Virus record (IMG/VR): IMGVR_UViG_2713896907_000006 | Coordinates: 1 to 34,373 of that record | DNA from: a virus | Lineage: Duplodnaviria; Heunggongvirae; Uroviricota; Caudoviricetes | Length of the DNA: 34,373 nucleotides | Direction: 5' to 3' (one strand) | Part shown: piece by piece, positions 1 through 34,373 of the stretch | How the letters are laid out: each line of letters starts with the position of its first letter | Numbering within the stretch: position 1 is the first letter of the stretch | The notes under the pieces: model-generated | What the model saw: the letters and a program-made list of their open reading frames with translations, nothing else | Databases searched by the model: none | What the model was told of the DNA's origin: nothing | Translations under genes and position numbers: made by a program

Positions 1-141
1 TTACTGCTTACACTGTAAGAACGCCGCAAACTCCGCTCCCCAGAAGCTCATCCGTATTTCACACAGCGAACCGTGCAACATCCAGATGATGAGGATTGCC
101 GTCACACAGAACGTGATGGCCGTAAGCGATTTTTGCGACAT
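1..141 (-). CDS. Hok/Gef-family type I toxin (46 aa membrane peptide)
   Basis: Reverse-strand translation MSQKSLTAITFCVTAILIIWMLHGSLCEIRMSFWGAEFAAFLQCKQ: single hydrophobic helix followed by the LCEIR motif and C-terminal AAF segment typical of Hok/Gef peptides. Stop codon is the first three bases of the window. Confidence 0.65.
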   Translation of the reverse strand: MSQKSLTAITFCVTAILIIWMLHGSLCEIRMSFWGAEFAAFLQCKQ

Positions 142-322
142 AGCACTTGCTCCTTTTCCGGAGAGGCGCTAACCTTTCACTTGTCAAGGTAATGCGGTTA
201 GGGCCTCGGTTAAACAGAGATGTTTTCCGGGGCCTTTCCACATCTGGCCTTCGGGTATTCCCTCCGACCATCAGCCGAAAGGCACCCGCGCGTAATCTAT
301 CGCTTTTTTGTTGCTCCGGCAA
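59..322 (-). CDS. Possible mok-like overlapping reading frame upstream of and overlapping the hok-like gene
   Basis: 87-aa ORF starting upstream of the hok-like ORF and overlapping it out of frame, as mok does in hok/sok loci. Positional inference only. Confidence 0.25.
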   Translation of the reverse strand: MPEQQKSDRLRAGAFRLMVGGNTRRPDVERPRKTSLFNRGPNRITLTSERLAPLRKRSKCYVAKIAYGHHVLCDGNPHHLDVARFAV

Positions 323-331
323 TTCTGCCTG

Positions 332-592
332 TTAATTCTGAGGTAAAGGCAAACTCATCTGATTGTTTCCCCTGTGTGAAGCTGGCAGCTCATGCCACGG
401 GATACCTTCTGAAGAGTGAACGCCGGAGGCGTGTTTCGATGTGAATTTATGGAAAGCTTCCAGTGTTGAGAAGCATACGCCGCATTCCAGATTGTTACAC
501 TGGTAATACTTTTGCCGCACGGTGTTTGAATCATTTTCCGGACGACTGGTGCGGATACGGGCAGATGCGCCACAAAGCGGACAACGGAACAT
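332..592 (-). CDS. ogr: Ogr/Delta-family zinc-finger late transcription activator
   Basis: Translation starts MFRCPLCGASARIRTSR and continues to YYQCNNLECGVCFSTLE: the CxxC...CxxC zinc-finger arrangement and N-terminal sequence match P2 Ogr. The ORF is somewhat longer than the roughly 72-aa P2 protein. Confidence 0.85.
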   Translation of the reverse strand: MFRCPLCGASARIRTSRPENDSNTVRQKYYQCNNLECGVCFSTLEAFHKFTSKHASGVHSSEGIPWHELPASHRGNNQMSLPLPQN

Positions 593-883
593 AGCGACCT
601 CCCTTAACGTAATGTTGGTGCCATTCTAAGTTGTACTGGTTCAGACTTTAACTGCCAATGAGTTTTGAGCAACAAACGAAAAATGATACGTCTAGCGAAG
701 TGGTTAAAATTATCTATTAATAACGAATCACCTCTTCTGGATTAATGTCGGAAATGAGACTGCCGGTGCCACATCAATAGTCTCTTTCATGCGACACCTA
801 TCTCTATTTGATAATCAGTGCATTAAATGTAGTGAAGAGTATATTTCATCACTTCAAATAATAAAATAAATCACCTGTTATCA

Positions 884-3055
884 CTATTTTAAGCTAATTG
901 TTGCATCTCTTAAATAATATTTTTTCCCATCTGCAATGCTCTTAAGTACAGCTTGAATGCGAGTCGGATGCTTTGAAATATCTATGTTTTTAGCTTTATT
1001 TCTAACCTCATCTACATCAAGTATTTCCCCGAAATAATGTTCGTCAAAAATAACATAAGGGCCATTCGTTGAATCTCTACCAGTTTCACCAATAATTTCA
1101 CACAATCTAATTATGCCATCTTCTGATAAGATGGAAGCAAGAAATTCTGATGTGAATTCAACAGAGATTCTCTTTAATTCGAAAAATATATTTGATTCTA
1201 GATGATAGTCAAAAAATATTTTTTTATTTAAAGCAATAGTAGCTGTTTCTTTGAAGGTATTCTCAAGTTCAACAATCTGATCTTTATTAATCTGTATATT
1301 ACTTGAGTTTCGTACGTTGTATAGTACTTCTGCTCCAAGTGGCGCATTCTCATATCGACCAATAATTTTTTTTATTAGCTCATATTGCTCACTACTTTTA
1401 GATATAATTTTATCAGTGAGCCAATACATCCTTCTATAAGGATCTTCTCTAATGAGACCATAGTTTTTTTCTAATGAAGATTTTAACTCTTGAGAGAAAA
1501 GAAATCTATCATAAATGCACGTTAATATATTAAAACTATCAACTTTACAACAAGCGTCTGTATAAATATTCATCATTTCGAAAAATCTTTCCTCGGCATT
1601 TTGAGATAACACATCCTCAAGGAATTTTTCTCTATTAATTTTCCCTTCGATGAAAAGAAGAATGTCATGATCGGAAATATATCCTACTGGAGTTTTAAAA
1701 TGAAGGGCAATATGAAGTCTTTGGGGGGCAGAAATTCTTCCTGCTGCATCTGAGTCAGATACATCATAAGGATAAGATTGATTGGGGCGTAGAAGAGGGA
1801 AAATATACTCTAATAGCCCCTGCATCAATGTACGTTCTCGTTGAGAAAAAATATTTAGTTTATTGCATCGTTCATGGCTATAATGCTCTATAATATCTTG
1901 ATGTTTATTCATTAACAAATTATTGATGGTTAATCTATTCCCAATGTACGCTTCAGGAGTATTCTTTATATGCTCATAAATTAAATTTGATTTGGTTGCG
2001 ATTAGAGATAAAGAAAAAAGATCTGAAGAACACACCTGACCTTTAATTTGCTCTAAAGTAAATCTCAAGTGGTTGAAAAACCTTTTCAACTCTCTTGGAT
2101 TATTAATTAATTGCTTGAAATAATTATGGTAAATCCAATCTAATCTTTCTTGATCTTTTTCAAATTTATCAGTTAAAAAACTATCACCTAGTTTTTCAAA
2201 CTCTGAATTTGCGATTTCATTCAGTCCTCTTTCTGAAATTACGGGAAGTGAAACTCGAAGTTGAACAATCTTATTAATATATTCTGACGGATTTATAATG
2301 TTATTTTTATCAAGCACAGAAATTAGGTAATTAGGATCAAATGCAAGTAAAAAAGAAGTGCCTGAGAAATTCGCAACAGCTTTGACTAACCGTAAAACTT
2401 GAAAAGCCTCAGAGGGTGTTAAACGATCAATATCATCAATTATTACAATTATAGGATGTTTTATTTTTTTTATCGCATTAGCCACTTGTTTTTTTCTATC
2501 TAAAAGATCAAGTTTTTTTAACTCAGCTATTTTTTTAGTAGCATGTCCAAAGCTTGAAAGAGATTTTTCTATGATAGATGCCCATGGTTCTGCTCCAGGG
2601 ATAAGTTTAGCAGCACTAAAGAGGCTAGAGTATGCAATTAGCTCTTTTGATACTTTTAATGCAACTTTTGATTTGTCTTTAATATTTAGTTGTGAAGAAA
2701 ACTGCAATAAAAAATCTTGAATCAAGGATTCAGGTTGGCCAGCCAACCATGGATTATATTCTATTATAATGGGTAAGGAGTCCTTTTCATTTAAGGCATT
2801 TTTTATAAGATTTATGACTGACGTTTTACCATATCCCCACTCAGCCTCTATAGATACAGTGAAACAATCATCGTCGTTATTTAATAGTAAAATATTTGCC
2901 AAATTATTTGCAAAAGTAAGTCTATTTAGTAAGTCTGGATCATTTTGACCGCCTAGTATAGGTTGGTCATTATGATATGCTCTCATTTTTAAACTCATCC
3001 ATTTAAATAAAGCAATCATAGAGATGTTGCTATTAATATTATAATATAGCCACAA
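884..3055 (-). CDS. KAP-family P-loop NTPase (about 700 aa), accessory cargo gene
   Basis: Walker A-like AEWGYGKTS, Walker B-like IIVIIDDIDRL, and the KAP-typical NPRELKRFFNHL motif, followed by roughly 370 aa of unassigned C-terminal sequence. The gene and both flanks are strongly AT-rich compared with neighbouring phage genes. True start is probably an internal ATG near 2986. Confidence 0.8.
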   Translation of the reverse strand: MWLYYNINSNISMIALFKWMSLKMRAYHNDQPILGGQNDPDLLNRLTFANNLANILLLNNDDDCFTVSIEAEWGYGKTSVINLIKNALNEKDSLPIIIEYNPWLAGQPESLIQDFLLQFSSQLNIKDKSKVALKVSKELIAYSSLFSAAKLIPGAEPWASIIEKSLSSFGHATKKIAELKKLDLLDRKKQVANAIKKIKHPIIVIIDDIDRLTPSEAFQVLRLVKAVANFSGTSFLLAFDPNYLISVLDKNNIINPSEYINKIVQLRVSLPVISERGLNEIANSEFEKLGDSFLTDKFEKDQERLDWIYHNYFKQLINNPRELKRFFNHLRFTLEQIKGQVCSSDLFSLSLIATKSNLIYEHIKNTPEAYIGNRLTINNLLMNKHQDIIEHYSHERCNKLNIFSQRERTLMQGLLEYIFPLLRPNQSYPYDVSDSDAAGRISAPQRLHIALHFKTPVGYISDHDILLFIEGKINREKFLEDVLSQNAEERFFEMMNIYTDACCKVDSFNILTCIYDRFLFSQELKSSLEKNYGLIREDPYRRMYWLTDKIISKSSEQYELIKKIIGRYENAPLGAEVLYNVRNSSNIQINKDQIVELENTFKETATIALNKKIFFDYHLESNIFFELKRISVEFTSEFLASILSEDGIIRLCEIIGETGRDSTNGPYVIFDEHYFGEILDVDEVRNKAKNIDISKHPTRIQAVLKSIADGKKYYLRDATISLK

Positions 3056-3375
3056 AAAAACTCAAAATTTGCATATTGAGCATAAACACATAACATCTAA
3101 GCAACGCTGAAAATTTATAACGAAAATCACCTAAAAAAACAAGTCTGTTATGCAAAGCTCATCGTGGCAGGTATGGCTTTGAGCACACTCGGTCAACTAT
3201 CTCTATTGATACTGAGTGGGGATTTGACAAATCACTATTTGACTGAGCTTTTCGGGGAGATAAACACATAGCGCTGTCATAAATTTTCGCTCTTGGTGCA
3301 GAAGTGACTGGCAGATCAGGTTTACTCTGTGTCGTAAGTGTTCCGCCCATGTTTAATCTAATGTATCAAAATTGC

Positions 3376-4485
3376 TCACTCTGTTTCTGCTATCCATTCT
3401 GGGATTTTTGCTTCAAGCTCAAGCTGCGTGGTAAAGCCGCTGTTATCAATGGTGTGCTCGGTTTTCGCAATAATCCAGTCCTGATTATCAATCTCGCTTT
3501 TAAATCCTGTTACCGTGCCATGCATTTCGGGGTAGAGTTCTGCGCGTCCACGTGCCAGCATGATGGAGAATGATGCGGCTCCGCGTTGTAGCTGCTGCCA
3601 CTTTGCCGCCGCTGCGCGTCTTGCTGCCTGCTCGTTCTGATAAGTCTTGCGTAACACAAACACATTGCCTTCCGCGCCTTCCATATAATCACCTTCACGG
3701 CTGCTGCTTTTCTCCTTTTTGGGTTTTGGCGGTTTGCGGCGTTTCACGCTGACTTTTTTCTTTTTCCCGTAATTAAGATCAAGCCAGTAGGCGCGTACAC
3801 CCGTATACGCCTCGCGGTCAGCAATGCGGAACTGATGGCGATCGCCGCTGCTGCGTGTGATGGCAAACGATGGCAATGGTTTTCCCTGCGCGTTCACGCC
3901 ACCACCTGGCATAATGAATAACAGATTACCGCTTTTTACCGTGGTGATTGCGCCCAGCATTTCCGCCATGCGTGTAAGGAAGGACATGTCGCTTTCTTCG
4001 GTCTGGTCGGCGTGGTCGATTTCGATATCCATCAGCATTTCGCTGATTTGCGGTTTCAGGCCGTATCGGTGAGCAATTGCAGACACCACGCGTTCAACGG
4101 TCACATCATGCCAGGATACTTCGCGCTTGACGTTAAATTCATCCCGAAAATCTGCGCTTCTGGCTGAAATGGTCAGTCTGTCGGGCGGTCCTTCATGAGC
4201 AATTTCATCAACAATGTAAGTGCCTTTTTCTGTCAGCGGTTCGCCTTTCCAGCCAATGAGAACCGTCAGGCGAGCTCCCCGTGGCGGCAACTGCAACTGA
4301 CCATCAGCATCATCCAGCGTGATGGTGAGCTGGTCTGCTTCAAATCCCCGGTTGTCGGTCAGTGACAGGCTCATCAGGCGTTCTGCCACACCGGATAGCG
4401 TTTTCCCCTCCGCGAGAATATCAAAATCAGGCATCTTCACGGGGTCAGTACTCTGGTTGAACAGTTGCATGGTGGTGTCAATCAT
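3376..4485 (-). CDS. D: Tail protein gpD (late control gene D family)
   Basis: Translation from MIDTTMQLFNQSTDPVKMPDFDILAEGKTLSGVAERLMSL matches P2 gpD along its length, including the lysine-rich KKKKVSVKRRKPPKPKKEK segment. Start chosen at the ATG at 4485, preceded by a GGGAGGGAG ribosome-binding site; the ORF track extends further upstream to 4617. Confidence 0.85.
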   Translation of the reverse strand: MIDTTMQLFNQSTDPVKMPDFDILAEGKTLSGVAERLMSLSLTDNRGFEADQLTITLDDADGQLQLPPRGARLTVLIGWKGEPLTEKGTYIVDEIAHEGPPDRLTISARSADFRDEFNVKREVSWHDVTVERVVSAIAHRYGLKPQISEMLMDIEIDHADQTEESDMSFLTRMAEMLGAITTVKSGNLLFIMPGGGVNAQGKPLPSFAITRSSGDRHQFRIADREAYTGVRAYWLDLNYGKKKKVSVKRRKPPKPKKEKSSSREGDYMEGAEGNVFVLRKTYQNEQAARRAAAAKWQQLQRGAASFSIMLARGRAELYPEMHGTVTGFKSEIDNQDWIIAKTEHTIDNSGFTTQLELEAKIPEWIAETE

Positions 4486-4642
4486 CGGCTCCCTCCCTGT
4501 GCAGCATGGTCGCATGTGTGTGCGGGCGGGGTTACTGCTTTTTGTTGTCGCCGGGCGGCAAGAACGGCGCAGGGATGAGATTGCGCGCGTGGTGGGTGAT
4601 GATTGTTGCCGAATCATTTAACGGATACAAGGGGCTGGAACT
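4486..4642. promoter_or_regulatory. Divergent intergenic region between D and FI, presumed to carry promoters for both
   Basis: 157 bp between the divergent start codons of D (minus) and FI (plus). No exact TGT-N12-ACA Ogr-type site was found by eye. Confidence 0.35.
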
Positions 4643-5827
4643 ATGAGTGAAACTCGCTTTCATGGCGCCCGCGTTACGGAAAGTACCGACCTGGTAACAG
4701 CAATTAACGACGTTGATTCCAGCGTTATCGGTATCGTGGCAACGGCGGACGATGCGGACGCGAAGCTGTTCCCGCTGAACAAGCCTGCATTAGTGATCCG
4801 CGTCAATGACGTGCTGGGAAAATGCGGGACAACGGGGACGCTGTACCGTGCGCTGAAACCCATTGCAGACCAGGTGAGCACAAAGGTGATCGTCGTTCGC
4901 GTGGCTGAACACAAAGAAGAAGACGGAAAAACACAGGATCAACTGGTTATCGGTGGTTCTGAATCCGACGGCAGCTATACGGGGATGTATGCGCTGCTTG
5001 TTGCAGAGCAGGATGAAAGCATCGGATACCGTCCGCGTATTCTGGCCGCGCCGGGGCTGGACACGGAGGCGGTGACAAAATCCCTGTGCGTGATTGCAGG
5101 TAAACTGCGCGCGTTTGTGTATGCCTCCTGTCATGGCTGTAACACGATGGCTGAAGCCATTGCATACCGTGAAAAATTCAACGAACGCGAGCTGATGCTC
5201 CTGTGGCCGGACTTCATCGCTTACAACCCGAAAAGTGGCGAGAATGAGGTTTTCCCCGCGCCAGCCTATGCGTGCGGCCTTCGTGCGTACATTGACCATG
5301 AGCAGGGCTGGCACAAATCGCTGTCCAACGTTCCGGTCAAAAATGTGCTGGGGATGTCCAGGCATGTGTTCTGGTCGTTGCAGGCTGATGACAGCGATGC
5401 CAACAGCCTCAACAACAAAGAAATCACAACCATCATTCGCCGCAACGGGTTCCGCTTCTGGGGCAACCGCACACCGGAAACGAACGCCTACATCTTTGAG
5501 GTGTATACCCGAACCGCACAGGTGCTGGCTGATTCAATTGCGGAAGCGCAGTTTGAAACCATCGACAGTCCACTGACGCCCGCGAACGTGAAGGACGTCA
5601 TCAGTGCCATCAGGGCAAAACTGGATTCGCTGGTTACTGCCGGGAAACTGATTGGCGCATCGTGCTGGTATGACATCGTGGATAACAGCACCACAGAATT
5701 ACGACAGGGGCGCGTGCGTATTCGCTATAAATATACGCCCGTTCCTCCGCTGGAAGATATGGAGCTTTACCAGGCGTTCACTGATGAGTTCTTTGGTCCT
5801 GCATTTGCAGTGCTTGGAGGTGCTTAA
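4643..5827 (+). CDS. FI: Tail sheath protein FI
   Basis: 394-aa product with the FPLNKP, IIRRNGFRFWGNRT and YTPVPPLE motifs shared with P2 FI. Confidence 0.9.
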   Translation: MSETRFHGARVTESTDLVTAINDVDSSVIGIVATADDADAKLFPLNKPALVIRVNDVLGKCGTTGTLYRALKPIADQVSTKVIVVRVAEHKEEDGKTQDQLVIGGSESDGSYTGMYALLVAEQDESIGYRPRILAAPGLDTEAVTKSLCVIAGKLRAFVYASCHGCNTMAEAIAYREKFNERELMLLWPDFIAYNPKSGENEVFPAPAYACGLRAYIDHEQGWHKSLSNVPVKNVLGMSRHVFWSLQADDSDANSLNNKEITTIIRRNGFRFWGNRTPETNAYIFEVYTRTAQVLADSIAEAQFETIDSPLTPANVKDVISAIRAKLDSLVTAGKLIGASCWYDIVDNSTTELRQGRVRIRYKYTPVPPLEDMELYQAFTDEFFGPAFAVLGGA

Positions 5828-6339
5828 TGGCCGTACCAAAACATCTTCGTTTTTTTACGCTGTTTGTGGATGGTGAAAATGAAGTGGGTAAGGTGACGTC
5901 TGTCACCCCGCCTAAACTGACGCGTAAAACCGACAGCTATCGTGGTGGTGGCATGATGGGGGCGGTGAGTATCGACCTCGGCCTGGACGATTCCGCGCTT
6001 GATGCGAGTTTTGTCATGGGGGGCGCCGTTCGTGCGCTGTTCCTTAAATATGGCGGAACAATGGACGGCACGCTGCTGCGTTTTGCGGGTGAATACTACA
6101 CCGATGCAGAAAGCGACCTGTATGAAATCGAGATGCGCGGGCGTGTGACGGAAATTGATATGGGGGAGGCCAAACAGGGCGAAGCCACGTCACACACTTA
6201 CGCTGTCAAAAACACCTACTACAAGCTGAGTATTAACGATCGTCCGGTGTGGGAAATTGACCTGGTGAACCACATCTACCGGAAGGATGGCAAGGACATT
6301 GTACCCGACCGCATCCGCTCCGCGCTTGGGCTCGGCTGA
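5827..6339 (+). CDS. FII: Tail tube protein FII
   Basis: 170 aa, start overlapping the FI stop; position and length match P2 FII. Confidence 0.85.
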   Translation: MAVPKHLRFFTLFVDGENEVGKVTSVTPPKLTRKTDSYRGGGMMGAVSIDLGLDDSALDASFVMGGAVRALFLKYGGTMDGTLLRFAGEYYTDAESDLYEIEMRGRVTEIDMGEAKQGEATSHTYAVKNTYYKLSINDRPVWEIDLVNHIYRKDGKDIVPDRIRSALGLG

Positions 6340-6393
6340 TAAGTAATATGCAGGCGGCGCAGTGCGTCGCCTCTGACTGAAAGGAGTTTTCTG

Positions 6394-6762
6394 ATGAAAG
6401 AGACGAAAAATACCAATACTGAAAACGCTGTGGTGGTTGCTGATACTGCGAAAGAAACCAGCGAGCGCGGCGTAAAACTTACCCAGCCAATTGAGCGAGG
6501 CGACGAAAAAATCACTTATGTGGAGATTACCGGGGCTATTGAGCAGGCTGGATCCCTGCGTGGTCTGTCGCTGTCTGATGTGCTGAATCTGAAAGCGGAA
6601 TCCATGTTTACGCTGTTGTCACGCGTGACATCACCGCGACTGGATGAAGTGACGATCAAAAAAATGGCATCCCGTGACTTTATTCAGTTATGTGTGGTTG
6701 CCGTAAATTTTTTGAGCGGTGCGGACTCTGGCGGGAAGAACGAACAGGCGACGGAAGCCTGA
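6394..6762 (+). CDS. E: Tail assembly chaperone gpE
   Basis: 122-aa ORF immediately upstream of the tape measure gene, containing a TTTTTTG slippery heptamer near its 3' end. Confidence 0.8.
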   Translation: MKETKNTNTENAVVVADTAKETSERGVKLTQPIERGDEKITYVEITGAIEQAGSLRGLSLSDVLNLKAESMFTLLSRVTSPRLDEVTIKKMASRDFIQLCVVAVNFLSGADSGGKNEQATEA

Positions 6763-6926
6763 TCACGGTTGTGTGCTTTGAGCACATAGAAGACTTTGTG
6801 GCGGATATTGCCGCCATTTTTAACTGGTCGCCCGCCGAAATCTTCATGATGACGCCCGGCGAAGTGGTTAGCTGGCGTGAGCGGGCGGCACTTCGCAGCG
6901 GGAATGCAGACAATGAAGACTCTTGA
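6394..6926 (+). CDS. E+E': gpE+E' frameshift fusion product (predicted)
   Basis: Joining the gpE frame to the -1 frame at the slippery site gives an extended product ending at 6926, as in P2 E/E'. Confidence 0.65.
6708..6714 (+). promoter_or_regulatory. TTTTTTG slippery heptamer for the -1 programmed frameshift producing gpE+E'
   Basis: TTTTTTG lies in the gpE frame as AAT TTT TTG; the -1 frame is open from here to 6926. Confidence 0.75.
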
Positions 6927-9720
6927 TATCCGGGTCGCTTTCAGCGCCGTTGACAGGCTGACCCGGCCTGCCGAAAACGCCCGCCGCCTGATGGGGCAGT
7001 TTGGTGACTCCATCCAGCGAACGCAGGGGGCGATCAAAAATCTCGAGCGTCAGGCGCGTTCATTTGAGCGCGCCCGCGACGCTGTCAGTAAAGCGGATGC
7101 GGGTATCGTGAAAGCACGACGCCAGCTTAACGCCCTTAATCAGTTACAACGCACGGGTACAGTGCTCAGCGAAAAACAACAAAAGCTGATGCAGCAGTTA
7201 AGCACCCGGCTTGAACGCTTGAATGAATCGCGCACACGGGAAATTCAGAAAATGCGGGAACTTGGCGGAGAGTTGAAACGCCACGGCATTTCCCTGACAG
7301 GCAGCGATAACACCATCCAGCAGGCCATCAGACGCACCGAACAGTACAACAACCAGCTTGAACGCGAACGGCAGGCGCTTGCGCGTGTAACGCGGGCGCG
7401 TGAGCGGTATTCGCGCGCGCAGGAAACCGCGGGAAAACTGAAAACAGGTGGTGCGCTGGCAATTGGTGCGGCAGCGGCGGGCGGCTATGCTGCCGGGCGT
7501 TTTTTGCAGCCTGCGATCGGGTTCGGCAAAGAGATGTCCCGCGTTCAGGCACTGACGCGAATCGACAAAAACAGCCCGCAGTTTAAGGCGCTGCGTGAGC
7601 AGGCGTTAAAACTTGGCTCTGAAACACAGTTTACTGCGAGTGATGCCGCCAGTGGGCAGAGCTTTCTGGCAATGGCTGGTTTTACTCCGCAGGCCATTCA
7701 GGCCGCATTGCCCGGTGTTCTTAATATGGCGCTGGCAGGTGGCGTCGAACTCGGCGAGACGGCTGATATAGGCTCCAATATCCTCACACAGTTCAACCTG
7801 ACAGCCGATCAAATGGACCGGGTGGGCGATACGCTGACAGCAGCATTTACCCGGACCAATACTGATTTACGCGCGCTGGGCGAAACCATGAAGTATACCG
7901 GTCCGGTTGCCGCAAAACTTGGTATCAGTCTTGAAGAAGCGGCGGCCATGGCCGGGATGCTTGCCAATAATGGTCTTCGCGGAAGCGATGCTGGCACGGC
8001 CATGCGCGCAAGTCTGTCCCGCCTTGCATCACCGCCAAAAGCTGCGGCTGATGCACTGAAAGAGCTGGGGGTGTCAGTTGCTGACGCCAGAGGCAAAATG
8101 CGCCCGATGGAGGATGTGCTGCTTGATCTCTATAAGGCGACACAAAAATACGGACAGGTGGACCAGGTCTCCTTCTTCAAGGACATCGCCGGAGAAGAGG
8201 CGTTCGTTGGTTTGCAGACGCTTGTTGCGGCGGCTGGTTCAGGAGAGCTGCAAAAACTGACCAGAGAATTGCAGGAGGCAAGGGGAGAGGCCGATCGCGT
8301 TGCAAAAGTAATGGCCGATAATCTTGATGGGGACCTGAAAAATCTCGACAGCGCATGGGAAGGTCTTCGTATTCGCATCAGTGATCTGGTTGACGGTCCG
8401 CTGCGTTCTGTCACGCAGTGGCTCACGCGGGTGCTTGAAAAAATCACCTCGCTGGCGCAGGCCCATCCGGTCCTGACGCGCCAGCTACTGATAGCAGGCG
8501 GTGCGTTGCTGGCAATGACTGCAACGATTGGCTCGTTGTCGCTGGTTATTGGGGTGCTTTACGGGAAGCTGGCCACCTTGCGTCTTGGTTTTGACATTCT
8601 TACCCGGTCAATGAATGTCGTCAGGGTGTTGCCTGCGCTATGGGGAATGGTGACGGGTTCCGTTTCTTTACTGGGAGGCGCGATCGGGGCGTTGTTCAGT
8701 CCGGTTGGTCTTATCGTGGCTGCGCTTGCCGGAGCTGCCGTTCTTATCTGGAAATACTGGGATCCCATCAGGGCATTTTTTGCCGGGGTGTTCAGCGGGA
8801 TTATGGAAAGACTGACCCCGTTGCGTGAAACCTTTGAACGGTTTGGTCCTGTTTTTGACGCAATCGGAAGCGGGATCAGCCAGGTGTTTAACTGGTTTAA
8901 ATCGCTGCTGTCACCGATGGAGTCCAGCAAGGAAACGCTGGATAAATGTACCAGTGCTGGCGAGATATTCGGTAACGTTCTTGGCGGTGCGTTACAACTT
9001 GTTCTGACACCTGCAAAAATGCTACTGGATACGCTGGCGTGGATACTTGAAAAACTTGGCGTCCTTCCGGATGAAGCGGAAAGGGCGCGCAAGAAAATCG
9101 AAGACGCACAGCGTGCGGCCATTCTTCAGGACAAGGTTGCCTTGCTTCAGGGGGACCTGGCGAAAATCAATCCGCCGAAGCCTGTGGAAAATGGCAATGG
9201 CACCGGAGGTGATAAACCCAAAGACAATAAACCGCTCACAGACAGCAATACCGGTACGCTGCGTAGACTCAGCAAAATTGCTGATAACACAGGTAAGCTG
9301 GTTGATGAGACGAAAAAACGCATTGGCCCCGGCGATATTGTCTTTAAGAACCTGCCCCGCGCACTTGCTGTTCGTGGGGAGTGGCAGGAGCGGAAGATTG
9401 CGCAGGTCAGTAAGCCTGCCCCCGCAATTAATATCACACCCGTGGTTCCGGCTCCGCTGCCTCCGGCGCTGGTCCCTGTTGTTGCGGCCAGCTCCCGCCC
9501 GGTGGCGGAGGCCATACGATCGCCAGTGGCATCAGTTCCTGCAACTTCCCGTAACCGGGAACCTGTTGCCTCCGGATTTGGCGGTGAAATTCATGTTCAT
9601 CTGCATAACGTTGTTACACAAAATCCCCGTGAACTGGCGAAACTGGTCGGTGAAATGGTCAGGGCAGAAATGGAACGGCGCGCCCGTGCCGGGCGTGGCA
9701 GTTTTTGCGATAAAGATTGA
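6877..9720 (+). CDS. T: Tail tape measure protein gpT
   Basis: Largest tail ORF (about 935-947 aa), coiled-coil-rich N-terminal half and Gly/Ala-rich hydrophobic segments; sits between E/E' and U. Start may be the ATG at 6913 (MKTLDI). Confidence 0.9.
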   Translation: MSGRHFAAGMQTMKTLDIRVAFSAVDRLTRPAENARRLMGQFGDSIQRTQGAIKNLERQARSFERARDAVSKADAGIVKARRQLNALNQLQRTGTVLSEKQQKLMQQLSTRLERLNESRTREIQKMRELGGELKRHGISLTGSDNTIQQAIRRTEQYNNQLERERQALARVTRARERYSRAQETAGKLKTGGALAIGAAAAGGYAAGRFLQPAIGFGKEMSRVQALTRIDKNSPQFKALREQALKLGSETQFTASDAASGQSFLAMAGFTPQAIQAALPGVLNMALAGGVELGETADIGSNILTQFNLTADQMDRVGDTLTAAFTRTNTDLRALGETMKYTGPVAAKLGISLEEAAAMAGMLANNGLRGSDAGTAMRASLSRLASPPKAAADALKELGVSVADARGKMRPMEDVLLDLYKATQKYGQVDQVSFFKDIAGEEAFVGLQTLVAAAGSGELQKLTRELQEARGEADRVAKVMADNLDGDLKNLDSAWEGLRIRISDLVDGPLRSVTQWLTRVLEKITSLAQAHPVLTRQLLIAGGALLAMTATIGSLSLVIGVLYGKLATLRLGFDILTRSMNVVRVLPALWGMVTGSVSLLGGAIGALFSPVGLIVAALAGAAVLIWKYWDPIRAFFAGVFSGIMERLTPLRETFERFGPVFDAIGSGISQVFNWFKSLLSPMESSKETLDKCTSAGEIFGNVLGGALQLVLTPAKMLLDTLAWILEKLGVLPDEAERARKKIEDAQRAAILQDKVALLQGDLAKINPPKPVENGNGTGGDKPKDNKPLTDSNTGTLRRLSKIADNTGKLVDETKKRIGPGDIVFKNLPRALAVRGEWQERKIAQVSKPAPAINITPVVPAPLPPALVPVVAASSRPVAEAIRSPVASVPATSRNREPVASGFGGEIHVHLHNVVTQNPRELAKLVGEMVRAEMERRARAGRGSFCDKD

Positions 9721-9726
9721 GGAGTC

Positions 9727-10221
9727 ATGGCCATGATGATGATCTACGGCATGTTTGTTTTTGAGCTGCGCACATTGCCGCATCAGCAGTTACAGCAAAA
9801 CAAAAGCTGGCGGCATGTGAAAAATGAACGCGTTAACCGTTCAGCAAGCTGGCAGTATATCGGTGCAGGTGATGATCGCATCGTTCTTTCTGGTGTGCTT
9901 TATCCTGAAATTACAGGTGGCGAAGTGTCGCTGTCGCTGCTGACCACGCAGGCGTATACAGGACGCCCCTGGCCTCTTATTGATGGCGTCGGGCAGATTT
10001 ACGGCATGTATGTCCTGACCGAAGCGAATACGACCCGTTCCGAGTTTGATCGCTACGGTAAAGCGAAAAAGATAGAATTTTCACTGACCCTTGAACGCTG
10101 TGATGAGGATTTGCGGGAGCGCCTGCAATCCTCATCGTTCAGCGATATGCTGTCCGGCTTCAAAGATAAGGTGACATCATCTCTTAACAGCGCGGGCAGT
10201 TCAGTTAAAGGGTTGTTCTGA
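9727..10221 (+). CDS. U: Tail protein gpU
   Basis: 164-aa product (MAMMMIYGMFVFELRTLPHQQ...) directly after the tape measure gene; matches P2 gpU in size and position. Confidence 0.85.
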   Translation: MAMMMIYGMFVFELRTLPHQQLQQNKSWRHVKNERVNRSASWQYIGAGDDRIVLSGVLYPEITGGEVSLSLLTTQAYTGRPWPLIDGVGQIYGMYVLTEANTTRSEFDRYGKAKKIEFSLTLERCDEDLRERLQSSSFSDMLSGFKDKVTSSLNSAGSSVKGLF

Positions 10222-10230
10222 TTTAACACA

Positions 10231-10265
10231 AAAACCGCTAATGGTCAGATTAGCGGTTTTTTCTT
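10231..10265 (+). terminator. Rho-independent terminator after gpU
   Basis: 9-bp stem ACCGCTAAT / ATTAGCGGT with a 6-nt loop, followed by TTTTTTCTTTTG, about 10 nt after the U stop codon. Confidence 0.75.
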
Positions 10266-10515
10266 TTGTTGAATCTTCTCGCTTGTCTGAAGTGGCTCGT
10301 ATTGTGTCCTGACGAGAAAGAGCCGATAAACTAACATCATAACAATCGCGATCTGCTTTCGCATTCTGTCGTCAGGAACCCAAAATTTGTTTTCGTAAAT
10401 CTGCATTATCTATTCTGGTTGTTTCACATAATAACTTGTATACTCCAATATTATCCATAACCACTAAGACTATTTTAAGTAAATTCAGGTTGAAGGATTC
10501 TAAGGAATAATTTCT

Positions 10516-11235
10516 ATGTTAATAGTTTCTGTACTACGTTGCGGTAAGGATTTTACGCCAAAGCATGCACAATGGCTTCATAAACAATTTGGCTCAATGC
10601 CATCAGTCTGCTTAACGGATGCTGGATATATTGATGGAGTGGACACTGCGCCATTGTTATTTGATTGGCCTGGTTGGTGGTCAAAAATGGAATTGTTCAA
10701 CCCCAATCATCCAGTAATTGGAAATCATGATATTTTATATTTTGATATTGATGTTGTTATTACAGGAAAATTAGATGCTTTTGCAAAGGCTAAAAACTTC
10801 ACCATGCTTAGGGAGTTTAATCATCATGGGCGAGTTAATTCATCAATTATGATGATCCCAGTATCTGCAAAGCAAAAAATATGGGATGCCTTTACTGCCA
10901 ATCCTGAGGAGATAATGCAAGAGTGTCGAACTGAAGATAAATGGGGAGATCAAGGGTTTATTGGTAGCATAACAAAACCTGATTTGTGGCAGGATATTAT
11001 TCCTGGTGCAATTAAAAGTTATAAGTGCGATATAGCAACAAAATCAATGATTGGATATAACCCAGATCTCGCATCAAAATCAGCAACAGGAAAAATACCT
11101 AATGGTGTTTCGGTTGTATGCTTTCATGGTAGTCCGCGCCCTTGGCGTACTGGTTTTAAATGGGTTCCATCTTTATCGTTAAAAGACTCTCTCTATGGCA
11201 AAGTAAAAAATCTAAAATTAAAGATTAAGCGTTAA
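10516..11235 (+). CDS. Hypothetical protein, AT-rich moron at the P2 Z/fun-equivalent locus
   Basis: 239-aa ORF in a markedly AT-rich segment between the tail operon terminator and gene G. No family recognised with confidence; contains a hydrophobic strand followed by FDIDVV, a DxD-like arrangement that could indicate a GT-A-type nucleotide-sugar transferase. Confidence 0.7.
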   Translation: MLIVSVLRCGKDFTPKHAQWLHKQFGSMPSVCLTDAGYIDGVDTAPLLFDWPGWWSKMELFNPNHPVIGNHDILYFDIDVVITGKLDAFAKAKNFTMLREFNHHGRVNSSIMMIPVSAKQKIWDAFTANPEEIMQECRTEDKWGDQGFIGSITKPDLWQDIIPGAIKSYKCDIATKSMIGYNPDLASKSATGKIPNGVSVVCFHGSPRPWRTGFKWVPSLSLKDSLYGKVKNLKLKIKR

Positions 11236-11261
11236 TATAAGGGAGGACATCCTCCCTTATA
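11236..11261. terminator. Perfect 11-bp stem hairpin filling the gap between the convergent moron and gene G
   Basis: TATAAGGGAGG-ACAT-CCTCCCTTATA spans exactly the 26 bp between the two stop codons; probable bidirectional terminator. Confidence 0.65.
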
Positions 11262-11828
11262 TCATGGTTGAATAGGCCAAACAGGATCAAAAATATCAAC
11301 ACGATTTAACTGTATTCGATAATTCTTCCAGGCGTTCAGTAACAATGCTTCTTCTTTCGTTGCAATCTCCAGATCTACAGCATCCAGAAGTGGCGCAATA
11401 TGTTCATTAGCCAATTGCATCAGTCTGTTTTTTGTTTCTGCCGCTTCCCGTATCCGAAACAGTTTTTCTGCTTCTGCATCTTTCACCCAGGCTGTGCCGT
11501 TCCACTTCTGAAACTCCCCTTCCGGGGATAACCAGGTGACATGTTCCGGTAGCGGTCCGAGTTCAGAAATAAATAACGCATCCCCTGATGCCACGTCATA
11601 AACCGTTTTACCCCGATGGTCTTCAACGAGATGCCACGATACATCCTCACTGTTGAAAACAGCCACAAAGCCAGCCGGAATATCTGGCGGTGCAATATCG
11701 GTACTGTTTGCAGGCAGACCTGTATGAGGTGGGATGTATGCATCACCTTCACCAATAAATTCATTAGTTCCGGCCAGCAGATTATAAATTTTTATGGTCC
11801 GTGCTTGTTCACTCATTCTGAATGCCAT
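11262..11828 (-). CDS. G: Tail fibre assembly chaperone gpG
   Basis: 188 aa; C-terminal segment [26 protein letters not shown] resembles the P2 gpG C-terminus; located directly downstream of H. Confidence 0.8.
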
Positions 11829-13660
11829 TATGCAAGCCTCACAATATAATTAAATGCGATATTTTTGACGGTGTTTTCCGCGTTACCAGCGGCGTTAACG
11901 GTGATGGTGTGTCCATGCGCACCTAATGCCACAGTGTGCGCATGGGCACCAATACCAACTGTGTGGTTATGTTGACCAATATCGACGGTATGAGAATGCG
12001 CACCAGCACTGTCCGTTTGTGCCAGCGTCTGATAGTTCACTTTTGAACTATAGGTCCCCCCTAAATTCTGAAGATTAGTGCGAGCTAAAACTCCGCCATG
12101 AGTGTGTGCTCCTGTATTGTTTGTCGTTTTTGTGCCGTGATTAAACGTGCTGACCGTTTTTGTCCCGTAATCAAATGAGCTGGTCGTTTTAGTACCGAGG
12201 TCGGTATTTGACGCACTGGCACTGTGGGTGTGAGATTTGATGCCGTCCTGCTCCTGTGACAATACGGCGCGACCACTGGCGGGCTTGCCCTTAATCGTCC
12301 AGCCACGCATATCAGGGATCACGCCTGACGGATAAGCGGCTGCAAGCAGGGGATAGGCTGCTTTATCAAAAGATTGCCCCTGCATAATGGCATAGCCTGT
12401 AGGTACTGAATCAGAAGGCCACGGAATCGCCGCACCTACCGGGAATGAATCCTGCGGTGTCCAAGGTGTCCAGCCACCCGTTGAGTACTGGCTGCGGGTA
12501 TAGCTTCTGGATGTGTTATACACATAGTAAATTTGTGTTATCCCGGCATTTTTAAGCACAACCAGTGTGCCTGCAAGGTTCTCCGGGTATTTCAACACTG
12601 CGCTTGTATTGGCATTCGCTGGCTGATGGTACAGCCCCGGCGTTTTGTAATTATCCAGATTCTGGTTTGCACCAATCTCAATACTCTGACCGTTAAAAAT
12701 ATCCTGCGATGTAACATTGACATCATTGTTCAGTGGCTTGCCATTAACCTTACGTTCTGAGGGCACACGCCCGTTTGCATTGTCATTAGCAGCTTTCACT
12801 GCTTTCGGCGTCGCGGCAAGCGTTTCAGAGTCACTGTTAGTGGCGCTGCTTAACTGGACAAGACCTTTTCGCGCTGTGGTGGCGTCCTGTGCGGTGTATT
12901 TGCCATTAGCAAGGTCATAGGCGGCCTTTACCGCCTTTGGCGTTGCCGCAAGCGTTTCAGAATCGCTGTTGGTGGCGCTACTGAGCTGGATAAGGCCTTT
13001 TCGCGCGGTGGTGGCATCCTGTGCAGTATATTTCCCGTTAGCAAGGTCATAGGCGGCCTTTACCGCCTTTGGCGTTGCTGCAAGCATTTCAGAATCGCTG
13101 TTGGTGGCGCTACTGAGTTGAACAAAGCCTTTTGCGGTCAGCGAGGCATCCGGGTGACGTCGTGACTGTTCATGCTCTTTTAGTTTGTCATCCACGTAAT
13201 CCGCTGTGGCCATCACCATGGTGTTATCCACGGTAAGCGCCACGGTGGCCGTGCTGGATACAGTCAGGATGGTGCGAAATGTTTGCGCTCGCCCGGACCC
13301 TTCGGCAACGGTTGGCTTGTAACTTTCGGCAGTATTGCCCACCGCGATTAAATCGCCGTGCTCATCAAACACACCAATTTCCCGGATCCAGAATCCGCCC
13401 GTTTCAGGAGGAATAACCAGCTCTGCAATAATGCGGTTCTGATGTGTTGCGTCCAGGAAGACGCGATTAACAGTATGTCGCCACACCTCATGCACCAGAC
13501 TGGTCTGCTTACTGTCTGGTGTGGGCAATGTACCGCCACCGTCGCCCACGGCCATATGAGTCAGGCGGACAGGCTTACCATCTGGCGCGGCTGCCTGAGC
13601 TAATTTTTTGGCACCAGTATCAGTGATAATGGTTTTAAATTTTCGTGTTGTGGTACTCAT
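11828..13660 (-). CDS. H: Tail fibre protein gpH
   Basis: N-terminus [26 protein letters not shown]... closely parallels P2 gpH. Contains three tandem copies of an approximately 41-aa unit and a His-rich C-terminal region. Confidence 0.9.
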
Positions 13661-13662
13661 GC

Positions 13663-14226
13663 TTAATCGTCCGGATAAATGGTAATGACTTCACCGTCGT
13701 AAGTTGCTGCCGCCGCGAAAATATCTCCCGGGATCTCCTGAATGATATTCAGCCCTGTCATGTGGCGGCTGACCGGGCGGGCATCAGCAATCAACCGCTC
13801 CATTTCCAGATACATTTCCTCCGTCACGCCACTGTCCAGCGTGCCGACTTCAACGGTAAATGTTCCCGGTTCTCCGCCGAACTCCCACCACTCAGACACA
13901 CGAATGAGGTACCCCAGCGGCTCAATGGCCCGGCGCAGTGCGCTGATGGTCCCTTTGTGTCGGTGTATCAGCCATGCATCACGAATCACCTGTCGCTTTG
14001 TCTCTTCCGGCCAGTTGCGATCCCAGCGGTCAACGGAAAACGCCCAGGCGAGATAAGGCAGCAGATGCACCGGGCATGTGTCCGGCGACCACAGCATGTT
14101 GAGGTCTACCGGAATGTCTGTAATGCGTGTTCCGACGGCTTCGGCACAACGCATGAAATTGCTGGCTGATGGTGGTAACAGTGAATTACTCATTGCGCCC
14201 TCCTTCGCTGATGGTGAATGACTCAC
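13663..14226 (-). CDS. I: Baseplate protein gpI
   Basis: 187-aa ORF between J and H in conserved P2 order. Confidence 0.8.
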
Positions 14227-15082
14227 AGCGCGCCGCCTGTATGTCGCTGATGGCCATATTCTGTGTGGGTTCGATTATCTCCACGCGTTGCACTCCGTGC
14301 ACATGCAGTGCGGCAGCAATGGCGGACAACGCCACGTCCTGACCGATAAGCCCCTGTTCAGCCAGCCACTTCCTGAATGACGATTCCGCCGCGGCCAGAA
14401 TAGGTTCGGATTCCGGGCCGGGGTAAAAGTACAGTTTTGCATTCAGCCGCCATGTCACGATTCTGGCGCTCTGTACGGTCAGGCGGTCGGCCACCGGGCG
14501 GGTATCCTCTGCATTCAGAACGGCGCGAACGGTATTAAGCAACGCCTCCGTTGCTGTGCCGTCGCCCTCAGTGGACAGGATGGAAACCGTCACACAGGCC
14601 GGAGACGGGCTGATGGCTCGCGCATCGCGCACCAGACCGCTGGCGCTGCGGGCAAAATACTCGTATGCGCCTGACGGGCCTGCAACACTCAGGCCGTCAT
14701 ATGCCCGCTGCGCCCGCAGCCTCAGCGAGGTGTCGCTCTCCATCACCGCGTCGGTGGTATCTGTTGCCGGAGTGATAATCAGGCGCTTTGTGTTCATATT
14801 GCCCGCGAGGTTGTCCAGGTTTGTCCCTGAACCGTGGCTTAACATGCAGGCGCGTGCGCCCTCGTTAACCCGCTGGCGTAACAGCATTTCACGAAACGAC
14901 ATGGTTTGAGCGATAACGTTCAGGGGTTCTGATTCCAGCTCCAGCGCGGCGGAGACGGCTTCACGCTGTTCGGCAGGATAGGACGCAATCATCATGGCCT
15001 TTGTGTCAGCCAGAATTGCCTCAAAGTCAGGCTCCGCGATGATGGCGGGTTCCGGTAACTGGGAAAGGTCAACAGCAGGCAT
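14186..15082 (-). CDS. J: Baseplate protein gpJ
   Basis: 298-aa ORF; size and position match P2 gpJ. Confidence 0.85.
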   Translation of the reverse strand: MPAVDLSQLPEPAIIAEPDFEAILADTKAMMIASYPAEQREAVSAALELESEPLNVIAQTMSFREMLLRQRVNEGARACMLSHGSGTNLDNLAGNMNTKRLIITPATDTTDAVMESDTSLRLRAQRAYDGLSVAGPSGAYEYFARSASGLVRDARAISPSPACVTVSILSTEGDGTATEALLNTVRAVLNAEDTRPVADRLTVQSARIVTWRLNAKLYFYPGPESEPILAAAESSFRKWLAEQGLIGQDVALSAIAAALHVHGVQRVEIIEPTQNMAISDIQAARCESFTISEGGRNE

Positions 15083-15085
15083 GAT

Positions 15086-15436
15086 TTACTCTCTCAGCGT
15101 GATGGTTAATTCAACATTCTGCATGGTCTGCATGACAGTGCCCGACAGCGTCACCCCGGCGCGGCCTCCCGCTTTCCAGACAACGTCGATGGCGTCCAGG
15201 GCAATGCGGGGTTCCCATCGTGTCAGCGCAATCACGGCAGCACTCATGCATTGCAGACGCGTGGTGTTATTCATGGGTTCGTCAATCAAATCAGGCACAA
15301 GGCTGCCATATTCCCGTCGCATAACCCGGCTGGCCAGCGGGGTGGTCAGGATGTCCCTGACTGACTGTTTCAGGTGCTCCATATCATTCAGGTTTCCCGT
15401 TCCGTCCGGGTTCATTCCTGTGTAGCGGGTTGTCAC
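15086..15436 (-). CDS. W: Baseplate protein gpW (gp25-like)
   Basis: 116 aa; MTTRYTGMNPDG...VMRREYGSL...WEPR parallels P2 gpW. Confidence 0.85.
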   Translation of the reverse strand: MTTRYTGMNPDGTGNLNDMEHLKQSVRDILTTPLASRVMRREYGSLVPDLIDEPMNNTTRLQCMSAAVIALTRWEPRIALDAIDVVWKAGGRAGVTLSGTVMQTMQNVELTITLRE

Positions 15437-16014
15437 TGCGGGCCTCCTGTCGAATCGCTGCCACCTTTAACGCCACCGTGTTTATGCGTATGCACTGTGA
15501 TGCCGTTTGAGGTGAAATCGCCGCCGCTGTGCGTGATATTGCCGCTCATCTTTCCCCCTTTTGTGACGTCAATCTCGGCTGTTTTCAGAAGGTTTGTGCA
15601 CTCCACAACAGGCGTGTCCAGTGTCACGCTGACGGATGCCTGCAGACTGGCCGTTTTCATGCCGCCGGCGCTCAGTGCGCTTTTGTCAGCGTCATAACGA
15701 ATCACTGCACCGTCCGGGGCTGTGATGACGATTTCTTTCAGGCTTTTGCCGGGGGCCGGACTGGCATCACTCCACAGGCTGCCGATTATCATGGCGGTTT
15801 CCGGATTGCCGCCGATGCAGGCAATTGCCACCTGTTCGCCGGGTGATGGCGGCAACCACACATTGAAGGCACCCGCGCGCGTGGTGTTCCAGCGCAGCCA
15901 GCCTGTTTCCAGTTCGCCGCTGCGAACGCGCACGCACCAGGATTCCTCATCAACTTCAGAGATGATCCCGGTGCGGATGATATTGCTCAGCAGTCGCATG
16001 AGTTCTGCGCTCAC
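15433..16014 (-). CDS. V: Baseplate spike protein gpV
   Basis: 193 aa with a Gly-rich C-terminus and an HTHKH histidine cluster as in P2-type spike tips. Confidence 0.85.
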   Translation of the reverse strand: MSAELMRLLSNIIRTGIISEVDEESWCVRVRSGELETGWLRWNTTRAGAFNVWLPPSPGEQVAIACIGGNPETAMIIGSLWSDASPAPGKSLKEIVITAPDGAVIRYDADKSALSAGGMKTASLQASVSVTLDTPVVECTNLLKTAEIDVTKGGKMSGNITHSGGDFTSNGITVHTHKHGGVKGGSDSTGGPQ

Positions 16015-16646
16015 CGTACAGCCTCCGCAATCCGGCCCAGCACAGAGTTATAAATCAGGCGTTCATCTGCCGGGCTGATGCCCAACAGCTCACGTACCGG
16101 GTAATCGGTGAAAATGCCCGGCGCAACCTGATCGCGCTCACCGAACTGATGAACGCGTGCAATACGTGCGGCCACGCCGCTGTAACCCACCGTCACACCG
16201 GAAGCATCTGCACGGGCTTTCAGGTAGCGGGCGGTGCGCAGTTTTACGAACATGGGGACGCGCTTTGTGCTGTCCTGGTTGATGCGCCGGGTGCGTATTT
16301 CCAGAAAACGGTCGATGTCATCCCGGTAAAACGTGCGGATATTGTTTTTATCCTCATCCCACCCGGTAATGGTTCGCCCGTATTTCCCCGTGTCGTGATG
16401 CCAGTTTTTCAGCGTGCGTGCTTCGTTATTCCAGATAAAGCGAATGCGCTCCTGTATCCGGGTAACGCGGCGTCTGCGTGGTGTCCATGCGGTCCCGTCC
16501 GGCGCTTTCTGTGACCGGATGCGCGCCTGCTGGGCGCGGCGTAAATCCTGTGCCAGCTTTCTGGCGATGTTATTGATGGCCTGCTGATTCAGGCTGTCGC
16601 GGATGGCCTCAAAGGTTTCATCCGCGCGGGTGAATGCCTTATCCAT
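16011..16646 (-). CDS. S: Tail completion / virion morphogenesis protein gpS
   Basis: 211-aa ORF in the conserved R-S-V order, translationally coupled to neighbours. Confidence 0.75.
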   Translation of the reverse strand: MDKAFTRADETFEAIRDSLNQQAINNIARKLAQDLRRAQQARIRSQKAPDGTAWTPRRRRVTRIQERIRFIWNNEARTLKNWHHDTGKYGRTITGWDEDKNNIRTFYRDDIDRFLEIRTRRINQDSTKRVPMFVKLRTARYLKARADASGVTVGYSGVAARIARVHQFGERDQVAPGIFTDYPVRELLGISPADERLIYNSVLGRIAEAVR

Positions 16647-17106
16647 CGCTTTCGTCCCACGTCACATCCTGGAATACATGTGACCAGTCGCCTTCGGAAG
16701 ATGGCAGGCGGGGTTTTGGCTCCGGCAGGTGTTCTGCCTGTGGTGTGCCCTGACTGCTGCGCGTGACGCGAACGCGCTCCCGCAGGGGCAGTGTAAACAG
16801 GATGTCGGCGCTGTCATCGTCATTAATAACGGCAGAAAATTTGATGTCCTGATTACGCTCAGGGTTGAGCAACAACTGCGGCTGATTCTCCGACAACCAT
16901 GCCAGCAGCGGCAGAGTCAGGTCGTCTAGCTCCCCGGCGTAATCCATGACAAACATCACCATCTGATAGCGGTAAGCAAACGAGGGAGTTTCTCCGGTCG
17001 TTTCAATGTTGCCGCTCTCCACGAAAATGGTGAATTTCTCCGGGTTGGCGTGACACCATCGACATGAACGGGTCATGGCTTCACGCAGGGAATCAGTTTT
17101 CAGCAT
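16639..17106 (-). CDS. R: Tail completion protein gpR
   Basis: 155 aa, the same length as P2 gpR, immediately downstream of the lysis genes. Confidence 0.8.
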   Translation of the reverse strand: MLKTDSLREAMTRSCRWCHANPEKFTIFVESGNIETTGETPSFAYRYQMVMFVMDYAGELDDLTLPLLAWLSENQPQLLLNPERNQDIKFSAVINDDDSADILFTLPLRERVRVTRSSQGTPQAEHLPEPKPRLPSSEGDWSHVFQDVTWDESDG

Positions 17107-17383
17107 GGCTGTTGTCCTCGTTGTTCAGTCGTTGCAGTCTGCGCTGCTCCAGTAATTCAATGGCCCGTTTATCCGCGTTACAGGTTTCCAGTGCATCCAG
17201 AAGGCGGTCGCCCCATATACCGAGGTTTCCCCAGGTGGGAGTATCAGGGAAGGGGGGAGGCGTTACCGGTATGGTCAGCGTCTGCGGTATAAGCCGGGCC
17301 GACGGCGCTGGCAGTGGCGCGTTCTGCGTGCCTGCGCAACCTGTCAGTAAAACGAGCGTCAGGCAAAGCGTGGGCGCATTCAT
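17093..17383 (-). CDS. lysC: Outer-membrane spanin (LysC/Rz1-like lipoprotein)
   Basis: Starts inside the i-spanin gene in another frame; MNAPTLCLTLVLLTGCAG has a lipobox (LTGC); Pro-rich mature region. Confidence 0.7.
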   Translation of the reverse strand: MNAPTLCLTLVLLTGCAGTQNAPLPAPSARLIPQTLTIPVTPPPFPDTPTWGNLGIWGDRLLDALETCNADKRAIELLEQRRLQRLNNEDNSHAEN

Positions 17384-17651
17384 CTTTTGCAATATCGTTG
17401 CGTAGCTGTTCACGTCTGGCCTCTCCATCCTGATTGCGTTGCTGATTTTCCACGCGGAGTTGCGCCAGCACCTGCTGCATATCCTGTACCCCGGTGCTGA
17501 TGATATTCAGGGTGTCGACGGTACTTTTCAGGGCGCTGGCCTGCGCTTCGTTTCTGGCGTTCTCCCGGCCCAGCGACCACGACAGACGCATGGATGCTCC
17601 CCATGCGGCAATCAGAAGAAAAGCGACGCCCAGAGAAGTCCATAACCTCAT
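17244..17651 (-). CDS. lysB: Inner-membrane spanin (LysB/Rz-like)
   Basis: N-terminal transmembrane helix (LWTSLGVAFLLIAAWGA), charged coiled-coil-like periplasmic region, start overlapping the endolysin stop. Confidence 0.75.
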   Translation of the reverse strand: MRLWTSLGVAFLLIAAWGASMRLSWSLGRENARNEAQASALKSTVDTLNIISTGVQDMQQVLAQLRVENQQRNQDGEARREQLRNDIAKDECAHALPDARFTDRLRRHAERATASAVGPAYTADADHTGNASPLP

Positions 17652-18193
17652 GCCGCCACGCGTTCCTTTATCCAGCCGTAGACAAACGACTCGTTGGCTT
17701 CGCGTTTTTCCGCCAGTTCCAGATAGCGTTCACCCTGTGTACAGTTCAGTGCTGCTAACATCACCATCTCGCCGTCCCGACCGCGTTTGTCCAGATATGC
17801 ACGCAATGCGTTAATCGTGCGTGGGCCAGTGCGTCCGTCCGTGTCCATATCGGGATACAGTTTCCCGCCCTGATTGAATGCGTTCAGCCAGCGCTGCAGC
17901 ATTCTGGTTGCCACAGACGGCCCCATATTTACTCCGGTGTCACATAGTTCTGCGGCAATATCCGGGGACAGCTTCGCTATCTGATCAAGACGCGGTCCGT
18001 ACCAGTAATCAGCTTCAAGGATTTCCAGTGCCTGTCCGCGCGTTAAATCACGCATATCGCCACGGTATCCGTGCGCCCGTGCCACCTTTTCAGTGATGCC
18101 CCATTTTGTCGGGCCGCCTTTGTCATCCGGGTGATTGACGTAGCCGCCTTCTTTGCCCAGAACGGCATCAAAAATTTCGTCTTTCGATTTCAT
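17648..18193 (-). CDS. Endolysin, GH108-type muramidase with C-terminal peptidoglycan-binding region
   Basis: N-terminus MKSKDEIFDAVLGKEGGYVNHPDDKGGPTKWGIT matches the GH108 EGGY signature. Confidence 0.8.
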   Translation of the reverse strand: MKSKDEIFDAVLGKEGGYVNHPDDKGGPTKWGITEKVARAHGYRGDMRDLTRGQALEILEADYWYGPRLDQIAKLSPDIAAELCDTGVNMGPSVATRMLQRWLNAFNQGGKLYPDMDTDGRTGPRTINALRAYLDKRGRDGEMVMLAALNCTQGERYLELAEKREANESFVYGWIKERVAA

Positions 18194-18233
18194 TTCGTCA
18201 CCCCTGTGAACAATTTTTAGTTAAGTCTGCGGC

Positions 18234-18558
18234 TTATTCATCCTCGCTTTTGGTTCTGCGATTAAAGGCCGCAATAACCTTGTCGCGTGCTTTCTCTGCG
18301 CCCATAAAACCGATTGATGCGCCGATAAACGTCACGGCATCTTCAGGAAAACCGAAGAAGCGCAACGACCCGGCCACGGCCATGGCAAGAACGCCGCACG
18401 CCAGCGATCCCGTTACGGTCTGAACCAGTGTTCGTCCGTCATAAAGACTCATCAGCGCGGAAATGCTGACCGCCGCGCCTACTGCATACACCGTTGGCAG
18501 GTGGTCAAGGAGCCACGCAATAACCTGCTCTGTGATCCCTGTTTGAATGGTGCTCACC
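18234..18558 (-). CDS. Putative holin
   Basis: About 108 aa with two or three hydrophobic helices and a charged C-terminus, between X and the endolysin. Start placed at a GTG just after the gpX stop; an internal ATG is also possible. Confidence 0.55.
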
Positions 18559-18559
18559 G

Positions 18560-18766
18560 CTACTCTCCCCACAACTGAATCATTTCTCGTTTCTTCTTCT
18601 CCGGCTCCGGCATCTCCACTTCCTGCCCGGCGTTCAGAAATACCTGCTGACAGAGTCCGGGGTTGGCATCCATCACCTTTTCGGTGACGCCCTGCGTCGT
18701 GCCGTAGTACCGGAAACAGAGCGAATCCACGGTGTCGCCTGCTAGTGCCTTCACTTTCATCAGCAC
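18560..18766 (-). CDS. X: Tail protein gpX
   Basis: 68-aa product MLMKVKALAGDTVDSLCFRYYG... matches P2 gpX. Confidence 0.85.
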   Translation of the reverse strand: MLMKVKALAGDTVDSLCFRYYGTTQGVTEKVMDANPGLCQQVFLNAGQEVEMPEPEKKKREMIQLWGE

Positions 18767-19263
18767 AGCTCCGCAAACATTCGTGGTCTTCCCAGAATGT
18801 CAGAGATGGCCCAGCTCACATCGCGCCACAGGTCCGCAGCCTGTGCGTCCAGTGCATCTGCCCGGCGCTCGCCCTTATCCGTTGTGTCCGCATCGCGGTA
18901 ACGCTCCAGAATCAGGGCACGGGTGGCGGTGTAAACCGCATTGCGCCAGTGCCAGAGATTGACGCTTTCTCCGTTAATTAATGGCGCCGGGACATCGGCC
19001 AGTGTTTCGTGTCCGGCTGCCTGCTGTTCCTGCTGCCACGCTTCCAGCTCACGGGTAACGTGGGCCACCGCCCCGGTGGCGGTATGCAGCAGGCGGGAGG
19101 TGGTCACGCGGCCCGGCAGTCGTACCGCCAGACGCAGCTCACGCAGCACAATATCCGGCCAGAATGCCCCCGCAGAAATACGGGTATCGCCATCATCGGT
19201 ATCAGTGATGTCATCCTCTGCGGGGCGGGTTTCGGTTCTGGCAACCATACTCATGGGGTTCAC
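18760..19263 (-). CDS. L: Head completion protein gpL
   Basis: 167 aa, close to the P2 gpL length, directly downstream of M. Confidence 0.85.
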   Translation of the reverse strand: MNPMSMVARTETRPAEDDITDTDDGDTRISAGAFWPDIVLRELRLAVRLPGRVTTSRLLHTATGAVAHVTRELEAWQQEQQAAGHETLADVPAPLINGESVNLWHWRNAVYTATRALILERYRDADTTDKGERRADALDAQAADLWRDVSWAISDILGRPRMFAELC

Positions 19264-19355
19264 TCCTGAAAAAATCGGGCGGTGGGTGCGTGGTGTAAAC
19301 GGTCACGGAGTCAAACCGGAACACCGCGCACGCCGCCCGCTGACGGGGTCAGTCG

Positions 19356-20153
19356 TTAACCGCGCTTCGCCTTCTGCGTCGCGGTGGTTTTTCGTGTTGC
19401 AGGCTTCCGCGTTGTCTTTTTACTTTTGCTGCTTTCGTCCTGCGCCTGCTGTGCGCTGGCAACTGGTGCGGCTGCGGAATCGGCTTTTTTCAGGGCGCGG
19501 GAAAGGGTTGCAATCTCGCGTTTCACACCTGCGTTCGGGTTCAGGTGCATCGCTTCGCGCAGCTGCTTCAGTGATAAGGCCATGTTGTCTGCATCGGTCA
19601 GACCACGACGGGCAAAGGCGCACGCCTTGCATAATTTGGCGCGCACTTCGTCCGGCATGTCCTGGTCGGTGACAATCTCCCGGAGGGTGTCCAGTGGTTC
19701 GATAAAGGCGGACAAATCCGCGTCGGCATCCGTCCCGGCCTGCGTCAGTACCGGATTGCAGATTTCTTCGGTCAGAACCGTGGCAGCAGTACGGCCAAAG
19801 TTATCCGGCATGATGAGGTTGTGACGGACCACATACGCACCAATACGCAGCGCCAGCGGAAGATCGCCGCAGTCAATCGCCCACACCATCAGCGTGGCAA
19901 TCACTTCATCCTGCTGCCCGCCGTCAGCCTCCAGCGTTCCCTCAATCCAGCCGGAAAAATCCGGCAACAACTCTTTTTTGATGGCGGCTTTCGCGCTTCT
20001 GGCCTGTACGCCCTTAAGCCGGGCCTGTGCCAGACGCAGACGATACAGCACCTCTTCATGCGCGGTACGCGCAGCGTGGTCCACGCCTTCATTCGCCCGG
20101 CCCGCGCGCTGTGCCATCACGTTCTGCCAGTGTTGCTGTGCAGGAGTAATCAT
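19356..20153 (-). CDS. M: Terminase small subunit gpM
   Basis: 265 aa; internal segment and the MPDEVRAKL motif parallel P2 gpM; basic C-terminal tail. Confidence 0.85.
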   Translation of the reverse strand: MITPAQQHWQNVMAQRAGRANEGVDHAARTAHEEVLYRLRLAQARLKGVQARSAKAAIKKELLPDFSGWIEGTLEADGGQQDEVIATLMVWAIDCGDLPLALRIGAYVVRHNLIMPDNFGRTAATVLTEEICNPVLTQAGTDADADLSAFIEPLDTLREIVTDQDMPDEVRAKLCKACAFARRGLTDADNMALSLKQLREAMHLNPNAGVKREIATLSRALKKADSAAAPVASAQQAQDESSKSKKTTRKPATRKTTATQKAKRG

Positions 20154-20170
20154 TTTTTCTCTCCGTTACA

Positions 20171-20196
20171 GGCGGGCANNNNNNNTGATGCCCGCC
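20171..20196. other. Intercistronic hairpin between N and M whose loop contains a run of 7 N (20179-20185)
   Basis: GGCGGGCA - NNNNNNNTGA - TGCCCGCC: the flanks are perfect inverted repeats, so the ambiguous bases fall in a hairpin loop. Followed on the coding strand by GGAGAG and the M start codon. Confidence 0.8.
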
Positions 20197-20205
20197 GTGA
20201 GTTGA

Positions 20206-21258
20206 TTAGCTGTCGGCGAACTTCAGGCCAGTGACCATCGCGCACTTGCCATAGTCTTCAACGACATAAGCGTCATTGATGGACTGGTAGGTGGCGATGC
20301 GGTTGTATTCCGGTTCGTCTTTCATCAGGCGACGCATTGAACCTTTCTGCCAGTAAATCGACAGGTTGTTGAACGAGGTGATCAGCATCGTTGCATCCGG
20401 GAAGAACGGCGCAAGGAACACGCCCAGCCCGCCAATGGTGCGCGATGACAGGATGAGTTGCCCGGCGAGTAATTCCGCATTGGGATTCTGGCCGCTGATG
20501 CTGTTCAGCACGGGCAGACGCAGCGAGTTAAACAGGTTGCGCCCCATAATCACCACGAGGTCGTCAGCTTCCTTGTGCCATTCATCCAGCAGGGATGAGC
20601 GCGCATCCTGTACCAGTGCATCAGCGTTCGCATACTTACCCGCGTGCGCCACGGTGTTGTCCATGTTACGGGAGGTCAGCGTCACGTCATTCATAACGCG
20701 CTCGCTGGCGTCGGTTCTGATGTGCTCCAGCCATCCCACGTTAACGTCCTGAAGCAGCTTGTTGGTGCTGAAGTTGGACTCATCCGCGTGAGACGTGCCG
20801 TTGAAACCGATCATGATGCGGTCAAGCGCCACCTGTCGGGCAATCTGTGCGCTGATGCGGGACTGAAAATCAGGGTGTGCCGACCAGGCATCAAGCTGCG
20901 GATACGAAATAAACGTGTCGTAGTTCACCTGTTCGCACTGGTATTTGCGGTTTTTCAGATCAACCACGTTATTCGGGTTACGGCGTTTTGTTCCGTCATA
21001 ACTGGTATTCGTGCGCGCAATCGGTCCTGTGGTATCCAGGAGGATTTTTTCGCCTTTCTGGTCGGTCACGCCGATCACGTTAATTCTTTTCGTAAATTCG
21101 GTACTTTCCTTTGAGGCGTTTTCAAAACGCTGCTGCACCGAGGGTTCTACGGTAAATCGCGATACCAGTGCAGAAACCGGGATATTGTTAAGCGACGCCT
21201 GCTGCGCCATATAGCAACCCAGCTTGTTGCGGGTAATATCTGACATCACCAGATTCAT
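20206..21258 (-). CDS. N: Major capsid protein gpN
   Basis: 350 aa, size and position match P2 gpN. Confidence 0.9.
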   Translation of the reverse strand: MNLVMSDITRNKLGCYMAQQASLNNIPVSALVSRFTVEPSVQQRFENASKESTEFTKRINVIGVTDQKGEKILLDTTGPIARTNTSYDGTKRRNPNNVVDLKNRKYQCEQVNYDTFISYPQLDAWSAHPDFQSRISAQIARQVALDRIMIGFNGTSHADESNFSTNKLLQDVNVGWLEHIRTDASERVMNDVTLTSRNMDNTVAHAGKYANADALVQDARSSLLDEWHKEADDLVVIMGRNLFNSLRLPVLNSISGQNPNAELLAGQLILSSRTIGGLGVFLAPFFPDATMLITSFNNLSIYWQKGSMRRLMKDEPEYNRIATYQSINDAYVVEDYGKCAMVTGLKFADS

Positions 21259-21281
21259 AAAAAATTTGCTCCTTTGTCTTA

Positions 21282-22118
21282 TCAGAAGTCAGCCAGCTGA
21301 TCGGAGGCTGCGCCTGTTGCGGTGAACCGGTTCTGCGGATCGCCGTCCTGCGTGCGCAGTTTTTCCTTCAGTGCTGCCAGCTCTGTGGTCAGTAAAGTGA
21401 TTTTCTGGCTGTCCTGCTGATGGCGGGTTTCCAGCACATTAAAACGGTCGATAATGTCGGCCTGTGACGTTGCGACACCTTCCACCGCTTCCTGAATACG
21501 GGAGAAACTGACGTCATCCGCTTTGTGGCCACGGCCAATAATCCCCATAACGCGGTTAAACCACTGGGTGCCTTCTTCCTGACGTTGTTCGGTGAGTTCG
21601 ATAAGTTCTGACTCCATAGCGGCGGTAAACATCGCCACGTCTCCCTGCTGACAGTTGAATGTCATCAGTTGCATACGTTGTTGTGCCGCAAAGGCCAGAC
21701 GTTCCGTGCCCAGGCTGGCGGGGGTGTCGGTCATTGCCAGCCCGCGCAGGTAAGGGCCTCCCGTGATGGTTGACTGTGGTTCCAGCTCAATACTGGAGTA
21801 AATTTTTTTACCATCGTTAAGCAGGGACATCATGCGAGCGGTCGGCTCAATTTCGGCATACAGTGCCGTGCGACCTGCCAGCGGGCCATCGGTTATGTCT
21901 TCGGTGCTCAACCCCACAACATCGCCCATAGCGGAAAACTCGCTACCGGGGAGTGGTGACAGGATGTGCTCAATATTCACACGTGCACCATAAACGGACG
22001 GGTTATAACTGGTGGCGGCAGCTTTCAGCATGTCGCCGTTGATTTCGCGCCCGTCTGCCGTTACACCGGAGACAGCCACGCGAAACTTTTTGCGGGTTGT
22101 TGATTTTTCATTAGCCAT
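21282..22118 (-). CDS. O: Capsid scaffolding protein gpO
   Basis: Position and length match P2 gpO. Start chosen at the internal ATG at 22118 (MANEKSTTRKKFRV); the ORF track extends to 22151. Confidence 0.85.
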   Translation of the reverse strand: MANEKSTTRKKFRVAVSGVTADGREINGDMLKAAATSYNPSVYGARVNIEHILSPLPGSEFSAMGDVVGLSTEDITDGPLAGRTALYAEIEPTARMMSLLNDGKKIYSSIELEPQSTITGGPYLRGLAMTDTPASLGTERLAFAAQQRMQLMTFNCQQGDVAMFTAAMESELIELTEQRQEEGTQWFNRVMGIIGRGHKADDVSFSRIQEAVEGVATSQADIIDRFNVLETRHQQDSQKITLLTTELAALKEKLRTQDGDPQNRFTATGAASDQLADF

Positions 22119-22272
22119 AGTTTTTGCCCCTCTGACTGGTCCTTCAGTCATGATGGCAAAGCGTAACAGGCTGATACAAAGGGCTTTTGTTGTAAGAAAA
22201 CGGCCAGAACAGGGGGTTAAGGAGAACGGTTTCGCGCGCGGGTAATCTTCCTGTAATTACTCAGGGGGAGCA
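22119..22272. promoter_or_regulatory. Divergent O/P intergenic region, presumed late promoter pair
   Basis: 154-bp gap between divergent capsid (O) and terminase (P) genes, as in P2. Assigned by position; no exact Ogr-site match found. Confidence 0.45.
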
Positions 22273-24024
22273 ATGATTCAGGACGCTTTTGTGCGCCAGC
22301 GTGCGCGACAACTTTACTGGCAGGGTTATCCGCCCGCAGAAATATCACGTCTGATGGGAATAAACCCGAACACGATTTATGCGTGGAAAAAACGCGACCA
22401 GTGGGATGAAGCGCCACCCGTGCAGCGTGTCACGCAGTCCATCGATGCGCGCCTCATCCAGCTTACTGAAAAACAGAATAAAACAGGTGGTGACTTCAAG
22501 GAAATAGACCTGCTGACCCGGCAGCTTAAAAAACTGCATGATGGCCAGCCGGATGCGACGGCCACAGGAAAGAAAGGCCGGGCGAAAAAACTTAAAAATC
22601 ATTTCACGCCGGAACAGATTGCCGCACTGCGGGAAAAAATCATCAGCAGGCTGGAGTGGCATCAGCGGGGCTGGTTTGACTCCCTGACCCTTTGCAGGGA
22701 AGCCGGGATACGTAACAGGATGATCCTGAAATCCCGACAGATTGGGGCGACCTGGTATTTTGCACAGGAAGCGCTGCTGATGGCGCTGCGTGACGATGTG
22801 GCGCAACCTTACCAGCGTAACCAGATTTTTTTGTCTGCGTCGCGTCGTCAGGCGTTCCAGTTTAAAAGCATTATTCAGAAGGCCGCGGCTGAAGTTGATG
22901 TGGAGCTGAAAGGGGGCGATAAAATCATCCTCTCCAACGGCGCAGAGCTGCATTTTCTCGGCACTTCTGCTGCGTCGGCACAGTCCTATACGGGCAATTT
23001 TTATTTTGATGAATTTTTCTGGGTCAGTCGCTTTGCTGAACTGCGCAAGGTGGCTGGCGCTATGGCAACCCTCAGCGGACTGCGGCGCACCTACTTCTCC
23101 ACGCCATCCACCGAAACGCACGAGGCATACGCCTACTGGAACGGCGACCGCTGGAACGAGAAAAAGGCCACGCATAAACGCCAGCGTTTTTCTGTGGACT
23201 GGGAAACGCTGCATAACGGGCTTATCTGCCCTGACCGGACGTGGCGGCAGATTGTCACGCTGGAAGATGTGGTTAATCACGGCTGGAAACACACCGATAT
23301 TGACGAAATTCGTGATGAAAACACCGAAGACGAGTTCCTCAATCTCTATATGTGTGAGTTTGTCCGCGAAGGGGAATCGGCATTTAACCTGAATATCCTG
23401 ATTGGCTGCGGTGTTGACGGATACGACGACTGGAAAGACTGGAAACCTTTTGCTCCCCGCCCGATGGGGAATCGTCCGGTATGGATTGGGTATGACGCAA
23501 ACGGCAGCAGTGGCAACGGCGACAGCGGCGCTGTGTCCGTGGTGGTTCCTCCGTCTGTTCCTGGTGGCCGTTTTCGAACGGTGGAGACGCGACGCGTTCA
23601 GGGGCTGGAGTTTGAAGAACAGGCCAGAGTCATTGAAGAGTTCACGTGCCGCTACAACGTGGAACACATCGGCATTGATGTGACGGGCGGGAACGGGGAG
23701 GCTGTTTATCAGATAGTGAAACGGTTTTTCCCTGCCGCTATTCCGTACACCTTCACGCTGTCATCAAAACGGTCGCTGGTACTGAAAATGCTGCAAATAA
23801 TGCGTGCCGGACGGTGGGAATACGATCGCGCCGAACGCGAGCTGGTCGCGGCCTTTAACGCCGTGCGTAAGGTGAAAACACCGGGCGGCTTTATCACTTA
23901 CGAAACGGACCGCGCGAGGGGGATCAGCCACGGCGACCTTGCGTGGGCAACCATGCTTGCTGTCATTAACGAACCAATTGGCGGCGAAGGAGAAAACGAG
24001 CGTTTCACGGTTATGGAGTTCTGA
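22273..24024 (+). CDS. P: Terminase large (ATPase) subunit gpP
   Basis: 583 aa, size and position match P2 gpP. Confidence 0.9.
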   Translation: MIQDAFVRQRARQLYWQGYPPAEISRLMGINPNTIYAWKKRDQWDEAPPVQRVTQSIDARLIQLTEKQNKTGGDFKEIDLLTRQLKKLHDGQPDATATGKKGRAKKLKNHFTPEQIAALREKIISRLEWHQRGWFDSLTLCREAGIRNRMILKSRQIGATWYFAQEALLMALRDDVAQPYQRNQIFLSASRRQAFQFKSIIQKAAAEVDVELKGGDKIILSNGAELHFLGTSAASAQSYTGNFYFDEFFWVSRFAELRKVAGAMATLSGLRRTYFSTPSTETHEAYAYWNGDRWNEKKATHKRQRFSVDWETLHNGLICPDRTWRQIVTLEDVVNHGWKHTDIDEIRDENTEDEFLNLYMCEFVREGESAFNLNILIGCGVDGYDDWKDWKPFAPRPMGNRPVWIGYDANGSSGNGDSGAVSVVVPPSVPGGRFRTVETRRVQGLEFEEQARVIEEFTCRYNVEHIGIDVTGGNGEAVYQIVKRFFPAAIPYTFTLSSKRSLVLKMLQIMRAGRWEYDRAERELVAAFNAVRKVKTPGGFITYETDRARGISHGDLAWATMLAVINEPIGGEGENERFTVMEF

Positions 24025-25070
24025 TGAGCAGAAAAAATAAAAAAGTGCGCATGAGTTCACGCATTGATCTCGCTGATGCGCTCAGGAAAGAATCGTCGCT
24101 CAGTGCATTCACATTTGACGGCCCTTATCGCCTGACCGGGCATGATTTGCTGGACAATATGTACTGTGCTGATAACGGGCGGTGGTATGAAACCCCGGTG
24201 GACTGGTACGGTCTGGCAAGAGCCGCCCGGCAAACGTCCTGGCATCAGTCTGCGCTTTACTTTAAGCGCAATGTATTGCTCGGCTGCTATATTCCGCACC
24301 CGCTGCTTTCCCGACAGGATTTCTCGGCGCTGGCGCTGGACTGGTTTGTGTTCGGTAACGCATTCCTTGAGCTTCGAAGCAATATGCTCGGCGAACCGCT
24401 TAAATTACGGCACGCCCTGGCGAAATACATGCGACGCGGAAGTGATCTTGAATCATGGTGGTATGTGCAGGATGGCAAGGATGCGTTTCAGTTTCGCCCA
24501 GGCAAAGTGTGCCACCTGATGAACCCGGATATTAACCAGGAAATCTACGGCATGCCGGAATATCTCGGTGCATTACTCTCGGCCAGTCTTTCCCATTCGG
24601 CGGACATGTTCAGAAAACTGTATTACGACAACGGATCCCACGCCGGGTGCATCATCTACATCGGTGCAGCGCAGGTAAACCGCGAAAGCATGGACTCCCT
24701 GAAAGAAACGCTACAGGGTGCGCGTGGTGGTGGTGCATTTAAAAATGTGCTCATTCATGCGCCCAACGGGGGCAAAGAGGGTGTGCAAATTTTGCCGTTC
24801 CAGCAGATCACCGCAAAGGATGAGTTCATGAATGTTAAGGCTGCATCCCGTGATGATGTGCTGGCTGCGCACCGCGTTCCACCGCAACTGATGGGGGCGA
24901 TGCCGGGCGAAAAAAGTGCGTTTGGTGATGTGGAGAAGGCCGCGCGGGTTTACGCAATTAACGAGCTGATGCCCGTCATGGAGGCCATGAAGCACATCAA
25001 TGACTGGCTGGGCGAAGAGGTGATCCGCTTTAACCCTTACGCACTGTTAGACCCCCAGCCCACATCCTGA
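24024..25070 (+). CDS. Q: Portal protein gpQ
   Basis: 348 aa, start overlapping the P stop; matches P2 gpQ in size and position. Confidence 0.9.
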   Translation: MSRKNKKVRMSSRIDLADALRKESSLSAFTFDGPYRLTGHDLLDNMYCADNGRWYETPVDWYGLARAARQTSWHQSALYFKRNVLLGCYIPHPLLSRQDFSALALDWFVFGNAFLELRSNMLGEPLKLRHALAKYMRRGSDLESWWYVQDGKDAFQFRPGKVCHLMNPDINQEIYGMPEYLGALLSASLSHSADMFRKLYYDNGSHAGCIIYIGAAQVNRESMDSLKETLQGARGGGAFKNVLIHAPNGGKEGVQILPFQQITAKDEFMNVKAASRDDVLAAHRVPPQLMGAMPGEKSAFGDVEKAARVYAINELMPVMEAMKHINDWLGEEVIRFNPYALLDPQPTS

Positions 25071-25546
25071 CGCGCTTCGCTTGTCTGCTGCTTCGCCTGG
25101 GCATAAAAAATTTATGCCCCGACTCTCCAGCTCCTGTATCAATCAGATAATTTCACGACGCCTTCCAGCTTATTGCCATCATCGACGGTCAGGCTCTTAC
25201 GCAATCCCACCGCGTTGACTGCATGTTCCTGCCGCCTCAGTGCGATTTTGGCGGCCTTATCTGTTCAAAAGCCCTTACGTCTTTTTCACACTCAGCGTGA
25301 GAAATACAGCCATTCTGTTGTGTCGCTGCGACATCGTTCAGGGAATGCTATTTACCCCCTGAAACGCGGGCTGTTCCCCCGTCACCTGCGCGCAGAAAAA
25401 ACGCGTTTTTTTGTGCATGCACGGATCCTTGACGGATCCAGCCGCCATGCGGGCCGGAAGGGCAAAAAGTCATTCAAAAAAATTGTGCAAATTTGTGCAC
25501 TATTGTGCATTGAAATAAACGCCCTGGGGGAGGGCGTTTTGCTCAT
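25071..25546. other. Non-coding region expected to contain cos (not pinpointed)
   Basis: In P2 cos lies between Q and the accessory tin/old region. This gap contains a 9-bp hairpin (25099-25119), AAAAAACGCGTTTTTT and GGATCC-TTGAC-GGATCC palindromes, three phased TTGTGCA repeats and a GC hairpin. No exact P2/186 cohesive-end sequence was recognised. Confidence 0.4.
25483..25509. repeat. Three direct TTGTGCA repeats spaced exactly 10 bp apart
   Basis: TTGTGCA begins at 25483, 25493 and 25503. Confidence 0.8.
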
Positions 25547-25810
25547 CTATTTATAGCCCTGCCCCTTACTGGCCAGCGCCCTGATGGCAGGGCGTGCCAA
25601 CACCATATTTTGGCAATGATGAATTGCCCGGCAAAATTCATCTCTACCCATTGGATGCTCAACTGGCAATGTTAAATACAGGTTCCATGCATCGCCTAAA
25701 AGTTGGGCTATCTTTTGTTCTTCAGATGTCAGCAAGCAAGCGGTATCCGTAAAATAATCATACTTTTCATGTATGTTATTTAACGGCTTTTTCTTAGTGG
25801 TATCGGTCAT
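25547..25810 (-). CDS. Hypothetical small protein (87 aa)
   Basis: ORF translationally coupled to the upstream gene; contains an HP...EF...IH..Q pattern. No confident family assignment. Confidence 0.55.
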   Translation of the reverse strand: MTDTTKKKPLNNIHEKYDYFTDTACLLTSEEQKIAQLLGDAWNLYLTLPVEHPMGRDEFCRAIHHCQNMVLARPAIRALASKGQGYK

Positions 25811-26121
25811 TGAGTCAACTTAATAGCAAATACTTTTACTGGCTCTGGTCCAAAATGTGGATGTGTTATCACCTTGATCTCATATCCCCCATATGGAACA
25901 TCAATTCTGCGGCTTAAATCGTCGCGTTTCGGATACCCCTTAGTAATAATCAATCGATCATAGCTCTTATCCAATATACGGCGAGACCAGTATGAATTAA
26001 CCAGGCGATACTCTTCCGTTTTCTCTCCGCGAATCATGGCATCGAAGTATTCACCTTTGACGGCAAGTTGCAGGTTAGCCACGGTTAACCTCCTGCGGCG
26101 GCTCTGCAGCAAAATACTCAA
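25807..26121 (-). CDS. ASCH/PUA-like domain protein (DUF3850-like)
   Basis: LAVKGEYFDAMIRGEKTEEYR resembles the N-terminal signature of ASCH/DUF3850 proteins; about 100 aa. Confidence 0.55.
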   Translation of the reverse strand: MSILLQSRRRRLTVANLQLAVKGEYFDAMIRGEKTEEYRLVNSYWSRRILDKSYDRLIITKGYPKRDDLSRRIDVPYGGYEIKVITHPHFGPEPVKVFAIKLTQ

Positions 26122-26407
26122 TACCTTTATCCCAGATGGATTTTATGGTCGTCCATGTGACTGGTACTTTAATTTCAATTCTCCCGCTCCCGTCACAGGT
26201 TTCGCAATCATCATCGCCAAAACATTCCGGGCAGTTTATAAACGTAGTTTCTGAAAACTCACCGGATAGCACACCCTTAGCGCCGTTCTCAACGGTTAGT
26301 CTCCTCGGTACCATAACCCAACCATCTGGAGTTACCGGAGAGTTGCCCGATGGCGCGTTCAACTTGGTGATTTTACGTTGTAACCATTCTTTGGTAATGG
26401 TGGACAT
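26075..26407 (-). CDS. Small zinc-finger protein with DnaJ-type CxxCxGxG motif
   Basis: Start at the ATG at 26407 preceded by AGGAG; contains CPEC...CETCDGSG. 110 aa. Confidence 0.6.
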   Translation of the reverse strand: MSTITKEWLQRKITKLNAPSGNSPVTPDGWVMVPRRLTVENGAKGVLSGEFSETTFINCPECFGDDDCETCDGSGRIEIKVPVTWTTIKSIWDKGIEYFAAEPPQEVNRG

Positions 26408-26421
26408 AGTTGCTCCTGTTT

Positions 26422-26736
26422 TCACTCCGGGAAAAACGCTTGAATATTTTTTTTCATTTGTTGCATGGTTCCTTCGCTGTTCGTTGCTGATTGTGTTGTT
26501 TTTTCTGGCTGTGCTGGCAGTAACGACATCCTGATTTCGTCTTCTGACCATTCTGCCAGCGAGTACGCCAGAGCGGGGGCTCGTTTTATGAGTGACAGTC
26601 CGGCCAAAAAGGCCGCGCGTTGTGCGCGGCTGCGTTCTGAGGCTGGCAGGCTGTCTAGGTAACTGCACGCCTCCTGCTCACTCTTGACGGCGGCTGGCTT
26701 CAGATAGAAACTTATCCGCCTGGTTGGTGTGGTCAT
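26422..26736 (-). CDS. parR: ParR-like partition adaptor (plasmid R1 ParR/StbB family)
   Basis: MTTPTRRISFYLKPAAV...LDSLPASERSRAQRAAFLAGLSL aligns by eye with R1 ParR (RRTIAFKLNP...LDSIPQGERSRLNRAALTAGLAL). Start codon overlaps the parM stop. Confidence 0.8.
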   Translation of the reverse strand: MTTPTRRISFYLKPAAVKSEQEACSYLDSLPASERSRAQRAAFLAGLSLIKRAPALAYSLAEWSEDEIRMSLLPAQPEKTTQSATNSEGTMQQMKKNIQAFFPE

Positions 26737-26740
26737 TGGT

Positions 26741-27700
26741 TTACTCCTTGTCCATTGCGTACAACCCATTAACCAGAGCAAACTGTGGCACTCCGTCCGC
26801 GATGAAAGTCGCATTAACTCCGCAGGCTTCGCGGATAGCGGGTGCCACAATCTCCGCCCCTCCACCGACAACCATCACCCGCCCGTAACCGGAAAAACCC
26901 GCCAGCGCGCGGATCACGCGTTGTTTCAGTGTTTCTTCCTTTTCACGAATCACCGCCATCAGGCTGGCGTAATGCGCGTCATTGTGGATGTGCTGGCGCA
27001 GCCAGGCTTCATCGTGGCGATGTTCGATAATAGTATTGGCGATGTGGTGACTGGTGCGCATACCGTTAGTGGCCATCACCGACAGTACGGCATCGGCCAT
27101 CAGAGAAACGCCTACGTGTGGATCGCAAAACACCTGGCTGATACCTGCCAGTTGCCCCTGAACCTTTGCCACATCCAGCGTGGTTCCGCCCAAATCCACA
27201 ATCAGCAGGGATTCAAACGGACTCATGTCAGCCAGTGCTTTAAAGCCAGCCGGAATGGATTCAGGCATAACCCGCACGTTACGGATAGTGAATGCCTCAC
27301 CGTTCTGGTACTCCACCGGGCGCATGACGTTCGCTTTTTTGCGGTTGATGTTGGCCATGTCCGGCTGTGCGTTTGTGTCGAAATATTCGCTCAGTGGCAG
27401 GGTGACAACCACATCTACTTCCTGTGGTGTGATGCCTGATTTGACCAGTGCGTGGTGAATGGCGATTACATTCACATCGCTGTACTGGTATTGCGTGTCG
27501 GTCGTCTGGACAAAGCGATCGCTGACCGGATCAAAACCATAGCGCACGCCATCAAGCATGTAGTTCGCAGGCTGCGAGCCACCGAATGGCGCAGACCATT
27601 CCGACTTGAAGCTGTTCGGGCTGATGGCGTTGCGGCGTTCGCCGTTCTCACTCCATGCCAGCTTGATGTTGGTGGAGCCGTCGTCGATACAAATTTTCAT
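26741..27700 (-). CDS. parM: ParM-like actin-type partition ATPase (plasmid R1 ParM/StbA family)
   Basis: MKICIDDGSTNIKLAW...ISPNSFKSEW...YQYSDVNVIAIHHAL...VMPESIPAGF...LLIVDLGGTTLDV...VMVVGGGAE closely parallels R1 ParM along the whole length. Confidence 0.9.
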   Translation of the reverse strand: MKICIDDGSTNIKLAWSENGERRNAISPNSFKSEWSAPFGGSQPANYMLDGVRYGFDPVSDRFVQTTDTQYQYSDVNVIAIHHALVKSGITPQEVDVVVTLPLSEYFDTNAQPDMANINRKKANVMRPVEYQNGEAFTIRNVRVMPESIPAGFKALADMSPFESLLIVDLGGTTLDVAKVQGQLAGISQVFCDPHVGVSLMADAVLSVMATNGMRTSHHIANTIIEHRHDEAWLRQHIHNDAHYASLMAVIREKEETLKQRVIRALAGFSGYGRVMVVGGGAEIVAPAIREACGVNATFIADGVPQFALVNGLYAMDKE

Positions 27701-27730
27701 GTCGATTTTCCTTATGTTGATTAATTAACC

Positions 27731-27840
27731 GTTTACGGGATTCTGAAATCCCGCTTTTGCCTGTTTTGTGCGCGCTTCATATTTCGCGGCGCGTTTTTTG
27801 CTCATTTACGGGATTTGTGAATCCCGTTTCTGTCTGTTTT
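27731..27840. repeat. Two copies of an approximately 40-bp element, each containing a CGGGATT-N4-AATCCCG hairpin followed by a T-rich tract
   Basis: Copy 1 hairpin 27736-27753, copy 2 hairpin 27809-27826; both are preceded by TTTACGGGA and followed by CTGTTTT. They straddle the gene A stop codon, just upstream of parM. Confidence 0.75.
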
Positions 27841-30599
27841 TTGTTCCCACGGGTCAGGCCACCCCGCAGCAGGTCTGCTTTGCGGTTGGCGCGTTCAGTG
27901 GTTTCACTGATTCTCTGTGCGTGCTCTGCGTCACGGATGGCGCGCAGCATGTCAGAAAGCACGGTAACGGGGGTTTTTATGGTGCTCTGGTCCTGCTGAA
28001 GTGTGGATGCCAGACGTGCGGCGGCTTCGGGGTCTGATGCCCCCAGTTGTTCCAGATAGCTGGCGACCGGGTTATGGCGGATCTCTGTGCTGCTTACGCC
28101 GTGATTACGGCTCAGGCGCTGCCAGAGCTGCGTGATTCGGCTGTCCGGGCGGGTATCCGGTTTGCGTACAATTTCAAATCCCTGCGGTGCAATGATGCTG
28201 CCGTCAACGTACAGACTGCCGCCCCGTAACAGGTGCTGCATCTGCTGTTCACCGATATGCAGGCCGAGAGATTCAGCAGACTCCCGCCATTCTTTAGCGA
28301 GTAACTCGTGGTTATCAGGCAAAGGCTGTGGCTGTTTGCGGCTCTGTGTCCAGTTCTGCATTTCATCACTGCTGTTTTTTGCCTGTTTGTCACGCAGCGA
28401 ACGCATCAGCGCCCGGCGTTCGTGCCGTTTCAGTGAGCGCATCCATTCATCCACATCAACGCCGTCAGGAAGCTGCGGCCACGGTGCTGGCCGTTCTTCC
28501 GGCTGTTCTGTCCCGTTGTTGTCCGTTTCCTGTACACGGGGACAGTTATTGCCACGAGTCCAAGGGGCGGCAGGGCCGCCCTGAAGGTCAAAACTATTTT
28601 CGTTGGCGCTGTCTTCCGCTTCCGGTTTACGTCTTACCAGCTTCCAGTTATCCGGGTGCGTGCACACGCGGGAAGATTCCCCGATTTGTGGCGACCAGAT
28701 CCCGTAAATCTGTACGCTTTGCTCGCCGTAATCGTTCAGCTCTTCTGCGAGGTCGTAGGCGGTGCGAATCAGGTAATCCTTGCGTGGAACAAGTACGCCA
28801 CCCTGTTTCTCAATGTAGGTGGCAAAACACCCGGCATCAGCGGCAGCAAGTACCGCATCCATTGCGTCATTTTCCAGACGTTGTGGACCTTCCGGGTTGC
28901 GGGCCATCTGACTGGCAAGGCGGCGGAGTTCACGCCATACCTGACGGGAGGGGATACCAAAGAACTGGAACTGGCGGACGCGGTGAAGGCGCGCCCAGCC
29001 GATGGCGCGTTCCACGCTCTCGGCCATTGATTTTCCGGTTTCGTGATCAACGCGTGGCTTGCCTGTTTTCGGGTCAATGCCATCCACGGCGCGGCTGTCC
29101 AGGTTCTTTCCGATGTAGGTGGCGATGTAGCTGGTCGGCGTACCTTTTGAACCGTCGACGTACTCTGCCTTAAAGCGCGGAGTTATGTCATTGCCCAGCT
29201 CGTGGCGGTCTTCGCGAATGGCAATATCACGGGTGATGTCCACGATGCTGTCGATTTCTTCAGGATGTGCAAAGACCATCATGTGCCAGTGCACGGTGCC
29301 GTCATGGTGTGGCTCCACCGTGCGGATGCCATACCAGCGCAGGCCGTCGCGATTCAGTTTTTTGCGGACCGCCTTAAAAAAAGTGTTAACCAGGTAATCA
29401 CTGGAATCGCGCATGGTGGCGCCGTTCCATTTGGGATTCGGATGACCGTTCTCTGTTGTAGCGTGGTATTTTGACGGGCAGGTGACAGTCAGAAACACCG
29501 CTTTGTCGCCACGGGCTTCGGCCAGAAGTTCCAGTCCCTTCATGGTGGCCATCATTTCTGCCTTACGGTGGACCGGGTTACTTACTCCCGCGTAATACAC
29601 CGTCTCGAGATCAATCGTGAACCCGTCTTCATTTTCCAGCATGAAACTTTTCAGGAAATCGCGTGTTTTCTCGCGCTGTGCGCGAAATTCACTTAATGCG
29701 TCCTGACTCAGATAGGGTGATGTTTTTCTGGAAACCAGACAGGCAGCGCGGAGTTGTTCCTCTCTCCATTCGCAACGTAAAAGCCACAGTTTGCGTTTCC
29801 ACCAGTCCGCACAGGTCAGGCGGAGGATTGCACCCGGCAGCAGTTCCGTGTCCGGTTCGTTCTTCCGGTCTTTGTCTGTTGTCAGTGCGTCATAATGCGG
29901 CGGCACTGTGTGCAGATGTAACGCCATGCGGGCCAGCATCTGATACGCCTTCAGCGTTATATCCATGGTCAGCTCGCCGTCGGTCGCGCCACAGCCATCG
30001 CAGAGTTTTTCGAAGGTGCTGCTGAACATCGCCGCTGTCATGACGGCCAGCGTCTGTATCTGGTGCTTGTTGAGCTGTGGCAGGTACAGCAAATCGTCCA
30101 GACGTTCACGTCCGGCAAGGGAGCGATAACCCGGAGTCAGCCAGCGACGGTCGGTGCGGGCCAGACGTTCGAATATTTTGCGCAGGGTTCCGCGCGCATA
30201 GCGTTCCGCCTGCCAGCTCTTTTTGCCTTTCTGGCGGTCAGATTCCTGTTTTTTGCGCAGGAAAGAGAGATGGCGGATAAGCGGATCACGCAGATAGGAC
30301 GGCAGCAGACGCAGTGCGGCAATTGCTTCATCCACCGCACCTCGTGCCTGCTTTCTGGCTTCTCTTGCCAGTGTGATGGCTTTGTCCTGTTTTTCCTGTG
30401 CGTCCAGGCTTTTATTAATCAGATTGCCCAGCGGTGCAGCGGAGAACGCCGCATCAGCCATTTCCTGGCGGCGCTCGTTCTCTGCCCGGTAGGCATCCAG
30501 CCAGGAAGAAAGAAGGGAGGGGCGGACAGGCTCCCCCGTTCCCTCGCGACCGACTGCACAGCGTGGTTGTTGCCAGTCTCTGATGTACTCCGTTGTCAC
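27777..30599 (-). CDS. A: Replication initiation endonuclease gpA (rolling-circle HUH nickase family)
   Basis: Contains HHDGTVHWHMMVF (HUH-type motif); largest early-region ORF, in the position of P2 gene A. At 940 aa it is longer than the P2 and 186 A proteins as I recall them. Confidence 0.85.
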   Translation of the reverse strand: MTTEYIRDWQQPRCAVGREGTGEPVRPSLLSSWLDAYRAENERRQEMADAAFSAAPLGNLINKSLDAQEKQDKAITLAREARKQARGAVDEAIAALRLLPSYLRDPLIRHLSFLRKKQESDRQKGKKSWQAERYARGTLRKIFERLARTDRRWLTPGYRSLAGRERLDDLLYLPQLNKHQIQTLAVMTAAMFSSTFEKLCDGCGATDGELTMDITLKAYQMLARMALHLHTVPPHYDALTTDKDRKNEPDTELLPGAILRLTCADWWKRKLWLLRCEWREEQLRAACLVSRKTSPYLSQDALSEFRAQREKTRDFLKSFMLENEDGFTIDLETVYYAGVSNPVHRKAEMMATMKGLELLAEARGDKAVFLTVTCPSKYHATTENGHPNPKWNGATMRDSSDYLVNTFFKAVRKKLNRDGLRWYGIRTVEPHHDGTVHWHMMVFAHPEEIDSIVDITRDIAIREDRHELGNDITPRFKAEYVDGSKGTPTSYIATYIGKNLDSRAVDGIDPKTGKPRVDHETGKSMAESVERAIGWARLHRVRQFQFFGIPSRQVWRELRRLASQMARNPEGPQRLENDAMDAVLAAADAGCFATYIEKQGGVLVPRKDYLIRTAYDLAEELNDYGEQSVQIYGIWSPQIGESSRVCTHPDNWKLVRRKPEAEDSANENSFDLQGGPAAPWTRGNNCPRVQETDNNGTEQPEERPAPWPQLPDGVDVDEWMRSLKRHERRALMRSLRDKQAKNSSDEMQNWTQSRKQPQPLPDNHELLAKEWRESAESLGLHIGEQQMQHLLRGGSLYVDGSIIAPQGFEIVRKPDTRPDSRITQLWQRLSRNHGVSSTEIRHNPVASYLEQLGASDPEAAARLASTLQQDQSTIKTPVTVLSDMLRAIRDAEHAQRISETTERANRKADLLRGGLTRGNKKQTETGFTNPVNEQKTRREI

Positions 30600-30604
30600 G
30601 CCGA

Positions 30605-30970
30605 CTACTCCGCCTTGCCGCTCAGTGCATTATGGCAGACGGTAGCCAGCCGCTGGATTTCCTGCATGGTGCTCTCTGTGCTGGCATAACGGTGTGTTAT
30701 GCGAATGCTGTCAGCAATTACATCAGCAATCAGAGATGAAGTTCGCTGGTAAATACCCAGAACGGAAGGCGTGCCGCTTTCGATGCGGGAAAGTGTGTAA
30801 TCATCCTGGCAGCTACCAACCATGTAGCGCCCGTCAATAACAATCTGGCCGTCCGGGAGCTGCTGTTCCGGCAGTGATTTCAGATACATTGCATAGCGGT
30901 CAAGAACGCGAATACCAAAATCGCGCTCGGTTTTCAGCAGGTAATCAAAAAAGTCTTCGGCGAGAATCAT
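30605..30970 (-). CDS. Hypothetical early protein (121 aa)
   Basis: ORF directly upstream of A in the early operon; AGAGGA ribosome-binding site. Confidence 0.55.
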   Translation of the reverse strand: MILAEDFFDYLLKTERDFGIRVLDRYAMYLKSLPEQQLPDGQIVIDGRYMVGSCQDDYTLSRIESGTPSVLGIYQRTSSLIADVIADSIRITHRYASTESTMQEIQRLATVCHNALSGKAE

Positions 30971-31111
30971 TGCGGCAATCCTCTTGTTGCAGATGTGCGA
31001 AGGCCTCCCGCCGCAAGGTGCAGGAAAGGCCCGGAACAGGAATTAACGGAGTTTGTTTTGCTGCCGGATGAGCTGCTGAAGACCGACGTGGTTTCCGGCA
31101 GTAGGAGGTGC

Positions 31112-31357
31112 TCATGCTCTGATTTCCCTCAGTAGCTGGTTGAACATCTGGGTTAGCGGGTTGCTACACCCAAACGGCATCGGGTTTACCTGATAAGAAA
31201 AGCGACCGCCTGTTTTGCGTTCTTTTCTTATGACTGAACCGCTGCGCCAGAGACGGCGTAACTCCGCATTAATGGCTGTGGTTGGGGTATTCAGTGCTGC
31301 GGCGATTTCTCCACCGCTACACCCCGGATTGGCGGCGATATAGTCCAGAATGGTCAT
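31112..31357 (-). CDS. Hypothetical early protein (81 aa), possible winged-helix DNA-binding protein
   Basis: Translationally coupled small ORF in the early operon. Confidence 0.5.
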   Translation of the reverse strand: MTILDYIAANPGCSGGEIAAALNTPTTAINAELRRLWRSGSVIRKERKTGGRFSYQVNPMPFGCSNPLTQMFNQLLREIRA

Positions 31358-31557
31358 CTGCGTGACTCCTGTACCTGTCTGATAAGATTCACCTGCACCA
31401 CGTTGGTGGCGCAGAAGTAAGTGCCGTCAGTGAGATAGATGTGATGTGCATCCTTTTCTGAACGGTGTTTGTCGATTGTGGTAATCAGGCGTTCGTCAAC
31501 TTCGTATTCACGTCCTCTGGAGGTGAAACGAACGACAGGAAAATGCTTAATTGCCAT
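31354..31557 (-). CDS. Hypothetical early protein (67 aa)
   Basis: Start at the ATG at 31557 preceded by a strong AAGGAGG ribosome-binding site. Confidence 0.55.
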   Translation of the reverse strand: MAIKHFPVVRFTSRGREYEVDERLITTIDKHRSEKDAHHIYLTDGTYFCATNVVQVNLIRQVQESRR

Positions 31558-31753
31558 TACGCCTCCTTGGTGTGTGCGAATACCTCCGCGAATGCGGATT
31601 GTTTTCACATTTTCTTATTTAACCTGGAGTCTTATTTGCGCAGTTATTTTTCAGTGAAAAAGCGTTCAATCTTTTTTACTGAATTAATAATTCGCATAAT
31701 CCCAATAACGCAGGCCACCGAAATAATCAGAACAAGCCATGAGATAAATATAC

Positions 31754-31996
31754 TCATGCAATATTCCCCAGTTTATATGGCTCAATATGGTCCCCGTTTT
31801 CTGCTGCGCAGACGAGTATGGAAAGCTCGTCGAGCGCGTCCGGGTCGTCAATGTAAAAAGCTGTGTCGTATATACTCTTGATGGCCCTGGTCAATGACTC
31901 TCGGGCTGCGAGCTCAGCATGAGTGCCTGATGCGCTTAAGCGAAAATGAAAGCGCTCAAGTGCTTTATTGACGAGAGTTTTATATTCTTTATCCAT
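31754..31996 (-). CDS. Hypothetical early protein (80 aa)
   Basis: ORF in the early operon. Confidence 0.5.
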   Translation of the reverse strand: MDKEYKTLVNKALERFHFRLSASGTHAELAARESLTRAIKSIYDTAFYIDDPDALDELSILVCAAENGDHIEPYKLGNIA

Positions 31997-32007
31997 CGCA
32001 ATGCCCT

Positions 32008-32286
32008 TTAATCTGCCTTTTGAATTTCAGCTTCTGAATCCATGCAGATAATTTCGATATAGGGTTCATCGCCATTAACCTGACGTGCTTTTTCAGCTTC
32101 GCTAATAATTTCGCATACGTGTTGATATGGAATCTCTACGGTCAGGCGTGTGCCGTTCAGATAAATGTAAGTGGCCGTGCTTTTATCTACCGGAACCACT
32201 CCATCAATAGCTGATGCGCGCAACAACAGCTCACCGCGAAAATCAATAAAGCGGATAAATACACCCTGAGCATGGTCTTTGGTCAT
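32008..32286 (-). CDS. Hypothetical early protein (92 aa)
   Basis: Start at the ATG at 32286 preceded by AGGTG. Confidence 0.5.
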   Translation of the reverse strand: MTKDHAQGVFIRFIDFRGELLLRASAIDGVVPVDKSTATYIYLNGTRLTVEIPYQHVCEIISEAEKARQVNGDEPYIEIICMDSEAEIQKAD

Positions 32287-32296
32287 AAAGCACCTG

Positions 32297-32635
32297 TTAT
32301 AAATCAGCCTGTTTAATGAAATTCTGTCCGCGCAGCAGACGATCAACTGTGCGTAGCGCTTCGTACAATGTGAAATCCTGTCCGAACTGATTGTCGCCGT
32401 TGCTCAGAGCAAAAATGCGGTTTCCGGTAAATGGGTTGCGCTGGCATCTGTGAACCACGATTCCAGCTTTCTCAATCAGCCAGGTGTGTTCACCAATTTG
32501 TTTTACGGGGTGACCATCCGGTGTTGCGTGCGCCTCGCTCAGGCTGTAGCGGGAGTTACTACGTGATGCACTGGTAGCGAAACGGTTAGCGTGGCGTTCC
32601 GTTCCGGTACGAAAATTATGGCGTTGCTTCAGCAT
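32297..32635 (-). CDS. Hypothetical early protein (112 aa), second gene of the early operon
   Basis: ORF immediately downstream of the cox-positioned gene. Confidence 0.5.
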   Translation of the reverse strand: MLKQRHNFRTGTERHANRFATSASRSNSRYSLSEAHATPDGHPVKQIGEHTWLIEKAGIVVHRCQRNPFTGNRIFALSNGDNQFGQDFTLYEALRTVDRLLRGQNFIKQADL

Positions 32636-32649
32636 AAAATTACACCTCG

Positions 32650-32928
32650 TTATTTTGTCATCTGCACGTATTTCTCTGCGTTTCTGATGGTTTTCAGGAA
32701 AATTGCGAAGAGATTTACTGTACGTTTTGAGTTTTTTTCTTCTTGGTTGATGGGAAGGGCTGCTCTGTCAGCCTGCCTTTTCACTGCATTAACAGTTTGA
32801 TTGGTACGCTTCGCGTAATCTTTCAGGCTTTCTTCGAGTACCGGTAATCCATGCTCATCGCGGTATGGGTAGAACGCCGCCAAACGCTCAAAATCCGCTT
32901 GCTCGTATGTGTTCAAGAGCTTTGTCAT
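32650..32928 (-). CDS. First early-operon gene at the cox/apl position
   Basis: 92-aa ORF divergent from the C repressor across a 91-bp switch region. I see no sequence resemblance to P2 Cox or 186 Apl; the call is positional. Confidence 0.45.
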   Translation of the reverse strand: MTKLLNTYEQADFERLAAFYPYRDEHGLPVLEESLKDYAKRTNQTVNAVKRQADRAALPINQEEKNSKRTVNLFAIFLKTIRNAEKYVQMTK

Positions 32929-33019
32929 GATGTGATAACCTGTTCAGTCTGTGGTTATTTGTTGCTAAAAGTCGTCTCTAGGCGACTTTTAGGGTTAATT
33001 TAGTCGTCTGGAGACCACC
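32929..33019. promoter_or_regulatory. Immunity switch region with candidate operator repeats
   Basis: Direct repeat AGTCGTCT at 32970-32977 and 33002-33009, plus inverted repeat AAAAGTCG (32967-32974) / CGACTTTT (32983-32990); lies between the divergent C and early-operon starts. Confidence 0.5.
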
Positions 33020-33331
33020 ATGTCAAGTGGGTACGAAAAAAAACTGAAAGAGATACGGAAAAGTGAAGGGTTAACTCAAGCTGAGTTTGCTGATGTTACT
33101 GGGATAAATCTCGGAACTATAAAGAATTATGAGAGCGGTAAAAGAGAGGTTGGTTTAAGCGTTGTTGATCGCGTAATTAATTCTAAGGATTTCGAAAAAT
33201 ACACTATATGGCTTATGACGGGAAAAACAAATGAGGCTGCAGGGCAGATCAGTCCCTCTCTCTCCCCTGATGGGCCAGAAAACACATCGTCTTCTCAAAA
33301 ATCCCGCAAGACTGGCACACAGCCCGGCTAA
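33020..33331 (+). CDS. C: Immunity repressor C (P2 C-type)
   Basis: 103 aa; N-terminal helix-turn-helix region (LTQAEFADVTGINLGTIKNYESGKR) and KYTIWLMTGKT segment parallel P2 C; directly upstream of int. Confidence 0.85.
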   Translation: MSSGYEKKLKEIRKSEGLTQAEFADVTGINLGTIKNYESGKREVGLSVVDRVINSKDFEKYTIWLMTGKTNEAAGQISPSLSPDGPENTSSSQKSRKTGTQPG

Positions 33332-33380
33332 TCATGGAACGCTGGGGGCATGGTGGTCTTGTAACGCTGGGGTTTCACGA

Positions 33381-34373
33381 ATGAGCATAAAATCAATTCC
33401 GGGAGGTTATCTTCTTGACATGCGTCCAGAGGGGCGCAAAGGCAAGCGCATTCGCAAAAAATTTAAAACGAAATCGGATGCAGTTTTATATGAGCGGTGG
33501 GTGCTGGCGCAACAGCATAACAAGGAGTGGAAAGGAAACTCTATTGATCGCCGTCCTCTGTCAGTGCTTATTGAATTGTGGTGGAAATATCACGGCCAGT
33601 TAATGAGGTCAGGGCATAACACGCGTCTTAAATTGCTGCGTCTGAGTGAGGCAATGGATGACCCGTGCGTGCATAAACTTAATACAACGATGCTCACCGA
33701 GCTACGTGTGTCCAGGATAGAGCAGGGGATACAGCCCAGCACCATTAATCGAGAGATTGGGGCGTTAAGCGCGATGTTTACTGCACTCATCTCATCCGGC
33801 CATTTTCTTAACGATAACCCCGTTCAAGGCCTTAAAGGAATGAAGGTTAACGAGCGCGAAATGGGATATCTGAGTAAGTCTGAATGTGTTCAGTTGCTGG
33901 ATGCACTGGCTGAAAATCCCGATGAACAGCTGGCTGTCGAAATCCTTCTGTCGACCGGGGCGCGATGGGGCGAGGTAGCGGCACTGGAGCAGCGCCGTGT
34001 TCTTCATTGTCGAATCACTTTTTCAAAAACGAAGAACAGCAAAAACCGTACCGTTCCTATTTCTGAAAGCCTGTTTGAAAAGATCAAAAAACGGGGCGGG
34101 AAACTGGTTTTTCCGACGCTGGATTATCCATTGGTTCGCGATGTCATCAAAACGGTCGCATCTGATGTTCCCGACGGCCAGGCTGTTCATGCGCTGCGCC
34201 ACACCTTCGCCAGTCATTTCATGATGAACGGCGGCAATATTCTGACGCTCCAGAAAATTCTGGGGCACGCAAAGATTCAGACAACGATGATTTATGCCCA
34301 TCTTGCGCCGGATTACCTGCAGGATGCGGTGAGATTTAATCCCCTTGGAGATGCCTTATATGAAGCCTCTTAA
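33381..34373 (+). CDS. int: Tyrosine integrase (P2 Int family)
   Basis: MSIKSIPGGYLLDMRPEGRKGKRIRKKF... parallels the P2 Int N-terminus; C-terminal catalytic region with HALRHTFASHF and an LGHAKIQTTMIYAHL tyrosine motif. Start is the ATG at 33381, not the upstream 33231 in the ORF track. Stop codon is the last three bases of the window. Confidence 0.9.
   Translation: MSIKSIPGGYLLDMRPEGRKGKRIRKKFKTKSDAVLYERWVLAQQHNKEWKGNSIDRRPLSVLIELWWKYHGQLMRSGHNTRLKLLRLSEAMDDPCVHKLNTTMLTELRVSRIEQGIQPSTINREIGALSAMFTALISSGHFLNDNPVQGLKGMKVNEREMGYLSKSECVQLLDALAENPDEQLAVEILLSTGARWGEVAALEQRRVLHCRITFSKTKNSKNRTVPISESLFEKIKKRGGKLVFPTLDYPLVRDVIKTVASDVPDGQAVHALRHTFASHFMMNGGNILTLQKILGHAKIQTTMIYAHLAPDYLQDAVRFNPLGDALYEAS

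Follow-up and report, generated by a model that had tools for sequence, protein, structure and literature searches.

Among the described systems closest to the locus analysed here, the hok/sok (parB) locus of plasmid R1 encodes a 52-aa Hok toxin, and its mRNA leader follows a model of two alternative states, in which translation of mok up to the hok Shine-Dalgarno sequence is mandatory (both summarised in PMC9841398). A prophage-borne counterpart, hokW-sokW, is found in the Stx2 prophage Sp5, where the complementarity between sokW and the 5′ UTR extends over 71 nt and no mok has been described (PMC8621323). Escherichia coli K-12 carries hokB/sokB and hokC/sokC, both with annotated mok genes that start at AUG. 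A survey of Hok homologs (bioRxiv 10.1101/2025.08.07.668861) provides clusters of these peptides at the 60% identity level; it reports an enrichment of hok in prophages, refers to cluster 72 as a “high-abundance cluster”, and states that the work was restricted to coding sequence, with Mok, Sok and mRNA structure left out of the analysis. Neither P2-like phages nor ogr is mentioned in that preprint.

Here, we analysed the left end of a 34,373-nt stretch of viral DNA (IMG/VR record IMGVR_UViG_2713896907_000006), hereafter the window. The locus found there very probably represents a type I toxin-antitoxin module of the hok/sok type that is intact and works by a leader switch and a Sok RNA; it is cargo of a P88-like prophage (Xuanwuvirus, related to P2), situated between ogr and the attachment site. 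Like R1 hok/sok, it combines a small Hok toxin bearing the conserved C..T...LCE...E core, a 5′ end that can pair with either a 3′ fold-back element or an upstream box, with a GAGG box sequestered or released by this switch, and a predicted cis-antisense RNA of about 62 nt whose promoter overlaps the hok ribosome-binding region, with a predicted mRNA length of about 400 nt. It departs from R1 in the length of Hok (46 aa instead of 52 aa), in belonging to a subfamily without a conserved mok frame, in having a separate terminator hairpin after the fold-back element (fbi), and in residing in an integrating P2-like phage, whereas the R1 locus is on a plasmid. With K-12 hokB/sokB and hokC/sokC it shares the Rfam leader model and the position of Sok relative to the leader, but the K-12 loci reach 110-118 bits against 48 bits here. 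The locus has its prophage residence in common with hokW-sokW; however, HokW is a Gef/HokD-like peptide of 51 aa (MKQQKAM...DYESEK) that belongs to cluster 35 of the survey, while the window peptide belongs to cluster 72, and the two are 31% identical over 35 aa. Membership in the HokW/SokW group, which the label “MokW-like host killing” would imply, was rejected, the primers of the original paper showing HokW to be a different peptide; “MokW-like” is thus a loose and misleading name, both for the P88 gene and for PHROG 251. Because HokW is a different, Gef-like peptide, the experimental results obtained with hokW are not directly transferable. The elements of the locus lying within the window are the following.

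1 to 141, minus strand: hok, a 46-aa Hok/Gef toxin, with ATG at 141-139 and stop codon at 3-1 (open reading frame list, Pfam PF01848, PHROG 251, RefSeq).
59 to 193, minus strand: doubtful, allele-specific mok-like frame from AUU 193-191 or UUG 187-185 to TGA 61-59, in frame with the open reading frame 59..322.
147 to 175, plus strand: predicted Sok promoter, with −35 TTGCTC at 147-152, a 17-nt spacer and −10 TAACCT at 170-175 (conservation).
150 to 155, minus strand: hok Shine-Dalgarno sequence AAGGAG, 8 nt before the AUG, within a small CUCC/GGAG hairpin (sequence reading).
163 to 207, minus strand: predicted Sok-target hairpin of the “open” hok mRNA, with stem GAGGC-CUAACC (207-196) / GGUUAG-GCCUC (174-163) and loop 195-175.
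About 183 to 244, plus strand: predicted Sok RNA of about 62 nt, with a 5′ single-stranded tail, a GC-rich hairpin and a U-tract (positional transfer from K-12 sokB/sokC).
228 to 241, minus strand: ucb-like box, GUGGAAAGGCCCCG, alternative partner of the 5′ end (RNAalifold helix 1).
273 to 287, minus strand: tac-like 5′ end of the hok mRNA, GGGUGCCUUUCGGCU, with predicted +1 at 287, the first position of the Rfam leader model.
294 to 322, minus strand: predicted hok promoter, with −35 TTGCCG at 322-317, a 17-nt spacer and −10 TAGATT at 299-294 (read from the sequence and positioned relative to the predicted +1).

A previous sequence-only reading of the window had proposed a Hok-like peptide of 46 aa in the first 141 nt of the reverse strand, abutting the end of ogr and cut by the window edge, and the analysis bears out all three points. 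The product of the complete 46-aa open reading frame at 1..141 (-) is MSQKSLTAITFCVTAILIIWMLHGSLCEIRMSFWGAEFAAFLQCKQ. It scores 29.9 bits against the Pfam HOK_GEF profile PF01848, above the gathering score of 22 bits, with residues 7-44 aligned to profile positions 5-42 of 42, and it matches PHROG 251 with an E-value of 1.3e-22. RefSeq names it “Hok/Gef family protein” (WP_000078916.1) and applies a Hok/Gef annotation to it in more than 1000 E. coli genomes, including a 99.9%-identical one. In a BLASTP comparison, R1 Hok is 39% identical over 31 aa, across the conserved C-T...LCE...E core, and C12, T14, L26, C27, E28 and E37 of the peptide align with C16, T18, L30, C31, E32 and E41 of R1 Hok; the sequence logo of the survey gives M1, C16, T18, L30, C31, E32 and E41, in its own numbering, as the positions conserved in more than 80% of Hok sequences (10.1101/2025.08.07.668861). 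The peptide displays the traits of the family: it is around 50 aa long, has a hydrophobic helix at its N-terminus and carries the conserved positions. Comparisons with 13 homologs gave dN/dS values of 0-0.54, which indicate purifying selection on the open reading frame. By these sequence criteria, the peptide is a member of the Hok/Gef family and not the product of a chance open reading frame. The HokA equivalog NF007290 was rejected as a more precise assignment, at 34 bits versus a cut-off of 89, although it is the nearest NCBIfam entry. The neighbouring gene at 332-592 (-) encodes an Ogr/Delta zinc-finger protein (Pfam Ogr_Delta, 52.4 bits), and the window begins at the hok stop codon, so that the 3′ UTR is absent from it.

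The position of hok as the outermost gene of the window, together with the frequency of chromosomal hok loci in E. coli, could make it a piece of host DNA at the attachment site, and the earlier reading had left the choice between a chromosomal locus and a module of the element to a comparison with an empty attB site. In strain 100181, which is 99.9% identical over window positions 1-700, hok is flanked by ihfA on one side and ogr on the other, and the integrase end of the prophage adjoins btuC. A 25-nt att core, ggccgctctgcggccttttttcttt, which is the ihfA terminator, is present at both prophage junctions, whereas in the empty site of K-12 only about 100 nt separate ihfA from btuC, with a single copy of the core and no hok. 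The core lies 264 nt past the hok stop codon, which would place it about 264-288 nt left of the window, followed by ihfA. Since the att core is 264 nt beyond the hok stop, the hok locus is inside the element and is prophage cargo, not host DNA. The locus is moreover found, with parM, in the genomes of isolated P88-like phages, and hok moves with ogr to many chromosomal positions. The question is thereby settled in favour of a module of the element: mapping of the att core against the empty K-12 site eliminated the host locus, which retains practically no probability. The prophage boundary of the window should accordingly be shifted by about 290 nt to the left, to the att core in the ihfA terminator. 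The window is not alone in this respect, as 38 of the 120 IMG/VR copies are on contigs that end at the same point, the hok stop; trimming of prophage calls at gene boundaries hence removes the hok 3′ UTR, with its fold-back element and terminator, from 38/120 viral-contig copies.

The only significant Rfam match in the locus was obtained on the hok strand (-), from window position 287 down to 128, with model positions 1-157 of RF01794 “sok” (E 1.3e-9); the match asked for in the sequence-only reading thus exists, though its score of 48.4 bits is under the gathering score of 59. The same model matches the K-12 loci on the hok strand as well (118 bits for hokC and 110 bits for hokB), and the annotated K-12 sokC and sokB correspond to the complement of its positions ~43-106. 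RF01794 is therefore misnamed and models the hok-sense mRNA leader, and used at its gathering score it misses this abundant hok subfamily. The first position of the model coincides with the predicted +1 at 287, and the tac-like 5′ end is nearly invariant in the alignment of homologs. The predicted hok promoter region adjoins the ogr stop codon (332-334). The hok Shine-Dalgarno sequence is conserved in 14/15 homologs and is paired in the predicted folds. On the opposite strand, the −10 box of Sok is invariant in 15/15 homologs and its −35 TTGCTC is found in 11/15; this promoter matches only 6/12 positions of the sigma-70 consensus, and its −10 box is located 7-8 nt upstream of the transferred Sok start. 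A generic sigma-70 scan of the locus called neither the hok nor the Sok promoter proposed here, both being weak by consensus and below the scan thresholds. The R1 promoter boxes served for comparison with those of the window. Both promoters were placed by homology and conservation and are hence to be read as predictions.

To recover the part of the mRNA lying beyond the window edge, where the earlier reading had expected a 3′ fold-back element, the 3′ UTR was taken from the 99.9%-identical relative instead of the window's own genome, and from 75 viral-contig copies. The predicted transcript is about 410 nt long, starting at window position 287 and ending at a terminator on the minus strand, 87-122 nt beyond the left edge of the window. 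The fold-back element is present in it; on the window's own contig it would be expected as AGGGTGCCTTATCCGG on the plus strand, about 50-66 nt left of position 1. In the minimum free energy fold of the full-length RNA (z = -7.4), nt 1-15 are paired with nt ~335-352, a segment that ends about 66 nt past the hok stop, and the ucb-like box closes a hairpin over the GAGG at 204-207. An alignment-free duplex search of the 5′ 22 nt against the 3′ UTR, with shuffled controls, gave a best tac/fbi duplex of -29 to -36 kcal/mol in 14/15 homologs, against about -20.7 for shuffled UTRs. Among the viral-contig copies with enough 3′ flank (n = 75), the duplex was stronger than in any of 50 shuffles in 66, and in 74 its end fell 64-69 nt past the stop.

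The alternative state emerged from the consensus structure, in which RNAalifold pairs the 5′ end with the box at 228-241, while the partner of the GAGG box is the stretch complementary to the Sok −10 region. Helix 1 (columns 15-29 with 62-75) has 97.9% of its cells paired, and the Sok-target helix (columns 98-110 with 133-144), which also forms in the fold of the truncated mRNA, has 97%. Over the whole structure, which was derived from the same alignment, 97.3% of the cells are paired, versus about 40% with slid partners; likewise, 13 pairs are compensated and 0/500 shuffles reach the observed values, as scored on the alignment that gave the structure. RNAalifold returned no tac/fbi pairing on the MAFFT alignment, because MAFFT misaligned the 3′ UTRs of diverged copies by 2-3 columns. 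When the RNA is cut after the stable hairpin of its 3′ UTR, it folds into the tac/ucb pairing plus the target hairpin, which is exactly the alternative found by RNAalifold. The loop of this hairpin (195-175) is the most variable part of the leader, as seen both in the alignment of homologs and among 57 distinct leaders. The hok AUG is paired with a coding segment in both predicted folds (columns 167-176 with 278-287). A plasmid copy from E. albertii, in which hok is broken, has also lost the Sok hairpin and fbi, and serves as an internal negative control. By these models, both mutually exclusive states of the R1 scheme are encoded, namely a closed tac/fbi state and an open tac/ucb state with the target hairpin.

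The sequence-only reading had further expected an antisense Sok-like RNA on the plus strand around 150-330. A Sok RNA is indeed predicted on that strand, but within narrower limits, with its promoter at 147-175 and the RNA itself at ~183-244. The fold of the Sok segment has a z-score of -4.3, and in 14/15 homologs the Sok-sense strand folds more stably than the hok-sense strand of the same segment, since G-U pairs turn into C-A mismatches on the other strand. Such a strand-biased hairpin stability argues for selection on a plus-strand RNA.

Taken with the R1 model, these elements would operate as follows. A transcript of about 410 nt would start at window position 287 on the minus strand and run through hok to the terminator ~90-120 nt left of the window. 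In this full-length RNA, the first 15 nt would pair with the segment ending ~66 nt past the hok stop, and this tac/fbi pairing would keep the leader in its closed form, in which the ucb-like box covers the GAGG box. Upon removal of the 3′ element, the 5′ end would pair with the ucb-like box instead, and the leader would refold into a form whose hairpin displays the variable loop. The conserved plus-strand promoter would give rise to a Sok RNA of about 62 nt, which would be complementary to this loop and to the leader upstream of it, and would be expected to stop expression and trigger decay of the mRNA. Should the supply of Sok end, the 46-aa Hok would be made and the inner membrane damaged. 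The synthesis of both RNAs, their relative stabilities and the 3′ processing of the mRNA are presumed in this scheme.

The locus also parts from R1 in the leader frame. An 87-aa open reading frame at 59..322 (-), with a TTG start and overlapping hok, had been taken for a mok-like frame in the sequence-only reading. It has no family match in Pfam and PHROG profile searches. As drawn, the interpretation finds no support: the first 12 codons of the frame are upstream of the predicted +1, and the likely hok −35 hexamer (322-317) opens with its TTG. Since it begins upstream of the predicted transcription start, this open reading frame as drawn cannot, on that reading of the sequence, be mok, and in most relatives the frame is closed or lacks a start. 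In 12 of the 14 homologs with an intact hok, none of the three frames entering the hok start contains an ATG, GTG or TTG; P88, Chuche and ETEC4088 belong to these 12, although their Hok is the same as that of the window or deviates from it at a single residue, and several homologs have an in-frame stop 43 nt upstream of hok. Among 118 viral-contig copies, representing 57 distinct leaders, 31/57 leaders are without a canonical start into hok; in the others, the start positions range from -130 to -5. A mok leader is thus not conserved in this hok subfamily, and translation of hok probably does not depend on one.

A shorter mok-like frame is nonetheless possible for the window allele, which is a common one (roughly 30/118 viral-contig loci), and with it an operation exactly as in R1, with mok translated, Sok blocking the initiation of mok and hok coupled to mok. 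The frame is open from AUU 193-191 or UUG 187-185 through the hok start to TGA 61-59, and these codons stand at the RF01794 positions of the mokB and mokC AUGs, beneath Sok nt 1-11. Pairing of the hok AUG in both folds calls for an opener, a part played in R1 by mok translation, which is mandatory there (PMC9841398). Neither codon is a strong start, however, with a distance to the GAGG box of 10 nt for the AUU and 16 nt for the UUG, and the scarcity and variable positions of starts in the relatives, as well as the start of the 87-aa frame before that of transcription, make a fully R1-like operation doubtful. As a substitute for mok, a conserved four-codon mini-ORF (GUG-NNN-GGU-UAG, ~179-168) was considered and not adopted, as it is without a Shine-Dalgarno sequence. 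Its first codon is GUG in 13/15 copies, UUG in one and GUA in one, but this conservation is confounded, as the opposite strand bears the Sok −10 box and the start of Sok.

Weak promoters and missing mok starts, the latter of a kind that would abolish Hok synthesis in R1, also raise the prospect of a silent or decaying relic that is unable to kill, like several hok loci of K-12, and the E. albertii plasmid provides one known decayed copy. That copy lost hok, the Sok hairpin and fbi together, while in the present locus the open reading frame is intact and under purifying selection and the RNA elements are all conserved with compensatory changes. The peptide itself speaks against decay as well. 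Construct 72_1621 of the Hok survey, amino-acid-identical to the window peptide, was expressed from the arabinose promoter of pBAD to assay toxicity, and the text counts 42/45 homologs as toxic, the only constructs given as non-toxic being 19_179, 60_1482 and 69_1540 (10.1101/2025.08.07.668861). As 72_1621 is not among these three constructs, it is counted here as toxic; toxicity of the identical peptide, a test of which the earlier reading had called for, is thus reported by the text of the preprint. A relic is therefore very improbable.

As to the role of the module, our best guess, by analogy and in line with the earlier reading, is addiction, that is, killing of cells that lose the element. 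Addiction is favoured because R1 carries the same two stability modules, one of the parM type and hok/sok: the present prophage encodes a ParM (274 bits), a partitioning/stability gene is annotated beside parM in relatives, and P88-like phages repeatedly carry parM and hok in combination. A main role in anti-phage defence through abortive infection, within a defence cargo region of the prophage, would be suggested by a 31%-GC island beyond ogr, at ~740 nt from the hok locus, that encodes a PifA-like KAP NTPase (PADLOC E 1.4e-64) in a slot occupied by a different gene in strain SE11; no PADLOC model matches the hok peptide, though, and we regard defence as the main role as unlikely. A contribution to the lytic cycle, in which Sok would be lost after induction and Hok would speed lysis and release, draws on Sp5, where sokW RNA is gone after mitomycin C treatment, HokW is then made, and phage yield is halved without the locus (PMC8621323). 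The gene arrangement is compatible with it: ogr, the late-gene activator, is co-oriented with hok and ends 10 nt before the hok −35, and read-through from ogr into hok is possible because no terminator intervenes. Against it stand the different Hok cluster of HokW, the two-fold size of the effect in Sp5, and the fact that the phage already encodes its own holin and endolysin. A lytic role seems unlikely.

The module is widespread. It is found at 93-96% identity in the isolated P2-like phages P88 (genus Xuanwuvirus), Chuche, PhiR44_2, 500465-2, P884B11 and Citrobacter phage Shae_phiSM, and in 86/120 IMG/VR copies, the gene immediately upstream is ogr-like and has the same orientation. At least one copy is present in 1,757 of 5,426 complete E. 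coli genomes, with a maximum of nine per genome, and in diverged copies the homology runs from the terminator to the promoter. The hok locus is already annotated and catalogued, and as such it is ordinary. What novelty is left lies in an apparent mok independence and in the hypervariable Sok-target loop; for P88 or Xuanwuvirus, literature searches on hok or ParM gave no specific results. We tentatively suggest, as one possibility, that cluster-72 hok represents a mok-independent variant of the switch, in which hok is unlocked without a leader open reading frame and the target loop, hypervariable between copies that are otherwise nearly identical, sets the specificity of Sok, so that up to nine copies could coexist in one genome without cross-talk. 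Within the same suggestion, the company of two plasmid-type stability modules, parM with its partner gene and hok/sok, in integrating P88-like phages would hint that these phages pass through a plasmid-like phase, during which post-segregational killing is of importance.

A 34.5-kb circular record deposited as a “plasmid” is a complete P88-like genome with an integrase. Records of Stx-converting phages carry a cluster-72 copy of hok too: it is present at 81% identity in about 100 such phages, and survey construct 72_1589 is the Stx-phage variant to which this copy at 81% DNA identity corresponds.

Both R1-type stability modules are carried by one integrating P2-like phage, since it encodes an actin-like segregation ATPase, ParM, in addition to hok/sok. 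The ParM product scores 274 bits on Pfam StbA_N and also matches the ParM C-terminal domain, and the gene downstream of parM is annotated in relatives as a 'plasmid partitioning/stability family protein'. The parM gene is kept across P88-like phages, and the 34.5-kb circular 'plasmid' record NZ_CP148288.1 is a whole P88-like phage genome with integrase and parM aboard. The features considered here are listed below, with the basis of each assignment.

Window 26741-27700 (-): ParM actin-like segregation ATPase (Pfam StbA_N and ParM C-terminal domain).
Window 175-199, columns ~105-125 of the alignment of 15 hok-locus homologs: Sok-target hairpin loop, equivalent to the Sok 5' tail (alignment variability).
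Window 168-179 (-): four-codon mini-ORF GUG-NNN-GGU-UAG (alignment of the 15 homologs).
L020, E. albertii plasmid pEA5_1, 76-492: decayed hok copy (sequence and folding comparison).
Window 884-3055 (-): KAP-family P-loop NTPase, PifA-like, 723 aa (Pfam KAP_NTPase, PADLOC PifA).
L001 5712-5736 and L003 ~1873-1897 (prophage junctions in strain 100181), L004 ~1211-1235 (empty K-12 site): phage att core (coincides with the ihfA terminator).

The strand matched by Rfam model RF01794 ('sok antitoxin') is the hok-sense one, both in the window (128-287, -) and at the K-12 hokC and hokB loci (hits at L008 402-554, - and L009 467-618, -). Its extent is that of the hok mRNA from +1 through to the hok AUG, and true Sok is the complement of model positions ~43-106 only. 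The 46-aa Hok subfamily scores 48 on this model, under the gathering score of 59, and this abundant subfamily is therefore overlooked by default annotation.

Within an otherwise highly conserved leader, the Sok-target loop is the most variable stretch and varies even among copies with identical Hok, and a YUNR-type motif (CUUG, CUUA, CUAA and similar) is kept in most alleles. The loop may set Sok specificity where one genome holds several copies (up to 9 per genome). The mini-ORF ends 12 nt upstream of the hok AAGGAG box and starts with GUG in 13 of the 15 homologs, the remaining two having UUG and GUA. Its conservation may be incidental, because the Sok start site and -10 box fall within the same stretch on the opposite strand and no Shine-Dalgarno sequence is present for the mini-ORF at window 168-179.

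The E. albertii copy is decayed: hok has a stop at codon 2 and lacks 15 codons, and the Sok hairpin is gone (-7 vs about -26 kcal/mol). The duplex search found no duplex above background for its fbi (the 3' fold-back element), and this copy is still annotated as a 33-aa 'hok/gef family protein'.

At the upstream side of the locus, ogr and hok are co-oriented, the end of ogr lies 10 nt from the predicted hok -35 box, and no terminator-like site separates the two (window 300-334). Transcripts reading through from ogr would carry hok with a 5' extension, with which the normal pairings of tac, the mRNA 5' end, would not be possible. At the other side, for 38 of the 120 viral-contig copies the contig terminates on the hok stop codon or within 1 nt of it, just as the window does at position 1 (examples in IMG/VR are L027, L035, L050 and L067). 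When a prophage call is cut back to a gene boundary, the 3' UTR of hok with its fbi and terminator is systematically lost, together with the ~290 nt of phage sequence that reach to the att core.

The gene ihfA encodes the integration host factor alpha subunit, and its rho-independent terminator is itself the att core; integration restores this terminator on the ihfA side. The window prophage is ~3.3 kb shorter than that of the near-identical strain 100181 (window 33231-34373 vs L003 2004-3384), where an additional 131-aa ORF sits between integrase and btuC and other cargo is different as well. Given these differences, the two prophages are mosaics, not one same element.

The NTPase gene occupies an AT-rich island (~600-3300; GC 29-35% vs ~52% in the surroundings) flanked by ogr and tail gene D. 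Its product scores 161.6 bits on Pfam KAP_NTPase and matches PADLOC PifA over its N-terminal half (E 1.4e-64). The slot looks like a variable defence-cargo site, because strain SE11 holds an unrelated gene in the same position between ogr and gene D.

Follow-up and report, generated by a model that had tools for sequence, protein, structure and literature searches.

The D–ogr interval and its composition

The window, i.e. the whole 34,373-nt stretch of DNA that was analysed, belongs to a P88-like phage (Xuanwuvirus, Peduoviridae), a P2-family prophage of E. coli, rather than to canonical P2, with which an earlier note on this DNA compared it, and its FI–FII–E–T–U genes lie on the strand opposite to D and ogr. 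The same note's description of AT-rich DNA separating D from ogr is exact, in that the segment fills the whole ogr-to-D interval, with position 593 adjoining the ogr start codon and position 3375 the D stop codon:

332–592, minus strand: ogr, late-gene activator, flanking core gene (Pfam Ogr_Delta, 5e-14)
593–3375, no strand: AT-rich cargo segment filling the D–ogr slot of a P88-like prophage (from its GC content, its lack in Chuche, P88 and P884B11, and other genes at this place elsewhere)
3376–4485, minus strand: gene D, 369 aa, a flanking core gene for the tail/baseplate hub (Pfam Phage_GPD; start from relatives)

The D open reading frame as listed, which runs to 4617, is over-extended, relatives placing the start at 4485.

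The GC content of 593–3375 is 0.324, compared with a mean of 0.533 (sd 0.037, minimum 0.436) for 565 equal-size windows from the rest of the 34,373 nt, giving z = −5.7; the windowed GC check that had been proposed thus reveals a strong contrast, composition across the region being far from uniform. GC3 is 0.22 in the large gene of the insert, described below, versus 0.62 in the sheath gene. The composition of the insert is foreign. Another AT-rich insert of the same prophage carries a non-defence gene, for a glycosyltransferase (10516–11235).

A hypervariable slot with conserved ends

The nearest relatives, Chuche, P88, P884B11 and Shae_phiSM, lack 2.7 kb at this place, which is direct evidence for the horizontally acquired cargo proposed earlier; the empty slot of Chuche has only 42 bp between D and ogr. 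When the interval is compared among relatives, as the earlier note suggested, it proves variable, being empty or holding either the present gene or unrelated ones. Of 5,426 complete E. coli genomes, about 1,500 match the slot region and three carry the present cargo, i.e. it is not a universal, syntenic core gene. At least 12 other types of cargo occupy the slot in E. coli prophages, between flanks that are about 93–95% identical; they include GmrSD_N+HNH, PIN_4, DUF2971 (PADLOC candidate PDC-S31), DUF3800 and a HEPN-like protein, as well as ParA-family and YecA-family proteins, which do not look like defence genes, and most are unannotated. The insert is therefore cargo in a hypervariable D–ogr slot of a P88-like prophage. 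No literature specific to this slot, or to the present protein, in P88-like phages or Xuanwuvirus was found. The slot ends comprise the following:

634–680, no strand: ogr-side slot end, homologous across slots with unrelated cargo (alignments)
3270–3375, no strand: D-side slot end, about 100 bp, likewise homologous across slots with unrelated cargo (alignments)
623–633, plus strand: direct repeat copy ATTCTAAGTTG, ogr side, present as a single copy in the empty site
3364–3374, plus strand: degenerate second repeat copy TATCAAAATTG, D side, with CATCTAAGTTG in most other filled slots

The slot ends had no match in the other loci examined. With their conserved ends and a direct repeat of 9–11 bp, D–ogr cassettes might move by a dedicated cassette exchange. 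In the GmrSD slot, but in no other, the longest inverted repeat is a terminal one of 31 nt (71% complementary), and inverted repeats of 22–27 nt with similar identity also lie internally in these AT-rich slot regions; a conserved RNA structure in the D-side end is unsupported (−2.6 kcal/mol).

The gene, its probable start and its putative expression signals

The single large protein that the earlier note reported is encoded by the one real gene of the interval. The long open reading frame containing it, 884–3055 on the minus strand, includes all three hallmark motifs, AEWGYGKTS, IIVIIDDIDRL and NPRELKRFFNHL.

884–2986, minus strand: PifA-like KAP NTPase gene, 700 aa (frame open to 3055, RefSeq start at 3019; assigned from the open reading frame, homologue N-termini, the protein cluster and GGATGAG)
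2994–3000, minus strand: Shine–Dalgarno-like GGATGAG, 7 nt upstream of ATG 2986 (read from the sequence)
3038–3065, minus strand: sigma-70-like promoter TTGAGT-16-TATAAT, upstream of the KAP gene (top-scoring scan site, 10/12 matches)
623–651, minus strand: probable ogr promoter TTAAAG-17-TAGAAT, within the conserved ogr-side slot end (by eye)
3159–3350, minus strand: 63-aa open reading frame, judged spurious (overlaps the conserved non-coding slot end)

ATG 2986 is most likely the true start, giving 700 aa: the N-termini of distant homologues begin there, most gene callers choose it, and the cluster of 700-aa proteins (P0001, 145 member sequences) agrees with it. Since promoter-like sites in the AT-rich region are no more numerous than expected by chance (14 found versus 12.6 in shuffled sequence), the promoter at 3038–3065 is a putative one. 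At the position of the ogr promoter, TTGGAG-17-TAGAAT is found in slots with other types of cargo. Upstream of the KAP gene there is an inverted copy, 36 nt long, of the segment that encodes its Walker A.

The small open reading frame at 3159–3350 had been offered as either a partner of the KAP gene or spurious, and the latter alternative is borne out. Homologous slots do not keep this frame open, the corresponding stretch having in-frame stop codons and the ATG not being conserved; it has no Pfam, PADLOC or PHROG match, is unannotated in RefSeq, and does not accompany the KAP gene in other contexts.

Domain structure of the protein

The KAP assignment, which had been made from motifs, is upheld by profile search, with a match to Pfam KAP_NTPase (PF07693) far above the cut-off (161.6 bits versus 20; E = 3.3e-47) and spanning profile positions 3–289 of 293.

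2057–2917, minus strand: KAP-family P-loop NTPase domain
2819–2836, minus strand: Walker A, GYGKTS, residues 51–56 in 700-aa numbering (sequence)
2420–2452, minus strand: Walker B, IIVIIDDIDRL, residues 179–189 in 700-aa numbering (sequence)
887–1951, minus strand: predicted all-alpha solenoid domain, C-terminal, about 355 aa, with a small beta element and the conserved motifs G..G.DS..G.Y and KYYL.D at its end

In a family alignment of 38 sequences, 23–75% identical to the query, Walker A residues W61, G62, G64 and K65 are nearly invariant, Walker B D195 is invariant, and D196, D198, R199 and L200 are nearly so; Walker A (GxxGxGKT/S) and Walker B (hhhhDDxDR) are both intact. No transmembrane helices were found, the highest 19-residue Kyte–Doolittle value being 1.27, and membrane insertion via a transmembrane segment is accordingly rejected. 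Such helices accompany the NTPase domain in many KAP members but are not universal, as PifA also lacks them (PMC13001434).

As the earlier note stated, the C-terminal sequence is unassigned, about 355 aa having no match to any Pfam, NCBIfam or PADLOC family. In the AF2 model of the 700-aa protein (pLDDT 86.3, pTM 0.78), the C-terminal half is confidently predicted to be a HEAT/ARM-like helical solenoid, and no enzyme fold or effector domain is visible in it. Giant-virus KAP and AAA proteins were the only ones returned by a BFVD fold search. Among solved structures, those of RdrA from RADAR (PDB 8fnt, 8fnu) are the closest, i.e. the model has an RdrA-like ATPase fold; at the sequence level no PDB chain matches.

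Relationship to PifA

PifA is the phage T7 exclusion protein of the F plasmid and the namesake of the KAP family; exclusion is abortive, is triggered through gp1.2 and gp10, and involves membrane leakage. The PADLOC PifA model matches the present protein with E = 1.4e-64 (217 bits), at model positions 3–352 of 720 only; authentic PifA scores 854.6 bits against this model, over positions 4–718. BLASTP aligns the two proteins at 25% identity over 363 columns, in the N-terminal half only. When the C-terminal halves alone were compared by hhalign, a probability of 85.5% was obtained (E = 5.8e-6, 190 collinear columns, 14% identity) with a PifA profile of only two sequences, N-versus-C controls giving 0.1%. 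These alignments suggest a distant relationship to PifA over the full length of the protein, with a modest case for homology of the C-terminal halves. It is not considered an orthologue, because the match is limited to the N-terminal half and pifC is absent: on the IncF plasmid pifC lies directly upstream of pifA, and there is nothing comparable around the KAP gene.

Homologues and their genomic contexts

Full-length homologues, 64–87% identical, occupy the gpA–portal interval of P2-like prophages (Serratia, E. coli and IMG/VR records), and in the Serratia hotspot the homologue is the sole cargo. Further full-length homologues are solitary in Vibrio chromosomes, where no recognisable phage or mobile-element gene was found among the called neighbours, and more distant KAP genes are also present in P2-like contigs. 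An exhaustive search gave 762 cluster representatives at E ≤ 1e-30, many being full-length; tblastn with the present family against 50,697 deposited phage genomes gave no match.

No partner gene is conserved across the D–ogr slot, the gpA–portal hotspot and the Vibrio chromosomes. In E. coli 186-like prophages the next gene after the homologue encodes a RES-domain protein of 384 aa; in E. coli CT29, IS903B and other genes take its place. Nucleotide homology between contexts stops at the borders of the open reading frame, i.e. the frame alone moves between slots. Nuclease, PIN and RES domains abound among neighbours of homologues and alternative occupants of the slot. Copies of the gene from different strains are 98.9–99.8% identical, and the exact protein occurs in 82 blocks of an assembly collection, with the same context in all 24 contigs read.

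Function of the KAP gene

The locus is a one-gene 'moron' insert encoding a soluble PifA-like KAP NTPase, which on balance probably serves to protect the lysogen from other phages. The earlier proposal of a single-gene anti-phage module is strengthened by recurrence of the family in the gpA–portal hotspot, by the lack of a conserved partner and by the relationship to PifA, though it is not thereby proven.

If the gene is a defence gene, a lysogen would transcribe it from its own sigma-70 promoter, the solenoid might recognise a protein of a superinfecting phage, and recognition would switch the NTPase, probably oligomeric like RdrA. Infection could then be aborted without a dedicated effector enzyme, either by a PifA-like collapse of membrane or energy status or by consumption of NTPs; because no effector domain is visible, this killing or blocking step is conjectural. 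The mode of defence is itself uncertain, since the Enterococcus KAP system is reported not to use abortive infection (PMC13552941). Accordingly tentative, and by our estimate rather unlikely, is the more specific idea of a large PifA-like clade with no enzymatic effector, in which a HEAT-like solenoid senses a phage protein and a KAP oligomer stops infection by NTP drain or membrane perturbation.

That the gene is an accessory gene unconnected with defence, acting, e.g. in the assembly or disassembly of host complexes, in lysogenic conversion, or in interference with plasmids or satellites, is the least improbable of the alternatives, but is nevertheless unlikely. The function first proposed for KAP NTPases was the regulation of membrane-associated complexes (PMC13552941, PMC8594841), and doubt has been cast on the primary role of PifA, the target range of which is very narrow (PMC8594841, PMC13552941). 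The slot also carries ParA-family and YecA-family cargo, other AT-rich inserts of the prophage, such as that with the glycosyltransferase gene, are not defence genes, and the Vibrio homologue is chromosomal with no recognisable mobile-element neighbours. Against this, the family recurs in a hotspot the characterised cargo of which is mostly antiviral (PMC9122126), its neighbours and the slot alternatives have the nuclease, PIN and RES domains noted above, and the KAP proteins of like architecture with a known phenotype are all anti-phage.

Resemblance to RdrA, which depends on the deaminase RdrB, together with weak QatA matches, the lack of a visible effector domain and the RES-domain gene of the E. 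coli 186-like prophages, could be taken to mean that the protein is the sensor or ATPase half of a multi-component system (cf. RdrA–RdrB, QatA–QatBCD), inert alone and with its partner encoded elsewhere in host or prophage. We consider this improbable, given that no neighbour is conserved, the RES gene being absent from the present prophage, Serratia and Vibrio and replaced in CT29, that the gene moves as an open reading frame alone, and that PifA, Reve and the Enterococcus KAP proteins function as single genes. A relic of an earlier insertion, in decay or no longer active, would fit the rarity of the cargo (3/5,426 complete genomes) and the upstream inverted copy of the Walker A-coding segment, which hints at a past rearrangement, but is very hard to reconcile with an intact frame of 700 codons in which all catalytic motifs are conserved, with the near-identity and consistent context of copies across strains and assemblies, and with a confident structure prediction.

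Were the preferred reading, i.e. lysogen defence, correct, a widespread gammaproteobacterial family would be added to the few single-protein defences based on KAP NTPases, it would be linked to PifA, the mode of action of which stayed unresolved for decades, and the D–ogr junction of P88-like prophages would be a further defence-type hotspot. If the reading as an effector-less clade also held, a compact, soluble, single-gene family would offer a tractable route to the mechanism of PifA-type exclusion. Current concepts would be unchanged, as both the carriage of single-gene defences in prophage hotspots and the defensive role of KAP NTPases are already established.

Comparison with known systems

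The classical accessory hotspots of P2 are old/tin, between gpA and the portal gene, and Z/fun, within the tail genes. The D–ogr slot of P88-like phages is neither of these, but resembles P2-like hotspots in holding low-GC single genes or small operons amid core genes, in being swapped between near-identical phages and in being defence-rich. The gpA–portal site, where homologues recur, is the main P2 defence hotspot (PMC9122126, PMC13586616).

Neither PADLOC nor NCBIfam recognises the protein as a complete known system. Membership of RADAR or Qat is rejected because partner genes are absent, the only neighbours of the KAP gene being D and ogr. Identity to RdrA is 11–12%, the C-terminal region differs and there is no adjacent RdrB adenosine deaminase gene; the NCBIfam QatA model gives 45.8 bits, compared with a cut-off of 600, and qatBCD genes are not present.

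The earlier note knew of no characterised function for a KAP NTPase in this phage context; PifA, however, is a characterised KAP NTPase of phage defence, and two studies of 2026 validated KAP defences that consist of a single gene (PMC13552941, PMC13586616). Reve, a single-gene KAP system from a P4 hotspot, protects E. coli (NAR 2026, PMC13586616), and Enterococcus KAP NTPases fused to uncharacterised C-terminal regions are likewise protective (PLoS Biol 2026, PMC13552941), EF_KAP depending for this on Walker B as well as on its C-terminal region (PMC13552941). The present protein is like Reve (by description) and EF_KAP in being a single-gene KAP NTPase with an uncharacterised C-terminal region in a mobile-element hotspot. 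It differs in that EF_KAP has two transmembrane helices, compared with none here, and in that these systems originate from P4 satellites or Firmicutes rather than from a P2-family phage.

The likeness to PifA extends to length (748 versus 700 aa), to the N-terminal KAP NTPase with its Walker A, NPW and Walker B (DDxDRL) motifs, and to carriage by a mobile element; the helical C-terminal halves can also be aligned collinearly, the terminal G..G.Y motif included, though with modest support. PifA, which aborts T7 infection (PMC8594841, PMC13001434), acts as a single protein; it is, however, plasmid-borne and accompanied by pifC, whereas the 700-aa protein is phage-borne. By analogy with PifA, Reve and the Enterococcus KAP fusions, the protein very probably belongs, as a candidate, to an already known kind, the single-protein KAP NTPase defences.

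The KAP gene occupies a hypervariable cargo slot

The window holds a P2-family prophage, with hok/gef (1-141) at one end and the integrase gene (33231 onward) at the other. The insertion that the earlier note placed at 593-3375, between D and ogr, extends exactly from the ogr start codon to the D stop codon. The relevant features are as follows.

332-592, minus strand: ogr (Pfam Ogr_Delta, 5e-14)
623-680 (ogr side) and 3270-3375 (D side): slot ends, compared with loci L003, L004 and L015-L019
884-3055, minus strand: long ORF, the only one between ogr and D
3376-4485, minus strand: gene D (369 aa, Pfam Phage_GPD)
26741-27700, minus strand: ParM-like actin (StbA_N and ParM_N)

Beyond D, the plus strand carries FI, FII, E, T and U. 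In megablast comparisons the slot flanks are 94-95% identical to Chuche, P88, Xuanwuvirus P884B11 and Citrobacter phage Shae_phiSM, and by sequence the phage is P88-like, not canonical P2; in E. coli strain 100181 the prophage is integrated adjoining ihfA. Around 2.7 kb of the segment is absent from these four phages, the D-ogr distance in Chuche being 42 bp. The proposed compositional contrast is evident, with a GC content of 0.324 versus a mean of 0.533 (sd 0.037, minimum 0.436) in 565 equal-sized windows elsewhere (z = -5.7); GC3 is 0.22 in the KAP gene versus 0.62 in the sheath gene. About 1,500 of 5,426 complete E. coli genomes match the region, and only 3, strain 100181 among them, carry the KAP cargo, in copies that are 98.9-99.8% identical. 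Because the slot in related prophages is either empty or filled with different genes, the D-ogr junction is a genuine hypervariable cargo slot, rarely occupied by the KAP gene. The KAP segment itself is almost certainly cargo.

In an evenly spaced sample of the ranking, the slot is empty in roughly 25 of the 43 rows having both flanks. Phage 500465-2 has there a 340-aa gene on the opposite strand, with a weakly HEPN-like product, and phage 520873 a 132-aa gene; the slot in E. coli P88-like prophages (L015-L019, L003, L004) is a largely unannotated hotspot, of which we found no explicit account in the literature on P88-like phages.

Slot cargo in other E. coli genomes
GmrSD_N+HNH protein
PIN_4 protein
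DUF2971 protein (PADLOC candidate PDC-S31)
DUF3800 protein
ParA-family protein
YecA-family protein
Several hypothetical proteins, several without any family
IS elements

In every filled slot examined, about 45 bp on the ogr side and about 100 bp on the D side are homologous across cargo types. Both ends terminate in direct copies of (A)TTCTAAGTTG, of which the empty site (L005, 2123-2133) has a single copy. This pattern could be accounted for by an ancient cassette insertion that duplicated its target, or by a deletion between the direct repeats. The slot has only weak terminal inverted repeats, and a conserved RNA fold in the D-side end is not supported. Read by eye, the ogr-side end is predicted to provide the -35/-10 pair for ogr, i.e. 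TTGGAG-17-TAGAAT in most slots and TTAAAG-17-TAGAAT here.

The earlier note considered that a small ORF at 3159-3350 could be a partner of the KAP gene or spurious. It has neither a family match nor a RefSeq annotation, overlaps a non-coding stretch conserved among slots of unrelated cargo, has stop codons in frame and no conserved ATG in other slots, and is not carried along with the KAP gene. The partner proposal is thus not upheld, and from these comparisons the ORF is judged spurious.

Three further regions of the prophage were noted. The hok/gef-family toxin gene, at the prophage end past ogr, is about 84% identical in DNA to a region in many Stx-converting phages. A second AT-rich island (10200-11400, GC 0.36-0.38), between gpU and the tail-fibre genes, has an ORF (10516-11235, plus strand, 239 aa) that matches neither Pfam nor PADLOC families but does match PHROG 1962 (glycosyltransferase, moron category); it is probably a lysogenic-conversion gene in the Z/fun-type slot. 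The gpA-portal interval (25173-27700) contains the ParM-like actin and small unannotated ORFs, with no recognisable defence gene.

Features of the KAP protein

All three motifs quoted in the earlier note are present in the long ORF, and the Pfam KAP_NTPase profile scores 161.6 bits versus a threshold of 20. Translation most likely begins at ATG 2986, giving a 700-aa product, because distant homologues begin at the same residue, because the commonest called product (P0001, 145 member sequences) has 700 aa, and because GGATGAG sits 7 nt upstream. The N-terminal half is a KAP NTPase. A 38-sequence family alignment, with members 23-75% identical to the query, shows little or no variation in Walker A (GYGKTS), NPW, Walker B (IIVIIDDIDRL) or the PR..KR..N helix. 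Beyond the KAP domain, no family in PADLOC, NCBIfam, PHROG or Pfam matches the protein completely.

A 36-nt inverted repeat (2825-2860 and 3196-3231; 78% complementary, core 21/25 identical) exceeds the other inverted repeats of the region in length; its upstream arm (3196-3231) is an inverted copy of the segment coding for Walker A (TISIDTEWGFDK vs TVSIEAEWGYGK).

Distribution and genomic contexts

Full-length homologues are about 706-710 aa long and 62-75% identical; their hosts include E. coli, Salmonella, Enterobacter, Klebsiella, Yersinia, Serratia, Vibrio, Aeromonas and Shewanella. An exhaustive search gave 14,771 cluster representatives with an E-value of 1e-3 or lower and 762 with one of 1e-30 or lower, many of them full-length at 25-50% identity. 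A tblastn search of 50,697 deposited phage genomes found no member of the family, and only distant KAP domains were found on plasmids.

The exact allele is always located between D and ogr beside ihfA, including in IMG/VR loci L028 and L031. A 74%-identical E. coli clade lies between DinI/gpA and the portal gene in 186-like prophages, and in Serratia marcescens the homologue is the only cargo of the gpA-portal interval, the principal defence hotspot in P2-like phages (PMC9122126, PMC13586616). Homologues 64-87% identical are downstream of gpA in four IMG/VR contigs, three being gpA-portal and one ending inside the KAP gene; in Vibrio parahaemolyticus the homologue is a solitary chromosomal gene adjoining a small variable region. 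The two E. coli clades share nucleotide homology only as far as the ORF borders, and therefore the mobile unit is the KAP gene alone.

The 74%-identical homologue is followed by a gene for a 384-aa RES-domain protein (L020-L023, 8642-9796), with no PADLOC match, which could be a defence or toxin gene in its own right; its pairing with the KAP gene is not kept in other contexts, and E. coli CT29 instead has IS903B and other genes. Distant KAP NTPase genes (21-31% identical) occur within P2-like viral contigs (IMG/VR L041, L058, L060, L061, L063), either at gpA-portal, between the modules for head and tail, or close to D and U; the P2-like phage family appears to carry KAP genes recurrently.

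Relationship to PifA and proposed function

The best PADLOC match is to PifA, the F-plasmid phage T7 exclusion protein (E = 1.4e-64), but only positions 3-352 of the 720-position profile are covered; the same model scores 855 bits end to end on an authentic IncF PifA, which has pifC upstream of it. BLASTP gives 25% identity with PifA across the N-terminal 363 columns and no similarity past them. Assignment as a PifA orthologue was rejected, since the PADLOC and BLASTP matches are confined to the N-terminal half. When the C-terminal halves only were compared by hhalign, 190 collinear columns were aligned (probability 85.5%, E = 5.8e-6, with a PifA profile of 2 sequences), versus a probability of 0.1% in two N-versus-C controls, and the full-length profile alignment is collinear up to a C-terminal G..G.Y motif. 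We conclude from these alignments that the KAP protein is a remote relative of PifA and shares its general architecture.

The analysis establishes that the gene is cargo, what its domain architecture is, that its catalytic motifs are intact, that it recurs in phage-defence hotspots and that it forms a single-gene unit, and it supports remote homology to PifA. The last three strengthen the earlier proposal of a candidate single-gene anti-phage module, the anti-phage function being the part that we infer; such a function is reasonably probable. Expression in the lysogen could be from TTGAGT-16-TATAAT (3065-3038), the top site of a promoter scan in which the site count is not above chance for AT-rich DNA. 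The C-terminal solenoid may sense a phage protein, NTP-dependent oligomerisation would follow by analogy with RdrA, the ATPase of RADAR, and infection might be blocked without a dedicated effector domain.

It may be that the gene has an accessory role other than defence, which we regard as unlikely. That the protein is a sensor with a partner encoded elsewhere is still less probable, there being no conserved neighbour, and conservation and the intact motifs make an inactive relic very improbable.

PifA aborts T7 infection via gp1.2 and gp10, whereupon the membrane is depolarised and nucleotides leak out (PMC8594841, PMC13001434). Like PifA (PMC13001434), the KAP protein has no membrane helices, its highest 19-residue Kyte-Doolittle value being 1.27. 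A specifically PifA-like mechanism is a tentative reading. In Enterococcus, protection is given by KAP NTPases whose C-terminal regions are uncharacterised; Walker B and the C-terminal region are required, and the one tested is reportedly non-abortive (PMC13552941). E. coli is likewise protected by Reve, a single-gene KAP system of a P4 hotspot (PMC13586616). Defences consisting of one KAP NTPase protein are already known, as are prophage hotspots that carry single-gene cargo; the family described here, apparently only remotely related to PifA, is a new candidate defence of this kind.

Follow-up and report, generated by a model that had tools for sequence, protein, structure and literature searches.

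The window analysed here, a stretch of viral DNA of 34,373 nucleotides taken at its full length, carries the tail module of a P2-like (Peduoviridae) phage. Pfam and PHROG profiles identify homologues of D, FI, FII, E/E' with its -1 frameshift, T, U, G and ogr (Table 1). Their order is not that of P2, as a preliminary description of this DNA had noted: the canonical arrangement FI-FII-E-T-U-D-ogr lies on one strand, whereas here FI to U are read from the plus strand and D and ogr from the minus strand. D and the FI-to-U operon diverge from a spacer of 157 bp, with the gene identities and strands that were first assigned to them. Co-transcription of D with FI-U is impossible in such a divergent layout, so that D needs a promoter of its own, as that description had argued.

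Table 1. Genes, predicted signals and secondary structures discussed in the text (positions in the window; no strand is entered for features not assigned to one)
Feature	Position	Strand	Evidence or remark
ogr/Delta-type zinc-finger late activator gene, 86 aa	332-592	-	phrog_603 transcriptional regulator, E = 4e-15
D, baseplate hub, 369 aa	3376-4485	-	Pfam PF05954 (Phage_GPD)
D/FI divergent spacer, 157 bp	4486-4642		proposed bidirectional Ogr-dependent late promoter region
-10-like hexamer GACCAT, predicted D promoter	4506-4511	-	predicted transcription start ~4499
Activator-type dyad TGT-N12-AGA	4546-4563		within 24-nt element TTGTTGT-N8-GGCAAGAAC at 4542-4565
-10-like hexamer GATGAT, predicted FI promoter	4598-4603	+	predicted transcription start ~4610
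FI, tail sheath	4643-5827	+	Pfam Phage_sheath_1, Phage_sheath_1C, Gp18_domIII_N
FII, tail tube	5827-6339	+	Pfam Phage_tube, E = 1.8e-45
E	6394-6762	+	phrog_103 tail protein
E+E' -1 frameshift product	6394-6926	+	E' frame end 6926; sequence and frames checked
T, tape measure	6877-9720	+	Pfam PhageMin_Tail, E = 1.6e-56
U, tail protein	9727-10221	+	Pfam Phage_P2_GpU, E = 4.9e-39
Bidirectional intrinsic terminator, end of FI-U operon	10230-10261		13-bp stem and T-run
Cargo ORF, 239 aa, glycosyltransferase-like, low-GC	10516-11235	+	phrog_1962, E = 2.6e-77
Perfect hairpin between cargo ORF and convergent G	11237-11262		folding energies -19.4 and -20.7 kcal/mol
G, tail fibre assembly protein, last gene of minus-strand tail operon	11262-11828	-	Pfam Caudo_TAP, E = 8.8e-33
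Second copy of 24-nt activator element, divergent O/P spacer	22187-22210		exact pattern match

The ogr-type product shares 42% identity with P2 Ogr over 53 aa and has cysteines in the pattern CPLC...CNNLEC, and its counterparts in related phages are annotated as ogr/Delta-like zinc fingers. The D protein is 52% identical to that of P2. When it is aligned with the D proteins of P2 and P88, its start falls at ATG 4485, which is served by the ribosome-binding site GGAGGGAG, while the open reading frame reaches an upstream ATG at 4617. The tape measure gene is listed as the longest reading frame, from GTG 6877; the annotation of P88 matches ATG 6913. The E/E' slippery heptamer, T TTT TTG at 6708-6714, is the one annotated at the frameshift site of P2. 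Genes S and V overlap at 16011-16014, and no V-type spacer separates them. Two slots carry other genes: a PifA-like KAP NTPase lies between D and ogr, and the cargo ORF (GC ~0.38-0.40) occupies the variable interval between U and G, which in relatives is taken up either by an invertase with an invertible fibre segment or by a serine O-acetyltransferase.

The structure that follows U is, as first proposed, a bona fide terminator. Its stem folds at -19.1 kcal/mol on the plus strand (z = -6.0) and at -15.6 kcal/mol on the minus strand (z = -4.6), with a U-run on both, and it is kept in P88, 500465-2 and AH19B041. The preliminary description also spoke of a hairpin shared with convergent G. That hairpin is real, but the gene it shares with G is the cargo ORF and not U, and the folding check gave it no clear U-tract. 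Together, the hairpin, the bidirectional terminator and the 5.6 kb of antisense that would have to be crossed disfavour transcription of D by read-through from the H-G operon.

The novelty implied for this rearrangement does not hold. The window has the features of the P88-type arrangement, with a short spacer from which D and FI diverge, FI to U convergent with the H-G operon, and ogr downstream of D. By megablast, positions 3351-10286 match eight distinct phages collinearly, P88, 500465-2 and Citrobacter phiSM among them, at a nucleotide identity of 91-95%, in a comparison that covered window positions 3000-11400. These eight are represented by 11 records, several standing under both GenBank and RefSeq accessions, and each match is a single alignment piece except that to 520873, which is interrupted by IS100. 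The strands annotated in P88, 500465-2 and others are those of the window. Both P88, which can be induced and is lytic, and phiSM, which is active spontaneously, are functional phages (PMC5285337, PMC6456863). Of 5426 complete E. coli genomes, 1358, about a quarter, also have the D/FI junction in collinear form. When one genome was scanned per bacterial species, with layouts mapped by tblastn, the divergent order was found at 48 of 80 loci, and it extends over more than 20 genera of Enterobacterales. The order is thus widespread among related phages and prophages and hence unremarkable, an outcome that the preliminary description had itself named as one that would overturn its reading. A divergent D and FI-to-U block is the normal, long-fixed architecture of a common lineage. 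In the literature on P88, Xuanwuvirus and P2-like phages no paper was found that comments on the inversion, and the P88 paper is silent on gene order.

The orientation of the block follows the D protein clade without exception. At all 53 divergent loci (the 48 from the scan, four related phage or E. coli loci, and the window) D is closer to that of the window than to that of P2, and at none of the 32 collinear loci (31 from the scan, and P2), all of which have a D closer to P2's. This agreement, and the collinear order retained in P2, Fels-2 and phiCTX, point to a single, old and fixed inversion, with the collinear order probably ancestral on parsimony among few outgroups. The ancestral order would have been ...H-G-(cargo)-FI..U-D-ogr. 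A 5.6-kb block made up of the F promoter and FI-FII-E/E'-T-U would have been inverted once, long ago, and then fixed; FI..U now runs towards G and stops at its own bidirectional terminator, and D, with ogr downstream, stands apart as a unit on the minus strand. The inversion would also have set the 5' end of D beside the Ogr-type activator site of the F promoter, which is dyad-symmetric. Most probably this one central site would drive transcription in both directions, as the single pP/pO site does in P2, from predicted starts near 4610 for FI and 4499 for D, and D would thereby stay under late, Ogr-dependent control. An origin of the inversion through the invertase of the relatives was considered and rejected: its sites flank the fibre segment, and their use would also flip the invertase gene, contrary to the layouts seen.

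Several features of the spacer bear on how D is expressed. The activator-type dyad lies within a 24-nt element whose exact pattern occurs in the window only in the D/FI and O/P spacers, and the O/P copy has a position analogous to that of the single annotated pO/pP activator site of P2. P2-type late promoters dependent on Ogr/Delta have a TGT-N12-ACA dyad whose centre lies ~55 nt before the transcription start, together with a -10-like element and no -35, and they require the zinc-finger activator of the phage. A strict TGT-N12-ACA search across the window returned only three sites, below chance, none of them in late-operon spacers. Comparison of the O/P and D/FI spacers makes evident that AGA is the right half-site of the window's sub-clade, and TGT-N12-AGA aligns with the canonical TGT-N12-ACA of more distant clade members. 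A single central TGT-N12-A[C/G]A is present in 49 of 53 related spacers. On each arm, hexamers of the form xAxxAT are near-invariant at a distance of 44-49 nt from the dyad centre. Dyad-centre offsets were used for this comparison in place of the automatic start-codon calls for FI and D, which in distant loci are heuristic and noisy (dFI values of 37.5 or 133.5). The FI-side hexamer, at +44 to +49, has the offset of P2 pO and pF and keeps A45, A48 and T49 in 37-38 of 38-39 distinct relatives; the D-side hexamer, at the mirror +44 to +49, has the geometry of P2 pP and keeps A45 in 44 of 46, A48 in 33 of 43 and T49 in 39 of 43. All of these conservation counts overstate the support, as the related loci are phylogenetically non-independent. 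A consensus scan found no sigma-70 consensus promoter on either strand of the 157-bp spacer.

The single central dyad, the 24-nt element common to this spacer and O/P, the mirror-image hexamers, the Ogr homologue encoded at 332-592 and the mapped geometry of P2 pP/pO suggest that the D/FI spacer is most likely a second bidirectional late promoter. Some points speak against a bidirectional promoter, namely a right half-site that reads AGA and not ACA, a D-side -10 hexamer that is weak and in which A48 is less well kept, and a predicted D leader of only ~14 nt. A real and fixed inversion might leave D with an independent promoter, constitutive or served by a separate activator site, and the weak hexamer and short leader would suit such an arrangement, as would a conserved GC-rich block, CGCGCGCG, which lies by the D-side -10 in many relatives and could be the site of another factor. 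Nearly every spacer, however, has only one dyad, and the minus strand of the spacer offers no sigma-70 consensus promoter. It is difficult to account in any other way for the mirror-symmetric spacing of -10-like hexamers about a single dyad in divergent genera, and P2 provides a precedent for one site serving two promoters; an independent D promoter is accordingly judged unlikely. For the P88-type clade as a whole, there is a reasonable case that the shared, bidirectional late promoter arose by "promoter capture", the inverted pF-FI..U block coming to lie beside D with a dyad-symmetric Ogr-type site able to activate both directions. If so, promoter capture could account for the survival, and the fixation across Enterobacterales, of an inversion that cut an essential gene off from its operon, and the four late transcription units of the window phage would run from only two activator sites.

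A reversible switch, in which a site-specific recombinase flips FI-U in the manner of the tail-fibre segments of Mu, P1 and P88, has in its favour that a Hin/Gin-type invertase adjoins the U end of the block in relatives. The sites of that invertase bracket the fibre segment and not FI-U, and the U-G slot of the window has no invertase. An inverted-repeat search at the ends of the FI-U block found neither inverted repeats nor recombination scars. The two hallmarks of Hin/Gin/Cin-type segments, an adjacent serine invertase and flanking inverted crossover sites, are thus both lacking, and for this reason the block is not regarded as a switch. In addition, of 1379 E. coli genomes with a match, 1358 have the junction in a single collinear place, the other orientation is never seen in this D clade, and a flipped-back FI would lose its promoter context; programmed inversion is therefore very improbable. 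Misorientation of the FI-U block during assembly or scaffolding has a negligible chance of being correct: the assembly does contain an N-gap, as reported, but this sole run (7 N at 20179-20185) is ~10 kb from either junction, the D/FI junction is 99.5% identical to the complete genome RM9088, and closed genomes and cultured phage genomes carry both junctions, which in the complete genome of E. coli AH19B041 fall within one continuous, collinear 8.6-kb match of 92% identity to window positions 3392-11998. The earlier view that the arrangement is real is borne out.

The window is thus very probably a complete P2-like prophage of the P88 type, with one old and fixed inversion of FI..U, a D gene likely driven from the shared Ogr-type site, and a stable architecture. 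Since the phage lineage in question is very common, has already been sequenced and is classified by ICTV, its standard layout has little significance of its own. For annotators and for synteny-based prophage tools it is a reminder that the P2 order is not universal and that a divergent layout is not to be flagged as a misassembly. The conserved, mirror-symmetric D/FI spacer may also offer a small, naturally occurring illustration of how an inversion of gene order can become tolerable through a dyad-symmetric activator site.

Among the named systems, P88 (Xuanwuvirus), 500465-2 (Gemsvirus), P884B11, PhiR44_2, Chuche, 520873, 503458 and Citrobacter phiSM have the order and strands of the window. 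P88 and its relatives share with it ogr and D on one strand, a divergent FI-FII-E-E'-T-U, the 157-bp spacer and the terminator after U. They differ at the D-ogr slot, where the window has the KAP NTPase, and after U, where they carry the DNA invertase and invertible tail-fibre segment in place of the glycosyltransferase-like ORF. P2 (Peduovirus) has the same tail genes, the E/E' slippery heptamer and an Ogr homologue. Its FI..U-D-ogr genes form one operon from pF in which U and D overlap, whereas the window has FI..U reversed and D standing alone as a unit; the half-site is ACA in P2 and AGA in the window. At pP/pO of P2, transcription starts lie ~56 nt to each side of one annotated activator site, which is the geometry predicted for the D/FI spacer of the window. 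Fels-2 (Felsduovirus) has the same modules as the P88 type, down to an invertase cassette placed after the tail-fibre genes, but carries invertase-FI..U-D-ogr on one strand, and the P88 type corresponds to the Fels-2 layout with FI..U inverted.

The window (34.4 kb) is a complete P2-like prophage in reversed orientation relative to the P2 map. It has the genes of a P2-like phage; their order is not that of canonical P2 and corresponds in full to the P88 type, the Peduoviridae lineage in which D and FI are divergent. As the preliminary description had it, D lies on the minus strand and FI to U on the plus strand, and all of the elements it named are found. Alignment (52% identity to P2 D, 98% to P88 D) sets the D start at ATG 4485 rather than at ATG 4617 farther upstream, and the spacer between D and FI is therefore the 157 bp originally proposed (4486-4642). 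The slippery heptamer T TTT TTG of E/E' (6708-6714) leads into frame 6690-6926.

Coordinates and strands of features in the window and at two related loci
Feature	Position	Strand	Remarks
ogr/Delta homologue	332-592	-	left end of window
KAP NTPase, low GC	884-3055	-	then 63-aa ORF, then D
D	3376-4485	-	start set by alignment with P2 D and P88 D
-10-like GACCAT	4511-4506	-	D side; predicted start near 4499
24-nt element TTGTTGT-N8-GGCNAGAAC	4542-4565		D|FI spacer; zero mismatches
-10-like GATGAT	4598-4603	+	FI side; predicted start near 4610
FI	4643-5827	+	first gene of tail block
FII	5827-6339	+	tail block
E/E'	6394-6926	+	tail block, -1 frameshift
T	to 9720	+	tail block
U	9727-10221	+	last gene of tail block
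239-aa ORF, low GC	10516-11235	+	between U and G
G, H, I, J, W, V, S, R, lysis genes, X, L, M, N, O	right of 239-aa ORF	-
24-nt element TTGTTGT-N8-GGCNAGAAC	22187-22210		O|P spacer; zero mismatches
P, Q	right of O	+
Replication gene A	27777-30599	-
Repressor and integrase	towards right end of window
Misannotated D, RM9088 locus (L003)	8186-9030
Misannotated D, AH19B041 locus (L004)	1483-2333

An assembly artefact is ruled out by the same collinear block in independent phages and complete genomes, and the preference first expressed for a real rearrangement over a scaffold error is upheld. Window 3351-10286 (D, spacer, FI to U, terminator) matches 8 distinct phages collinearly at 91-95% identity (11 records, several under both GenBank and RefSeq accessions), including P88 (Xuanwuvirus), 500465-2 (Gemsvirus), P884B11, PhiR44_2, Chuche, 520873 and Citrobacter phage phiSM. 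The match is one alignment piece except in 520873, where IS100 interrupts, and the annotated strands are identical to those of the window. The D|FI junction (751-bp probe, counted when collinear at ≥80% coverage) occurs in 1358 of 5426 complete E. coli genomes, O157:H7 and O104:H4 among them, and is 99.5% identical in strain RM9088; in the complete AH19B041 genome, window 3392-11998 is matched in one piece (92%) from D to the start of H, cargo ORF included. The N-gap mentioned earlier is present, but it is 7 N (20179-20185), the sole ambiguous stretch, ~9 kb from the nearer junction and flanked by the terminase small-subunit gene M (ending at 20153) and capsid gene N (starting at 21258, minus strand). 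P88 can be induced and is lytic, phiSM shows spontaneous activity (PMC5285337; PMC6456863), and thus the divergent layout is fully functional.

The preliminary description had allowed that the order would be unremarkable if widespread in the lineage, and so it is. One genome per GTDB species was scanned with a D-protein alignment as query, and D, FI, FII, E, T, U, G, I, J and ogr were placed on each locus by tblastn. Of the 80 loci obtained, FI to U is divergent from D in 48, collinear as in P2 in 31, and one is unclassifiable. Hosts of the divergent type are Salmonella, Citrobacter, Klebsiella, Enterobacter, Kosakonia, Trabulsiella, Pantoea, Erwinia, Izhakiella, Brenneria, Pectobacterium, Symbiopectobacterium, Serratia, Edwardsiella, Hafnia, Rouxiella, Dryocola, Yersinia aleksiciae, Xenorhabdus, Photorhabdus, Providencia and Morganella. 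Orientation follows the D clade without exception: the D protein is nearer to the window's D than to that of P2 in 53/53 divergent loci (48 from the scan, four further related loci, and the window) and in 0/32 collinear ones (31 plus P2). P2 and Fels-2 are collinear, as is phiCTX, a distant Pseudomonas phage; un-flipping FI..U in the P88 layout gives exactly the Fels-2 order, H-G-G'-H'-invertase-FI..U-D-ogr on one strand. A search for inverted repeats at the ends of the FI..U block found none and the window has no invertase gene, so that a present-day switch is rejected; the simplest reading is a single old inversion of the pF-FI..U block, fixed in a large enterobacterial clade. We found no paper on P88-type phages or P2-like gene order that comments on the inversion, a layout already plain in many deposited, classified genomes and ordinary architecture. 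One P88-type prophage, its D 96% identical to the window's, lies on a 226-kb contig of Vagococcus sp. WN89Y; this Firmicute-labelled assembly is most likely mislabelled or contaminated by an enterobacterial contig.

In RM9088 and AH19B041, RefSeq (PGAP) shortens D to a 262-aa "VgrG/Pvc8 family" protein and adds an opposite-strand pseudo-fragment; tblastn recovers an intact D of ~366 aa at both loci. The truncation is an annotation artefact, and is likely widespread in the P88-type lineage.

Homology to P88-type phages stops just past the U terminator (~10286). The slot beyond it, which in P2 (downstream of G) holds Z/fun, carries an invertase plus invertible fibre segment in P88, 500465-2 and RM9088, a serine O-acetyltransferase in DEC9B and many STEC strains, and a glycosyltransferase-like ORF in AH19B041 and the window. 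The latter (slot 10262-11235, plus strand; 239 aa; GC ~0.38) matches phrog_1962 (E = 2.6e-77) and no Pfam family, has a sigma-70-like promoter match in its slot (10423-10452), and may serve lysogenic conversion through O-antigen modification. Because ~30 bp past the terminator (10258-10286) still align with the 3' ends of the invertase genes in P88 and 500465-2, replacement of an invertase cassette by the present cargo is suggested. The D-ogr slot (884-3350, minus strand, GC ~0.31) holds two ORFs. One encodes a 723-aa P-loop NTPase of the KAP family that matches the PADLOC PifA model over its N-terminal half (E = 1.4e-64); the other, of 63 aa, is without matches. This cargo is probably an anti-phage moron of the abortive-infection type. 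In relatives this slot has other genes or none (DUF2971 in RM9088, nothing in P88).

The terminator claimed after U is there (10230-10261; 13-bp stem and T-run; -19.1 kcal/mol, z = -6.0), and it is bidirectional, since the minus strand also yields a stem plus U-run (-15.6 kcal/mol). The hairpin thought to be shared by U and convergent G exists as a perfect 12-14 bp stem (11237-11262), but it separates G from the 239-aa cargo ORF and has no real U-tract. Read-through from H-G would have to cross this hairpin, the bidirectional terminator and 5.6 kb of antisense; D therefore needs a promoter in the spacer, in line with the initial proposal that it has a promoter of its own.

The only modestly new result is an argument, made in silico, that D and FI share a bidirectional late promoter. 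Late promoters of P2 are Ogr-dependent and contain the dyad TGT-N12-ACA (PMC3931495); a scan of the D|FI spacer found no sigma-70 consensus promoter, as expected by analogy with such activator-dependent promoters. The 24-nt element has zero-mismatch copies at exactly two places in the window, the D|FI spacer and the divergent gap between O and P. One central TGT-N12-A[C/G]A is present in 49 of 53 spacers of divergent-type loci, where it is the best-conserved block of an otherwise diverged alignment; the half-site is AGA in the window (dyad at 4546-4563) and canonical ACA in more distant genera. An xAxxAT hexamer lies on both arms, +44 to +49 from the dyad centre, and is conserved over related sequences on the FI side (A45 38/39, A48 37/38, T49 37/38) and the D side (A45 44/46, A48 33/43, T49 39/43). 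The window's D-side hexamer is weak, and the predicted D leader just includes the ribosome-binding site GGAGGGAG. In the P2 record the divergent promoters pP and pO have one annotated activator site in common (3057-3087), their mapped starts lying 56 nt to either side. The window's Ogr homologue has the CX2C...CX4C cysteines. Because of the dyad, the mirror-symmetric hexamers, the pP/pO precedent and the Ogr homologue, the spacer probably acts as a second bidirectional late promoter, one dyad serving both D and FI; the captured pF site has dyad symmetry, and this may account for the viability of the inversion.

Elsewhere, a 2-mismatch copy of the element lies inside O (21678-21701). A perfect TGT-N12-ACA (TGTTGTGTCGCTGCGACA; 25316-25333) downstream of Q resembles the pO/pP site of P2 and falls inside a 127-aa ORF (25173-25556) without a PHROG match; it may serve cos-proximal cargo as an additional late promoter or have arisen by chance. 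S and V overlap (16011-16014; region 17107-17243 is listed alongside), leaving no P2-type pV spacer; in P2 this position is taken up by orf30, a terminator and pV. With just two exact copies of the 24-nt element in the phage, late genes of this lineage may be driven from a pair of bidirectional sites, as against three sites in P2. In P2, -10-like hexamers of pP, pO and pF stand at the same dyad offset as those of the D|FI spacer.

Follow-up and report, generated by a model that had tools for sequence, protein, structure and literature searches.

A PmgQ-family glycosyltransferase gene as moron cargo between the tail genes U and G of a P2-like prophage

In a P2-like prophage, one AT-rich gene lies between the tail gene U and the tail fibre assembly gene G, and the locus raises the question of which enzyme this gene encodes and on which molecule that enzyme would act. 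The window, i.e. the whole stretch of DNA that was analysed, comprises 34,373 nt and has a GC content of 0.514. The encoded protein is a small cytoplasmic glycosyltransferase (GT) of the PmgQ / PHROG 1962 family, an enzyme class already annotated in phage databases. Taken as a whole, the gene is read, tentatively and with somewhat less than even confidence, as a moron with its own promoter whose membrane-held product would add a sugar to a lipid-linked glycan of the host envelope and thereby alter the surface of the lysogen.

The cargo cassette and its borders

The GT gene is a real open reading frame that starts with ATG, is preceded by the motif AAGGA approximately 10 nt 5' of the start and encodes 239 residues. 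Its GC content is 0.372 and its GC at third codon positions (GC3) 0.271, compared with GC3 values of 0.55, 0.57 and 0.50 for the genes U, T and H, the last of which was confirmed as a tail-collar fibre gene by the Pfam scan. In sliding intervals of 400 nt, the GC content is 0.34-0.40 across positions 10200-11400 and 0.51-0.58 to either side. The coordinates of the features are collected in Table 1.

Table 1. Features of the U-G interval in window coordinates.
Feature	Position	Strand	Details
gpU-type tail protein gene	9727..10221	+	Pfam PF06995, E=4.9e-39; upstream neighbour, last gene of the FI-FII-E-T-U operon
Replaceable cargo cassette (moron)	10228..11293		no homology to the sister prophage L003; GC 0.34-0.40
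Intrinsic terminator after gpU	10230..10271	+	perfect 13-bp stem 10230-10242/10249-10261, 6-nt loop, then T-run
Conserved 32-nt upstream block	10413..10444	+	TTCTGGTTGTTTCACATAATAACTTGTATACT; TATACT -10-like hexamer at 10439-10444
GT gene	10516..11235	+	239 aa; stop codon ends at 11235
Perfect 12-bp hairpin	11236..11261		TATAAGGGAGGA/TCCTCCCTTATA; occupies the entire 26-nt gap between the convergent stops
Tail fibre assembly gene G (Caudo_TAP)	11262..11828	-	Pfam PF02413, E=8.8e-33; convergent neighbour, stop at 11262; GC3 0.365, low

The limits of the cassette were obtained by blastn against the sister prophage L003. The 97% homology stops at window position 10227 and restarts at 11294, the two flanks being 97% and 81% identical, and the slot in L003 is occupied by an acetyltransferase gene instead of the GT gene. 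In the sister prophages with acetyltransferase cargo, the tape measure gene and U, which precede the slot, are likewise approximately 97% identical. In other E. coli prophages the slot contains one of two different EpsC/WcaB-like hexapeptide acetyltransferase genes, a GT9-like gene or a recombinase gene. Two marks of a moron, the replacement between near-identical phage genomes and the deviant base composition, are thus present, and the interval is a cargo cassette, self-contained and acquired by horizontal transfer. The GT gene is under purifying selection, with dN/dS values of 0.05 against the copy in the lambdoid phage Chlobot and 0.17 against that in the P2-like locus L002. Other accessory genes in the window prophage encode a KAP NTPase and ParM.

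In P2, the variable slot between G and FI has been named moron position 2, and its cargo in the prophage phi-b0847 of strain CFT073 is the acyltransferase-3 gene neaT (PMC3573123). The slot of the GT gene, downstream of G, corresponds to this position. Compared with P2, the FI-U block has the opposite orientation. U rather than FI therefore adjoins the cargo, which is placed between U and G here and between G and FI in P2. In all cases, including P2 Z/fun, the cargo is a single AT-rich frame transcribed against G and its content varies (PMC3573123), NeaT being an integral-membrane protein and the window cargo a soluble GT8-like enzyme. The preliminary description of this locus had placed an AT-rich single-gene moron at a variable accessory site equivalent to P2 Z/fun, and both parts of that claim are borne out. 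In lambdoid phages too, G adjoins the GT gene; matches in both phage types cover window positions 10380-11235 (approximately 84%) and 11233-12443 (approximately 77-78%).

The terminator after gpU, which had already been recognised, folds with a free energy of -16.5 kcal/mol (z -4.4), and none of 200 shuffled sequences folds as well. Given an upstream A-run, it is possibly bidirectional. At the other border, the arms of the hairpin have 12 complementary bases each, one more than the 11 bp originally counted in what was correctly described as a structure shared with G. ViennaRNA pairs 12 bases on the plus strand (dG -18.5, z -4.8) and 14 on the minus strand (dG -20.7, z -6.8). With no T-run behind it on either strand, the hairpin does not qualify as a canonical intrinsic terminator, and the terminator scan did not list it. 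The same stem with a changed loop is found in L002; in the lambdoid contexts, an insertion of 80 nt carries a different hairpin.

The 32-nt block upstream of the gene is identical in the window, in Chlobot and in a lambdoid prophage at bio-ybhB, and has one mismatch in L002, while the sequence 5' of it diverges. This block, which moves along with the gene, is a candidate promoter or operator. The best sigma-70-like match upstream of the GT gene is weak (9/12), and the -35 and -10 hexamers within the block are not confidently assignable. Homologous morons in other prophages also come after a terminator and have promoter-like sequences of their own. The autonomous expression unit proposed previously is recognisable in its anatomy, with terminator, conserved block, ribosome-binding site and hairpin, but its putative promoter in the interval 10263-10515 is represented only by this weak match and the 32-nt block. 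An exact Ogr/Delta-type late promoter element (TGT-N12-ACA) is absent upstream of the gene; the window contains three such elements, against eight expected by chance, and none is near the GT gene. Versions with one mismatch at 10367, 10388 and 10411 were discarded, since they are too frequent to be meaningful, and an Ogr reading of the block was discarded because the block is also kept by lambdoid phages, where Ogr is absent. A 53-aa minus-strand frame at 10245-10406, inside the proposed promoter region, was discarded as a gene. It shares sequence with the U terminator and lacks a Pfam match; the 95.5%-identical locus L002 does not preserve its frame, and unrelated frames are found at that place in the lambdoid loci.

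Family, fold and catalytic signature

The protein matches the PHROG 1962 profile, annotated as glycosyltransferase, with E=2.6e-77, residues 1-223 aligning on profile positions 1-224 of 230. A tblastn search of 50,697 phage records retrieved P1 pmgQ with 35% identity over 92% of the length (E=2e-32), and P7 HdmD belongs to the same family. On the other hand, Pfam (E up to 10, including the GT8 model PF01501) and NCBIfam contain no family for the protein, the PADLOC defence models gave no match with E up to 10 and a single-sequence search of the PDB sequences gave no significant match. The relationship to GT8 enzymes is consequently seen only by profile and by structure. The family, regarded as unrecognised in the preliminary description, does lack a Pfam, NCBIfam or PADLOC model, but it is named by PHROG 1962 and includes P1 PmgQ.

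A profile built from 61 homologues matches the GT8 enzymes Skp1 alpha-GalT (E=1.4e-6) and glycogenin (E=1.5e-5). In this alignment the DxD and GDQ motifs match those of both enzymes, and PRPW is aligned with KPW. The His of the GT8 motif HFxGxxKPW is shifted by two positions in the window protein (CFHGxPRPW), and Arg replaces Lys. The AlphaFold2 model (pLDDT 96.6, pTM 0.93) predicts a GT-A fold, whose nearest solved structures are glycan-extending GT8 enzymes and not toxins. Across the 61-sequence alignment, the residues W54, W55, K57, D77, D79, G144-D145-Q146, K170 and F203-H204-G205-x-P207-x-P209 are invariant, and R208 and W210 are conserved in at least 90% of the homologues; all of them are present in the window protein. 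They include the DxD motif D77-I-D79, the GDQ motif and the segment F203-H204-G205-x-P207-R208-P209-W210 (FHGxPRPW), motifs that the wider family shares, and are followed by a polybasic C-terminal helix at residues 222-238. A glycosyltransferase had been proposed from the DxD-like segment FDIDVV, with profile search and structure prediction as checks, and the invariance of D77 and D79, PHROG 1962, the GT8 matches and the predicted fold bear that proposal out.

By analogy with GT8, the enzyme is probably retaining and metal-dependent. In the proposed mechanism D77 and D79 would hold the metal and the nucleotide-sugar, D145 and Q146 would be placed at the catalytic centre and H204, R208, P209 and W210 would contact the diphosphate. 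The window protein is only 10-14% identical to the enzymes of CAZy GT8 (LgtC, glycogenin, Skp1 alpha-GalT, GlyE, WbbM and the LPS core enzymes of the WaaJ/WaaO type), and its N-terminal nucleotide-binding motif differs from theirs. It is also much smaller than the Waa enzymes, which have approximately 335 residues, and lacks their C-terminal domain.

Homologues and their genomic contexts

The PmgQ-like family is very large, with 5,404 clusters at 50% identity, and is modelled neither by Pfam nor by NCBIfam. P1 pmgQ, which together with pmgO and pmgP is still annotated as of putative morphogenetic function, is now tied to this widespread family. Searches of the literature on pmgQ and on prophage glycosyltransferases beside tail-fibre assembly genes yielded no functional study. 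The GT gene itself is rare: it is present in 30 of 5426 complete E. coli genomes and occupies the present slot in only one of them. The gene is mobile between P2-like prophages and lambdoid ones in Escherichia, Citrobacter, Salmonella and Klebsiella. Its same-clade homologues lie at moron sites after a terminator, for example at the termini of lambdoid prophages, in other myovirus prophages downstream of Tfa, and at P2 moron position 1. The gene adjoins tail fibre and Tfa genes in five contexts, but the copies at moron position 1 and in a non-phage islet weaken a strict functional tie to the tail fibres. The islet copy (P0033), a clade member with 50% identity, lies outside any prophage in a low-GC region, where it adjoins a GT2 gene and is convergent with a gene of the WaaZ family (Kdo III transferase-like). 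This WaaZ-like neighbour scores 74.9 bits against an NCBIfam cut-off of 200 and represents a single instance.

More distant relatives (32-46% identical) are found in lytic or structural contexts. In the loci L013 and L014 they lie between the gene for the major capsid protein and those for the head-tail connector, accompanied by an FkbM-type methyltransferase gene, and in L020-22 and L010-12 they belong to multi-glycosyltransferase glycan-synthesis clusters directly after the tail-fibre genes. The family is also repeatedly clustered or fused with MptE-like proteins, whose Pfam family also takes in the Maf-type flagellin glycosyltransferases. Since the family recurs in such phage clusters, virion or host glycosylation in Gram-negative phages becomes directly testable.

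The C-terminal tail separates the two groups. The part after PRPW has 28-43 residues and a net charge of +3 to +11 only in the clade with at least 49% identity, which is the one that contains the solo morons; the window protein has a tail of 29 residues with a charge of +8. In the compared family members other than PmgQ, the tail below approximately 49% identity has 10-16 residues, a net charge of -2 to +2 and is mostly acidic. The C-terminal helix is only moderately amphipathic (hydrophobic moment muH 0.43), so that its binding to the membrane is a conjecture.

Possible acceptors of the sugar

A glycolipid of the host envelope such as the LPS core is the favoured acceptor, with a confidence that stays below even. 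This preference rests on the solo moron architecture, on the clade-specific polybasic tail, on the carbohydrate-modifying cargo of the sister slots and on the one homologue beside a WaaZ-like gene. The alternative cargo includes cytoplasmic carbohydrate-modifying enzymes as well, i.e. the two hexapeptide acetyltransferases and the GT9-like protein. Nearly all GT8 enzymes lengthen a glycan that is already present, and the glycans on offer in the cytoplasm of E. coli are lipid-linked envelope intermediates. In the proposed sequence of events, transcription of the gene would start at a promoter of its own and be uncoupled from the two convergent late operons. The polybasic helix would hold the enzyme on the inner side of the cytoplasmic membrane, where one sugar would be placed on LPS core-lipid A or on an undecaprenyl-linked repeat unit. 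The changed surface of the lysogen would then bring about lysogenic conversion, receptor masking or superinfection exclusion.

The lytic and structural contexts of the distant relatives count against the envelope and point to virion or other lytic-cycle targets, and the location of these relatives in structural operons makes virion glycosylation the main rival. During lytic growth, the enzyme would then modify most plausibly the tail fibre H or its tip, otherwise a capsid or tail protein, and change stability, receptor binding or immune recognition, effects for which mycobacteriophages provide the demonstrated case. The methyltransferase-associated copies within late structural operons, the clusters after the tail-fibre genes and the MptE-like partners all fit this explanation, and the recurrent position of the gene close beside tail fibre and Tfa genes would also fit glycosylation of the fibre. 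P1 pmgQ itself is part of the C1-repressed lytic operon pmgO-pmgP-ppp-pmgQ, in which PmgO and PmgP are MptE-like and Ppp is a phosphatase. The mycobacteriophage glycosyltransferase genes for Che8 gp110 and Corndog gp38 are located among the structural genes, as are the distant relatives of the window gene, which itself lies outside the late operons. Glycosylated capsid and tail-tube subunits are on record for Che8, Corndog and a third mycobacteriophage, Myrna (Freeman 2023, as cited in PMC12363180 and PMC12619734); Che8 gp110 and Corndog gp38 are reported to be essential for the glycosylation of the capsid (PMC12363180). None of the phage records searched by tblastn gave a mycobacteriophage match to the window protein. 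The window gene is, however, a solo, AT-rich gene without MptE-like partners, which a terminator separates from both late operons and which has no exact Ogr-type element upstream. Its replacement by acetyltransferases beside nearly unchanged tail genes indicates that it is not needed for virion assembly, and some copies of its clade lie far from fibre genes, at P2 moron position 1, or in the non-phage islet. P1 pmgQ is also dispensable for plaque formation (PMC10695390). Altogether, virion glycosylation is regarded as doubtful for the window protein, although it is the rival to be taken most seriously. A scenario that joins both targets is unlikely: core PmgQ-like members would glycosylate, with their MptE-like partners, the virions of Gram-negative phages including P1, and one enterobacterial clade would have shed the partners, gained a membrane-targeting polybasic tail and become a solo moron that adds a sugar to the LPS core and masks the receptor of its own tail-fibre/Tfa module.

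Two further targets are less probable. The enzyme could act on another cytoplasmic molecule, i.e. a host protein or a small molecule, or drain a nucleotide-sugar pool, with host reprogramming, phage exclusion, defence or anti-defence as the outcome. P2 Z/fun, to which the slot is equivalent, is an exclusion locus, and the KAP NTPase and ParM genes on the same prophage are in line with such a function. The lack of any PADLOC match, even at E=10, the GT8 rather than toxin character of the nearest structures and gene neighbourhoods that indicate no specific protein target make this quite improbable, and the earlier view that a defence function was equally possible is not upheld. Hypermodification of the phage DNA, in which sugars placed on modified bases would allow restriction to be evaded, is very improbable, and the nucleic-acid modification suggested at first is unlikely for a P2-like temperate phage. 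DNA-modifying phage glycosyltransferases are well known (Pyle 2024, as cited in PMC12619734). Among the Pfam-scanned frames of the window, which are a minority of its frames, there is no gene for base hydroxymethylation; moreover, the GT gene is optional within near-identical prophages and one homologue shares a non-phage islet with genes of the LPS type. In T4, the classic DNA glucosyltransferases adopt a GT-B fold, unlike the predicted GT-A/GT8 fold of the window protein.

Modification of the host envelope, the preferred reading, would place the gene next to GtrABC, Oac and NeuO. These accessory genes of temperate phages, often located by tail fibre or tailspike genes or at the att site, alter the surface glycans of the host and block superinfection. 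The GtrABS system of CPS-53, for example, inhibits BASEL phages (PMC11990801). The Gtr systems, however, consist of three proteins and draw the transferred sugar from a lipid carrier on the periplasmic side, whereas the window protein is a single cytoplasmic enzyme of an unrelated family, with a predicted dependence on nucleotide-sugars and a proposed role at the surface. If LPS or another envelope glycan is modified, the gene would be a compact one-gene determinant of serotype and phage susceptibility, which matters for serotyping and for the host range in phage therapy. If the solo moron does act on the LPS core, as in the joint scenario, it would represent a one-gene cytoplasmic form of receptor masking distinct from Gtr and Oac. 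As such, the finding is that of a fairly ordinary moron with an enzyme class known to phage databases.

Organization of the prophage and of the U-to-G slot

The window corresponds to an entire P2-like prophage. The tail block FI-FII-E-T-U (+, window 3376-10221) is inverted relative to H-G and D, both on the minus strand. As a result, and in contrast to the gene order of P2, FI diverges from D and U converges on G; the cargo gene sits between U and G. The same layout occurs in the E. coli prophages L002 and L003. The tail fibre H contains three near-identical tandem Phage_fiber_2 repeats, Ser/Thr-rich, at approximately residues 173-300. A KAP-family P-loop NTPase, a candidate accessory or defence gene, lies just past gpD at the prophage end. 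The ParM/StbA gene, between gpA and the portal gene, occupies P2 'moron position 1' and is of a kind not usually carried there by integrated prophages of the P2 type.

Coordinates of the prophage features and of the glyco-gene clusters at other loci
Feature	Position	Strand	Basis or remark
Integrase	33231-34373		Pfam
gpA	27777-30599		Pfam
ParM/StbA actin-like segregation ATPase	26741-27700	-	PF06406, PF21523
Terminase/portal	22273-25070	-	position and size in ORF list only
Tail fibre H, tail-collar	11828-13660	-	Pfam
Assembly protein G, Caudo_TAP	11262-11828	-	Pfam
Window gene	10516-11235	+	239 aa, ATG start, AAGGA ribosome-binding site
gpU	9727-10221	+	Pfam
Tape measure T	6877-9720		position and size in ORF list only
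Sheath FI	4643-5827	+	Pfam
gpD	3376-4617	-	Pfam
KAP-family NTPase, 723 aa	884-3055	-	PF07693, E=3e-47
Capsid and baseplate genes		-	position and size in ORF list only
Glyco-gene cluster, P1 (L015)	4144-6702
Glyco-gene cluster, L016	5466-6651
Glyco-gene cluster, L023	4342-6666
Glyco-gene cluster, L010	4582-6702

The GC content across 10200-11400 is 0.34-0.40 versus 0.51-0.58 outside, and the GC3 of the window gene is 0.27 versus 0.50-0.57 in U, T and H. A perfect 13-bp stem followed by a T-run lies 3' of U (10230-10261; dG -16.5, z -4.4). The AT-rich island, single gene and terminator after gpU proposed in the preliminary description are thus all present. So is the perfect hairpin at the end of gene G, with a stem of 12 bp and not of 11 bp. 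It exactly occupies the 26-nt space separating the convergent stop codons (11236-11261; dG -18.5 and -20.7) and, since it lacks a U-tract, is not a textbook terminator.

Homology to the sister prophage L003 is 97% up to 10227 and then 81% from 11294 onward. In the slot, L003 carries an equally AT-rich hexapeptide acetyltransferase gene, which has a terminator and a promoter-like sequence of its own. The window gene has moved between phage types. The DNA in common with lambdoid phages starts at 10380, upstream of which the sequences are unrelated, and a 32-nt block (10413-10444, TTCTGGTTGTTTCACATAATAACTTGTATACT), with the hexamer TATACT at its 3' end, is identical in the P2-like and lambdoid contexts. 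Upstream of the gene no convincing -35 element could be assigned and an exact Ogr-type dyad is absent. Judging from its anatomy, the cassette looks like an autonomous unit with a putative promoter. An antisense ORF (10245-10406, -, 53 aa) with a hydrophobic core overlaps the gpU terminator; its reading frame is not maintained in the closest locus, and it is probably spurious.

Among 5,426 complete E. coli genomes, other occupants of the U-to-G interval are a 392-aa GT9-like protein (L026 2092-3270; Pfam score 22.7 bits, right at the threshold), another LbetaH transferase, distinct from that of L003 (L027 2173-2718), and, elsewhere, a recombinase. The two acetyltransferases (L003 4679-5251 and that of L027) are different, AT-rich and of the hexapeptide type, with EpsC/WcaB-like best matches under cut-offs. 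Prophages with acetyltransferase or GT9-like cargo include those of STEC O103, O45 and O157 strains. The site between G and FI is 'moron position 2' of P2-like phages, where CFT073 carries the AT-rich, oppositely oriented acyltransferase gene neaT (Wiles et al., PMC3573123). The earlier designation of the locus as a variable accessory site equivalent to Z/fun therefore holds, except that the tail block is inverted here. The finding is real: the P2 moron slot, itself already documented, carries an accessory gene for a carbohydrate-active protein.

A divergent GT8-like glycosyltransferase

Pfam, NCBIfam and PADLOC searches with the window protein gave no match, and PHROGs matched it full-length to phrog_1962 'glycosyltransferase' (E=2.6e-77); this label was already attached to the family by PHROGs and RefSeq. 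A tblastn search of 50,697 phage records retrieved a homologue in Escherichia phage Chlobot (92% identity, annotated glycosyltransferase), as well as P1 PmgQ and P7 HdmD (35% identity across 92% of the length). The catalytic residues are conserved. Among 61 aligned homologues, W54-W55-x-K57, D77-x-D79, G144-D145-Q146, K170 and F203-H204-G205-x-P207-x-P209 do not vary, and conservation of R208 and W210 is 90% or higher. Compared with solved GT8 enzymes, the profile of these homologues matches Skp1 alpha-galactosyltransferase (E=1.4e-6) and glycogenin (E=1.5e-5), with the DxD, GDQ and ...KPW motifs in register. The suggestion that FDIDVV is a DxD motif is thereby borne out, and the phrog_1962 and profile matches support the glycosyltransferase hypothesis. 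The gene is under strong purifying selection (dN/dS 0.05 versus Chlobot and 0.17 versus the closest locus).

The formal Pfam GT8 test is negative for the window protein and, in contrast to GT8 enzymes, its His motif is shifted (CFHGxPRPW), so it is labelled GT8-like and not a GT8 member. It is a divergent glycosyltransferase of GT8-like, GT-A type, presumably with a retaining mechanism.

Two contexts of the PmgQ-like family

The PmgQ-like family is large and has no Pfam or NCBIfam model. An exhaustive profile search retrieved 5,404 cluster representatives (50% identity) at E<=1e-3, 1,339 of them at E<=1e-30. The distant members (32-46% identical) occupy lytic or structural settings. In L013 and L014 they lie between the genes for capsid and connector, accompanied by an FkbM-type methyltransferase; others belong to multi-glycosyltransferase clusters following tail-fibre genes (L020-22) or are fused with MptE-like or sugar O-methyltransferase domains. 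A conserved glyco-gene cluster combines PmgO-like and PmgP-like genes, each weakly MptE-like, with a Nucleotid_trans gene and a PmgQ-like gene; it is found in P1, Citrobacter phage phiNP (L016), the P2-like phage L023 and phage contigs of 110-250 kb. The P1 operon with pmgQ is C1-controlled and all P1 members of the cluster are non-essential; pmgQ is dispensable (PMC10695390).

The members with at least 49% identity are all from Enterobacterales and are solo genes at moron sites, with a preceding terminator and promoter-like sequences upstream where checked. These sites are the U-to-G slot (window and L002) and P2 moron position 1; in lambdoid phages (Chlobot; bio-ybhB prophage) the gene lies at the distal end and converges on tfa, and in other myovirus prophages (E. 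albertii, K. aerogenes and C. amalonaticus) it lies downstream of those for fibre and Tfa. A tail of 28-43 residues after PRPW with a net charge of +3 to +11 is confined to this clade; the net charge of the window protein's tail is +8, with an AF2-predicted helix at 222-238. The tails of the distant members are short and mostly acidic (-2 to +2). One clade member with the polybasic tail, P0033 (50% identical), lies not in a prophage but in a low-GC islet (L029 5001-8000; L030 4691-6272; GC 0.35-0.45 versus ~0.52), with a convergent WaaZ-family (Kdo III transferase-like) gene (74.9 bits, under the equivalog cut-off) and an adjoining GT2 gene.

Candidate acceptors

The question of real value is which acceptor the PmgQ-like family uses, with virions of Gram-negative phages or host LPS as candidates. 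Tentatively, the substrate of the solo polybasic-tailed clade may be a lipid-linked glycan of the envelope (LPS core or Und-PP-linked unit), modified at the inner membrane; such a modification would alter the surface of the lysogen. Nearly all known GT8 enzymes extend a pre-existing glycan and the glycans on offer in the E. coli cytoplasm are lipid-linked envelope intermediates. LgtC has a membrane-association segment, which the basic tail of the clade resembles. These features, together with the other cytoplasmic carbohydrate-modifying enzymes carried as sister cargo in the same slot and the single WaaZ-like association, point to an envelope glycan.

Modification of DNA, proposed earlier for nucleic acids in general, is very improbable, as the window ORFs that were scanned included no base-hydroxymethylation gene. 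Another cytoplasmic target or a defence role, the latter previously considered equally possible, is rather unlikely in view of the PADLOC result. The main rival to the envelope glycan is glycosylation of the virion or fibre, a less probable reading that nevertheless draws on the lytic and structural contexts of the distant members and on a mycobacteriophage precedent (Freeman 2023, according to the passages citing it in PMC12363180 and PMC12619734). Against it, the window gene is dispensable between near-identical prophages and is insulated from the late operons.

Follow-up and report, generated by a model that had tools for sequence, protein, structure and literature searches.

Tandem arrays of the Pfam family PF03406 (Phage_fiber_2, 'phage tail fibre repeat') have been catalogued in the tail fibres of several groups of phages. 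In the Peduoviridae, the gpH protein of P2, its counterparts in P88 and Chuche, and the K protein of phage 186 all share a PF12571 N-terminus, a tandem PF03406 array that starts at approximately residue 174–177, and the gene order J-I-H-Tfa. The same family is represented in the S proteins of Mu, D108 and P1, and the same Pfam repeat, under the name 'Pf2' domain, is found in lambda Stf and in the collagen-like fibres of Stx phages (PMC3368898). Little is known of the Pf2 domain itself; a globular body that is seen by EM between two flexible stalks of rEPclB has been read as including Pf2 domains (PMC3368898), and PF03406 has been listed among the repeat families without known structure (PMC8078820). 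The literature that we found on PF03406 consists of domain listings, papers on P2 pseudotyping and on RBPseg contain nothing on the repeats, and we found no explicit account of unit-number polymorphism or of chimeric junctions in the literature on PF03406 / Phage_fiber_2.

Here we describe a PF03406 array in a stretch of 34,373 nucleotides of Caudoviricetes DNA (IMG/VR record IMGVR_UViG_2713896907_000006, positions 1 to 34,373), which is referred to throughout as the window. The window is a P2-like prophage that encodes gpD, sheath, tape measure, gpU, gpA and integrase, and its gene order is that of phage P88 (Xuanwuvirus), including the FI-U block that lies on the opposite strand. The genes around the tail fibre follow the order W-J-I-H-Tfa (Baseplate_J, Tail_P2_I, H, Caudo_TAP), and the features relevant to the fibre are as follows.

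13663..14226, minus strand: baseplate protein gpI, directly upstream of H (PF09684 Tail_P2_I, E 4e-50)
11828..13660, minus strand: tail fibre gene H, 610 aa, with PF12571, three PF03406 stretches and PF07484, of a P88/P2-like (Xuanwuvirus-type) prophage
13202..13645, minus strand: N-terminal baseplate-attachment domain of H, aa 6–153 (PF12571 Phage_tail_fib, phage tail-collar fibre N-terminus, E 2.4e-54)
11262..11828, minus strand: tail fibre assembly protein (Tfa / P2 gpG type), 188 aa (PF02413 Caudo_TAP, E 8.8e-33; phrog_105, E 2.7e-87)

The PF12571 N-terminus and the location between J-I and the fibre assembly gene identify H as a P2 gpH-type fibre. An earlier note, made from the sequence of the window alone, had already called the gene tail fibre gene H, and the N-terminal domain together with the order J-I-H-Tfa confirms that label. 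A protein identical to H is already listed in public databases, where it is annotated as a phage tail protein of Escherichia albertii and assigned the same Pfam domains.

Several features of the surrounding prophage can be recorded at this point. The sheath/tube/tape-measure block up to gpU (4643–10221, plus strand) lies opposite to the head, baseplate and fibre genes (11262–22151, minus strand), unlike the arrangement in P2. Since P88 has the same organisation, the strand arrangement of the FI-U block is a trait of the lineage and not a rearrangement in the window. Between the Tfa gene and gpU, at 10516–11235 on the plus strand, there is an ORF of 239 aa that is without a Pfam match and that matches the glycosyltransferase moron family phrog_1962 (E 2.6e-77). 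In relatives the same slot is occupied by an invertase with an alternative fibre/Tfa cassette (P88) or by a hexapeptide or serine O-acetyltransferase (relatives L013 and L019), and it looks like a cargo site for surface-modifying enzymes. A different insertion, a macro-domain protein of 282–300 aa (PF01661) between H and the Tfa gene, is carried by many close relatives, as seen in L010, L011, L012, L020 and L003 (Chuche), and is missing from the window. At the end of the prophage beside gpD, 884–3055 on the minus strand encodes a KAP-family P-loop NTPase of 723 aa (PF07693, E 3e-47), which lies outside the P2 core gene set and may have a defence or cargo function. The gene of the replication protein gpA (940 aa) is followed closely on its downstream side, at 26741–27700 on the minus strand, by one for a ParM/StbA-type actin-like segregation protein (PF06406 and PF21523), the P88 counterpart of which is annotated as 'recombinase'; a plasmid-partition ATPase is unexpected in an integrated P2-like prophage.

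The array within H is made up of three in-frame tandem units, each of 132 nt (44 aa), which together span 12737–13132 of the window on the minus strand.

13001..13132, minus strand: repeat unit 1, aa 177–220; a 'KGF' head common to all first units, and a body like unit 2 of relatives
12869..13000, minus strand: repeat unit 2, aa 221–264; identical to unit 1 at 120/132 nt
12737..12868, minus strand: repeat unit 3, the terminal variant, aa 265–308; a conserved 27-residue core followed by a tip-type-specific tail

Tandem Repeats Finder reported a single array at 12802–13133 (period 132, 2.5 copies, 88% matches, score 508), and a separate repeat search returned three 132-nt copies at a spacing of 132 nt. 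Pfam places three stretches of PF03406 in H, with a score of 198.7 bits (E 7.3e-60) against a gathering cut-off of 22 bits for this family, and the best of these stretches spans profile positions 1–41 of 42. The array belongs to PF03406 both by this score and by its layout, with units of ~40 residues in tandem inside a tail fibre protein. The earlier note had described three tandem copies of an approximately 41-aa unit at 12760–13150. The triplication is seen with Tandem Repeats Finder, the repeat search and the three PF03406 stretches alike, but the unit is 44 aa in length, as is the motif that the note itself had quoted, and the in-frame units place the array at 12737–13132, on the minus strand.

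Each unit comprises a strongly conserved core of 27 residues, which begins with KG, and a linker of 17 residues. Units 1 and 2 are near-identical (120/132 nt, 41/44 aa), whereas unit 3 has only its first 27 residues in common with them and is diverged over its last 17. The repetition at both the protein and the nucleotide level that the earlier note described is near-exact for units 1 and 2 only. The array of every homologue closes with a unit of the unit-3 type.

Comparison of the copies with each other is informative about their age. It can be seen that units 1 and 2 differ at 12 of 132 nt, units 1 and 3 at 50 and units 2 and 3 at 49, so that unit 3 is identical to either of the others at 82–83/132 nt. 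The 12 differences between units 1 and 2 amount to 8 synonymous and 3 non-synonymous codons. When unit 3 is compared with units 1 and 2 over the 27 codons of the core, 17–20 nt are different, of which 15–17 are at third codon positions, and these differences correspond to 15–17 synonymous and 1–2 non-synonymous codon changes. Because the differences in the core are almost all synonymous, we conclude that the units are old copies that have been kept by purifying selection on the protein.

These differences also bear on whether the three copies might be an assembly duplication of a single-copy sequence, the one outcome by which the earlier note would have considered its observation refuted. The window does come from a draft-type assembly (GCA_001514965.1). 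However, an artefactual duplication would yield identical copies, whereas the pairs of copies in H are separated by 12, 49 and 50 differences over 132 nt, mostly synonymous, and the reading frame is preserved through the array. Moreover, the same three-unit array is present in two protein clusters, on 2 and 3 contigs respectively, and also in the isolated phage Chuche, and the relatives all have at least two units. Since copies created by misassembly would not have diverged in this manner, an artefactual origin of the array is extremely improbable.

Unit numbers in relatives were counted with an HMM that was built from the three units of the window and run on H and its 120 best homologues, a list that is ranked by score and is consequently biased toward proteins with more units. 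Three, four, five and six units were found in 3, 87, 30 and 1 of these sequences, respectively, and the three sequences with three units are H and its two near-identical database entries. In all of the sequences counted the array begins at residue 177 and holds a 44-residue register, and the first unit always begins with KGF while the last is always of the ..NDNANGRVP.. type. The variation in copy number among related prophages that the earlier note had anticipated is thus observed, with 3, 4, 5 or 6 units among the 120 best homologues; the window's own allele showed no polymorphism and has three units wherever it was found.

Among isolated phages, four units are present in a P2 isolate (variant), three in P88 and in Chuche, two in 186, approximately two in P1, and one in Mu and D108, and the fibre genes of two complete E. 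coli chromosomes encode three units (UTAK-6) and four units (DEC5B). Unit number varies within a single C-terminal tip type, as alleles with 4 and with 5 units are found for the 300-aa type and for the 314-aa type alike, and conversely three-unit alleles are paired with several different tips (in the window, Chuche, P88 and UTAK-6). When the unit profile was run against 1.84 billion representative proteins, 3,320 proteins were matched at E≤0.001, and the best 150 of these carry from 2 to 21 units each. The largest full-length arrays that we saw are in two P1-S-like fibre proteins, P0121 and P0122, which have 11–12 PF03406 units and may possibly reflect assembly expansion; in both, units of 44 residues alternate with those of a longer variant, in which APSSHTHPWNQITGVPTASLTA is found. 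Some of the copy-number variants come from single draft assemblies, in which repeat collapse could mimic a deletion. The array varies in length and is prone to recombination, and short-read assemblies may give it the wrong size.

How single units are gained and lost can be followed in a pair of alleles from relatives, P0070 with five units and P0113 with four. Their flanks are identical, at 528/528 nt before the array and 945/945 nt after it, with 0 amino-acid differences in the 176 N-terminal and 314 C-terminal residues. Units 1 and 2 and the last unit are also identical, leaving a difference of exactly one unit between the two alleles. Units 3 and 4 of P0070 differ from each other at 28 sites, and unit 3 of P0113 is a chimera of the two, matching P0070 unit 3 at the first 21 of these informative sites and unit 4 at the final 7; the one switch from the former to the latter falls between positions 90 and 103 of the unit. 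We conclude that the P0113 junction is the product of an in-register unequal crossover or slippage that removed 132 nt; in the reverse direction, the same event reads as a duplication. Assembly collapse is an unlikely cause of this difference because both alleles are found in many independent assemblies (344 index blocks for P0070 and 51 for P0113, of which 27 and 2, respectively, include contigs of >1 Mb).

Other alleles without any difference in their flanks carry a chimera at the junction of units 1 and 2 (P0110) or of units 4 and 5 (P0120), or have an extra, nucleotide-identical copy of unit 2 (P0028, P0049 and P0043). These are singletons from draft assemblies and call for more caution. 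The mechanism put forward in the earlier note, recombination between units, is seen directly in relatives, in the form of flank-identical alleles that differ by one unit and have a chimeric unit at the junction. Such gain and loss is the expected behaviour of tandem in-frame repeats and will not surprise a specialist.

In the window, the longest exact run common to units 1 and 2 is 41 nt, so a substrate for recombination events between these two units is present, while unit 3 has exact runs of at most 14 nt in common with either. The combination of a KGF head with a unit-2-like body suggests that unit 1 of the window may derive from an old deletion between units 1 and 2 in a four-unit ancestor. 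Painting of this unit against four relatives gave a unit-1-like head and a mostly unit-2-like body; the pattern is not clean, as no close four-unit relative was available for the comparison.

A quite different explanation for a variable array would be that it lies within a programmed variation system, whether a diversity-generating retroelement with its TR/VR pair, an invertase switch or a slipped-strand contingency locus. One relative, P88, does encode a DNA invertase, together with an alternative fibre cassette, on the downstream side of H. However, the slot of the P88 invertase is occupied in the window by the glycosyltransferase gene, a search of the window that allowed up to 3 mismatches gave no match to the Mu/D108 crossover (gix-like) site, and 9700–13700 contains no long inverted repeats that could flank the array. 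In P88, the probable crossover arms are located ~115 residues past the array and do not adjoin it. An invertase-switched fibre of the Mu Gin, P1 Cin or P88 type was rejected on the grounds that the site, the inverted repeats and the invertase are all missing. The array was likewise rejected as the target of a diversity-generating retroelement, as the differences between units are not adenine-restricted but include substitutions of all types, most of which fall at third codon positions; the ORFs scanned, which are a part of those in the window, yielded no reverse transcriptase, and the region is an ordinary P2/P88 gene set. Finally, units of 132 nt always keep the frame, unlike the 1–9-nt repeats of contingency loci, and a slipped-strand contingency locus was rejected for this reason. 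Overall, we give a programmed system next to no chance of being the correct explanation.

The last unit differs from the others in a further respect, since it contains the point at which the similarity of H to other fibre genes ends.

12770..12784, minus strand: mosaic joint, gene nt 877–891, in unit 3 (BLAST end points)

Similarity of H at the DNA level extends over nt 1–877 for fibre genes of the P88 type, 1–884 for UTAK-6, 105–891 for the P2 isolate and up to 887 for 186, and for DEC5B it ends at nt 891. All of these BLAST end points are within unit 3 (gene nt 793–924), directly after the conserved AATPKAVK core, and beyond the joint DNA similarity continues only for fibres of the same tip family. 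Since homology to P88, P2 and 186 ends in unit 3, the array also marks a tip-swap joint; it thus closes the constant module of the fibre, with the last unit serving as the joint at which different tips are swapped in. This fits an older idea that conserved motifs of fibres act as points of exchange.

It might be argued from this that the units persist mainly as conserved recombination linkers for the exchange of tip modules, and that any structural role is secondary. Such a view would account for homology to the P88, P2, 186 and UTAK-6 fibres stopping in the last unit, and for the presence of the unit, at 55–95% amino acid identity, in P2, 186, P1, Mu, lambda-type and Stx fibres with unrelated flanks. 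It is also in keeping with the position of the annotated invertase crossover site of Mu/D108 and 186, ~10 residues past the last unit. However, conservation is at the level of the protein, and unit 3 has diverged heavily from units 1–2 at synonymous sites, which argues that it is the fold that is selected and not DNA identity. In addition, a linker would need no more than one unit, whereas arrays of 3–12 units are kept. We therefore think it rather unlikely that tip exchange is the main reason for which the units persist. The last unit is a sensible fusion point for engineered chimeric P2-type fibres or tailocins.

On the far side of the joint, the C-terminal part of H has features of its own.

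12293..12436, minus strand: collar domain, aa 409–456 (PF07484, E 1.8e-10), which aligns to the gp37 tip 2XGF
11831..12451, minus strand: T4 gp37-like receptor-binding tip, aa 404–610 (phmmer against PDB 2xgf_A, E 2e-74, chain 27–242)
11981..12160, minus strand: hypervariable tip segment, aa 501–560; the entropy peak, and the part that aligns poorly with gp37

The match to 2XGF, the PF07484 Collar domain and repeated HxH motifs (n=6, at aa 477, 519, 555, 564, 573 and 582) identify this region, by sequence, as a gp37-type tip; in tips of this type, the histidines of the HxH motifs coordinate iron ions in the trimer. With this, H has all of the testable sequence-level hallmarks of the PF03406 repeat, of the P2 gpH-type fibre and of the gp37-type tip. 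H is thus a cross-family mosaic, in which a temperate P2-type shaft is joined to a T-even-type needle. H also contains further short tandem repeats at 11907–11965 and 12125–12197, one with a period of 27 nt and the other of 30 nt; in the protein, these are the periods of 9 and 10 residues that characterise the gp37-like needle.

Column entropy was calculated for each query position over 120 distinct sequences (H and homologues). Mean values were 0.06 bits for the N-terminal domain, 0.13 for the array and 0.15–0.18 for the middle part and collar, and rose to 0.85 at aa 506–560. Stretches of 20 residues starting at aa 501, 521 and 541 gave 0.73–0.98 bits, and those elsewhere gave 0.01–0.24. The variable stretch presumably corresponds to the distal needle end and head domain of gp37, which are said to carry the receptor contacts of that protein, and aa 501–560 is a likely specificity determinant of H. 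Because entropy peaks in the gp37-like tip, variability, and most probably specificity with it, sits in the tip rather than in the repeats. The proposal of the earlier note that the array is a likely host-range variable region is not supported by these values, as the units are conserved (0.13 bits) and the variability is located at aa 501–560 (0.85 bits).

The array could still influence host range through its length, if unit number altered the reach of the fibre and hence the hosts to which the phage can adsorb, given differences in O-antigen or capsule thickness. Unit number does vary between otherwise identical fibres, so selection has material to work on, and the glycosyltransferase moron that adjoins the fibre genes would fit an LPS-interacting lineage. 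In Pseudomonas tailocins, length haplotypes of the fibre gene correlate with killing spectrum, although these haplotypes have not been shown to be repeat-number variants (bioRxiv 10.1101/2023.04.17.536465). On the other hand, the units are conserved and the variable part of the fibre is the tip; unit number varies within one tip type and has no visible association with tip sequence, and three-unit alleles are carried with several tips, as noted above for the window, Chuche, P88 and UTAK-6. A role of the array as a host-range variable region thus seems unlikely on these comparisons. The more specific idea of selection on unit number as a means of tuning length, whereby frequent in-register gain and loss of units would let one tip type get to its receptor in the outer membrane across O-antigen or capsule layers that differ in thickness, appears less likely still. 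If true, P2-like phages and tailocins would possess, beside tip sequence, a second and rapidly evolving determinant of host range in the form of repeat number. Clean pairs of four-unit and five-unit alleles are ready material for work on shaft length and adsorption.

Structural information on the unit is scarce. Searches of PDB sequences, run both with the whole of H and with the array by itself, retrieved the unit in Mu S entries only, and the paper on Mu cryo-EM (PMC11915804) makes no statement as to whether the unit is resolved. An AlphaFold2 model of aa 160–320 as a monomer, from an alignment of 24 sequences, had a mean pLDDT of 40 and a pTM of 0.24 and was unusable. As a member of this family, the H fibre would be trimeric.

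Taken together, we consider it likely that the units are structural modules of the fibre shaft which are held by selection on their fold, that their number drifts by unequal recombination, and that the last unit has a second role as the place where tips are exchanged. According to this explanation, PF03406 units would form the proximal shaft, with the N-terminal domain that binds the baseplate on one side and the distal part that binds the receptor on the other, and we infer that they act as structural spacers whose number sets the length of the fibre. Neighbouring units retain long identical stretches of DNA, which would allow in-register unequal homologous recombination or replication slippage. 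Whole units of 132 nt would be gained or lost in this way with the frame intact, giving rise to the alleles of 3–6 units in the lineage, of which that in the window is a short, three-unit example. Recombination in the conserved core of the last unit would then join unrelated C-terminal tips to a common N-terminal part.

Several known systems can be compared with H. The tip of T4 gp37 (2XGF) matches H over aa 404–610 (E 2e-74), with the collar and HxH motifs in common; this likeness concerns the tip and not the repeats, and the matched part of gp37 has no PF03406 array. Six HxH motifs are present in H compared with seven counted in the aligned part of gp37, and the segment of H at aa ~506–550 is divergent. 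In lambda Stf and the collagen-like fibres of Stx phages, the same Pfam repeat is found behind a different N-terminal domain (PF08400), either singly or in small numbers; in the Stx phages, collagen triple-helix segments lie between the units. Mu and D108 S, with one unit, and P1 S, with approximately two, carry units of the same family at the end of their constant part, and Mu S (PDB 5YVQ, 8JU3 and 9KI1) aligns to unit 3 of the window with E ~1e-9. In Mu and D108, however, the Gin crossover site is located after the unit, and site-specific inversion exchanges one tip for another, whereas the window has neither site nor invertase.

The remaining comparison is with the Peduoviridae described at the outset. 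Compared with the three units of the window, the P2 variant has four, P88 and Chuche have the same number and 186 has two. A P2 isolate is up to 95.5% identical to the window over two units, while the C-terminal parts of the P2 and P88 fibres past gene nt ~880 are unrelated to that of H, and P88 has an invertase and a second fibre cassette that are both lacking in the window. The array matters little as a discovery, given that its Pfam family is curated, that phage P2 has the same array and that the protein is already public. What H contains is a repeat of the catalogued PF03406 family, in a fibre of the P2 gpH type, and this is a known and ordinary feature.

Follow-up and report, generated by a model that had tools for sequence, protein, structure and literature searches.

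Three small, tightly packed genes lie between the partition gene parR and the cos region of a P2-family prophage, and the question they raise is whether they form a dedicated system or are independent passengers of a variable site. The window, i.e. the whole 34,373-nucleotide stretch of DNA analysed (IMGVR_UViG_2713896907_000006:1-34373), is a P2-family prophage of the P88-like type (genus Xuanwuvirus) and, the cargo excepted, its DNA around the three genes gives 94-95% matches to phage P88, to Citrobacter phage phiSM and to several prophages of E. coli. The original prediction had described a DnaJ-type zinc finger, an ASCH/DUF3850-like protein and a further small protein, and had suggested that they could make up a defence, anti-defence or regulatory unit. 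We consider it likely that the trio is a mosaic of independently shuffled accessory cargo in the gpA-to-portal hotspot, and not a dedicated three-gene system. The features on which the argument draws are the following.

24024-25070, plus strand: portal gene gpQ, 348 aa (Phage_portal in locus L010; annotated as portal protein in P88)
25517-25539, no strand assigned: 9-bp perfect hairpin, AAACGCCCT/AGGGCGTTT (inverted repeat I4), 8 nt past the last stop codon
25547-25810, minus strand: 87-aa gene, overlapping the ASCH stop by 4 nt (ATGA)
25807-26082, minus strand: ASCH gene, 91 aa, GTG start, Shine-Dalgarno sequence AGGAGG
26075-26082, minus strand: 8-nt ZnF/ASCH overlap, GTGGCTAA, with the upstream stop within ASCH codons 2-3
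26075-26407, minus strand: zinc-finger (ZnF) gene, 110 aa, ATG start, Shine-Dalgarno sequence AGGAG
26078-26362, minus strand: zinc-knuckle cassette, ZnF residues 16-110, CPECFGDDDCETCDGSG, delimited by homology to lambdoid C-termini
26363-26421, minus strand: ZnF ribosome-binding site (AGGAG) and first 15 codons, MSTITKEWLQRKITK, delimited by DNA alignment with STEC316 and lambdoid homologues
26422-26736, minus strand: parR, 104 aa (Pfam Plasmid_stab_B, E=3.7e-24; also 104 aa in the L010 gene call)
26741-27700, minus strand: parM, 319 aa (Pfam StbA_N, E=3.8e-82; ParM C-terminal domain, E=1.3e-68)
27777-30599, minus strand: gpA replication endonuclease, 940 aa (Phage_GPA in the identical locus L010; relatives annotated as replication endonuclease)

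Along the minus strand, gpA is followed by parM, parR, the three small ORFs, the hairpin and the cos-proximal non-coding region; the cargo occupies the 3' end of the parMR operon, with parR as its upstream boundary. The hotspot is bounded by gpA on one side and gpQ on the other, and the cos region lies between gpQ and the 87-aa gene; a search of the window for the P2 cos sequence with up to 3 mismatches gave no match. Judging from the layout, the hairpin at 25517-25539 is the probable end of the transcript. A promoter scan of 25000-28000 returned 3 sites where 3.0 are expected, i.e. the chance level, and scans of the trio region for Rfam families and tRNAs were negative.

This site is equivalent to the Orf91/tin/old interval of P2, in which those three genes occupy the stretch from A to cos and Orf91, a member of the ASCH superfamily (DUF3850), directly follows A. 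Rousset et al. (2022, PMC9122126) defined the gpA-gpQ interval as a hotspot whose cargo varies and is often defensive, and noted a plasmid-partition system in it in about a quarter of P2-like phages. Both flanks, gpA and gpQ, are present in the window, and the content varies among close relatives, as seen from what follows parR in each of them.

P88: a ClpX-type zinc-finger gene and a 112-aa gene
vB_EcoM-569R5: unrelated genes on the opposite strand
phiSM: a membrane protein
Many E. coli prophages: a ClpX-type finger, a 135-aa protein, or both
STEC316: a 95-aa protein, an Rrf2 regulator and an ogr/Delta gene
TUM1880: seven genes, the last of which are the same ASCH and 87-aa genes as in the window

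The placement of the trio as accessory genes at a P2 tin/old-type locus is borne out by these differences between parR and cos. So is its separation from the partition system, given that most P88-like phages have parMR without the trio genes.

The three ORFs lie on the minus strand between 25547 and 26407, exactly as had been predicted, and the layout is that of translationally coupled genes: overlaps of 8 and 4 nt join them to each other, and the 14-nt gap between the parR stop and the ZnF ATG contains an AGGAG Shine-Dalgarno sequence. The ASCH start is most likely the GTG at 26082, preceded by AGGAGG, rather than the TTG at 26121. Both a 104-aa ASCH reading from that TTG and a 197-aa ZnF reading from a GTG at 26668 were rejected in favour of the shorter, Shine-Dalgarno-preceded forms; independent gene calls on 14 public contigs likewise give products of 110, 91 and 87 aa. 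Comparison with homologues gives a dN/dS of 0.09-0.27 for each of the three, which indicates purifying selection and hence that the families are real coding sequences. In the window all three ORFs are intact, with plausible starts and tight coupling, and they are identical on 9-14 contigs.

A functional unit of three genes might be expected to travel as one, and this is where the original prediction does not hold. The exact ZnF protein occurs on 14 contigs, all in an identical P88-like context that represents one lineage. Outside it, searches at 80% coverage of the three-gene stretch did not find the trio among complete genomes of E. coli (5,426), phage records (50,697) or plasmids (72,556), and it was equally missing from 160 IMG/VR loci and from 25 loci of species-representative genomes. 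Pairs are a different matter. Adjacency of ZnF and ASCH recurs, in 14 of the E. coli genomes and in 13 of the 79 usable IMG/VR loci anchored on the cassette, where ASCH lies immediately downstream; the ASCH and 87-aa genes are paired in a single E. coli genome, and the 87-aa gene is found at 0/79 of the cassette-anchored loci. When usable loci are anchored on ASCH, the cassette stands upstream in 2 of 77 and a DUF551-type gene in 26 of these 77, and the 87-aa gene stands downstream in 3 of 80, all of the TUM1880 type without the cassette. Among the 25 species-representative ASCH loci, one has the cassette nearby and none the 87-aa gene.

The commoner home of these genes is the int-xis-proximal end of the lambdoid leftward early operon, in the company of int, xis, cIII, kil, an Erf-type recombinase and anti-RecBCD genes. 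The leftward early operon of lambda is repressed in the lysogen and expressed in lytic growth; a prophage-encoded defence role is therefore unlikely in the lambdoid home. PADLOC-DB v2 yielded no defence model for the three proteins (in the ZnF protein the only hit, PDC-M01B, had E=0.0075 and covered 25 residues of the Cys motif, and the other two gave no hit), Pfam and NCBIfam scans gave nothing above threshold, and neither a nuclease nor an ATPase nor another effector domain was found in the trio.

The breakpoints, mapped by blastn and alignment, provide a view of how the locus was put together. Homology to typical P88-like phages stops at about 25509-25546 and resumes at 26591; the intervening 3' third of parR (26422-26590) is unlike most P88-like parR genes, and STEC316-type relatives match 26358-26640 at 83%. 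The Shine-Dalgarno sequence and first 14 codons of the ZnF gene (MSTITKEWLQRKIT) come from the resident 95-aa gene of STEC316-type P88-like phages, the STEC316 protein starting MSTITKEWLQRKITEF. At about 26363-26367 the parentage switches in frame, between ATCAC and CAAGTTGAAC, with a few bases of microhomology, and beyond this junction the ORF is 88-96% identical to the last 95 residues of lambdoid proteins that are 218-273 aa long. At the other end, the junction between the ASCH and 87-aa genes is identical in TUM1880 (98% over 536 bp), in which a DUF551 gene precedes ASCH, in place of the zinc cassette found in the window. This identity indicates that the joining of ASCH to the 87-aa gene arose once and that the upstream gene was exchanged later; the likely crossover site is the conserved ...PPQEVNRG* tail, within which lie both the ribosome-binding site and the start of ASCH.

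A similar history is found for the 87-aa gene. From codon 8 to codon 87 it shares 92-96% identity with the C-terminal part of a 135-aa P88-like protein, which is the last gene before cos in many P88-like prophages. In place of the 54-residue N-terminal part of this parent it has seven codons, MTDTTKK, and it keeps the C-terminal 79 residues; the junction falls at about 25787-25790 (DNA AAAAAGCCGTTAAATAAC; 92% against the 135-aa proteins of L007 and L008). Both flanking ORFs derive from parents with an N-terminal module of the phrog_660 kind (M(S/T)TITKE...IALASLEAEP), and hence they are C-terminal heads from which a shared N-terminal handle is missing. By alignment, both ORFs are identified as chimeric, N-terminally truncated derivatives of larger modular proteins, and the same comparisons point firmly to an assembly by recombination between P88-like and lambdoid/P22-like gene pools.

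The ZnF protein, which matches phrog_60, owes its character to the cassette CPECFGDDDCETCDGSG, a CxxCxG...CxxCxGxG motif whose four cysteines are invariant in 142 cluster representatives. An exhaustive search gave 1,324 clusters at 50% identity that carry the cassette, 254 of them at E<=1e-30. In these it is almost always C-terminal and 65-90% identical, while the remainder of the protein differs; the closest relatives, at 88-96%, are the C-termini of 218- and 273-aa lambdoid proteins. Pfam names an N-terminal partner in 24 of the 142 representatives only: a dATP/dGTP pyrophosphohydrolase (DUF550) in 9, DUF551 in 7, Ead_Ea22 in 6, and DUF3850 and Lar in 1 each. Between the cassette and its partners stands a conserved linker, GNSPVTPDGW, which also precedes the DUF551 domain of 933W L0065; together with the PPQEVNRG* tail on the other side, it may serve as a recombination joint. 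The zinc cassette and the core of the 87-aa protein appear to be alternative C-terminal heads of one modular class of phage proteins. The longer cassette proteins lie in the leftward early operon of lambdoid/P22-like prophages, after cIII, kil, recombinase, SSB and anti-RecBCD genes, and most cassette loci have other genes downstream, e.g. DUF4752. Standalone short forms also exist (P0152, 101 aa; P0228, 92 aa), and P0152 is followed by an ASCH-sized gene with an 8-nt overlap.

Of the zinc finger originally predicted, the four-cysteine CxxCxG motif is real; the assignment to a DnaJ-type domain is not, as PF00684 (the DnaJ Cys-rich domain) gives no hit in the protein. The Anti-TRAP Pfam model scores 14.3 bits against a cut-off of 32, and the Ead_Ea22 region (PF13935) also gives no hit. 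An AF2 model of the protein has a pLDDT of 66 overall, with about 80 in the core and values <50 for residues 1-23; a Foldseek search of the PDB with this model returned noise only (E>1) and no fold match.

The 87-aa protein has a core of roughly 65 residues that matches phrog_13916. The "DNA ligase" label of that family is not credible, since the profile covers 67 positions and contains no ligase motif, and a sequence profile of the 87-aa family matched no solved structure. Standalone homologues of the core, 76-86 aa long, are found in Yersinia, Hafnia, Enterobacter and Pectobacterium. One HK97-like prophage of Yersinia has the core in the stretch from the lysis genes to terS, following an HNH gene. 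In P2-like prophages of Enterobacter kobei and Pectobacterium it closes, or nearly closes, the gpA-gpQ interval and shares 8 nt with the end of a gene for a Dam-like D12 methyltransferase.

The ASCH gene stands apart, as it is the sole intact, autonomous member of the trio. Its product matches phrog_625 (E=4.7e-44), is 82% identical to 933W L0064 and has a small PUA-like beta-barrel fold. The ASCH superfamily has a conserved GxKxxExR octapeptide, as Iyer et al. reportedly described in 2006; here it reads G19-E-K21-T-E-E24-Y-R26, and G19, K21, E24 and R26 are invariant among 22 sequences from several phyla. The invariant residues of the family are Y12, F13, G19, K21, E24, R26, L27 and W32, and G49-Y-P and H74-x-H76-F-G are nearly so; sequences from Achromobacter, Paraburkholderia, a Cetobacterium MAG and a planctomycete MAG are still 50-60% identical. 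The Pfam ASCH model (PF04266) scores 14.0 bits, below its cut-off of 21.2 (E=0.085, residues 19-41 only), and the family profile matched no chain of the PDB. The ASCH assignment is thus supported by fold and motif, below the Pfam threshold. The ASCH/PUA-like part of the predicted identity stands; the DUF3850 part is to be dropped, with no PF12961 hit at E<=1. An hhalign comparison with P2 Orf91 gave a probability of about 6% (5.9%) over 24 columns that cover the motif only, and by sequence the protein belongs to another ASCH family than Orf91/DUF3850.

The Lys/Glu/Arg octapeptide and the His-x-His element suggest a small nucleic-acid- or nucleotide-binding protein that could also be hydrolytic. 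The N4-acetylcytidine amidohydrolases of the YqfB type use Lys21, Thr24 and Glu74 as catalytic residues (PMC9599836). In a comparison by motif register alone, with no residue-level structural superposition, the window protein has Glu at position 24 and lacks the Thr nucleophile, which makes this chemistry unlikely. The start of the gene is equally characteristic, with a geometry, (A/G)TGGCT(A/G)A, that contains the stop of the upstream gene and is found behind unrelated upstream proteins from Escherichia to Achromobacter and Pigmentiphaga. Because the overlap is kept with unrelated proteins, the coupling, as read from this geometry, looks like a property of the ASCH gene and not of a partnership. 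In distant taxa the nameable neighbours are Lar and integrases.

These results show that the trio was assembled by at least three short-homology recombinations between cos-proximal genes of P88-like phages and genes of the int-xis-proximal "ea" region of lambdoid/P22-like phages. The flanking ORFs are heads without a handle, i.e. C-terminal cassettes of one modular class that have lost the helical N-terminal module of the phrog_660 type; they may still act as free domains. All three genes probably share one transcript, either as the last part of the parMR operon or through read-through that starts in gpA, and this transcript would end at the hairpin before cos. The ASCH protein would be made by termination-reinitiation coupling to whichever gene lies upstream, a mode suggested by the observed overlap. 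The truncated ZnF and 87-aa copies may be fully functional, because standalone short forms of both domains exist elsewhere.

One could also regard the ZnF and 87-aa ORFs as recombination debris whose frames happen to be still open, with ASCH as the only working gene. Both lack the N-terminal module of their parents, the first 23 residues of the ZnF protein are modelled with a pLDDT <50, and both are rare forms, on 9 (ZnF) and 28 (87-aa) contigs compared with at least 1,000 for the 135-aa parent. Yet their junctions are in frame and come with usable start codons and coupling signals, and other phages maintain both domains as standalone proteins (P0257 is listed in 161 index blocks); the copies are too recent for decay to show either way. 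We regard this as possible but unlikely. A pairing of the ZnF cassette with ASCH, in which a zinc-domain adaptor would serve an RNA- or nucleotide-acting enzyme in host takeover or counter-defence and the 87-aa protein would be a passenger, draws on the adjacency described above and on its reproduction, with the same 8-nt overlap, in the lambdoid prophages L002 and L051, as well as on the two cassette proteins with a DUF3850 (ASCH-like) and a Lar N-terminus. We find such a module doubtful, with a low probability: the cassette precedes ASCH in only 2/77 viral and 1/25 species loci, DUF551-type, Lar-type and unrelated proteins are commoner partners of ASCH, genes such as DUF4752 follow the cassette in most loci, and the overlap belongs to the ASCH gene itself and not to the pair. 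A broader and more speculative version, which we hold to be improbable, is that the phrog_625 ASCH protein is a widespread phage enzyme acting on host RNA or a modified nucleotide in early infection, with the zinc cassette and perhaps the 87-aa domain as interchangeable directing or regulating partners. If this were true, the trio would represent a modular device for host takeover or counter-defence that has moved into a P2-type hotspot and is maybe expressed from the prophage.

That the three genes together constitute a new prophage-encoded defence or anti-defence system, as had first been suggested, is very improbable. The site is the old/tin defence hotspot of P2 and the genes are tightly coupled, but they do not co-occur beyond one lineage, PADLOC finds no match, the trio lacks any nuclease, ATPase or other effector domain and two of the three genes are truncated chimeras; moreover, the lambdoid homologues lie in a leftward early operon that, from lambda biology, serves the lytic phase and not the lysogen. 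We give even less weight to a role of the ASCH protein as an accessory factor of the ParMR partition system, which would be extremely surprising. The gene does share the operon of parMR, and a survey describes fusions of a ParB-CTPase fold to DUF3850 (ASCH-like) that are consistently located beside parA in prophages (PMC12704722). Nevertheless, nearly all P88-like phages carry parMR without ASCH, nearly all phrog_625-type ASCH genes reside in lambdoid early regions without partition genes, and the ASCH family found here differs from DUF3850.

Independently shuffled cargo remains our preferred reading of the locus. It implies that the content of the P2 gpA-gpQ hotspot is not always a system, in this case being fragments of the lambdoid early accessory pool that were taken up there, and it avoids listing the trio as a candidate defence system on position alone. 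With its unusual conservation across phyla and its built-in coupling overlap, the ASCH protein is the one of the three that most merits biochemical study.

Like the DnaJ Cys-rich domain and Anti-TRAP, the ZnF protein has two adjacent CxxCxG(xG) motifs with four invariant cysteines, and some homologues of the cassette bear the NCBI name "molecular chaperone DnaJ". The DnaJ domain, however, has four repeats and two zinc sites, whereas the window protein has two copies of the motif only (CPECFGDD and CETCDGSG), one predicted zinc site and no J domain. The architecture of cassette proteins is that of Ea22 and its Ead_Ea22-like relatives, in which the N-terminus varies, a helical part oligomerises and the C-terminal domain (CTD) can be swapped; homologues of the cassette form the CTD of proteins with Ead_Ea22 coiled-coil regions. 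Ea22 follows the same modular logic, and in 933W the Ea22 CTD has been split off as a separate gene, L0065 (PMC8614690; PMC10834534). The window protein differs in having neither the Ead_Ea22 region nor the N-terminal module, and the CTD of lambda Ea22 is reported to be a zinc-free alpha-beta dimer unlike the cassette (PMC10834534). The pro-lysogenic phenotype is that of Ea22 itself.

For the ASCH gene, the closest counterpart is 933W L0064 (phrog_625), from the lambdoid exo-xis/P22 ea region. The two agree in length, in the GTG/ATG start and in the 8-nt overlap with an upstream ...PPQEVNRG* tail; they differ at the C-terminus (KVNI.. in the phrog_625 family, KLTQ in the window) and in place, the window copy lying behind parMR in a P2-family phage and not before xis-int. 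Finally, the locus resembles the gpA-gpQ (old/tin) cargo of P2-like phages in its site between gpA and gpQ by cos, in the presence of ParM/ParR and in an ASCH-superfamily gene within the interval, as in P2 itself with Orf91. It differs from that cargo in being without a recognised defence protein and in the origin of its genes, which come from the lambdoid early-region pool.

The ASCH gene of the trio (25807-26082) opens with an (A/G)TGGCT(A/G)A motif that includes the stop codon of the gene upstream, at 26075-26082 in the window and around position 4001 in the comparison loci L021-L038. This start/stop geometry is found in both Enterobacterales and Betaproteobacteria, and the proteins encoded upstream in these loci are unrelated. 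The 8-nt overlap is a coupling overlap built into the ASCH gene. A standalone homologue of the 87-aa protein shares 8 nt with the end of a gene for a Dam-like D12 N6-adenine methyltransferase, within the gpA-gpQ interval of P2-like prophages from Enterobacter kobei and Pectobacterium, and a functional tie of this homologue to DNA methylation is possible. The regions concerned are:

L047, 3313-4243: methyltransferase/87-aa-homologue overlap region
L048, 3328-4261: methyltransferase/87-aa-homologue overlap region

Further features of the window lie within parR, next to the hairpin that follows the 87-aa gene, in a tail-fibre assembly gene and at the other prophage end:

26612-26630, minus strand: terminator-like hairpin within the parR coding sequence, with a stem of 7 G-C pairs and CTTTTTGG after it
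25479-25512: TTGTGCA repeated in triplicate at a spacing of ~10-11 bp (AAAATTGTGCAAATTTGTGCACTATTGTGCATTG), directly before the hairpin, in conserved cos-proximal backbone
11287-11485, minus strand: full-length Rfam match to IS009 (150.6 bits, E=1.7e-35)
884-3055, minus strand: KAP-family P-loop NTPase of 723 aa (Pfam E=3.3e-47)

The parR-internal hairpin could attenuate transcription into the cargo. In the 3' third of parR (26422-26590), the DNA has no homology to parR of most P88-like phages and matches a minority lineage, the STEC316 type, at an identity of only 83%; ParR may have acquired a different C-terminus along with the cargo. The TTGTGCA triplet may be a protein-binding site, and the P2 cos sequence was not found in the window. 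The IS009 match sits within the tail-fibre assembly gene (11262-11828).

The gpD tail gene adjoins the KAP-family NTPase gene, at the prophage end opposite the trio. This NTPase may be the real defence candidate of the element, because KAP NTPases turn up repeatedly in the cargo lists compiled for P2 hotspots (PMC9122126, supplement).

Loci bearing on other cargo of the parR-portal interval are:

L020 (phage 933W), 1762-2073: gene L0063
L001, 8060-8392: ClpX-C4-type zinc-finger gene
L004, 2398-2730: ClpX-C4-type zinc-finger gene
L009, 3066-3751: Rrf2-family regulator and ogr/Delta zinc-finger gene of STEC316-type P88-like prophages

The ClpX-C4-type gene located 3' of parR in P88 and many relatives is similar to 933W L0063 on an unscored visual comparison of their Cys motifs. 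In 933W, L0063 adjoins the ASCH gene, before xis. Given this resemblance, the lambdoid int-proximal gene pool may be the source of further cargo in the gpA-gpQ hotspot as well.

Follow-up and report, generated by a model that had tools for sequence, protein, structure and literature searches.

What use a plasmid-type actin segregation machine could be to an integrating phage is the question raised by this locus. We found no report in which this has been tested, either in general or for the ParM/ParR pair (ParMR) of P88-type phages. The window, that is, the whole 34,373-nt stretch of DNA that was analysed, has a hok gene (1-141, minus strand) at one edge and, at the other, a tyrosine integrase gene whose stop codon is at 34373; no host flank is present within it. 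The element belongs to the P2-like phages and, among these, to the P88 type (genus Xuanwuvirus). Across gpA, parM and the structural genes, its nucleotide identity to P88-like genomes was approximately 95%, and a number of segments have been replaced; compared with P88, several morons are different, as is the region of the integrase and immunity genes. The P88-type gene order (gpA, parM, parR, a variable region, cos and the portal gene) was present. The original prediction had listed an integrase, a C repressor and a Hok-like toxin at the edge of the element, and all three were recovered, the repressor as an HTH protein, together with Ogr.

The parM gene (26741-27700, minus strand) encodes an actin-like segregation ATPase of 319 aa. 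Both ParM domains of Pfam were matched end to end, StbA_N (PF06406) with E 3.8e-82 and ParM C-terminal (PF21523) with E 1.3e-68. The protein also matched structures of R1 ParM (PDB 1mwk, E 5e-93). Identity to R1 ParM was 47% over 318 aa, and the nucleotide-binding motifs DDGSTNIK, MPESIPAG, DLGGTTLD and GGGAE were kept in the R1 alignments. At the amino acid level, ParM was 99.4% identical to P88 gp17, above the 95% that was taken to define the P88-type phage ParM.

The parR gene (26422-26736, minus strand) encodes a ribbon-helix-helix adaptor of 104 aa. Its start is the ATG at 26736, 4 nt past the parM stop codon and preceded by an AAGGAG ribosome-binding site. The ORF listed at 26422-26871 is over-extended and was rejected as parR. 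The protein matched Pfam Plasmid_stab_B (PF10784, E 1.6e-24) and, over its full length, the PHROG family ‘partition protein’ (phrog_2515, E 8.6e-46), and there was a weak match (E 0.0065) to the pB171 ParR structure 2jd3. An N-terminal RRISFYLKP strand and a C-terminal N..F motif are common to this protein and to phage and plasmid ParRs, and the C-terminal residues N97 and F102 were invariant among 10 of them. No match exceeded the cut-offs of NCBIfam. Profile searches had been named beforehand as a possible refutation, and they placed both proteins in the ParM/ParR families. Because ParM matched both Pfam domains and the R1 structures, and ParR matched PF10784 and phrog_2515, the R1-type pair that had been predicted in a P2-like phage at 26422-27700 is confirmed, with exact coordinates.

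ParMR in P2-like phages is already known. It is common, annotated and published, and its recovery here is a re-discovery and not a new system. In GenBank and PHROGs, P88 gp17 is labelled ‘plasmid segregation protein ParM’ and gp18 ‘partition protein’, and a dozen related phage records are labelled likewise. P88 (gp17/gp18), phiSM, 520873 and P884B11 have the same genes in the same place, and the upstream boxes described below are kept in them. Such a system has been reported in roughly one in four P2-like phages of E. coli, with plasmid maintenance as its suggested role (Rousset et al. 2022, PMC9122126). The module is lacking in P2 itself and in some three quarters of the P2-like phages (PMC9122126), and it is therefore not essential for this phage type. 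To this we add gpA-linked homologues in other genera, an account of the selection on ParM, the mosaic structure of ParR and a candidate two-box cis site. The module resembles R1 ParMRC in the ParM family, in the Pfam family of its ParR, in the parM-parR order and in having a cis site upstream of parM. However, R1 is a theta-replicating low-copy plasmid, whereas the window element is an integrating rolling-circle phage.

The genomic location of the relatives bears on whether the pair serves an extrachromosomal life. The module was found in 1303 of the 5426 complete E. coli genomes, so that a prophage with this module is present in roughly one in four E. coli genomes. It occupied 1441 chromosomal and 2 plasmid places. 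Relatives of the window's integrase and repressor region at 98% identity were chromosomal in 300 out of 300 places, next to btuC. The DEC5B prophage, which adjoins btuC, carries gpA-parM-parR. In the STEC316 relative, which has another integrase, the prophage adjoins pdxB, and lysogens of phiSM have been shown experimentally to be integrated at pdxB (PMC6456863). No plasmid-type Rep was found in the window, where gpA was the only replication initiator found; the early-region ORFs matched DUF4761, DUF4754 or MarR-type HTH proteins, or had no match. Given these chromosomal counts and the lack of a plasmid Rep, stable plasmid life is not the normal state of the P88-like phage group, as judged from the relatives. 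Of the original prediction, the R1-family pair in a P2-like phage therefore stands, while the phage-plasmid lifestyle that had been built on it is not supported.

That lifestyle would have ParMR keep the phage as a stable low-copy episome, instead of or besides integration. It is suggested by the presence of a complete partition pair and a hok toxin, and by a single PLSDB record among 72,556, a small circular copy of 34,461 bp (NZ_CP148288.1, pZ1323PEC0009-2). This record holds a whole P88-like phage, and its junction is without host DNA. However, its origin lies exactly at the att boundary, as is expected of an excised-prophage assembly node. The record therefore does not show stable maintenance, and it was not accepted as evidence for an episome; either such an assembly node or a rare episome is behind it. 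The other small record, a 26.7-kb Shigella ‘plasmid’ match, was also rejected as an episome, being a linear piece of a prophage that is disrupted by IS1. Among P2-like phages, Burkholderia KS14, with RepB and ParA, is a true plasmid prophage (PMC3091744). KS14 shares with the window element the combination of P2-like virion genes and a partition function. Unlike the window element, which has gpA and a tyrosine integrase and whose relatives are integrated, KS14 is a demonstrated plasmid with RepB and a type I partition system. The StbA-type ParM of phage D6 was 47.8% identical to that of the window, and was grouped with the plasmid members of the ParM family, outside the gpA-linked clade. We take D6, with 91 kb, to be a P1-like phage-plasmid. 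On balance, maintenance of the P88-like phages as episomes by ParMR is unlikely, and the other possibility that had been raised at the outset, DNA positioning during replication, is the better reading.

The immediate neighbour of the pair points in the same direction as that second possibility. The rolling-circle replication endonuclease gene gpA (27777-30599, minus strand; Pfam Phage_GPA, E 1.8e-129) has parMR directly downstream. In all the P2-like relatives examined, gpA preceded parMR in the same orientation. The two were directly adjacent in most of them, with one or two small genes between them in the Hafnia and Enterobacter loci. The STEC316 prophage (locus L004, 1-30250) had the same int-C-cox-gpA-parMR early arm and a different tail module, its late-gene set including DUF2586, DUF2590 and another tape measure, and its ogr adjoined the portal gene.

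A scan of contigs with exact peptide words recovered only three close loci, and the distant relatives came from the protein database. The nearest plasmid ParM was only 52.6% identical to that of the window, and the plasmid and phage collections held no ParM between 52.6% and 95% identity. Intermediates with 54-63% ParM identity were found in the protein database, in Plesiomonas, Hafnia, Serratia and Enterobacter. Each of those examined was part of a P2-like prophage, was located downstream of gpA and was followed by a ParR gene. After parR, these loci carried changing cargo (an unknown ORF, HicAB or a KAP NTPase, the latter directly after parR in the Enterobacter relative), followed by ogr or the portal gene. 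Among ParM homologues at 49-50% identity, one was found in a conjugative element and one in an integrated plasmid. In an NJ tree, constructed without bootstrap, the phage-context ParMs clustered together and separately from R1. The search for ParMR in other P2-like genomes that had been proposed was thus successful, with findings ranging from P88-like phages to several other genera. Since the gpA-parMR synteny was kept across genera while the cargo changed, the module travels with gpA. Judged from gene order, ParMR behaves like a component of the replication backbone rather than like cargo of the hotspot.

The two genes have diverged to different degrees. Estimates of dN/dS against seven relatives were 0.02-0.09 for ParM and 0.13-0.22 for gpA in the same pairs, and purifying selection on ParM is by this measure very strong. 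ParR was more diverged but still constrained (dN/dS 0.14-0.29), with 53-84% identity to the relatives and saturated dS (0.65-1.6). The P88 ParR was only 53% identical to that of the window, with the first 18 residues, including RRISFYLKP, being identical. A recombination break was located within parR near position 26682, where the variable stretch starts. The parR allele of the window had no match of at least 90% identity in the 5426 complete E. coli genomes, and 42 of these genomes had it at 80-90% identity. These patterns indicate that parR is an allelic mosaic and that the window allele is a rare one. The P88-type parR segment was found in 744 places in 661 genomes, with up to three per genome. 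We had considered allele exclusion between co-resident prophages, that is, partition incompatibility. As the same allele is co-resident in single genomes, there is no sign of it, and it was rejected.

The mosaic nature of parR could also be understood if the pair were cargo of the gpA-portal hotspot, with ParR and/or ParM interfering with plasmids or related phages, or acting as an anti-phage system. The pair is indeed within the interval that was defined as a P2 defence hotspot by Rousset et al. (PMC9122126). In addition, parR is highly diverged next to a nearly invariant ParM, and the variable region begins within it. However, the synteny with gpA is kept down to 54% ParM identity across genera, and it is the cargo after parR that changes. 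The low dN/dS of ParM, the coexistence of the same parR allele within single genomes and the difference between the phage boxes and the 11-bp TATCTC iterons of plasmids also argue against it. A search with PADLOC gave zero matches for ParM, ParR and the three ORFs downstream. We consider a hotspot cargo function of the pair distinctly unlikely.

Two candidate ParR boxes of the form GGG-N10-CCC were identified upstream of parM, both on the minus strand. The proximal box, CGGGATTTCAGAATCCCGTAAA (27732-27753), is located in the gpA-parM spacer and begins 52 nt upstream of the parM ATG. The distal box, CGGGATTCACAAATCCCGTAAA (27805-27826), is located within the 3′ end of gpA. It begins 125 nt ahead of the ATG, and the distance between the two boxes is 73 bp. 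A 39-nt direct repeat, D1, is present in two copies at 27732-27770 and 27805-27843, also spaced by 73 bp. Each copy contains CGGGATT-N4-AATCCCGTAAA, and a search of the window with this pattern gave two exact matches against 0.03 expected. The GGG-N10-CCC motif occurred only five times in the whole 34-kb window.

Both boxes were kept in five E. coli relatives, and the proximal one in P88, pZ1323, 569R5 and STEC316 among them. Equivalent boxes were found at -131 and -59 from the parM start in Plesiomonas (spacing 72) and at -128 and -55 in Hafnia (spacing 73), making the box positions similar in three lineages. The Serratia/Enterobacter branch had another layout, with inverted arms of 14-20 nt that are 26-28 nt apart. 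R1 parC is a 2x5 array of direct 11-bp iterons flanking the promoter, whereas the window has two palindromic boxes. In the 220 bp upstream of parM, no 6-mer was repeated three or more times, as would be seen in an R1-type iteron array. In plasmid-type loci, the sequence upstream of parM did contain such arrays, made of 11-bp TATCTC iterons; TATCTC was present six times in locus L016.

The boxes were also considered as RNA hairpins or terminators. The E. coli boxes fold, and on the plus strand they also score as terminator-like hairpins, which counts against a role in ParR binding. In the Plesiomonas boxes, however, the outer GGG/CCC alone is kept and internal complementarity is absent. As their inner bases are not self-complementary, a protein-binding site is a better reading than an RNA hairpin, and the latter was rejected. 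It is possible that the boxes secondarily stop antisense transcription. From their position and conservation, we infer that ParR binds the two boxes.

In the 76-bp gap between gpA and parM, neither a minus-strand terminator-like site nor a sigma-70 consensus promoter was detected. It is therefore plausible that parMR is reached by read-through and is co-transcribed with gpA in the early lytic operon. Just downstream of the proximal box stand a conserved ATTAATCAA motif and the ribosome-binding site of parM. An autoregulated internal promoter like that of R1 parC would fit this arrangement, which could suit a role in the repressed lysogen. In this role, ParR would be an autoregulator and the target of the pair would be the host chromosome or the integrated prophage locus, or ParR would be a transcription factor only. 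Against this stands the failure to detect a sigma-70 consensus promoter at the proximal box. Such a role would leave the tight linkage to gpA unexplained, and we know of no benefit from pushing integrated sister loci apart. It is thus highly improbable. That the module is no longer active and is left over from an old recombination between plasmid and phage could be argued from the frameshifted or truncated copies (ParM is broken into four pieces in phage 503458, and about a fifth of the database ParM sequences of the P88-type kind are truncated, as estimated from cluster sizes), but with both ORFs intact, very strong purifying selection and the module kept across genera, this is effectively refuted.

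Since the module is common in chromosomally integrated phages, it is most likely a transient DNA mover and not a plasmid device. We therefore favour, with somewhat better than even confidence, a functional type II (ParM/ParR) module that moves, positions or segregates free phage circles for a short time. ParR dimers would bind the two GGG-N10-CCC boxes; with 7 helical turns between them, these would be on one face of the DNA. ParM-ATP filaments would then capture the ParR-box complexes via the conserved C-terminal motif of ParR. Free circular copies of the phage genome would be pushed or positioned in this way after infection or excision, during gpA replication. The benefit might be a wider distribution in the cell of the templates for replication and packaging or, alternatively, a copy for both daughter cells ahead of integration; the module would not be a permanent plasmid maintenance device. 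As there are two boxes compared with the 10 iterons of R1 parC, filament capture may differ from that of R1. A wider proposal, that ParMR is a part of the gpA module in a whole clade of integrative Enterobacterales P2-like phages, and that its two-box centromere positions rolling-circle genomes, is put forward tentatively, and we would place it a little short of even.

A functional analogy to this transient role is provided by AlpA and AlpC of the prophage CGP3 in Corynebacterium glutamicum, an actin-like protein and its adaptor which, like the window pair, are encoded in an integrated element. The CGP3 adaptor binds its own upstream region, the system is induced early, and both proteins are required for efficient replication of the phage DNA (PMC4446434). 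The analogy is only functional. The host phylum and the phage type are different, and the role was shown experimentally in CGP3 whereas here it is deduced. If transient positioning by ParMR is correct, these phages would offer a Gram-negative, genetically tractable counterpart of AlpAC, an R1-family ParM that works without an iteron array and a simple two-site centromere for the study of ParM capture. Cytoskeleton-assisted genome positioning has been described for jumbo phages and for CGP3. It would extend to ordinary temperate coliphages if ParMR organises replicating phage DNA. If occasional episomal persistence were the case instead, the view of P2-like lysogeny would change.

The interval after parR contains three small ORFs on the minus strand (26075-26407, about 25807-26082 and 25547-25810), which are variable cargo of the gpA-portal hotspot. 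They matched phrog_60, phrog_625 and phrog_13916, and had zero Pfam matches. The phrog_60-matching ORF (110 aa) has a zinc-finger-like motif, CPECFGDDDCETCDGSG, and the phrog_13916-matching ORF (87 aa) falls under a PHROG label of ‘DNA ligase’. A hairpin with a T-run (inverted repeat I14, 25517-25539) follows the three ORFs. Neither P88 nor pZ1323 had a match to the segment of the window between 25800 and 26682.

A ParM locus of the E. coli type, with 97% identity, was found on a 226-kb contig in a record titled Vagococcus sp. WN89Y. This is a Gram-positive assembly, and the locus is probably a contamination. In NZ_CP148288.1, an extra methyltransferase and Com pair was present beside hok. At 884-3055 (minus strand), the window encodes a 723-aa KAP-family P-loop NTPase (Pfam PF07693, E 3.3e-47), the N-terminal half of which matched the PADLOC PifA model (E 1.4e-64). 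It is located in an island of 31% GC between ogr and gpD, a segment missing in P88 and pZ1323, and is likely to be an anti-phage moron. Between gpU and the tail-fibre assembly gene, a patch of approximately 40% GC holds an ORF of 239 aa (10516-11235, plus strand). This ORF had zero Pfam matches but matched the PHROG glycosyltransferase moron phrog_1962 (E 2.6e-77), and its product may modify the O-antigen or a receptor.

Follow-up and report, generated by a model that had tools for sequence, protein, structure and literature searches.

Two palindromic repeats upstream of parMR in a P88-like prophage are a candidate parC-like site

Introduction

The parC site of plasmid R1 is a 159-bp region in which two sets of five 11-bp iterons are placed around a 39-bp core that holds the promoter, and ParR dimers bind these iterons, which act as both operator and centromere (PMC2241845). 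Partition loci on integrating elements also have precedents, AlpAC/alpS of the prophage CGP3 (PMC4446434) and srpMRC (PMC4489591). In CGP3, the adaptor binds repeats upstream of its own operon, and the system supports the replication or transport of the induced phage DNA (PMC4446434). The srpC site of the SXT/R391 integrative conjugative elements binds its adaptor and stabilises the excised form of the element (PMC4489591).

In deposited genomes of P88-like phages, parM and parR are already annotated, but the cis site is not, and our literature search found no study of the par locus of a P88-like phage or of its cis site. Here, we analyzed a 34,373-nt stretch of viral DNA (the window, taken at its full length), in which a preliminary description had noted a duplicated hairpin-containing element at the stop of a gene labelled A, upstream of parM. 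We propose that the two palindromes constitute a compact, parC-like pair of candidate ParR binding sites, belonging to a type II (ParMRC) module, and we place the probability of this reading, which comes from sequence comparison, at about 65%. The candidate centromere is unusually small and palindromic, and it partly overlaps a gene.

Results

The P88-like prophage and its partition genes

The window is a P88-like prophage (Xuanwuvirus, Peduoviridae, P2 family), and 14 deposited phage records matched it over the stretch at 95.6-96.4% identity. The right end of the prophage encodes an integrase and an HTH repressor. The genes around the element form a minus-strand string composed of A, parM, parR, and then three small ORFs, and the gap between A and parM is 76 nt. 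The three named genes are as follows.

27777..30599, minus strand: gene A, a P2-family replication nickase of 940 aa (Pfam Phage_GPA, 1.8e-129), whose 3' end overlaps the distal repeat unit
26741..27700, minus strand: parM, an actin-like partition ATPase (Pfam StbA_N, 3.8e-82, and ParM C-terminal domain, 1.3e-68)
26422..26736, minus strand: parR, a ribbon-helix-helix adaptor (Pfam Plasmid_stab_B, PF10784, 1.6e-24) and the putative reader of both sites

The labels A and parM given in the preliminary description agree with these Pfam matches to Phage_GPA and ParM. When compared by BLASTP, the gene A product was 31% identical to the P2 A protein over 687 aa, and ParM showed about 47-53% identity to plasmid ParMs. 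The ParR sequence gave a weak match to the pB171 ParR structure 2JD3, and its conserved parts were the N-terminal strand RRISFYLKP and a C-terminal tail, N-x3-(L/F)FP.

A duplicated palindrome straddles the gene A stop codon

A repeat search found a 39-nt direct repeat with two copies that are 79% identical and whose starts lie exactly 73 nt apart. Each copy contains a perfect 7+7 palindrome, CGGGATT-N4-AATCCCG, and the core TTTACGGGATT...AATCCCG is common to both with no differences. The parts of the element, listed from the distal end, are the following.

27805..27843, minus strand: distal repeat unit (copy 2), from the repeat search; within the last 22 codons of gene A
27809..27826, no strand assigned: distal palindrome CGGGATT-TGTG-AATCCCG (plus-strand letters), an exact pattern match; putative ParR site with two inverted A(A/T)CCC(G/A) half-sites
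27771..27804, minus strand: GC-rich 34-nt core between the repeat units; holds the gene A stop codon at 27779-27777
27732..27770, minus strand: proximal repeat unit (copy 1), from the repeat search; in the A-parM intergenic gap
27736..27753, no strand assigned: proximal palindrome CGGGATT-CTGA-AATCCCG (plus-strand letters), a pattern match; its GGG lies 52 nt before the parM ATG
27717..27728, minus strand: TTAATTAATCAA block, conserved; lies after the proximal site and ahead of the Shine-Dalgarno sequence of parM, AAGGA (27713-27709)

The repeat and pattern searches bear out the earlier observation of near-identical palindromic copies about 73 bp apart, each associated with a T-rich tract, which is found 3' of the palindrome on the plus strand and is interrupted in both cases. 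The element does straddle the gene A stop, since the stop codon falls between the copies; the span of 27731-27840 first proposed for it was placed correctly, but its end was set short, as the distal repeat unit reaches 27843. A pattern search of the whole window with zero mismatches returned exactly these two palindromes, and by our own estimate a pattern with 14 specified bases would be expected there by chance about 3e-4 times. In the par region (25050-27900), the 39-nt direct repeat was the strongest repeat, and the repeat searches found no other iteron arrays. Likewise, TRF and the repeat search found neither tandem iterons nor hidden 11-bp iterons at 27700-27900. The A-tract phasing around the sites was modest, ranking 57th of 1711 windows, a weak signal. 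The 73-bp spacing corresponds to about seven helical turns, which would place the two sites on the same face of the helix.

Comparison with known partition centromeres

The locus resembles that of R1 in several respects. The cis site lies directly upstream of a parM-parR pair, and the adaptor is a ParR of the same Pfam family, PF10784. Two repeat blocks are arranged around a short core, which measures 39 bp in R1, while here two 39-nt units enclose a core of 34 nt; this core (27771..27804) is in the position that the promoter core occupies in R1 parC. In addition, the iteron core of R1, AAACCCAAAA, resembles the A(A/T)CCC(G/A) half-sites found here. The two loci differ in that R1 has ten 11-bp direct iterons, an array that is particular to R1, whereas here there are two 18-bp palindromes, i.e., four half-sites in inverted orientation. 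Moreover, the core of R1 holds a clear promoter and this one has no recognisable promoter, the distal block here overlaps the 3' end of a replication gene, and the replicon is an integrating prophage rather than a plasmid.

Three plasmids with ParMs 47-53% identical to that of the window were also compared. An R1-like plasmid showed AAACCCAAAA iterons with a 72-bp offset between blocks, and an IncL/M plasmid had 10-bp iterons with offsets of 72 and 73 bp. The third, an IncFII Citrobacter plasmid (NZ_CP024882.1; ParM 51.7% identical), carried two repeats exactly 73 bp apart directly upstream of parM-parR, as in the prophage, but these repeats are 21 nt long, AT-rich and not palindromic, and a near-consensus promoter, TTGATA-17-TATAAT, lies between them.

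Among the elements that normally reside in a chromosome, srpMRC is likewise a type II-like partition locus, and its centromere, srpC, is found upstream of the actin-like gene and has only four short direct and inverted repeats (PMC4489591). These are, however, 13-bp repeats of another sequence, and the srp locus is under SetCD control (PMC4489591). The proteins differ as well: SrpR lacks recognisable ParR similarity and SrpM is distant from ParM, whereas the proteins of the prophage are clearly of the R1 family. The CGP3 system shares with this locus an integrated prophage, in this case of Corynebacterium, that encodes an actin-like filament protein and a DNA-binding adaptor (PMC4446434). It is different in that the adaptor gene comes first and alpS has 24 short TTAAnnG repeats (PMC4446434); its proteins share no sequence relationship with those of the P88-like locus, and it belongs to a Gram-positive host.

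The site pair accompanies parMR and is conserved in distant clades

One IMG/VR locus (L052) has a shorter gene A, of 783 aa, and between it and parM an unrelated 155-aa ORF without a Pfam match. This locus becomes similar to the window only from the left edge of the distal repeat unit onward, and its 155-aa ORF has the gene A tail at its end, ...KQTKTGFTNPVNEQKTRSDI. In a Hafnia prophage, a 167-aa ORF is inserted between A and parM, and both sites are within this ORF or at its end. In E. coli 2013C-3181, both parM and parR carry internal deletions, and the two copies of the repeat have merged into one hybrid through a 73-bp deletion. In these arrangements, the repeat travels with parMR and not with gene A. 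When the C-terminal domain of gene A was used in a tblastn search, it matched only P88-like phages, all of them with parM, so that this search offered no parMR-free tail for comparison. Whatever gene lies upstream carries the distal site within its final codons, suggesting that the encoded C-terminal peptide is a by-product of the site, and for annotation the site would explain why the same 20-residue tail is present on unrelated upstream genes.

More diverged relatives have a similar pair of sites. The Hafnia locus L086, whose ParM is 62% identical, has GGGATTGAGGAAACCC and GGGTTCATTAAATCCC placed 73 bp apart, and in the Plesiomonas locus L089, with a ParM of 63% identity, the two sites are 72 bp apart and read GCGGGACAACAAAAACCCG, which spans the A stop, and GCGGGACAACACTAACCCA. 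The shared pattern, GGG-N10-CCC, is rare and matched five times in the 34-kb window, five times in 9 kb of L086 and three times in 9 kb of L089, and in each source there was a pair with the spacing of 73 (window), 73 (Hafnia) or 72 bp (Plesiomonas). The distance from the proximal site to the parM ATG was also similar, i.e., 52, 55 and 59 nt, respectively. When the three clades were aligned, both sites were in register with no gap between them, and the block ATTAAT(C/T)AA before the Shine-Dalgarno sequence was invariant. The Hafnia and Plesiomonas stems have 3-4 bp closing loops of 10 nt, and most do not outperform those of shuffled sequence; in addition, these sites have no T tract after them, no 26-codon ORF, and a different reading frame over them. 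Judging by the alignments, conservation applies not to a hairpin but to a pair of A(A/T)CCC(G/A) half-sites that are inverted and lie on one face of the helix, and this is the signature expected of a site for a dimeric protein on double-stranded DNA. The emphasis that had originally been put on the hairpin was not sustained, as the stems shrink to this extent in other clades.

The ParR strand PTRRISFYLKP was invariant in 84 P88-like loci, and the helices formed two allelic classes. The Hafnia and Plesiomonas ParRs, in clades that share GGG-N10-CCC, have RR(V/I)SFYL, and in the Serratia/Enterobacter clade the ParR has RKISFYL and the upstream layout is quite different, in which CTTAA(A)C-GGC motifs, set 93 bp apart, flank an inverted repeat whose arms measure 19-20 bp. 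The agreement between ParR strand and site type is consistent with co-variation of reader and site, which is thin evidence, given by few clades and a one-residue difference. A ParM scan of genome contigs gave only three loci, which were near-identical, and scans of viral contigs with the Hafnia and Plesiomonas ParMs gave zero and one loci.

Variation among close relatives

The set of close relatives contained 84 P88-like loci which, together with the window, gave 85 loci with 64 distinct 303-nt upstream sequences. The element was kept in all 85, and its GGGA...TCCC core was near-invariant. The distal copy reads GGGACT in 30 of the 85 loci, and the proximal copy reads AATCCT in 22. No compensatory stem pairs were found in this set, as every change in a stem was one-sided. 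The GGGACT and AATCCT variants would keep wobble pairing on opposite strands, and this, along with the one-sided changes, argues against a hairpin selected on either RNA strand.

The variability at codon positions 1/2/3 was 1.37/1.54/3.36 in gene A upstream of the repeat, a normal coding signature, and 2.76/0.71/1.64 from the distal copy to the A stop. For a 26-codon ORF on the minus strand (27805..27725), the values were 2.46/2.54/3.42. Moreover, changes in the length of A runs shift the reading frames in several loci. The absence of the coding signature and these frame-shifting indels suggest that, starting with the distal copy, the DNA varies as a non-coding cis element would.

Promoter and transcription of parMR

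The parM promoter had been expected at the element; however, neither the consensus scan nor the PWM scan gave a convincing candidate. No sigma-70 promoter was found at 27700-27860 by the consensus scan, and the best PWM candidates near the sites reached only the 99-99.5th percentile of random positions. The operator half of a parC model is thus unsupported at this locus. The consensus scan found no minus-strand terminator between A and parM, so that read-through from gene A is possible; a good minus-strand terminator is present after the last small ORF (25500-25485). These data suggest that parMR may be transcribed by early-operon read-through from gene A. If so, the main role of the sites would be that of a centromere and not of an operator, and expression would occur chiefly after induction or infection.

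Alternative explanations for the repeat

The sites could bind a protein other than ParR, such as a phage regulator, a host nucleoid protein, or the gene A protein at a replication accessory site, and the link to parM would then be regulatory or coincidental. This we regard as unlikely, even though palindromic double-stranded DNA sites with helical phasing suit many dimeric regulators, the end of gene A runs into the distal site, and a promoter that ParR could repress is not visible. Replacement of the upstream gene in L052 and the ORF insertion in Hafnia leave the sites with parMR, the half-site core resembles the R1 ParR iterons, and the prophage lacks the further copies that a general regulator would predict. 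With respect to replication, the homologue of the P2 origin nick site lies elsewhere:

28542..28579, minus strand: counterpart of the P2 origin nick region (79% identity over 38 nt by blastn against P2 nick position 29892)

This is about 750 nt from the repeats, and the element was rejected as a P2-type replication origin on this basis. That the palindromes might work as RNA hairpins in an A-parM mRNA, i.e., on the minus strand, for instance in its processing or stability or in adjusting parM translation, appeared very unlikely. The copies are at a probably co-transcribed A-parM junction with no minus-strand terminator in between, and the minus-strand folds reach -11 to -11.7 kcal/mol, with z values of -1.6 and -4.2. 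However, the variants among the 85 loci break one side of the stem with no compensatory changes, the short Hafnia and Plesiomonas stems mostly do no better than shuffled sequence, the element had no Rfam match, and the proximal hairpin is clear of the Shine-Dalgarno sequence. An RNA or single-stranded DNA hairpin was rejected because of the missing compensatory pairs and Rfam match.

Tandem intrinsic terminators on the plus strand, acting against antisense transcription into gene A, had been offered as the alternative to a centromere. Both copies were indeed listed by the plus-strand consensus terminator scan, but this loose scan returned 12 sites against 7.8 expected, which is not significant overall. 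The plus-strand hairpins, at about -9 to -10 kcal/mol, have stems of 7-8 bp with four GC pairs and are followed by T-rich DNA, and a run of T5 on the antisense strand also follows the analogous palindromes of one Serratia locus; yet the proximal hairpin does not exceed shuffled sequence in stability (z = -0.72, compared with -2.82 for the distal one), and both T tracts and stems are absent at the homologous Hafnia and Plesiomonas sites. The context is unfavorable too. From the Q stop (25070) to the repeats, about 2.6 kb, the plus strand has only short ORFs that overlap minus-strand genes, and better terminator-like sites for the P-Q operon are found at about 25532-25708, 2 kb nearer the Q stop. 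Furthermore, a protective terminator would be expected downstream of parR and not after 1.3 kb of antisense parMR. Given this context and the lack of conservation, antisense terminators were rejected as a highly improbable explanation, and we would caution against labelling the two palindromes as terminators in annotations. The least probable of the explanations considered is that the repeat is coding, with a C-terminal motif, K-Q-x3-G-F-x-N-P-V-N, duplicated in the gene A tail and the 26-codon ORF, which a +1 shift at the A6 run could join. Relative to the repeat, the two copies share one frame. Of the 84 loci scored, 80 keep the 26-aa ORF open, and in one locus (L014) an A5 run fuses A to the frame of the small ORF. 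Nevertheless, the tail and the small ORF lack the excess of third-position variability seen in upstream gene A, F-to-L and other replacements are frequent, and homopolymer indels shift the frames in several loci. The proximal copy of Plesiomonas has an in-frame stop and no ORF, the Hafnia sites are read in a different frame, and the same tail is found on the unrelated L052 protein. The peptide repeat, the 26-codon ORF and the A6 frameshift were rejected by the codon positions, the Plesiomonas and Hafnia loci, and the L052 tail.

Discussion

The parC-like reading first put forward for this element is the best supported one, on comparative and positional grounds, namely the linkage to parMR, the site pairs in diverged clades, and the plasmid-like layout; the promoter and the hairpin that had accompanied it did not hold. 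Under the ParR-site reading, ParR dimers, encoded two genes downstream, would recognise double-stranded DNA at the inverted A(A/T)CCC(G/A) half-sites (GGGA...TCCC). With the sites on one helix face and A-rich DNA flanking them, the bound ParR would be able to form a single nucleoprotein complex. This complex would then cap and stabilise ParM filaments through the conserved C-terminal tail of ParR, as in plasmid R1, and as the filaments grow, copies of the excised or replicating phage genome would be pushed apart or positioned. The binding step draws on the comparisons described above, and the later ones are modeled on the R1 paradigm.

A more specific version is possible, although we hold it only tentatively and consider it doubtful: the two palindromes would be a minimal, promoterless centromere, partly placed in the last codons of the initiator gene and served by read-through of the early (lytic) operon, and ParMRC would act at induction or infection, positioning or separating rolling-circle genomes or stabilising the excised circle. 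If this version is true, CGP3 AlpAC and srpMRC would have in this locus a Gram-negative counterpart from the R1 family, and a ParMRC that is not a plasmid-maintenance device would be present in a prophage of about a quarter of sequenced E. coli.

If ParR does bind the two palindromes, they would provide the third, cis component of a complete R1-family ParMRC in an integrating P2-like prophage, and would represent a very small centromere, with four inverted half-sites versus the textbook ten direct iterons. They would also offer a precise 110-bp target for asking why a chromosomal phage keeps a plasmid partition machine. Possible roles are the stabilisation of the excised circle, the positioning of replicating genomes, and incompatibility against plasmids with a related parC.

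Among 5426 complete E. coli genomes, 1284 carried the element. Its occurrences in this species number 1407, of which 1405 were chromosomal, so the need for a centromere is not obvious. This counts against the ParR-site reading, as do the lack of tandem iterons and of a convincing promoter, and the modest A-tract phasing.

Variation of ParR in relation to ParM

Among the P88-like prophages, ParR (window 26422-26736; loci L001-L085) was found to be much more variable than ParM, whose identity in this group was 95-99%. The comparison of 84 P88-like loci revealed two allelic classes of the ParR helices, and the N-terminal strand PTRRISFYLKP was unchanged throughout them. This combination of variable helices, an unchanged strand and a ParM with 95-99% identity suggests mosaicism or diversifying selection acting on the ParR adaptor. 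A database search retrieved ParR relatives with identities as low as about 48%, these being sequence matches alone, whatever their genomic context. In Serratia/Enterobacter P2-like prophages, the strand read RKISFYL instead of RRISFYL, and the region upstream of parM was organized differently:

L090 3855-3965, also L095, L093 and L100: different layout upstream of parM

Here, CTTAA(A)C-GGC motifs at a spacing of 93 bp lay on either side of a perfect inverted repeat, AGGAACGAAATAGAAAAAT ... ATTTTTCTATTTCGTTCCT, whose arms of 19-20 bp were separated by 28 nt.

Relatives with altered par loci and the sequence around the proposed par sites

Two of the compared loci carried a modified region before parM:

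L052 109-2924 (IMG/VR UViG_2547132279_000014): shorter gene A and a separate ORF
L101 3440-3560 (E. coli 2013C-3181 chromosome, NZ_CP027312.1): decayed par locus

Gene A of L052 encodes 783 aa, versus 940 aa in the window, and its C-terminal region is replaced by a separate 155-aa ORF with CxxC motifs, which had no match in Pfam and runs into the distal par site, one of the two palindromes proposed to be ParR sites. Both palindromes of this relative contain CAGGA in place of CGGGA. In L101, parM and parR both have internal deletions, and a 73-bp deletion left a single hybrid repeat copy where there would be two; this deletion apparently arose through recombination between the direct repeats.

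Other elements were observed next to the par sites of the window:

27717-27728, minus strand: block TTAATTAATCAA, with the proximal site on one side and the Shine-Dalgarno sequence of parM on the other
27798-27803 and 27836-27841, minus strand: A6 runs

The Hafnia and Plesiomonas prophages, which are more distant relatives, retain this block as ATTAAT(C/T)AA; it might serve as a weak -10 element or as an AT-rich element related to translation. The A runs differed in length (A5, A6 or A7) between loci that were otherwise nearly identical, and such a change puts the tail of gene A in another reading frame; in one locus (L014), it joins gene A to the 26-codon ORF that overlaps the proximal repeat copy. 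This variation could reflect either real slippage or homopolymer sequencing error.

Probable replication origin, operon end and tail-gene region

Similarity to P2 was detected inside gene A:

28542-28579, minus strand: stretch homologous to the nick region of the P2 ori

The window sequence is GCGGCCCTGCCGCCCCTTGGACTCGTGGCAATAACTGT and that of P2 is GCGGCATCGCCGCGCCTCGGAGTCCTGTCAATAACTGT, and on the basis of this homology the replication origin of the phage probably lies here.

At the end of the minus-strand operon, the following features were found:

25547-26413, minus strand: three small ORFs (about 112, 104 and 87 aa) 3' of parR
25500-25485, minus strand: terminator-like hairpin
25479-25509: tandem repeat of AAAATTGTGC, 3.1 copies

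None of the three ORFs had a match in Pfam, and they are probably cargo genes ending the early operon. The gene-poor stretch from the portal gene Q to the operon end, in which the P2-type cos site would be expected, includes the strongest 10-11-bp A-tract periodicity of the window (25321-25500), alongside the AAAATTGTGC repeat.

Separately, Rfam RF02111 (IS009) was matched over its full length in the tail-gene section of the prophage (11287-11485, minus strand; 150.6 bits, E = 1.7e-35).
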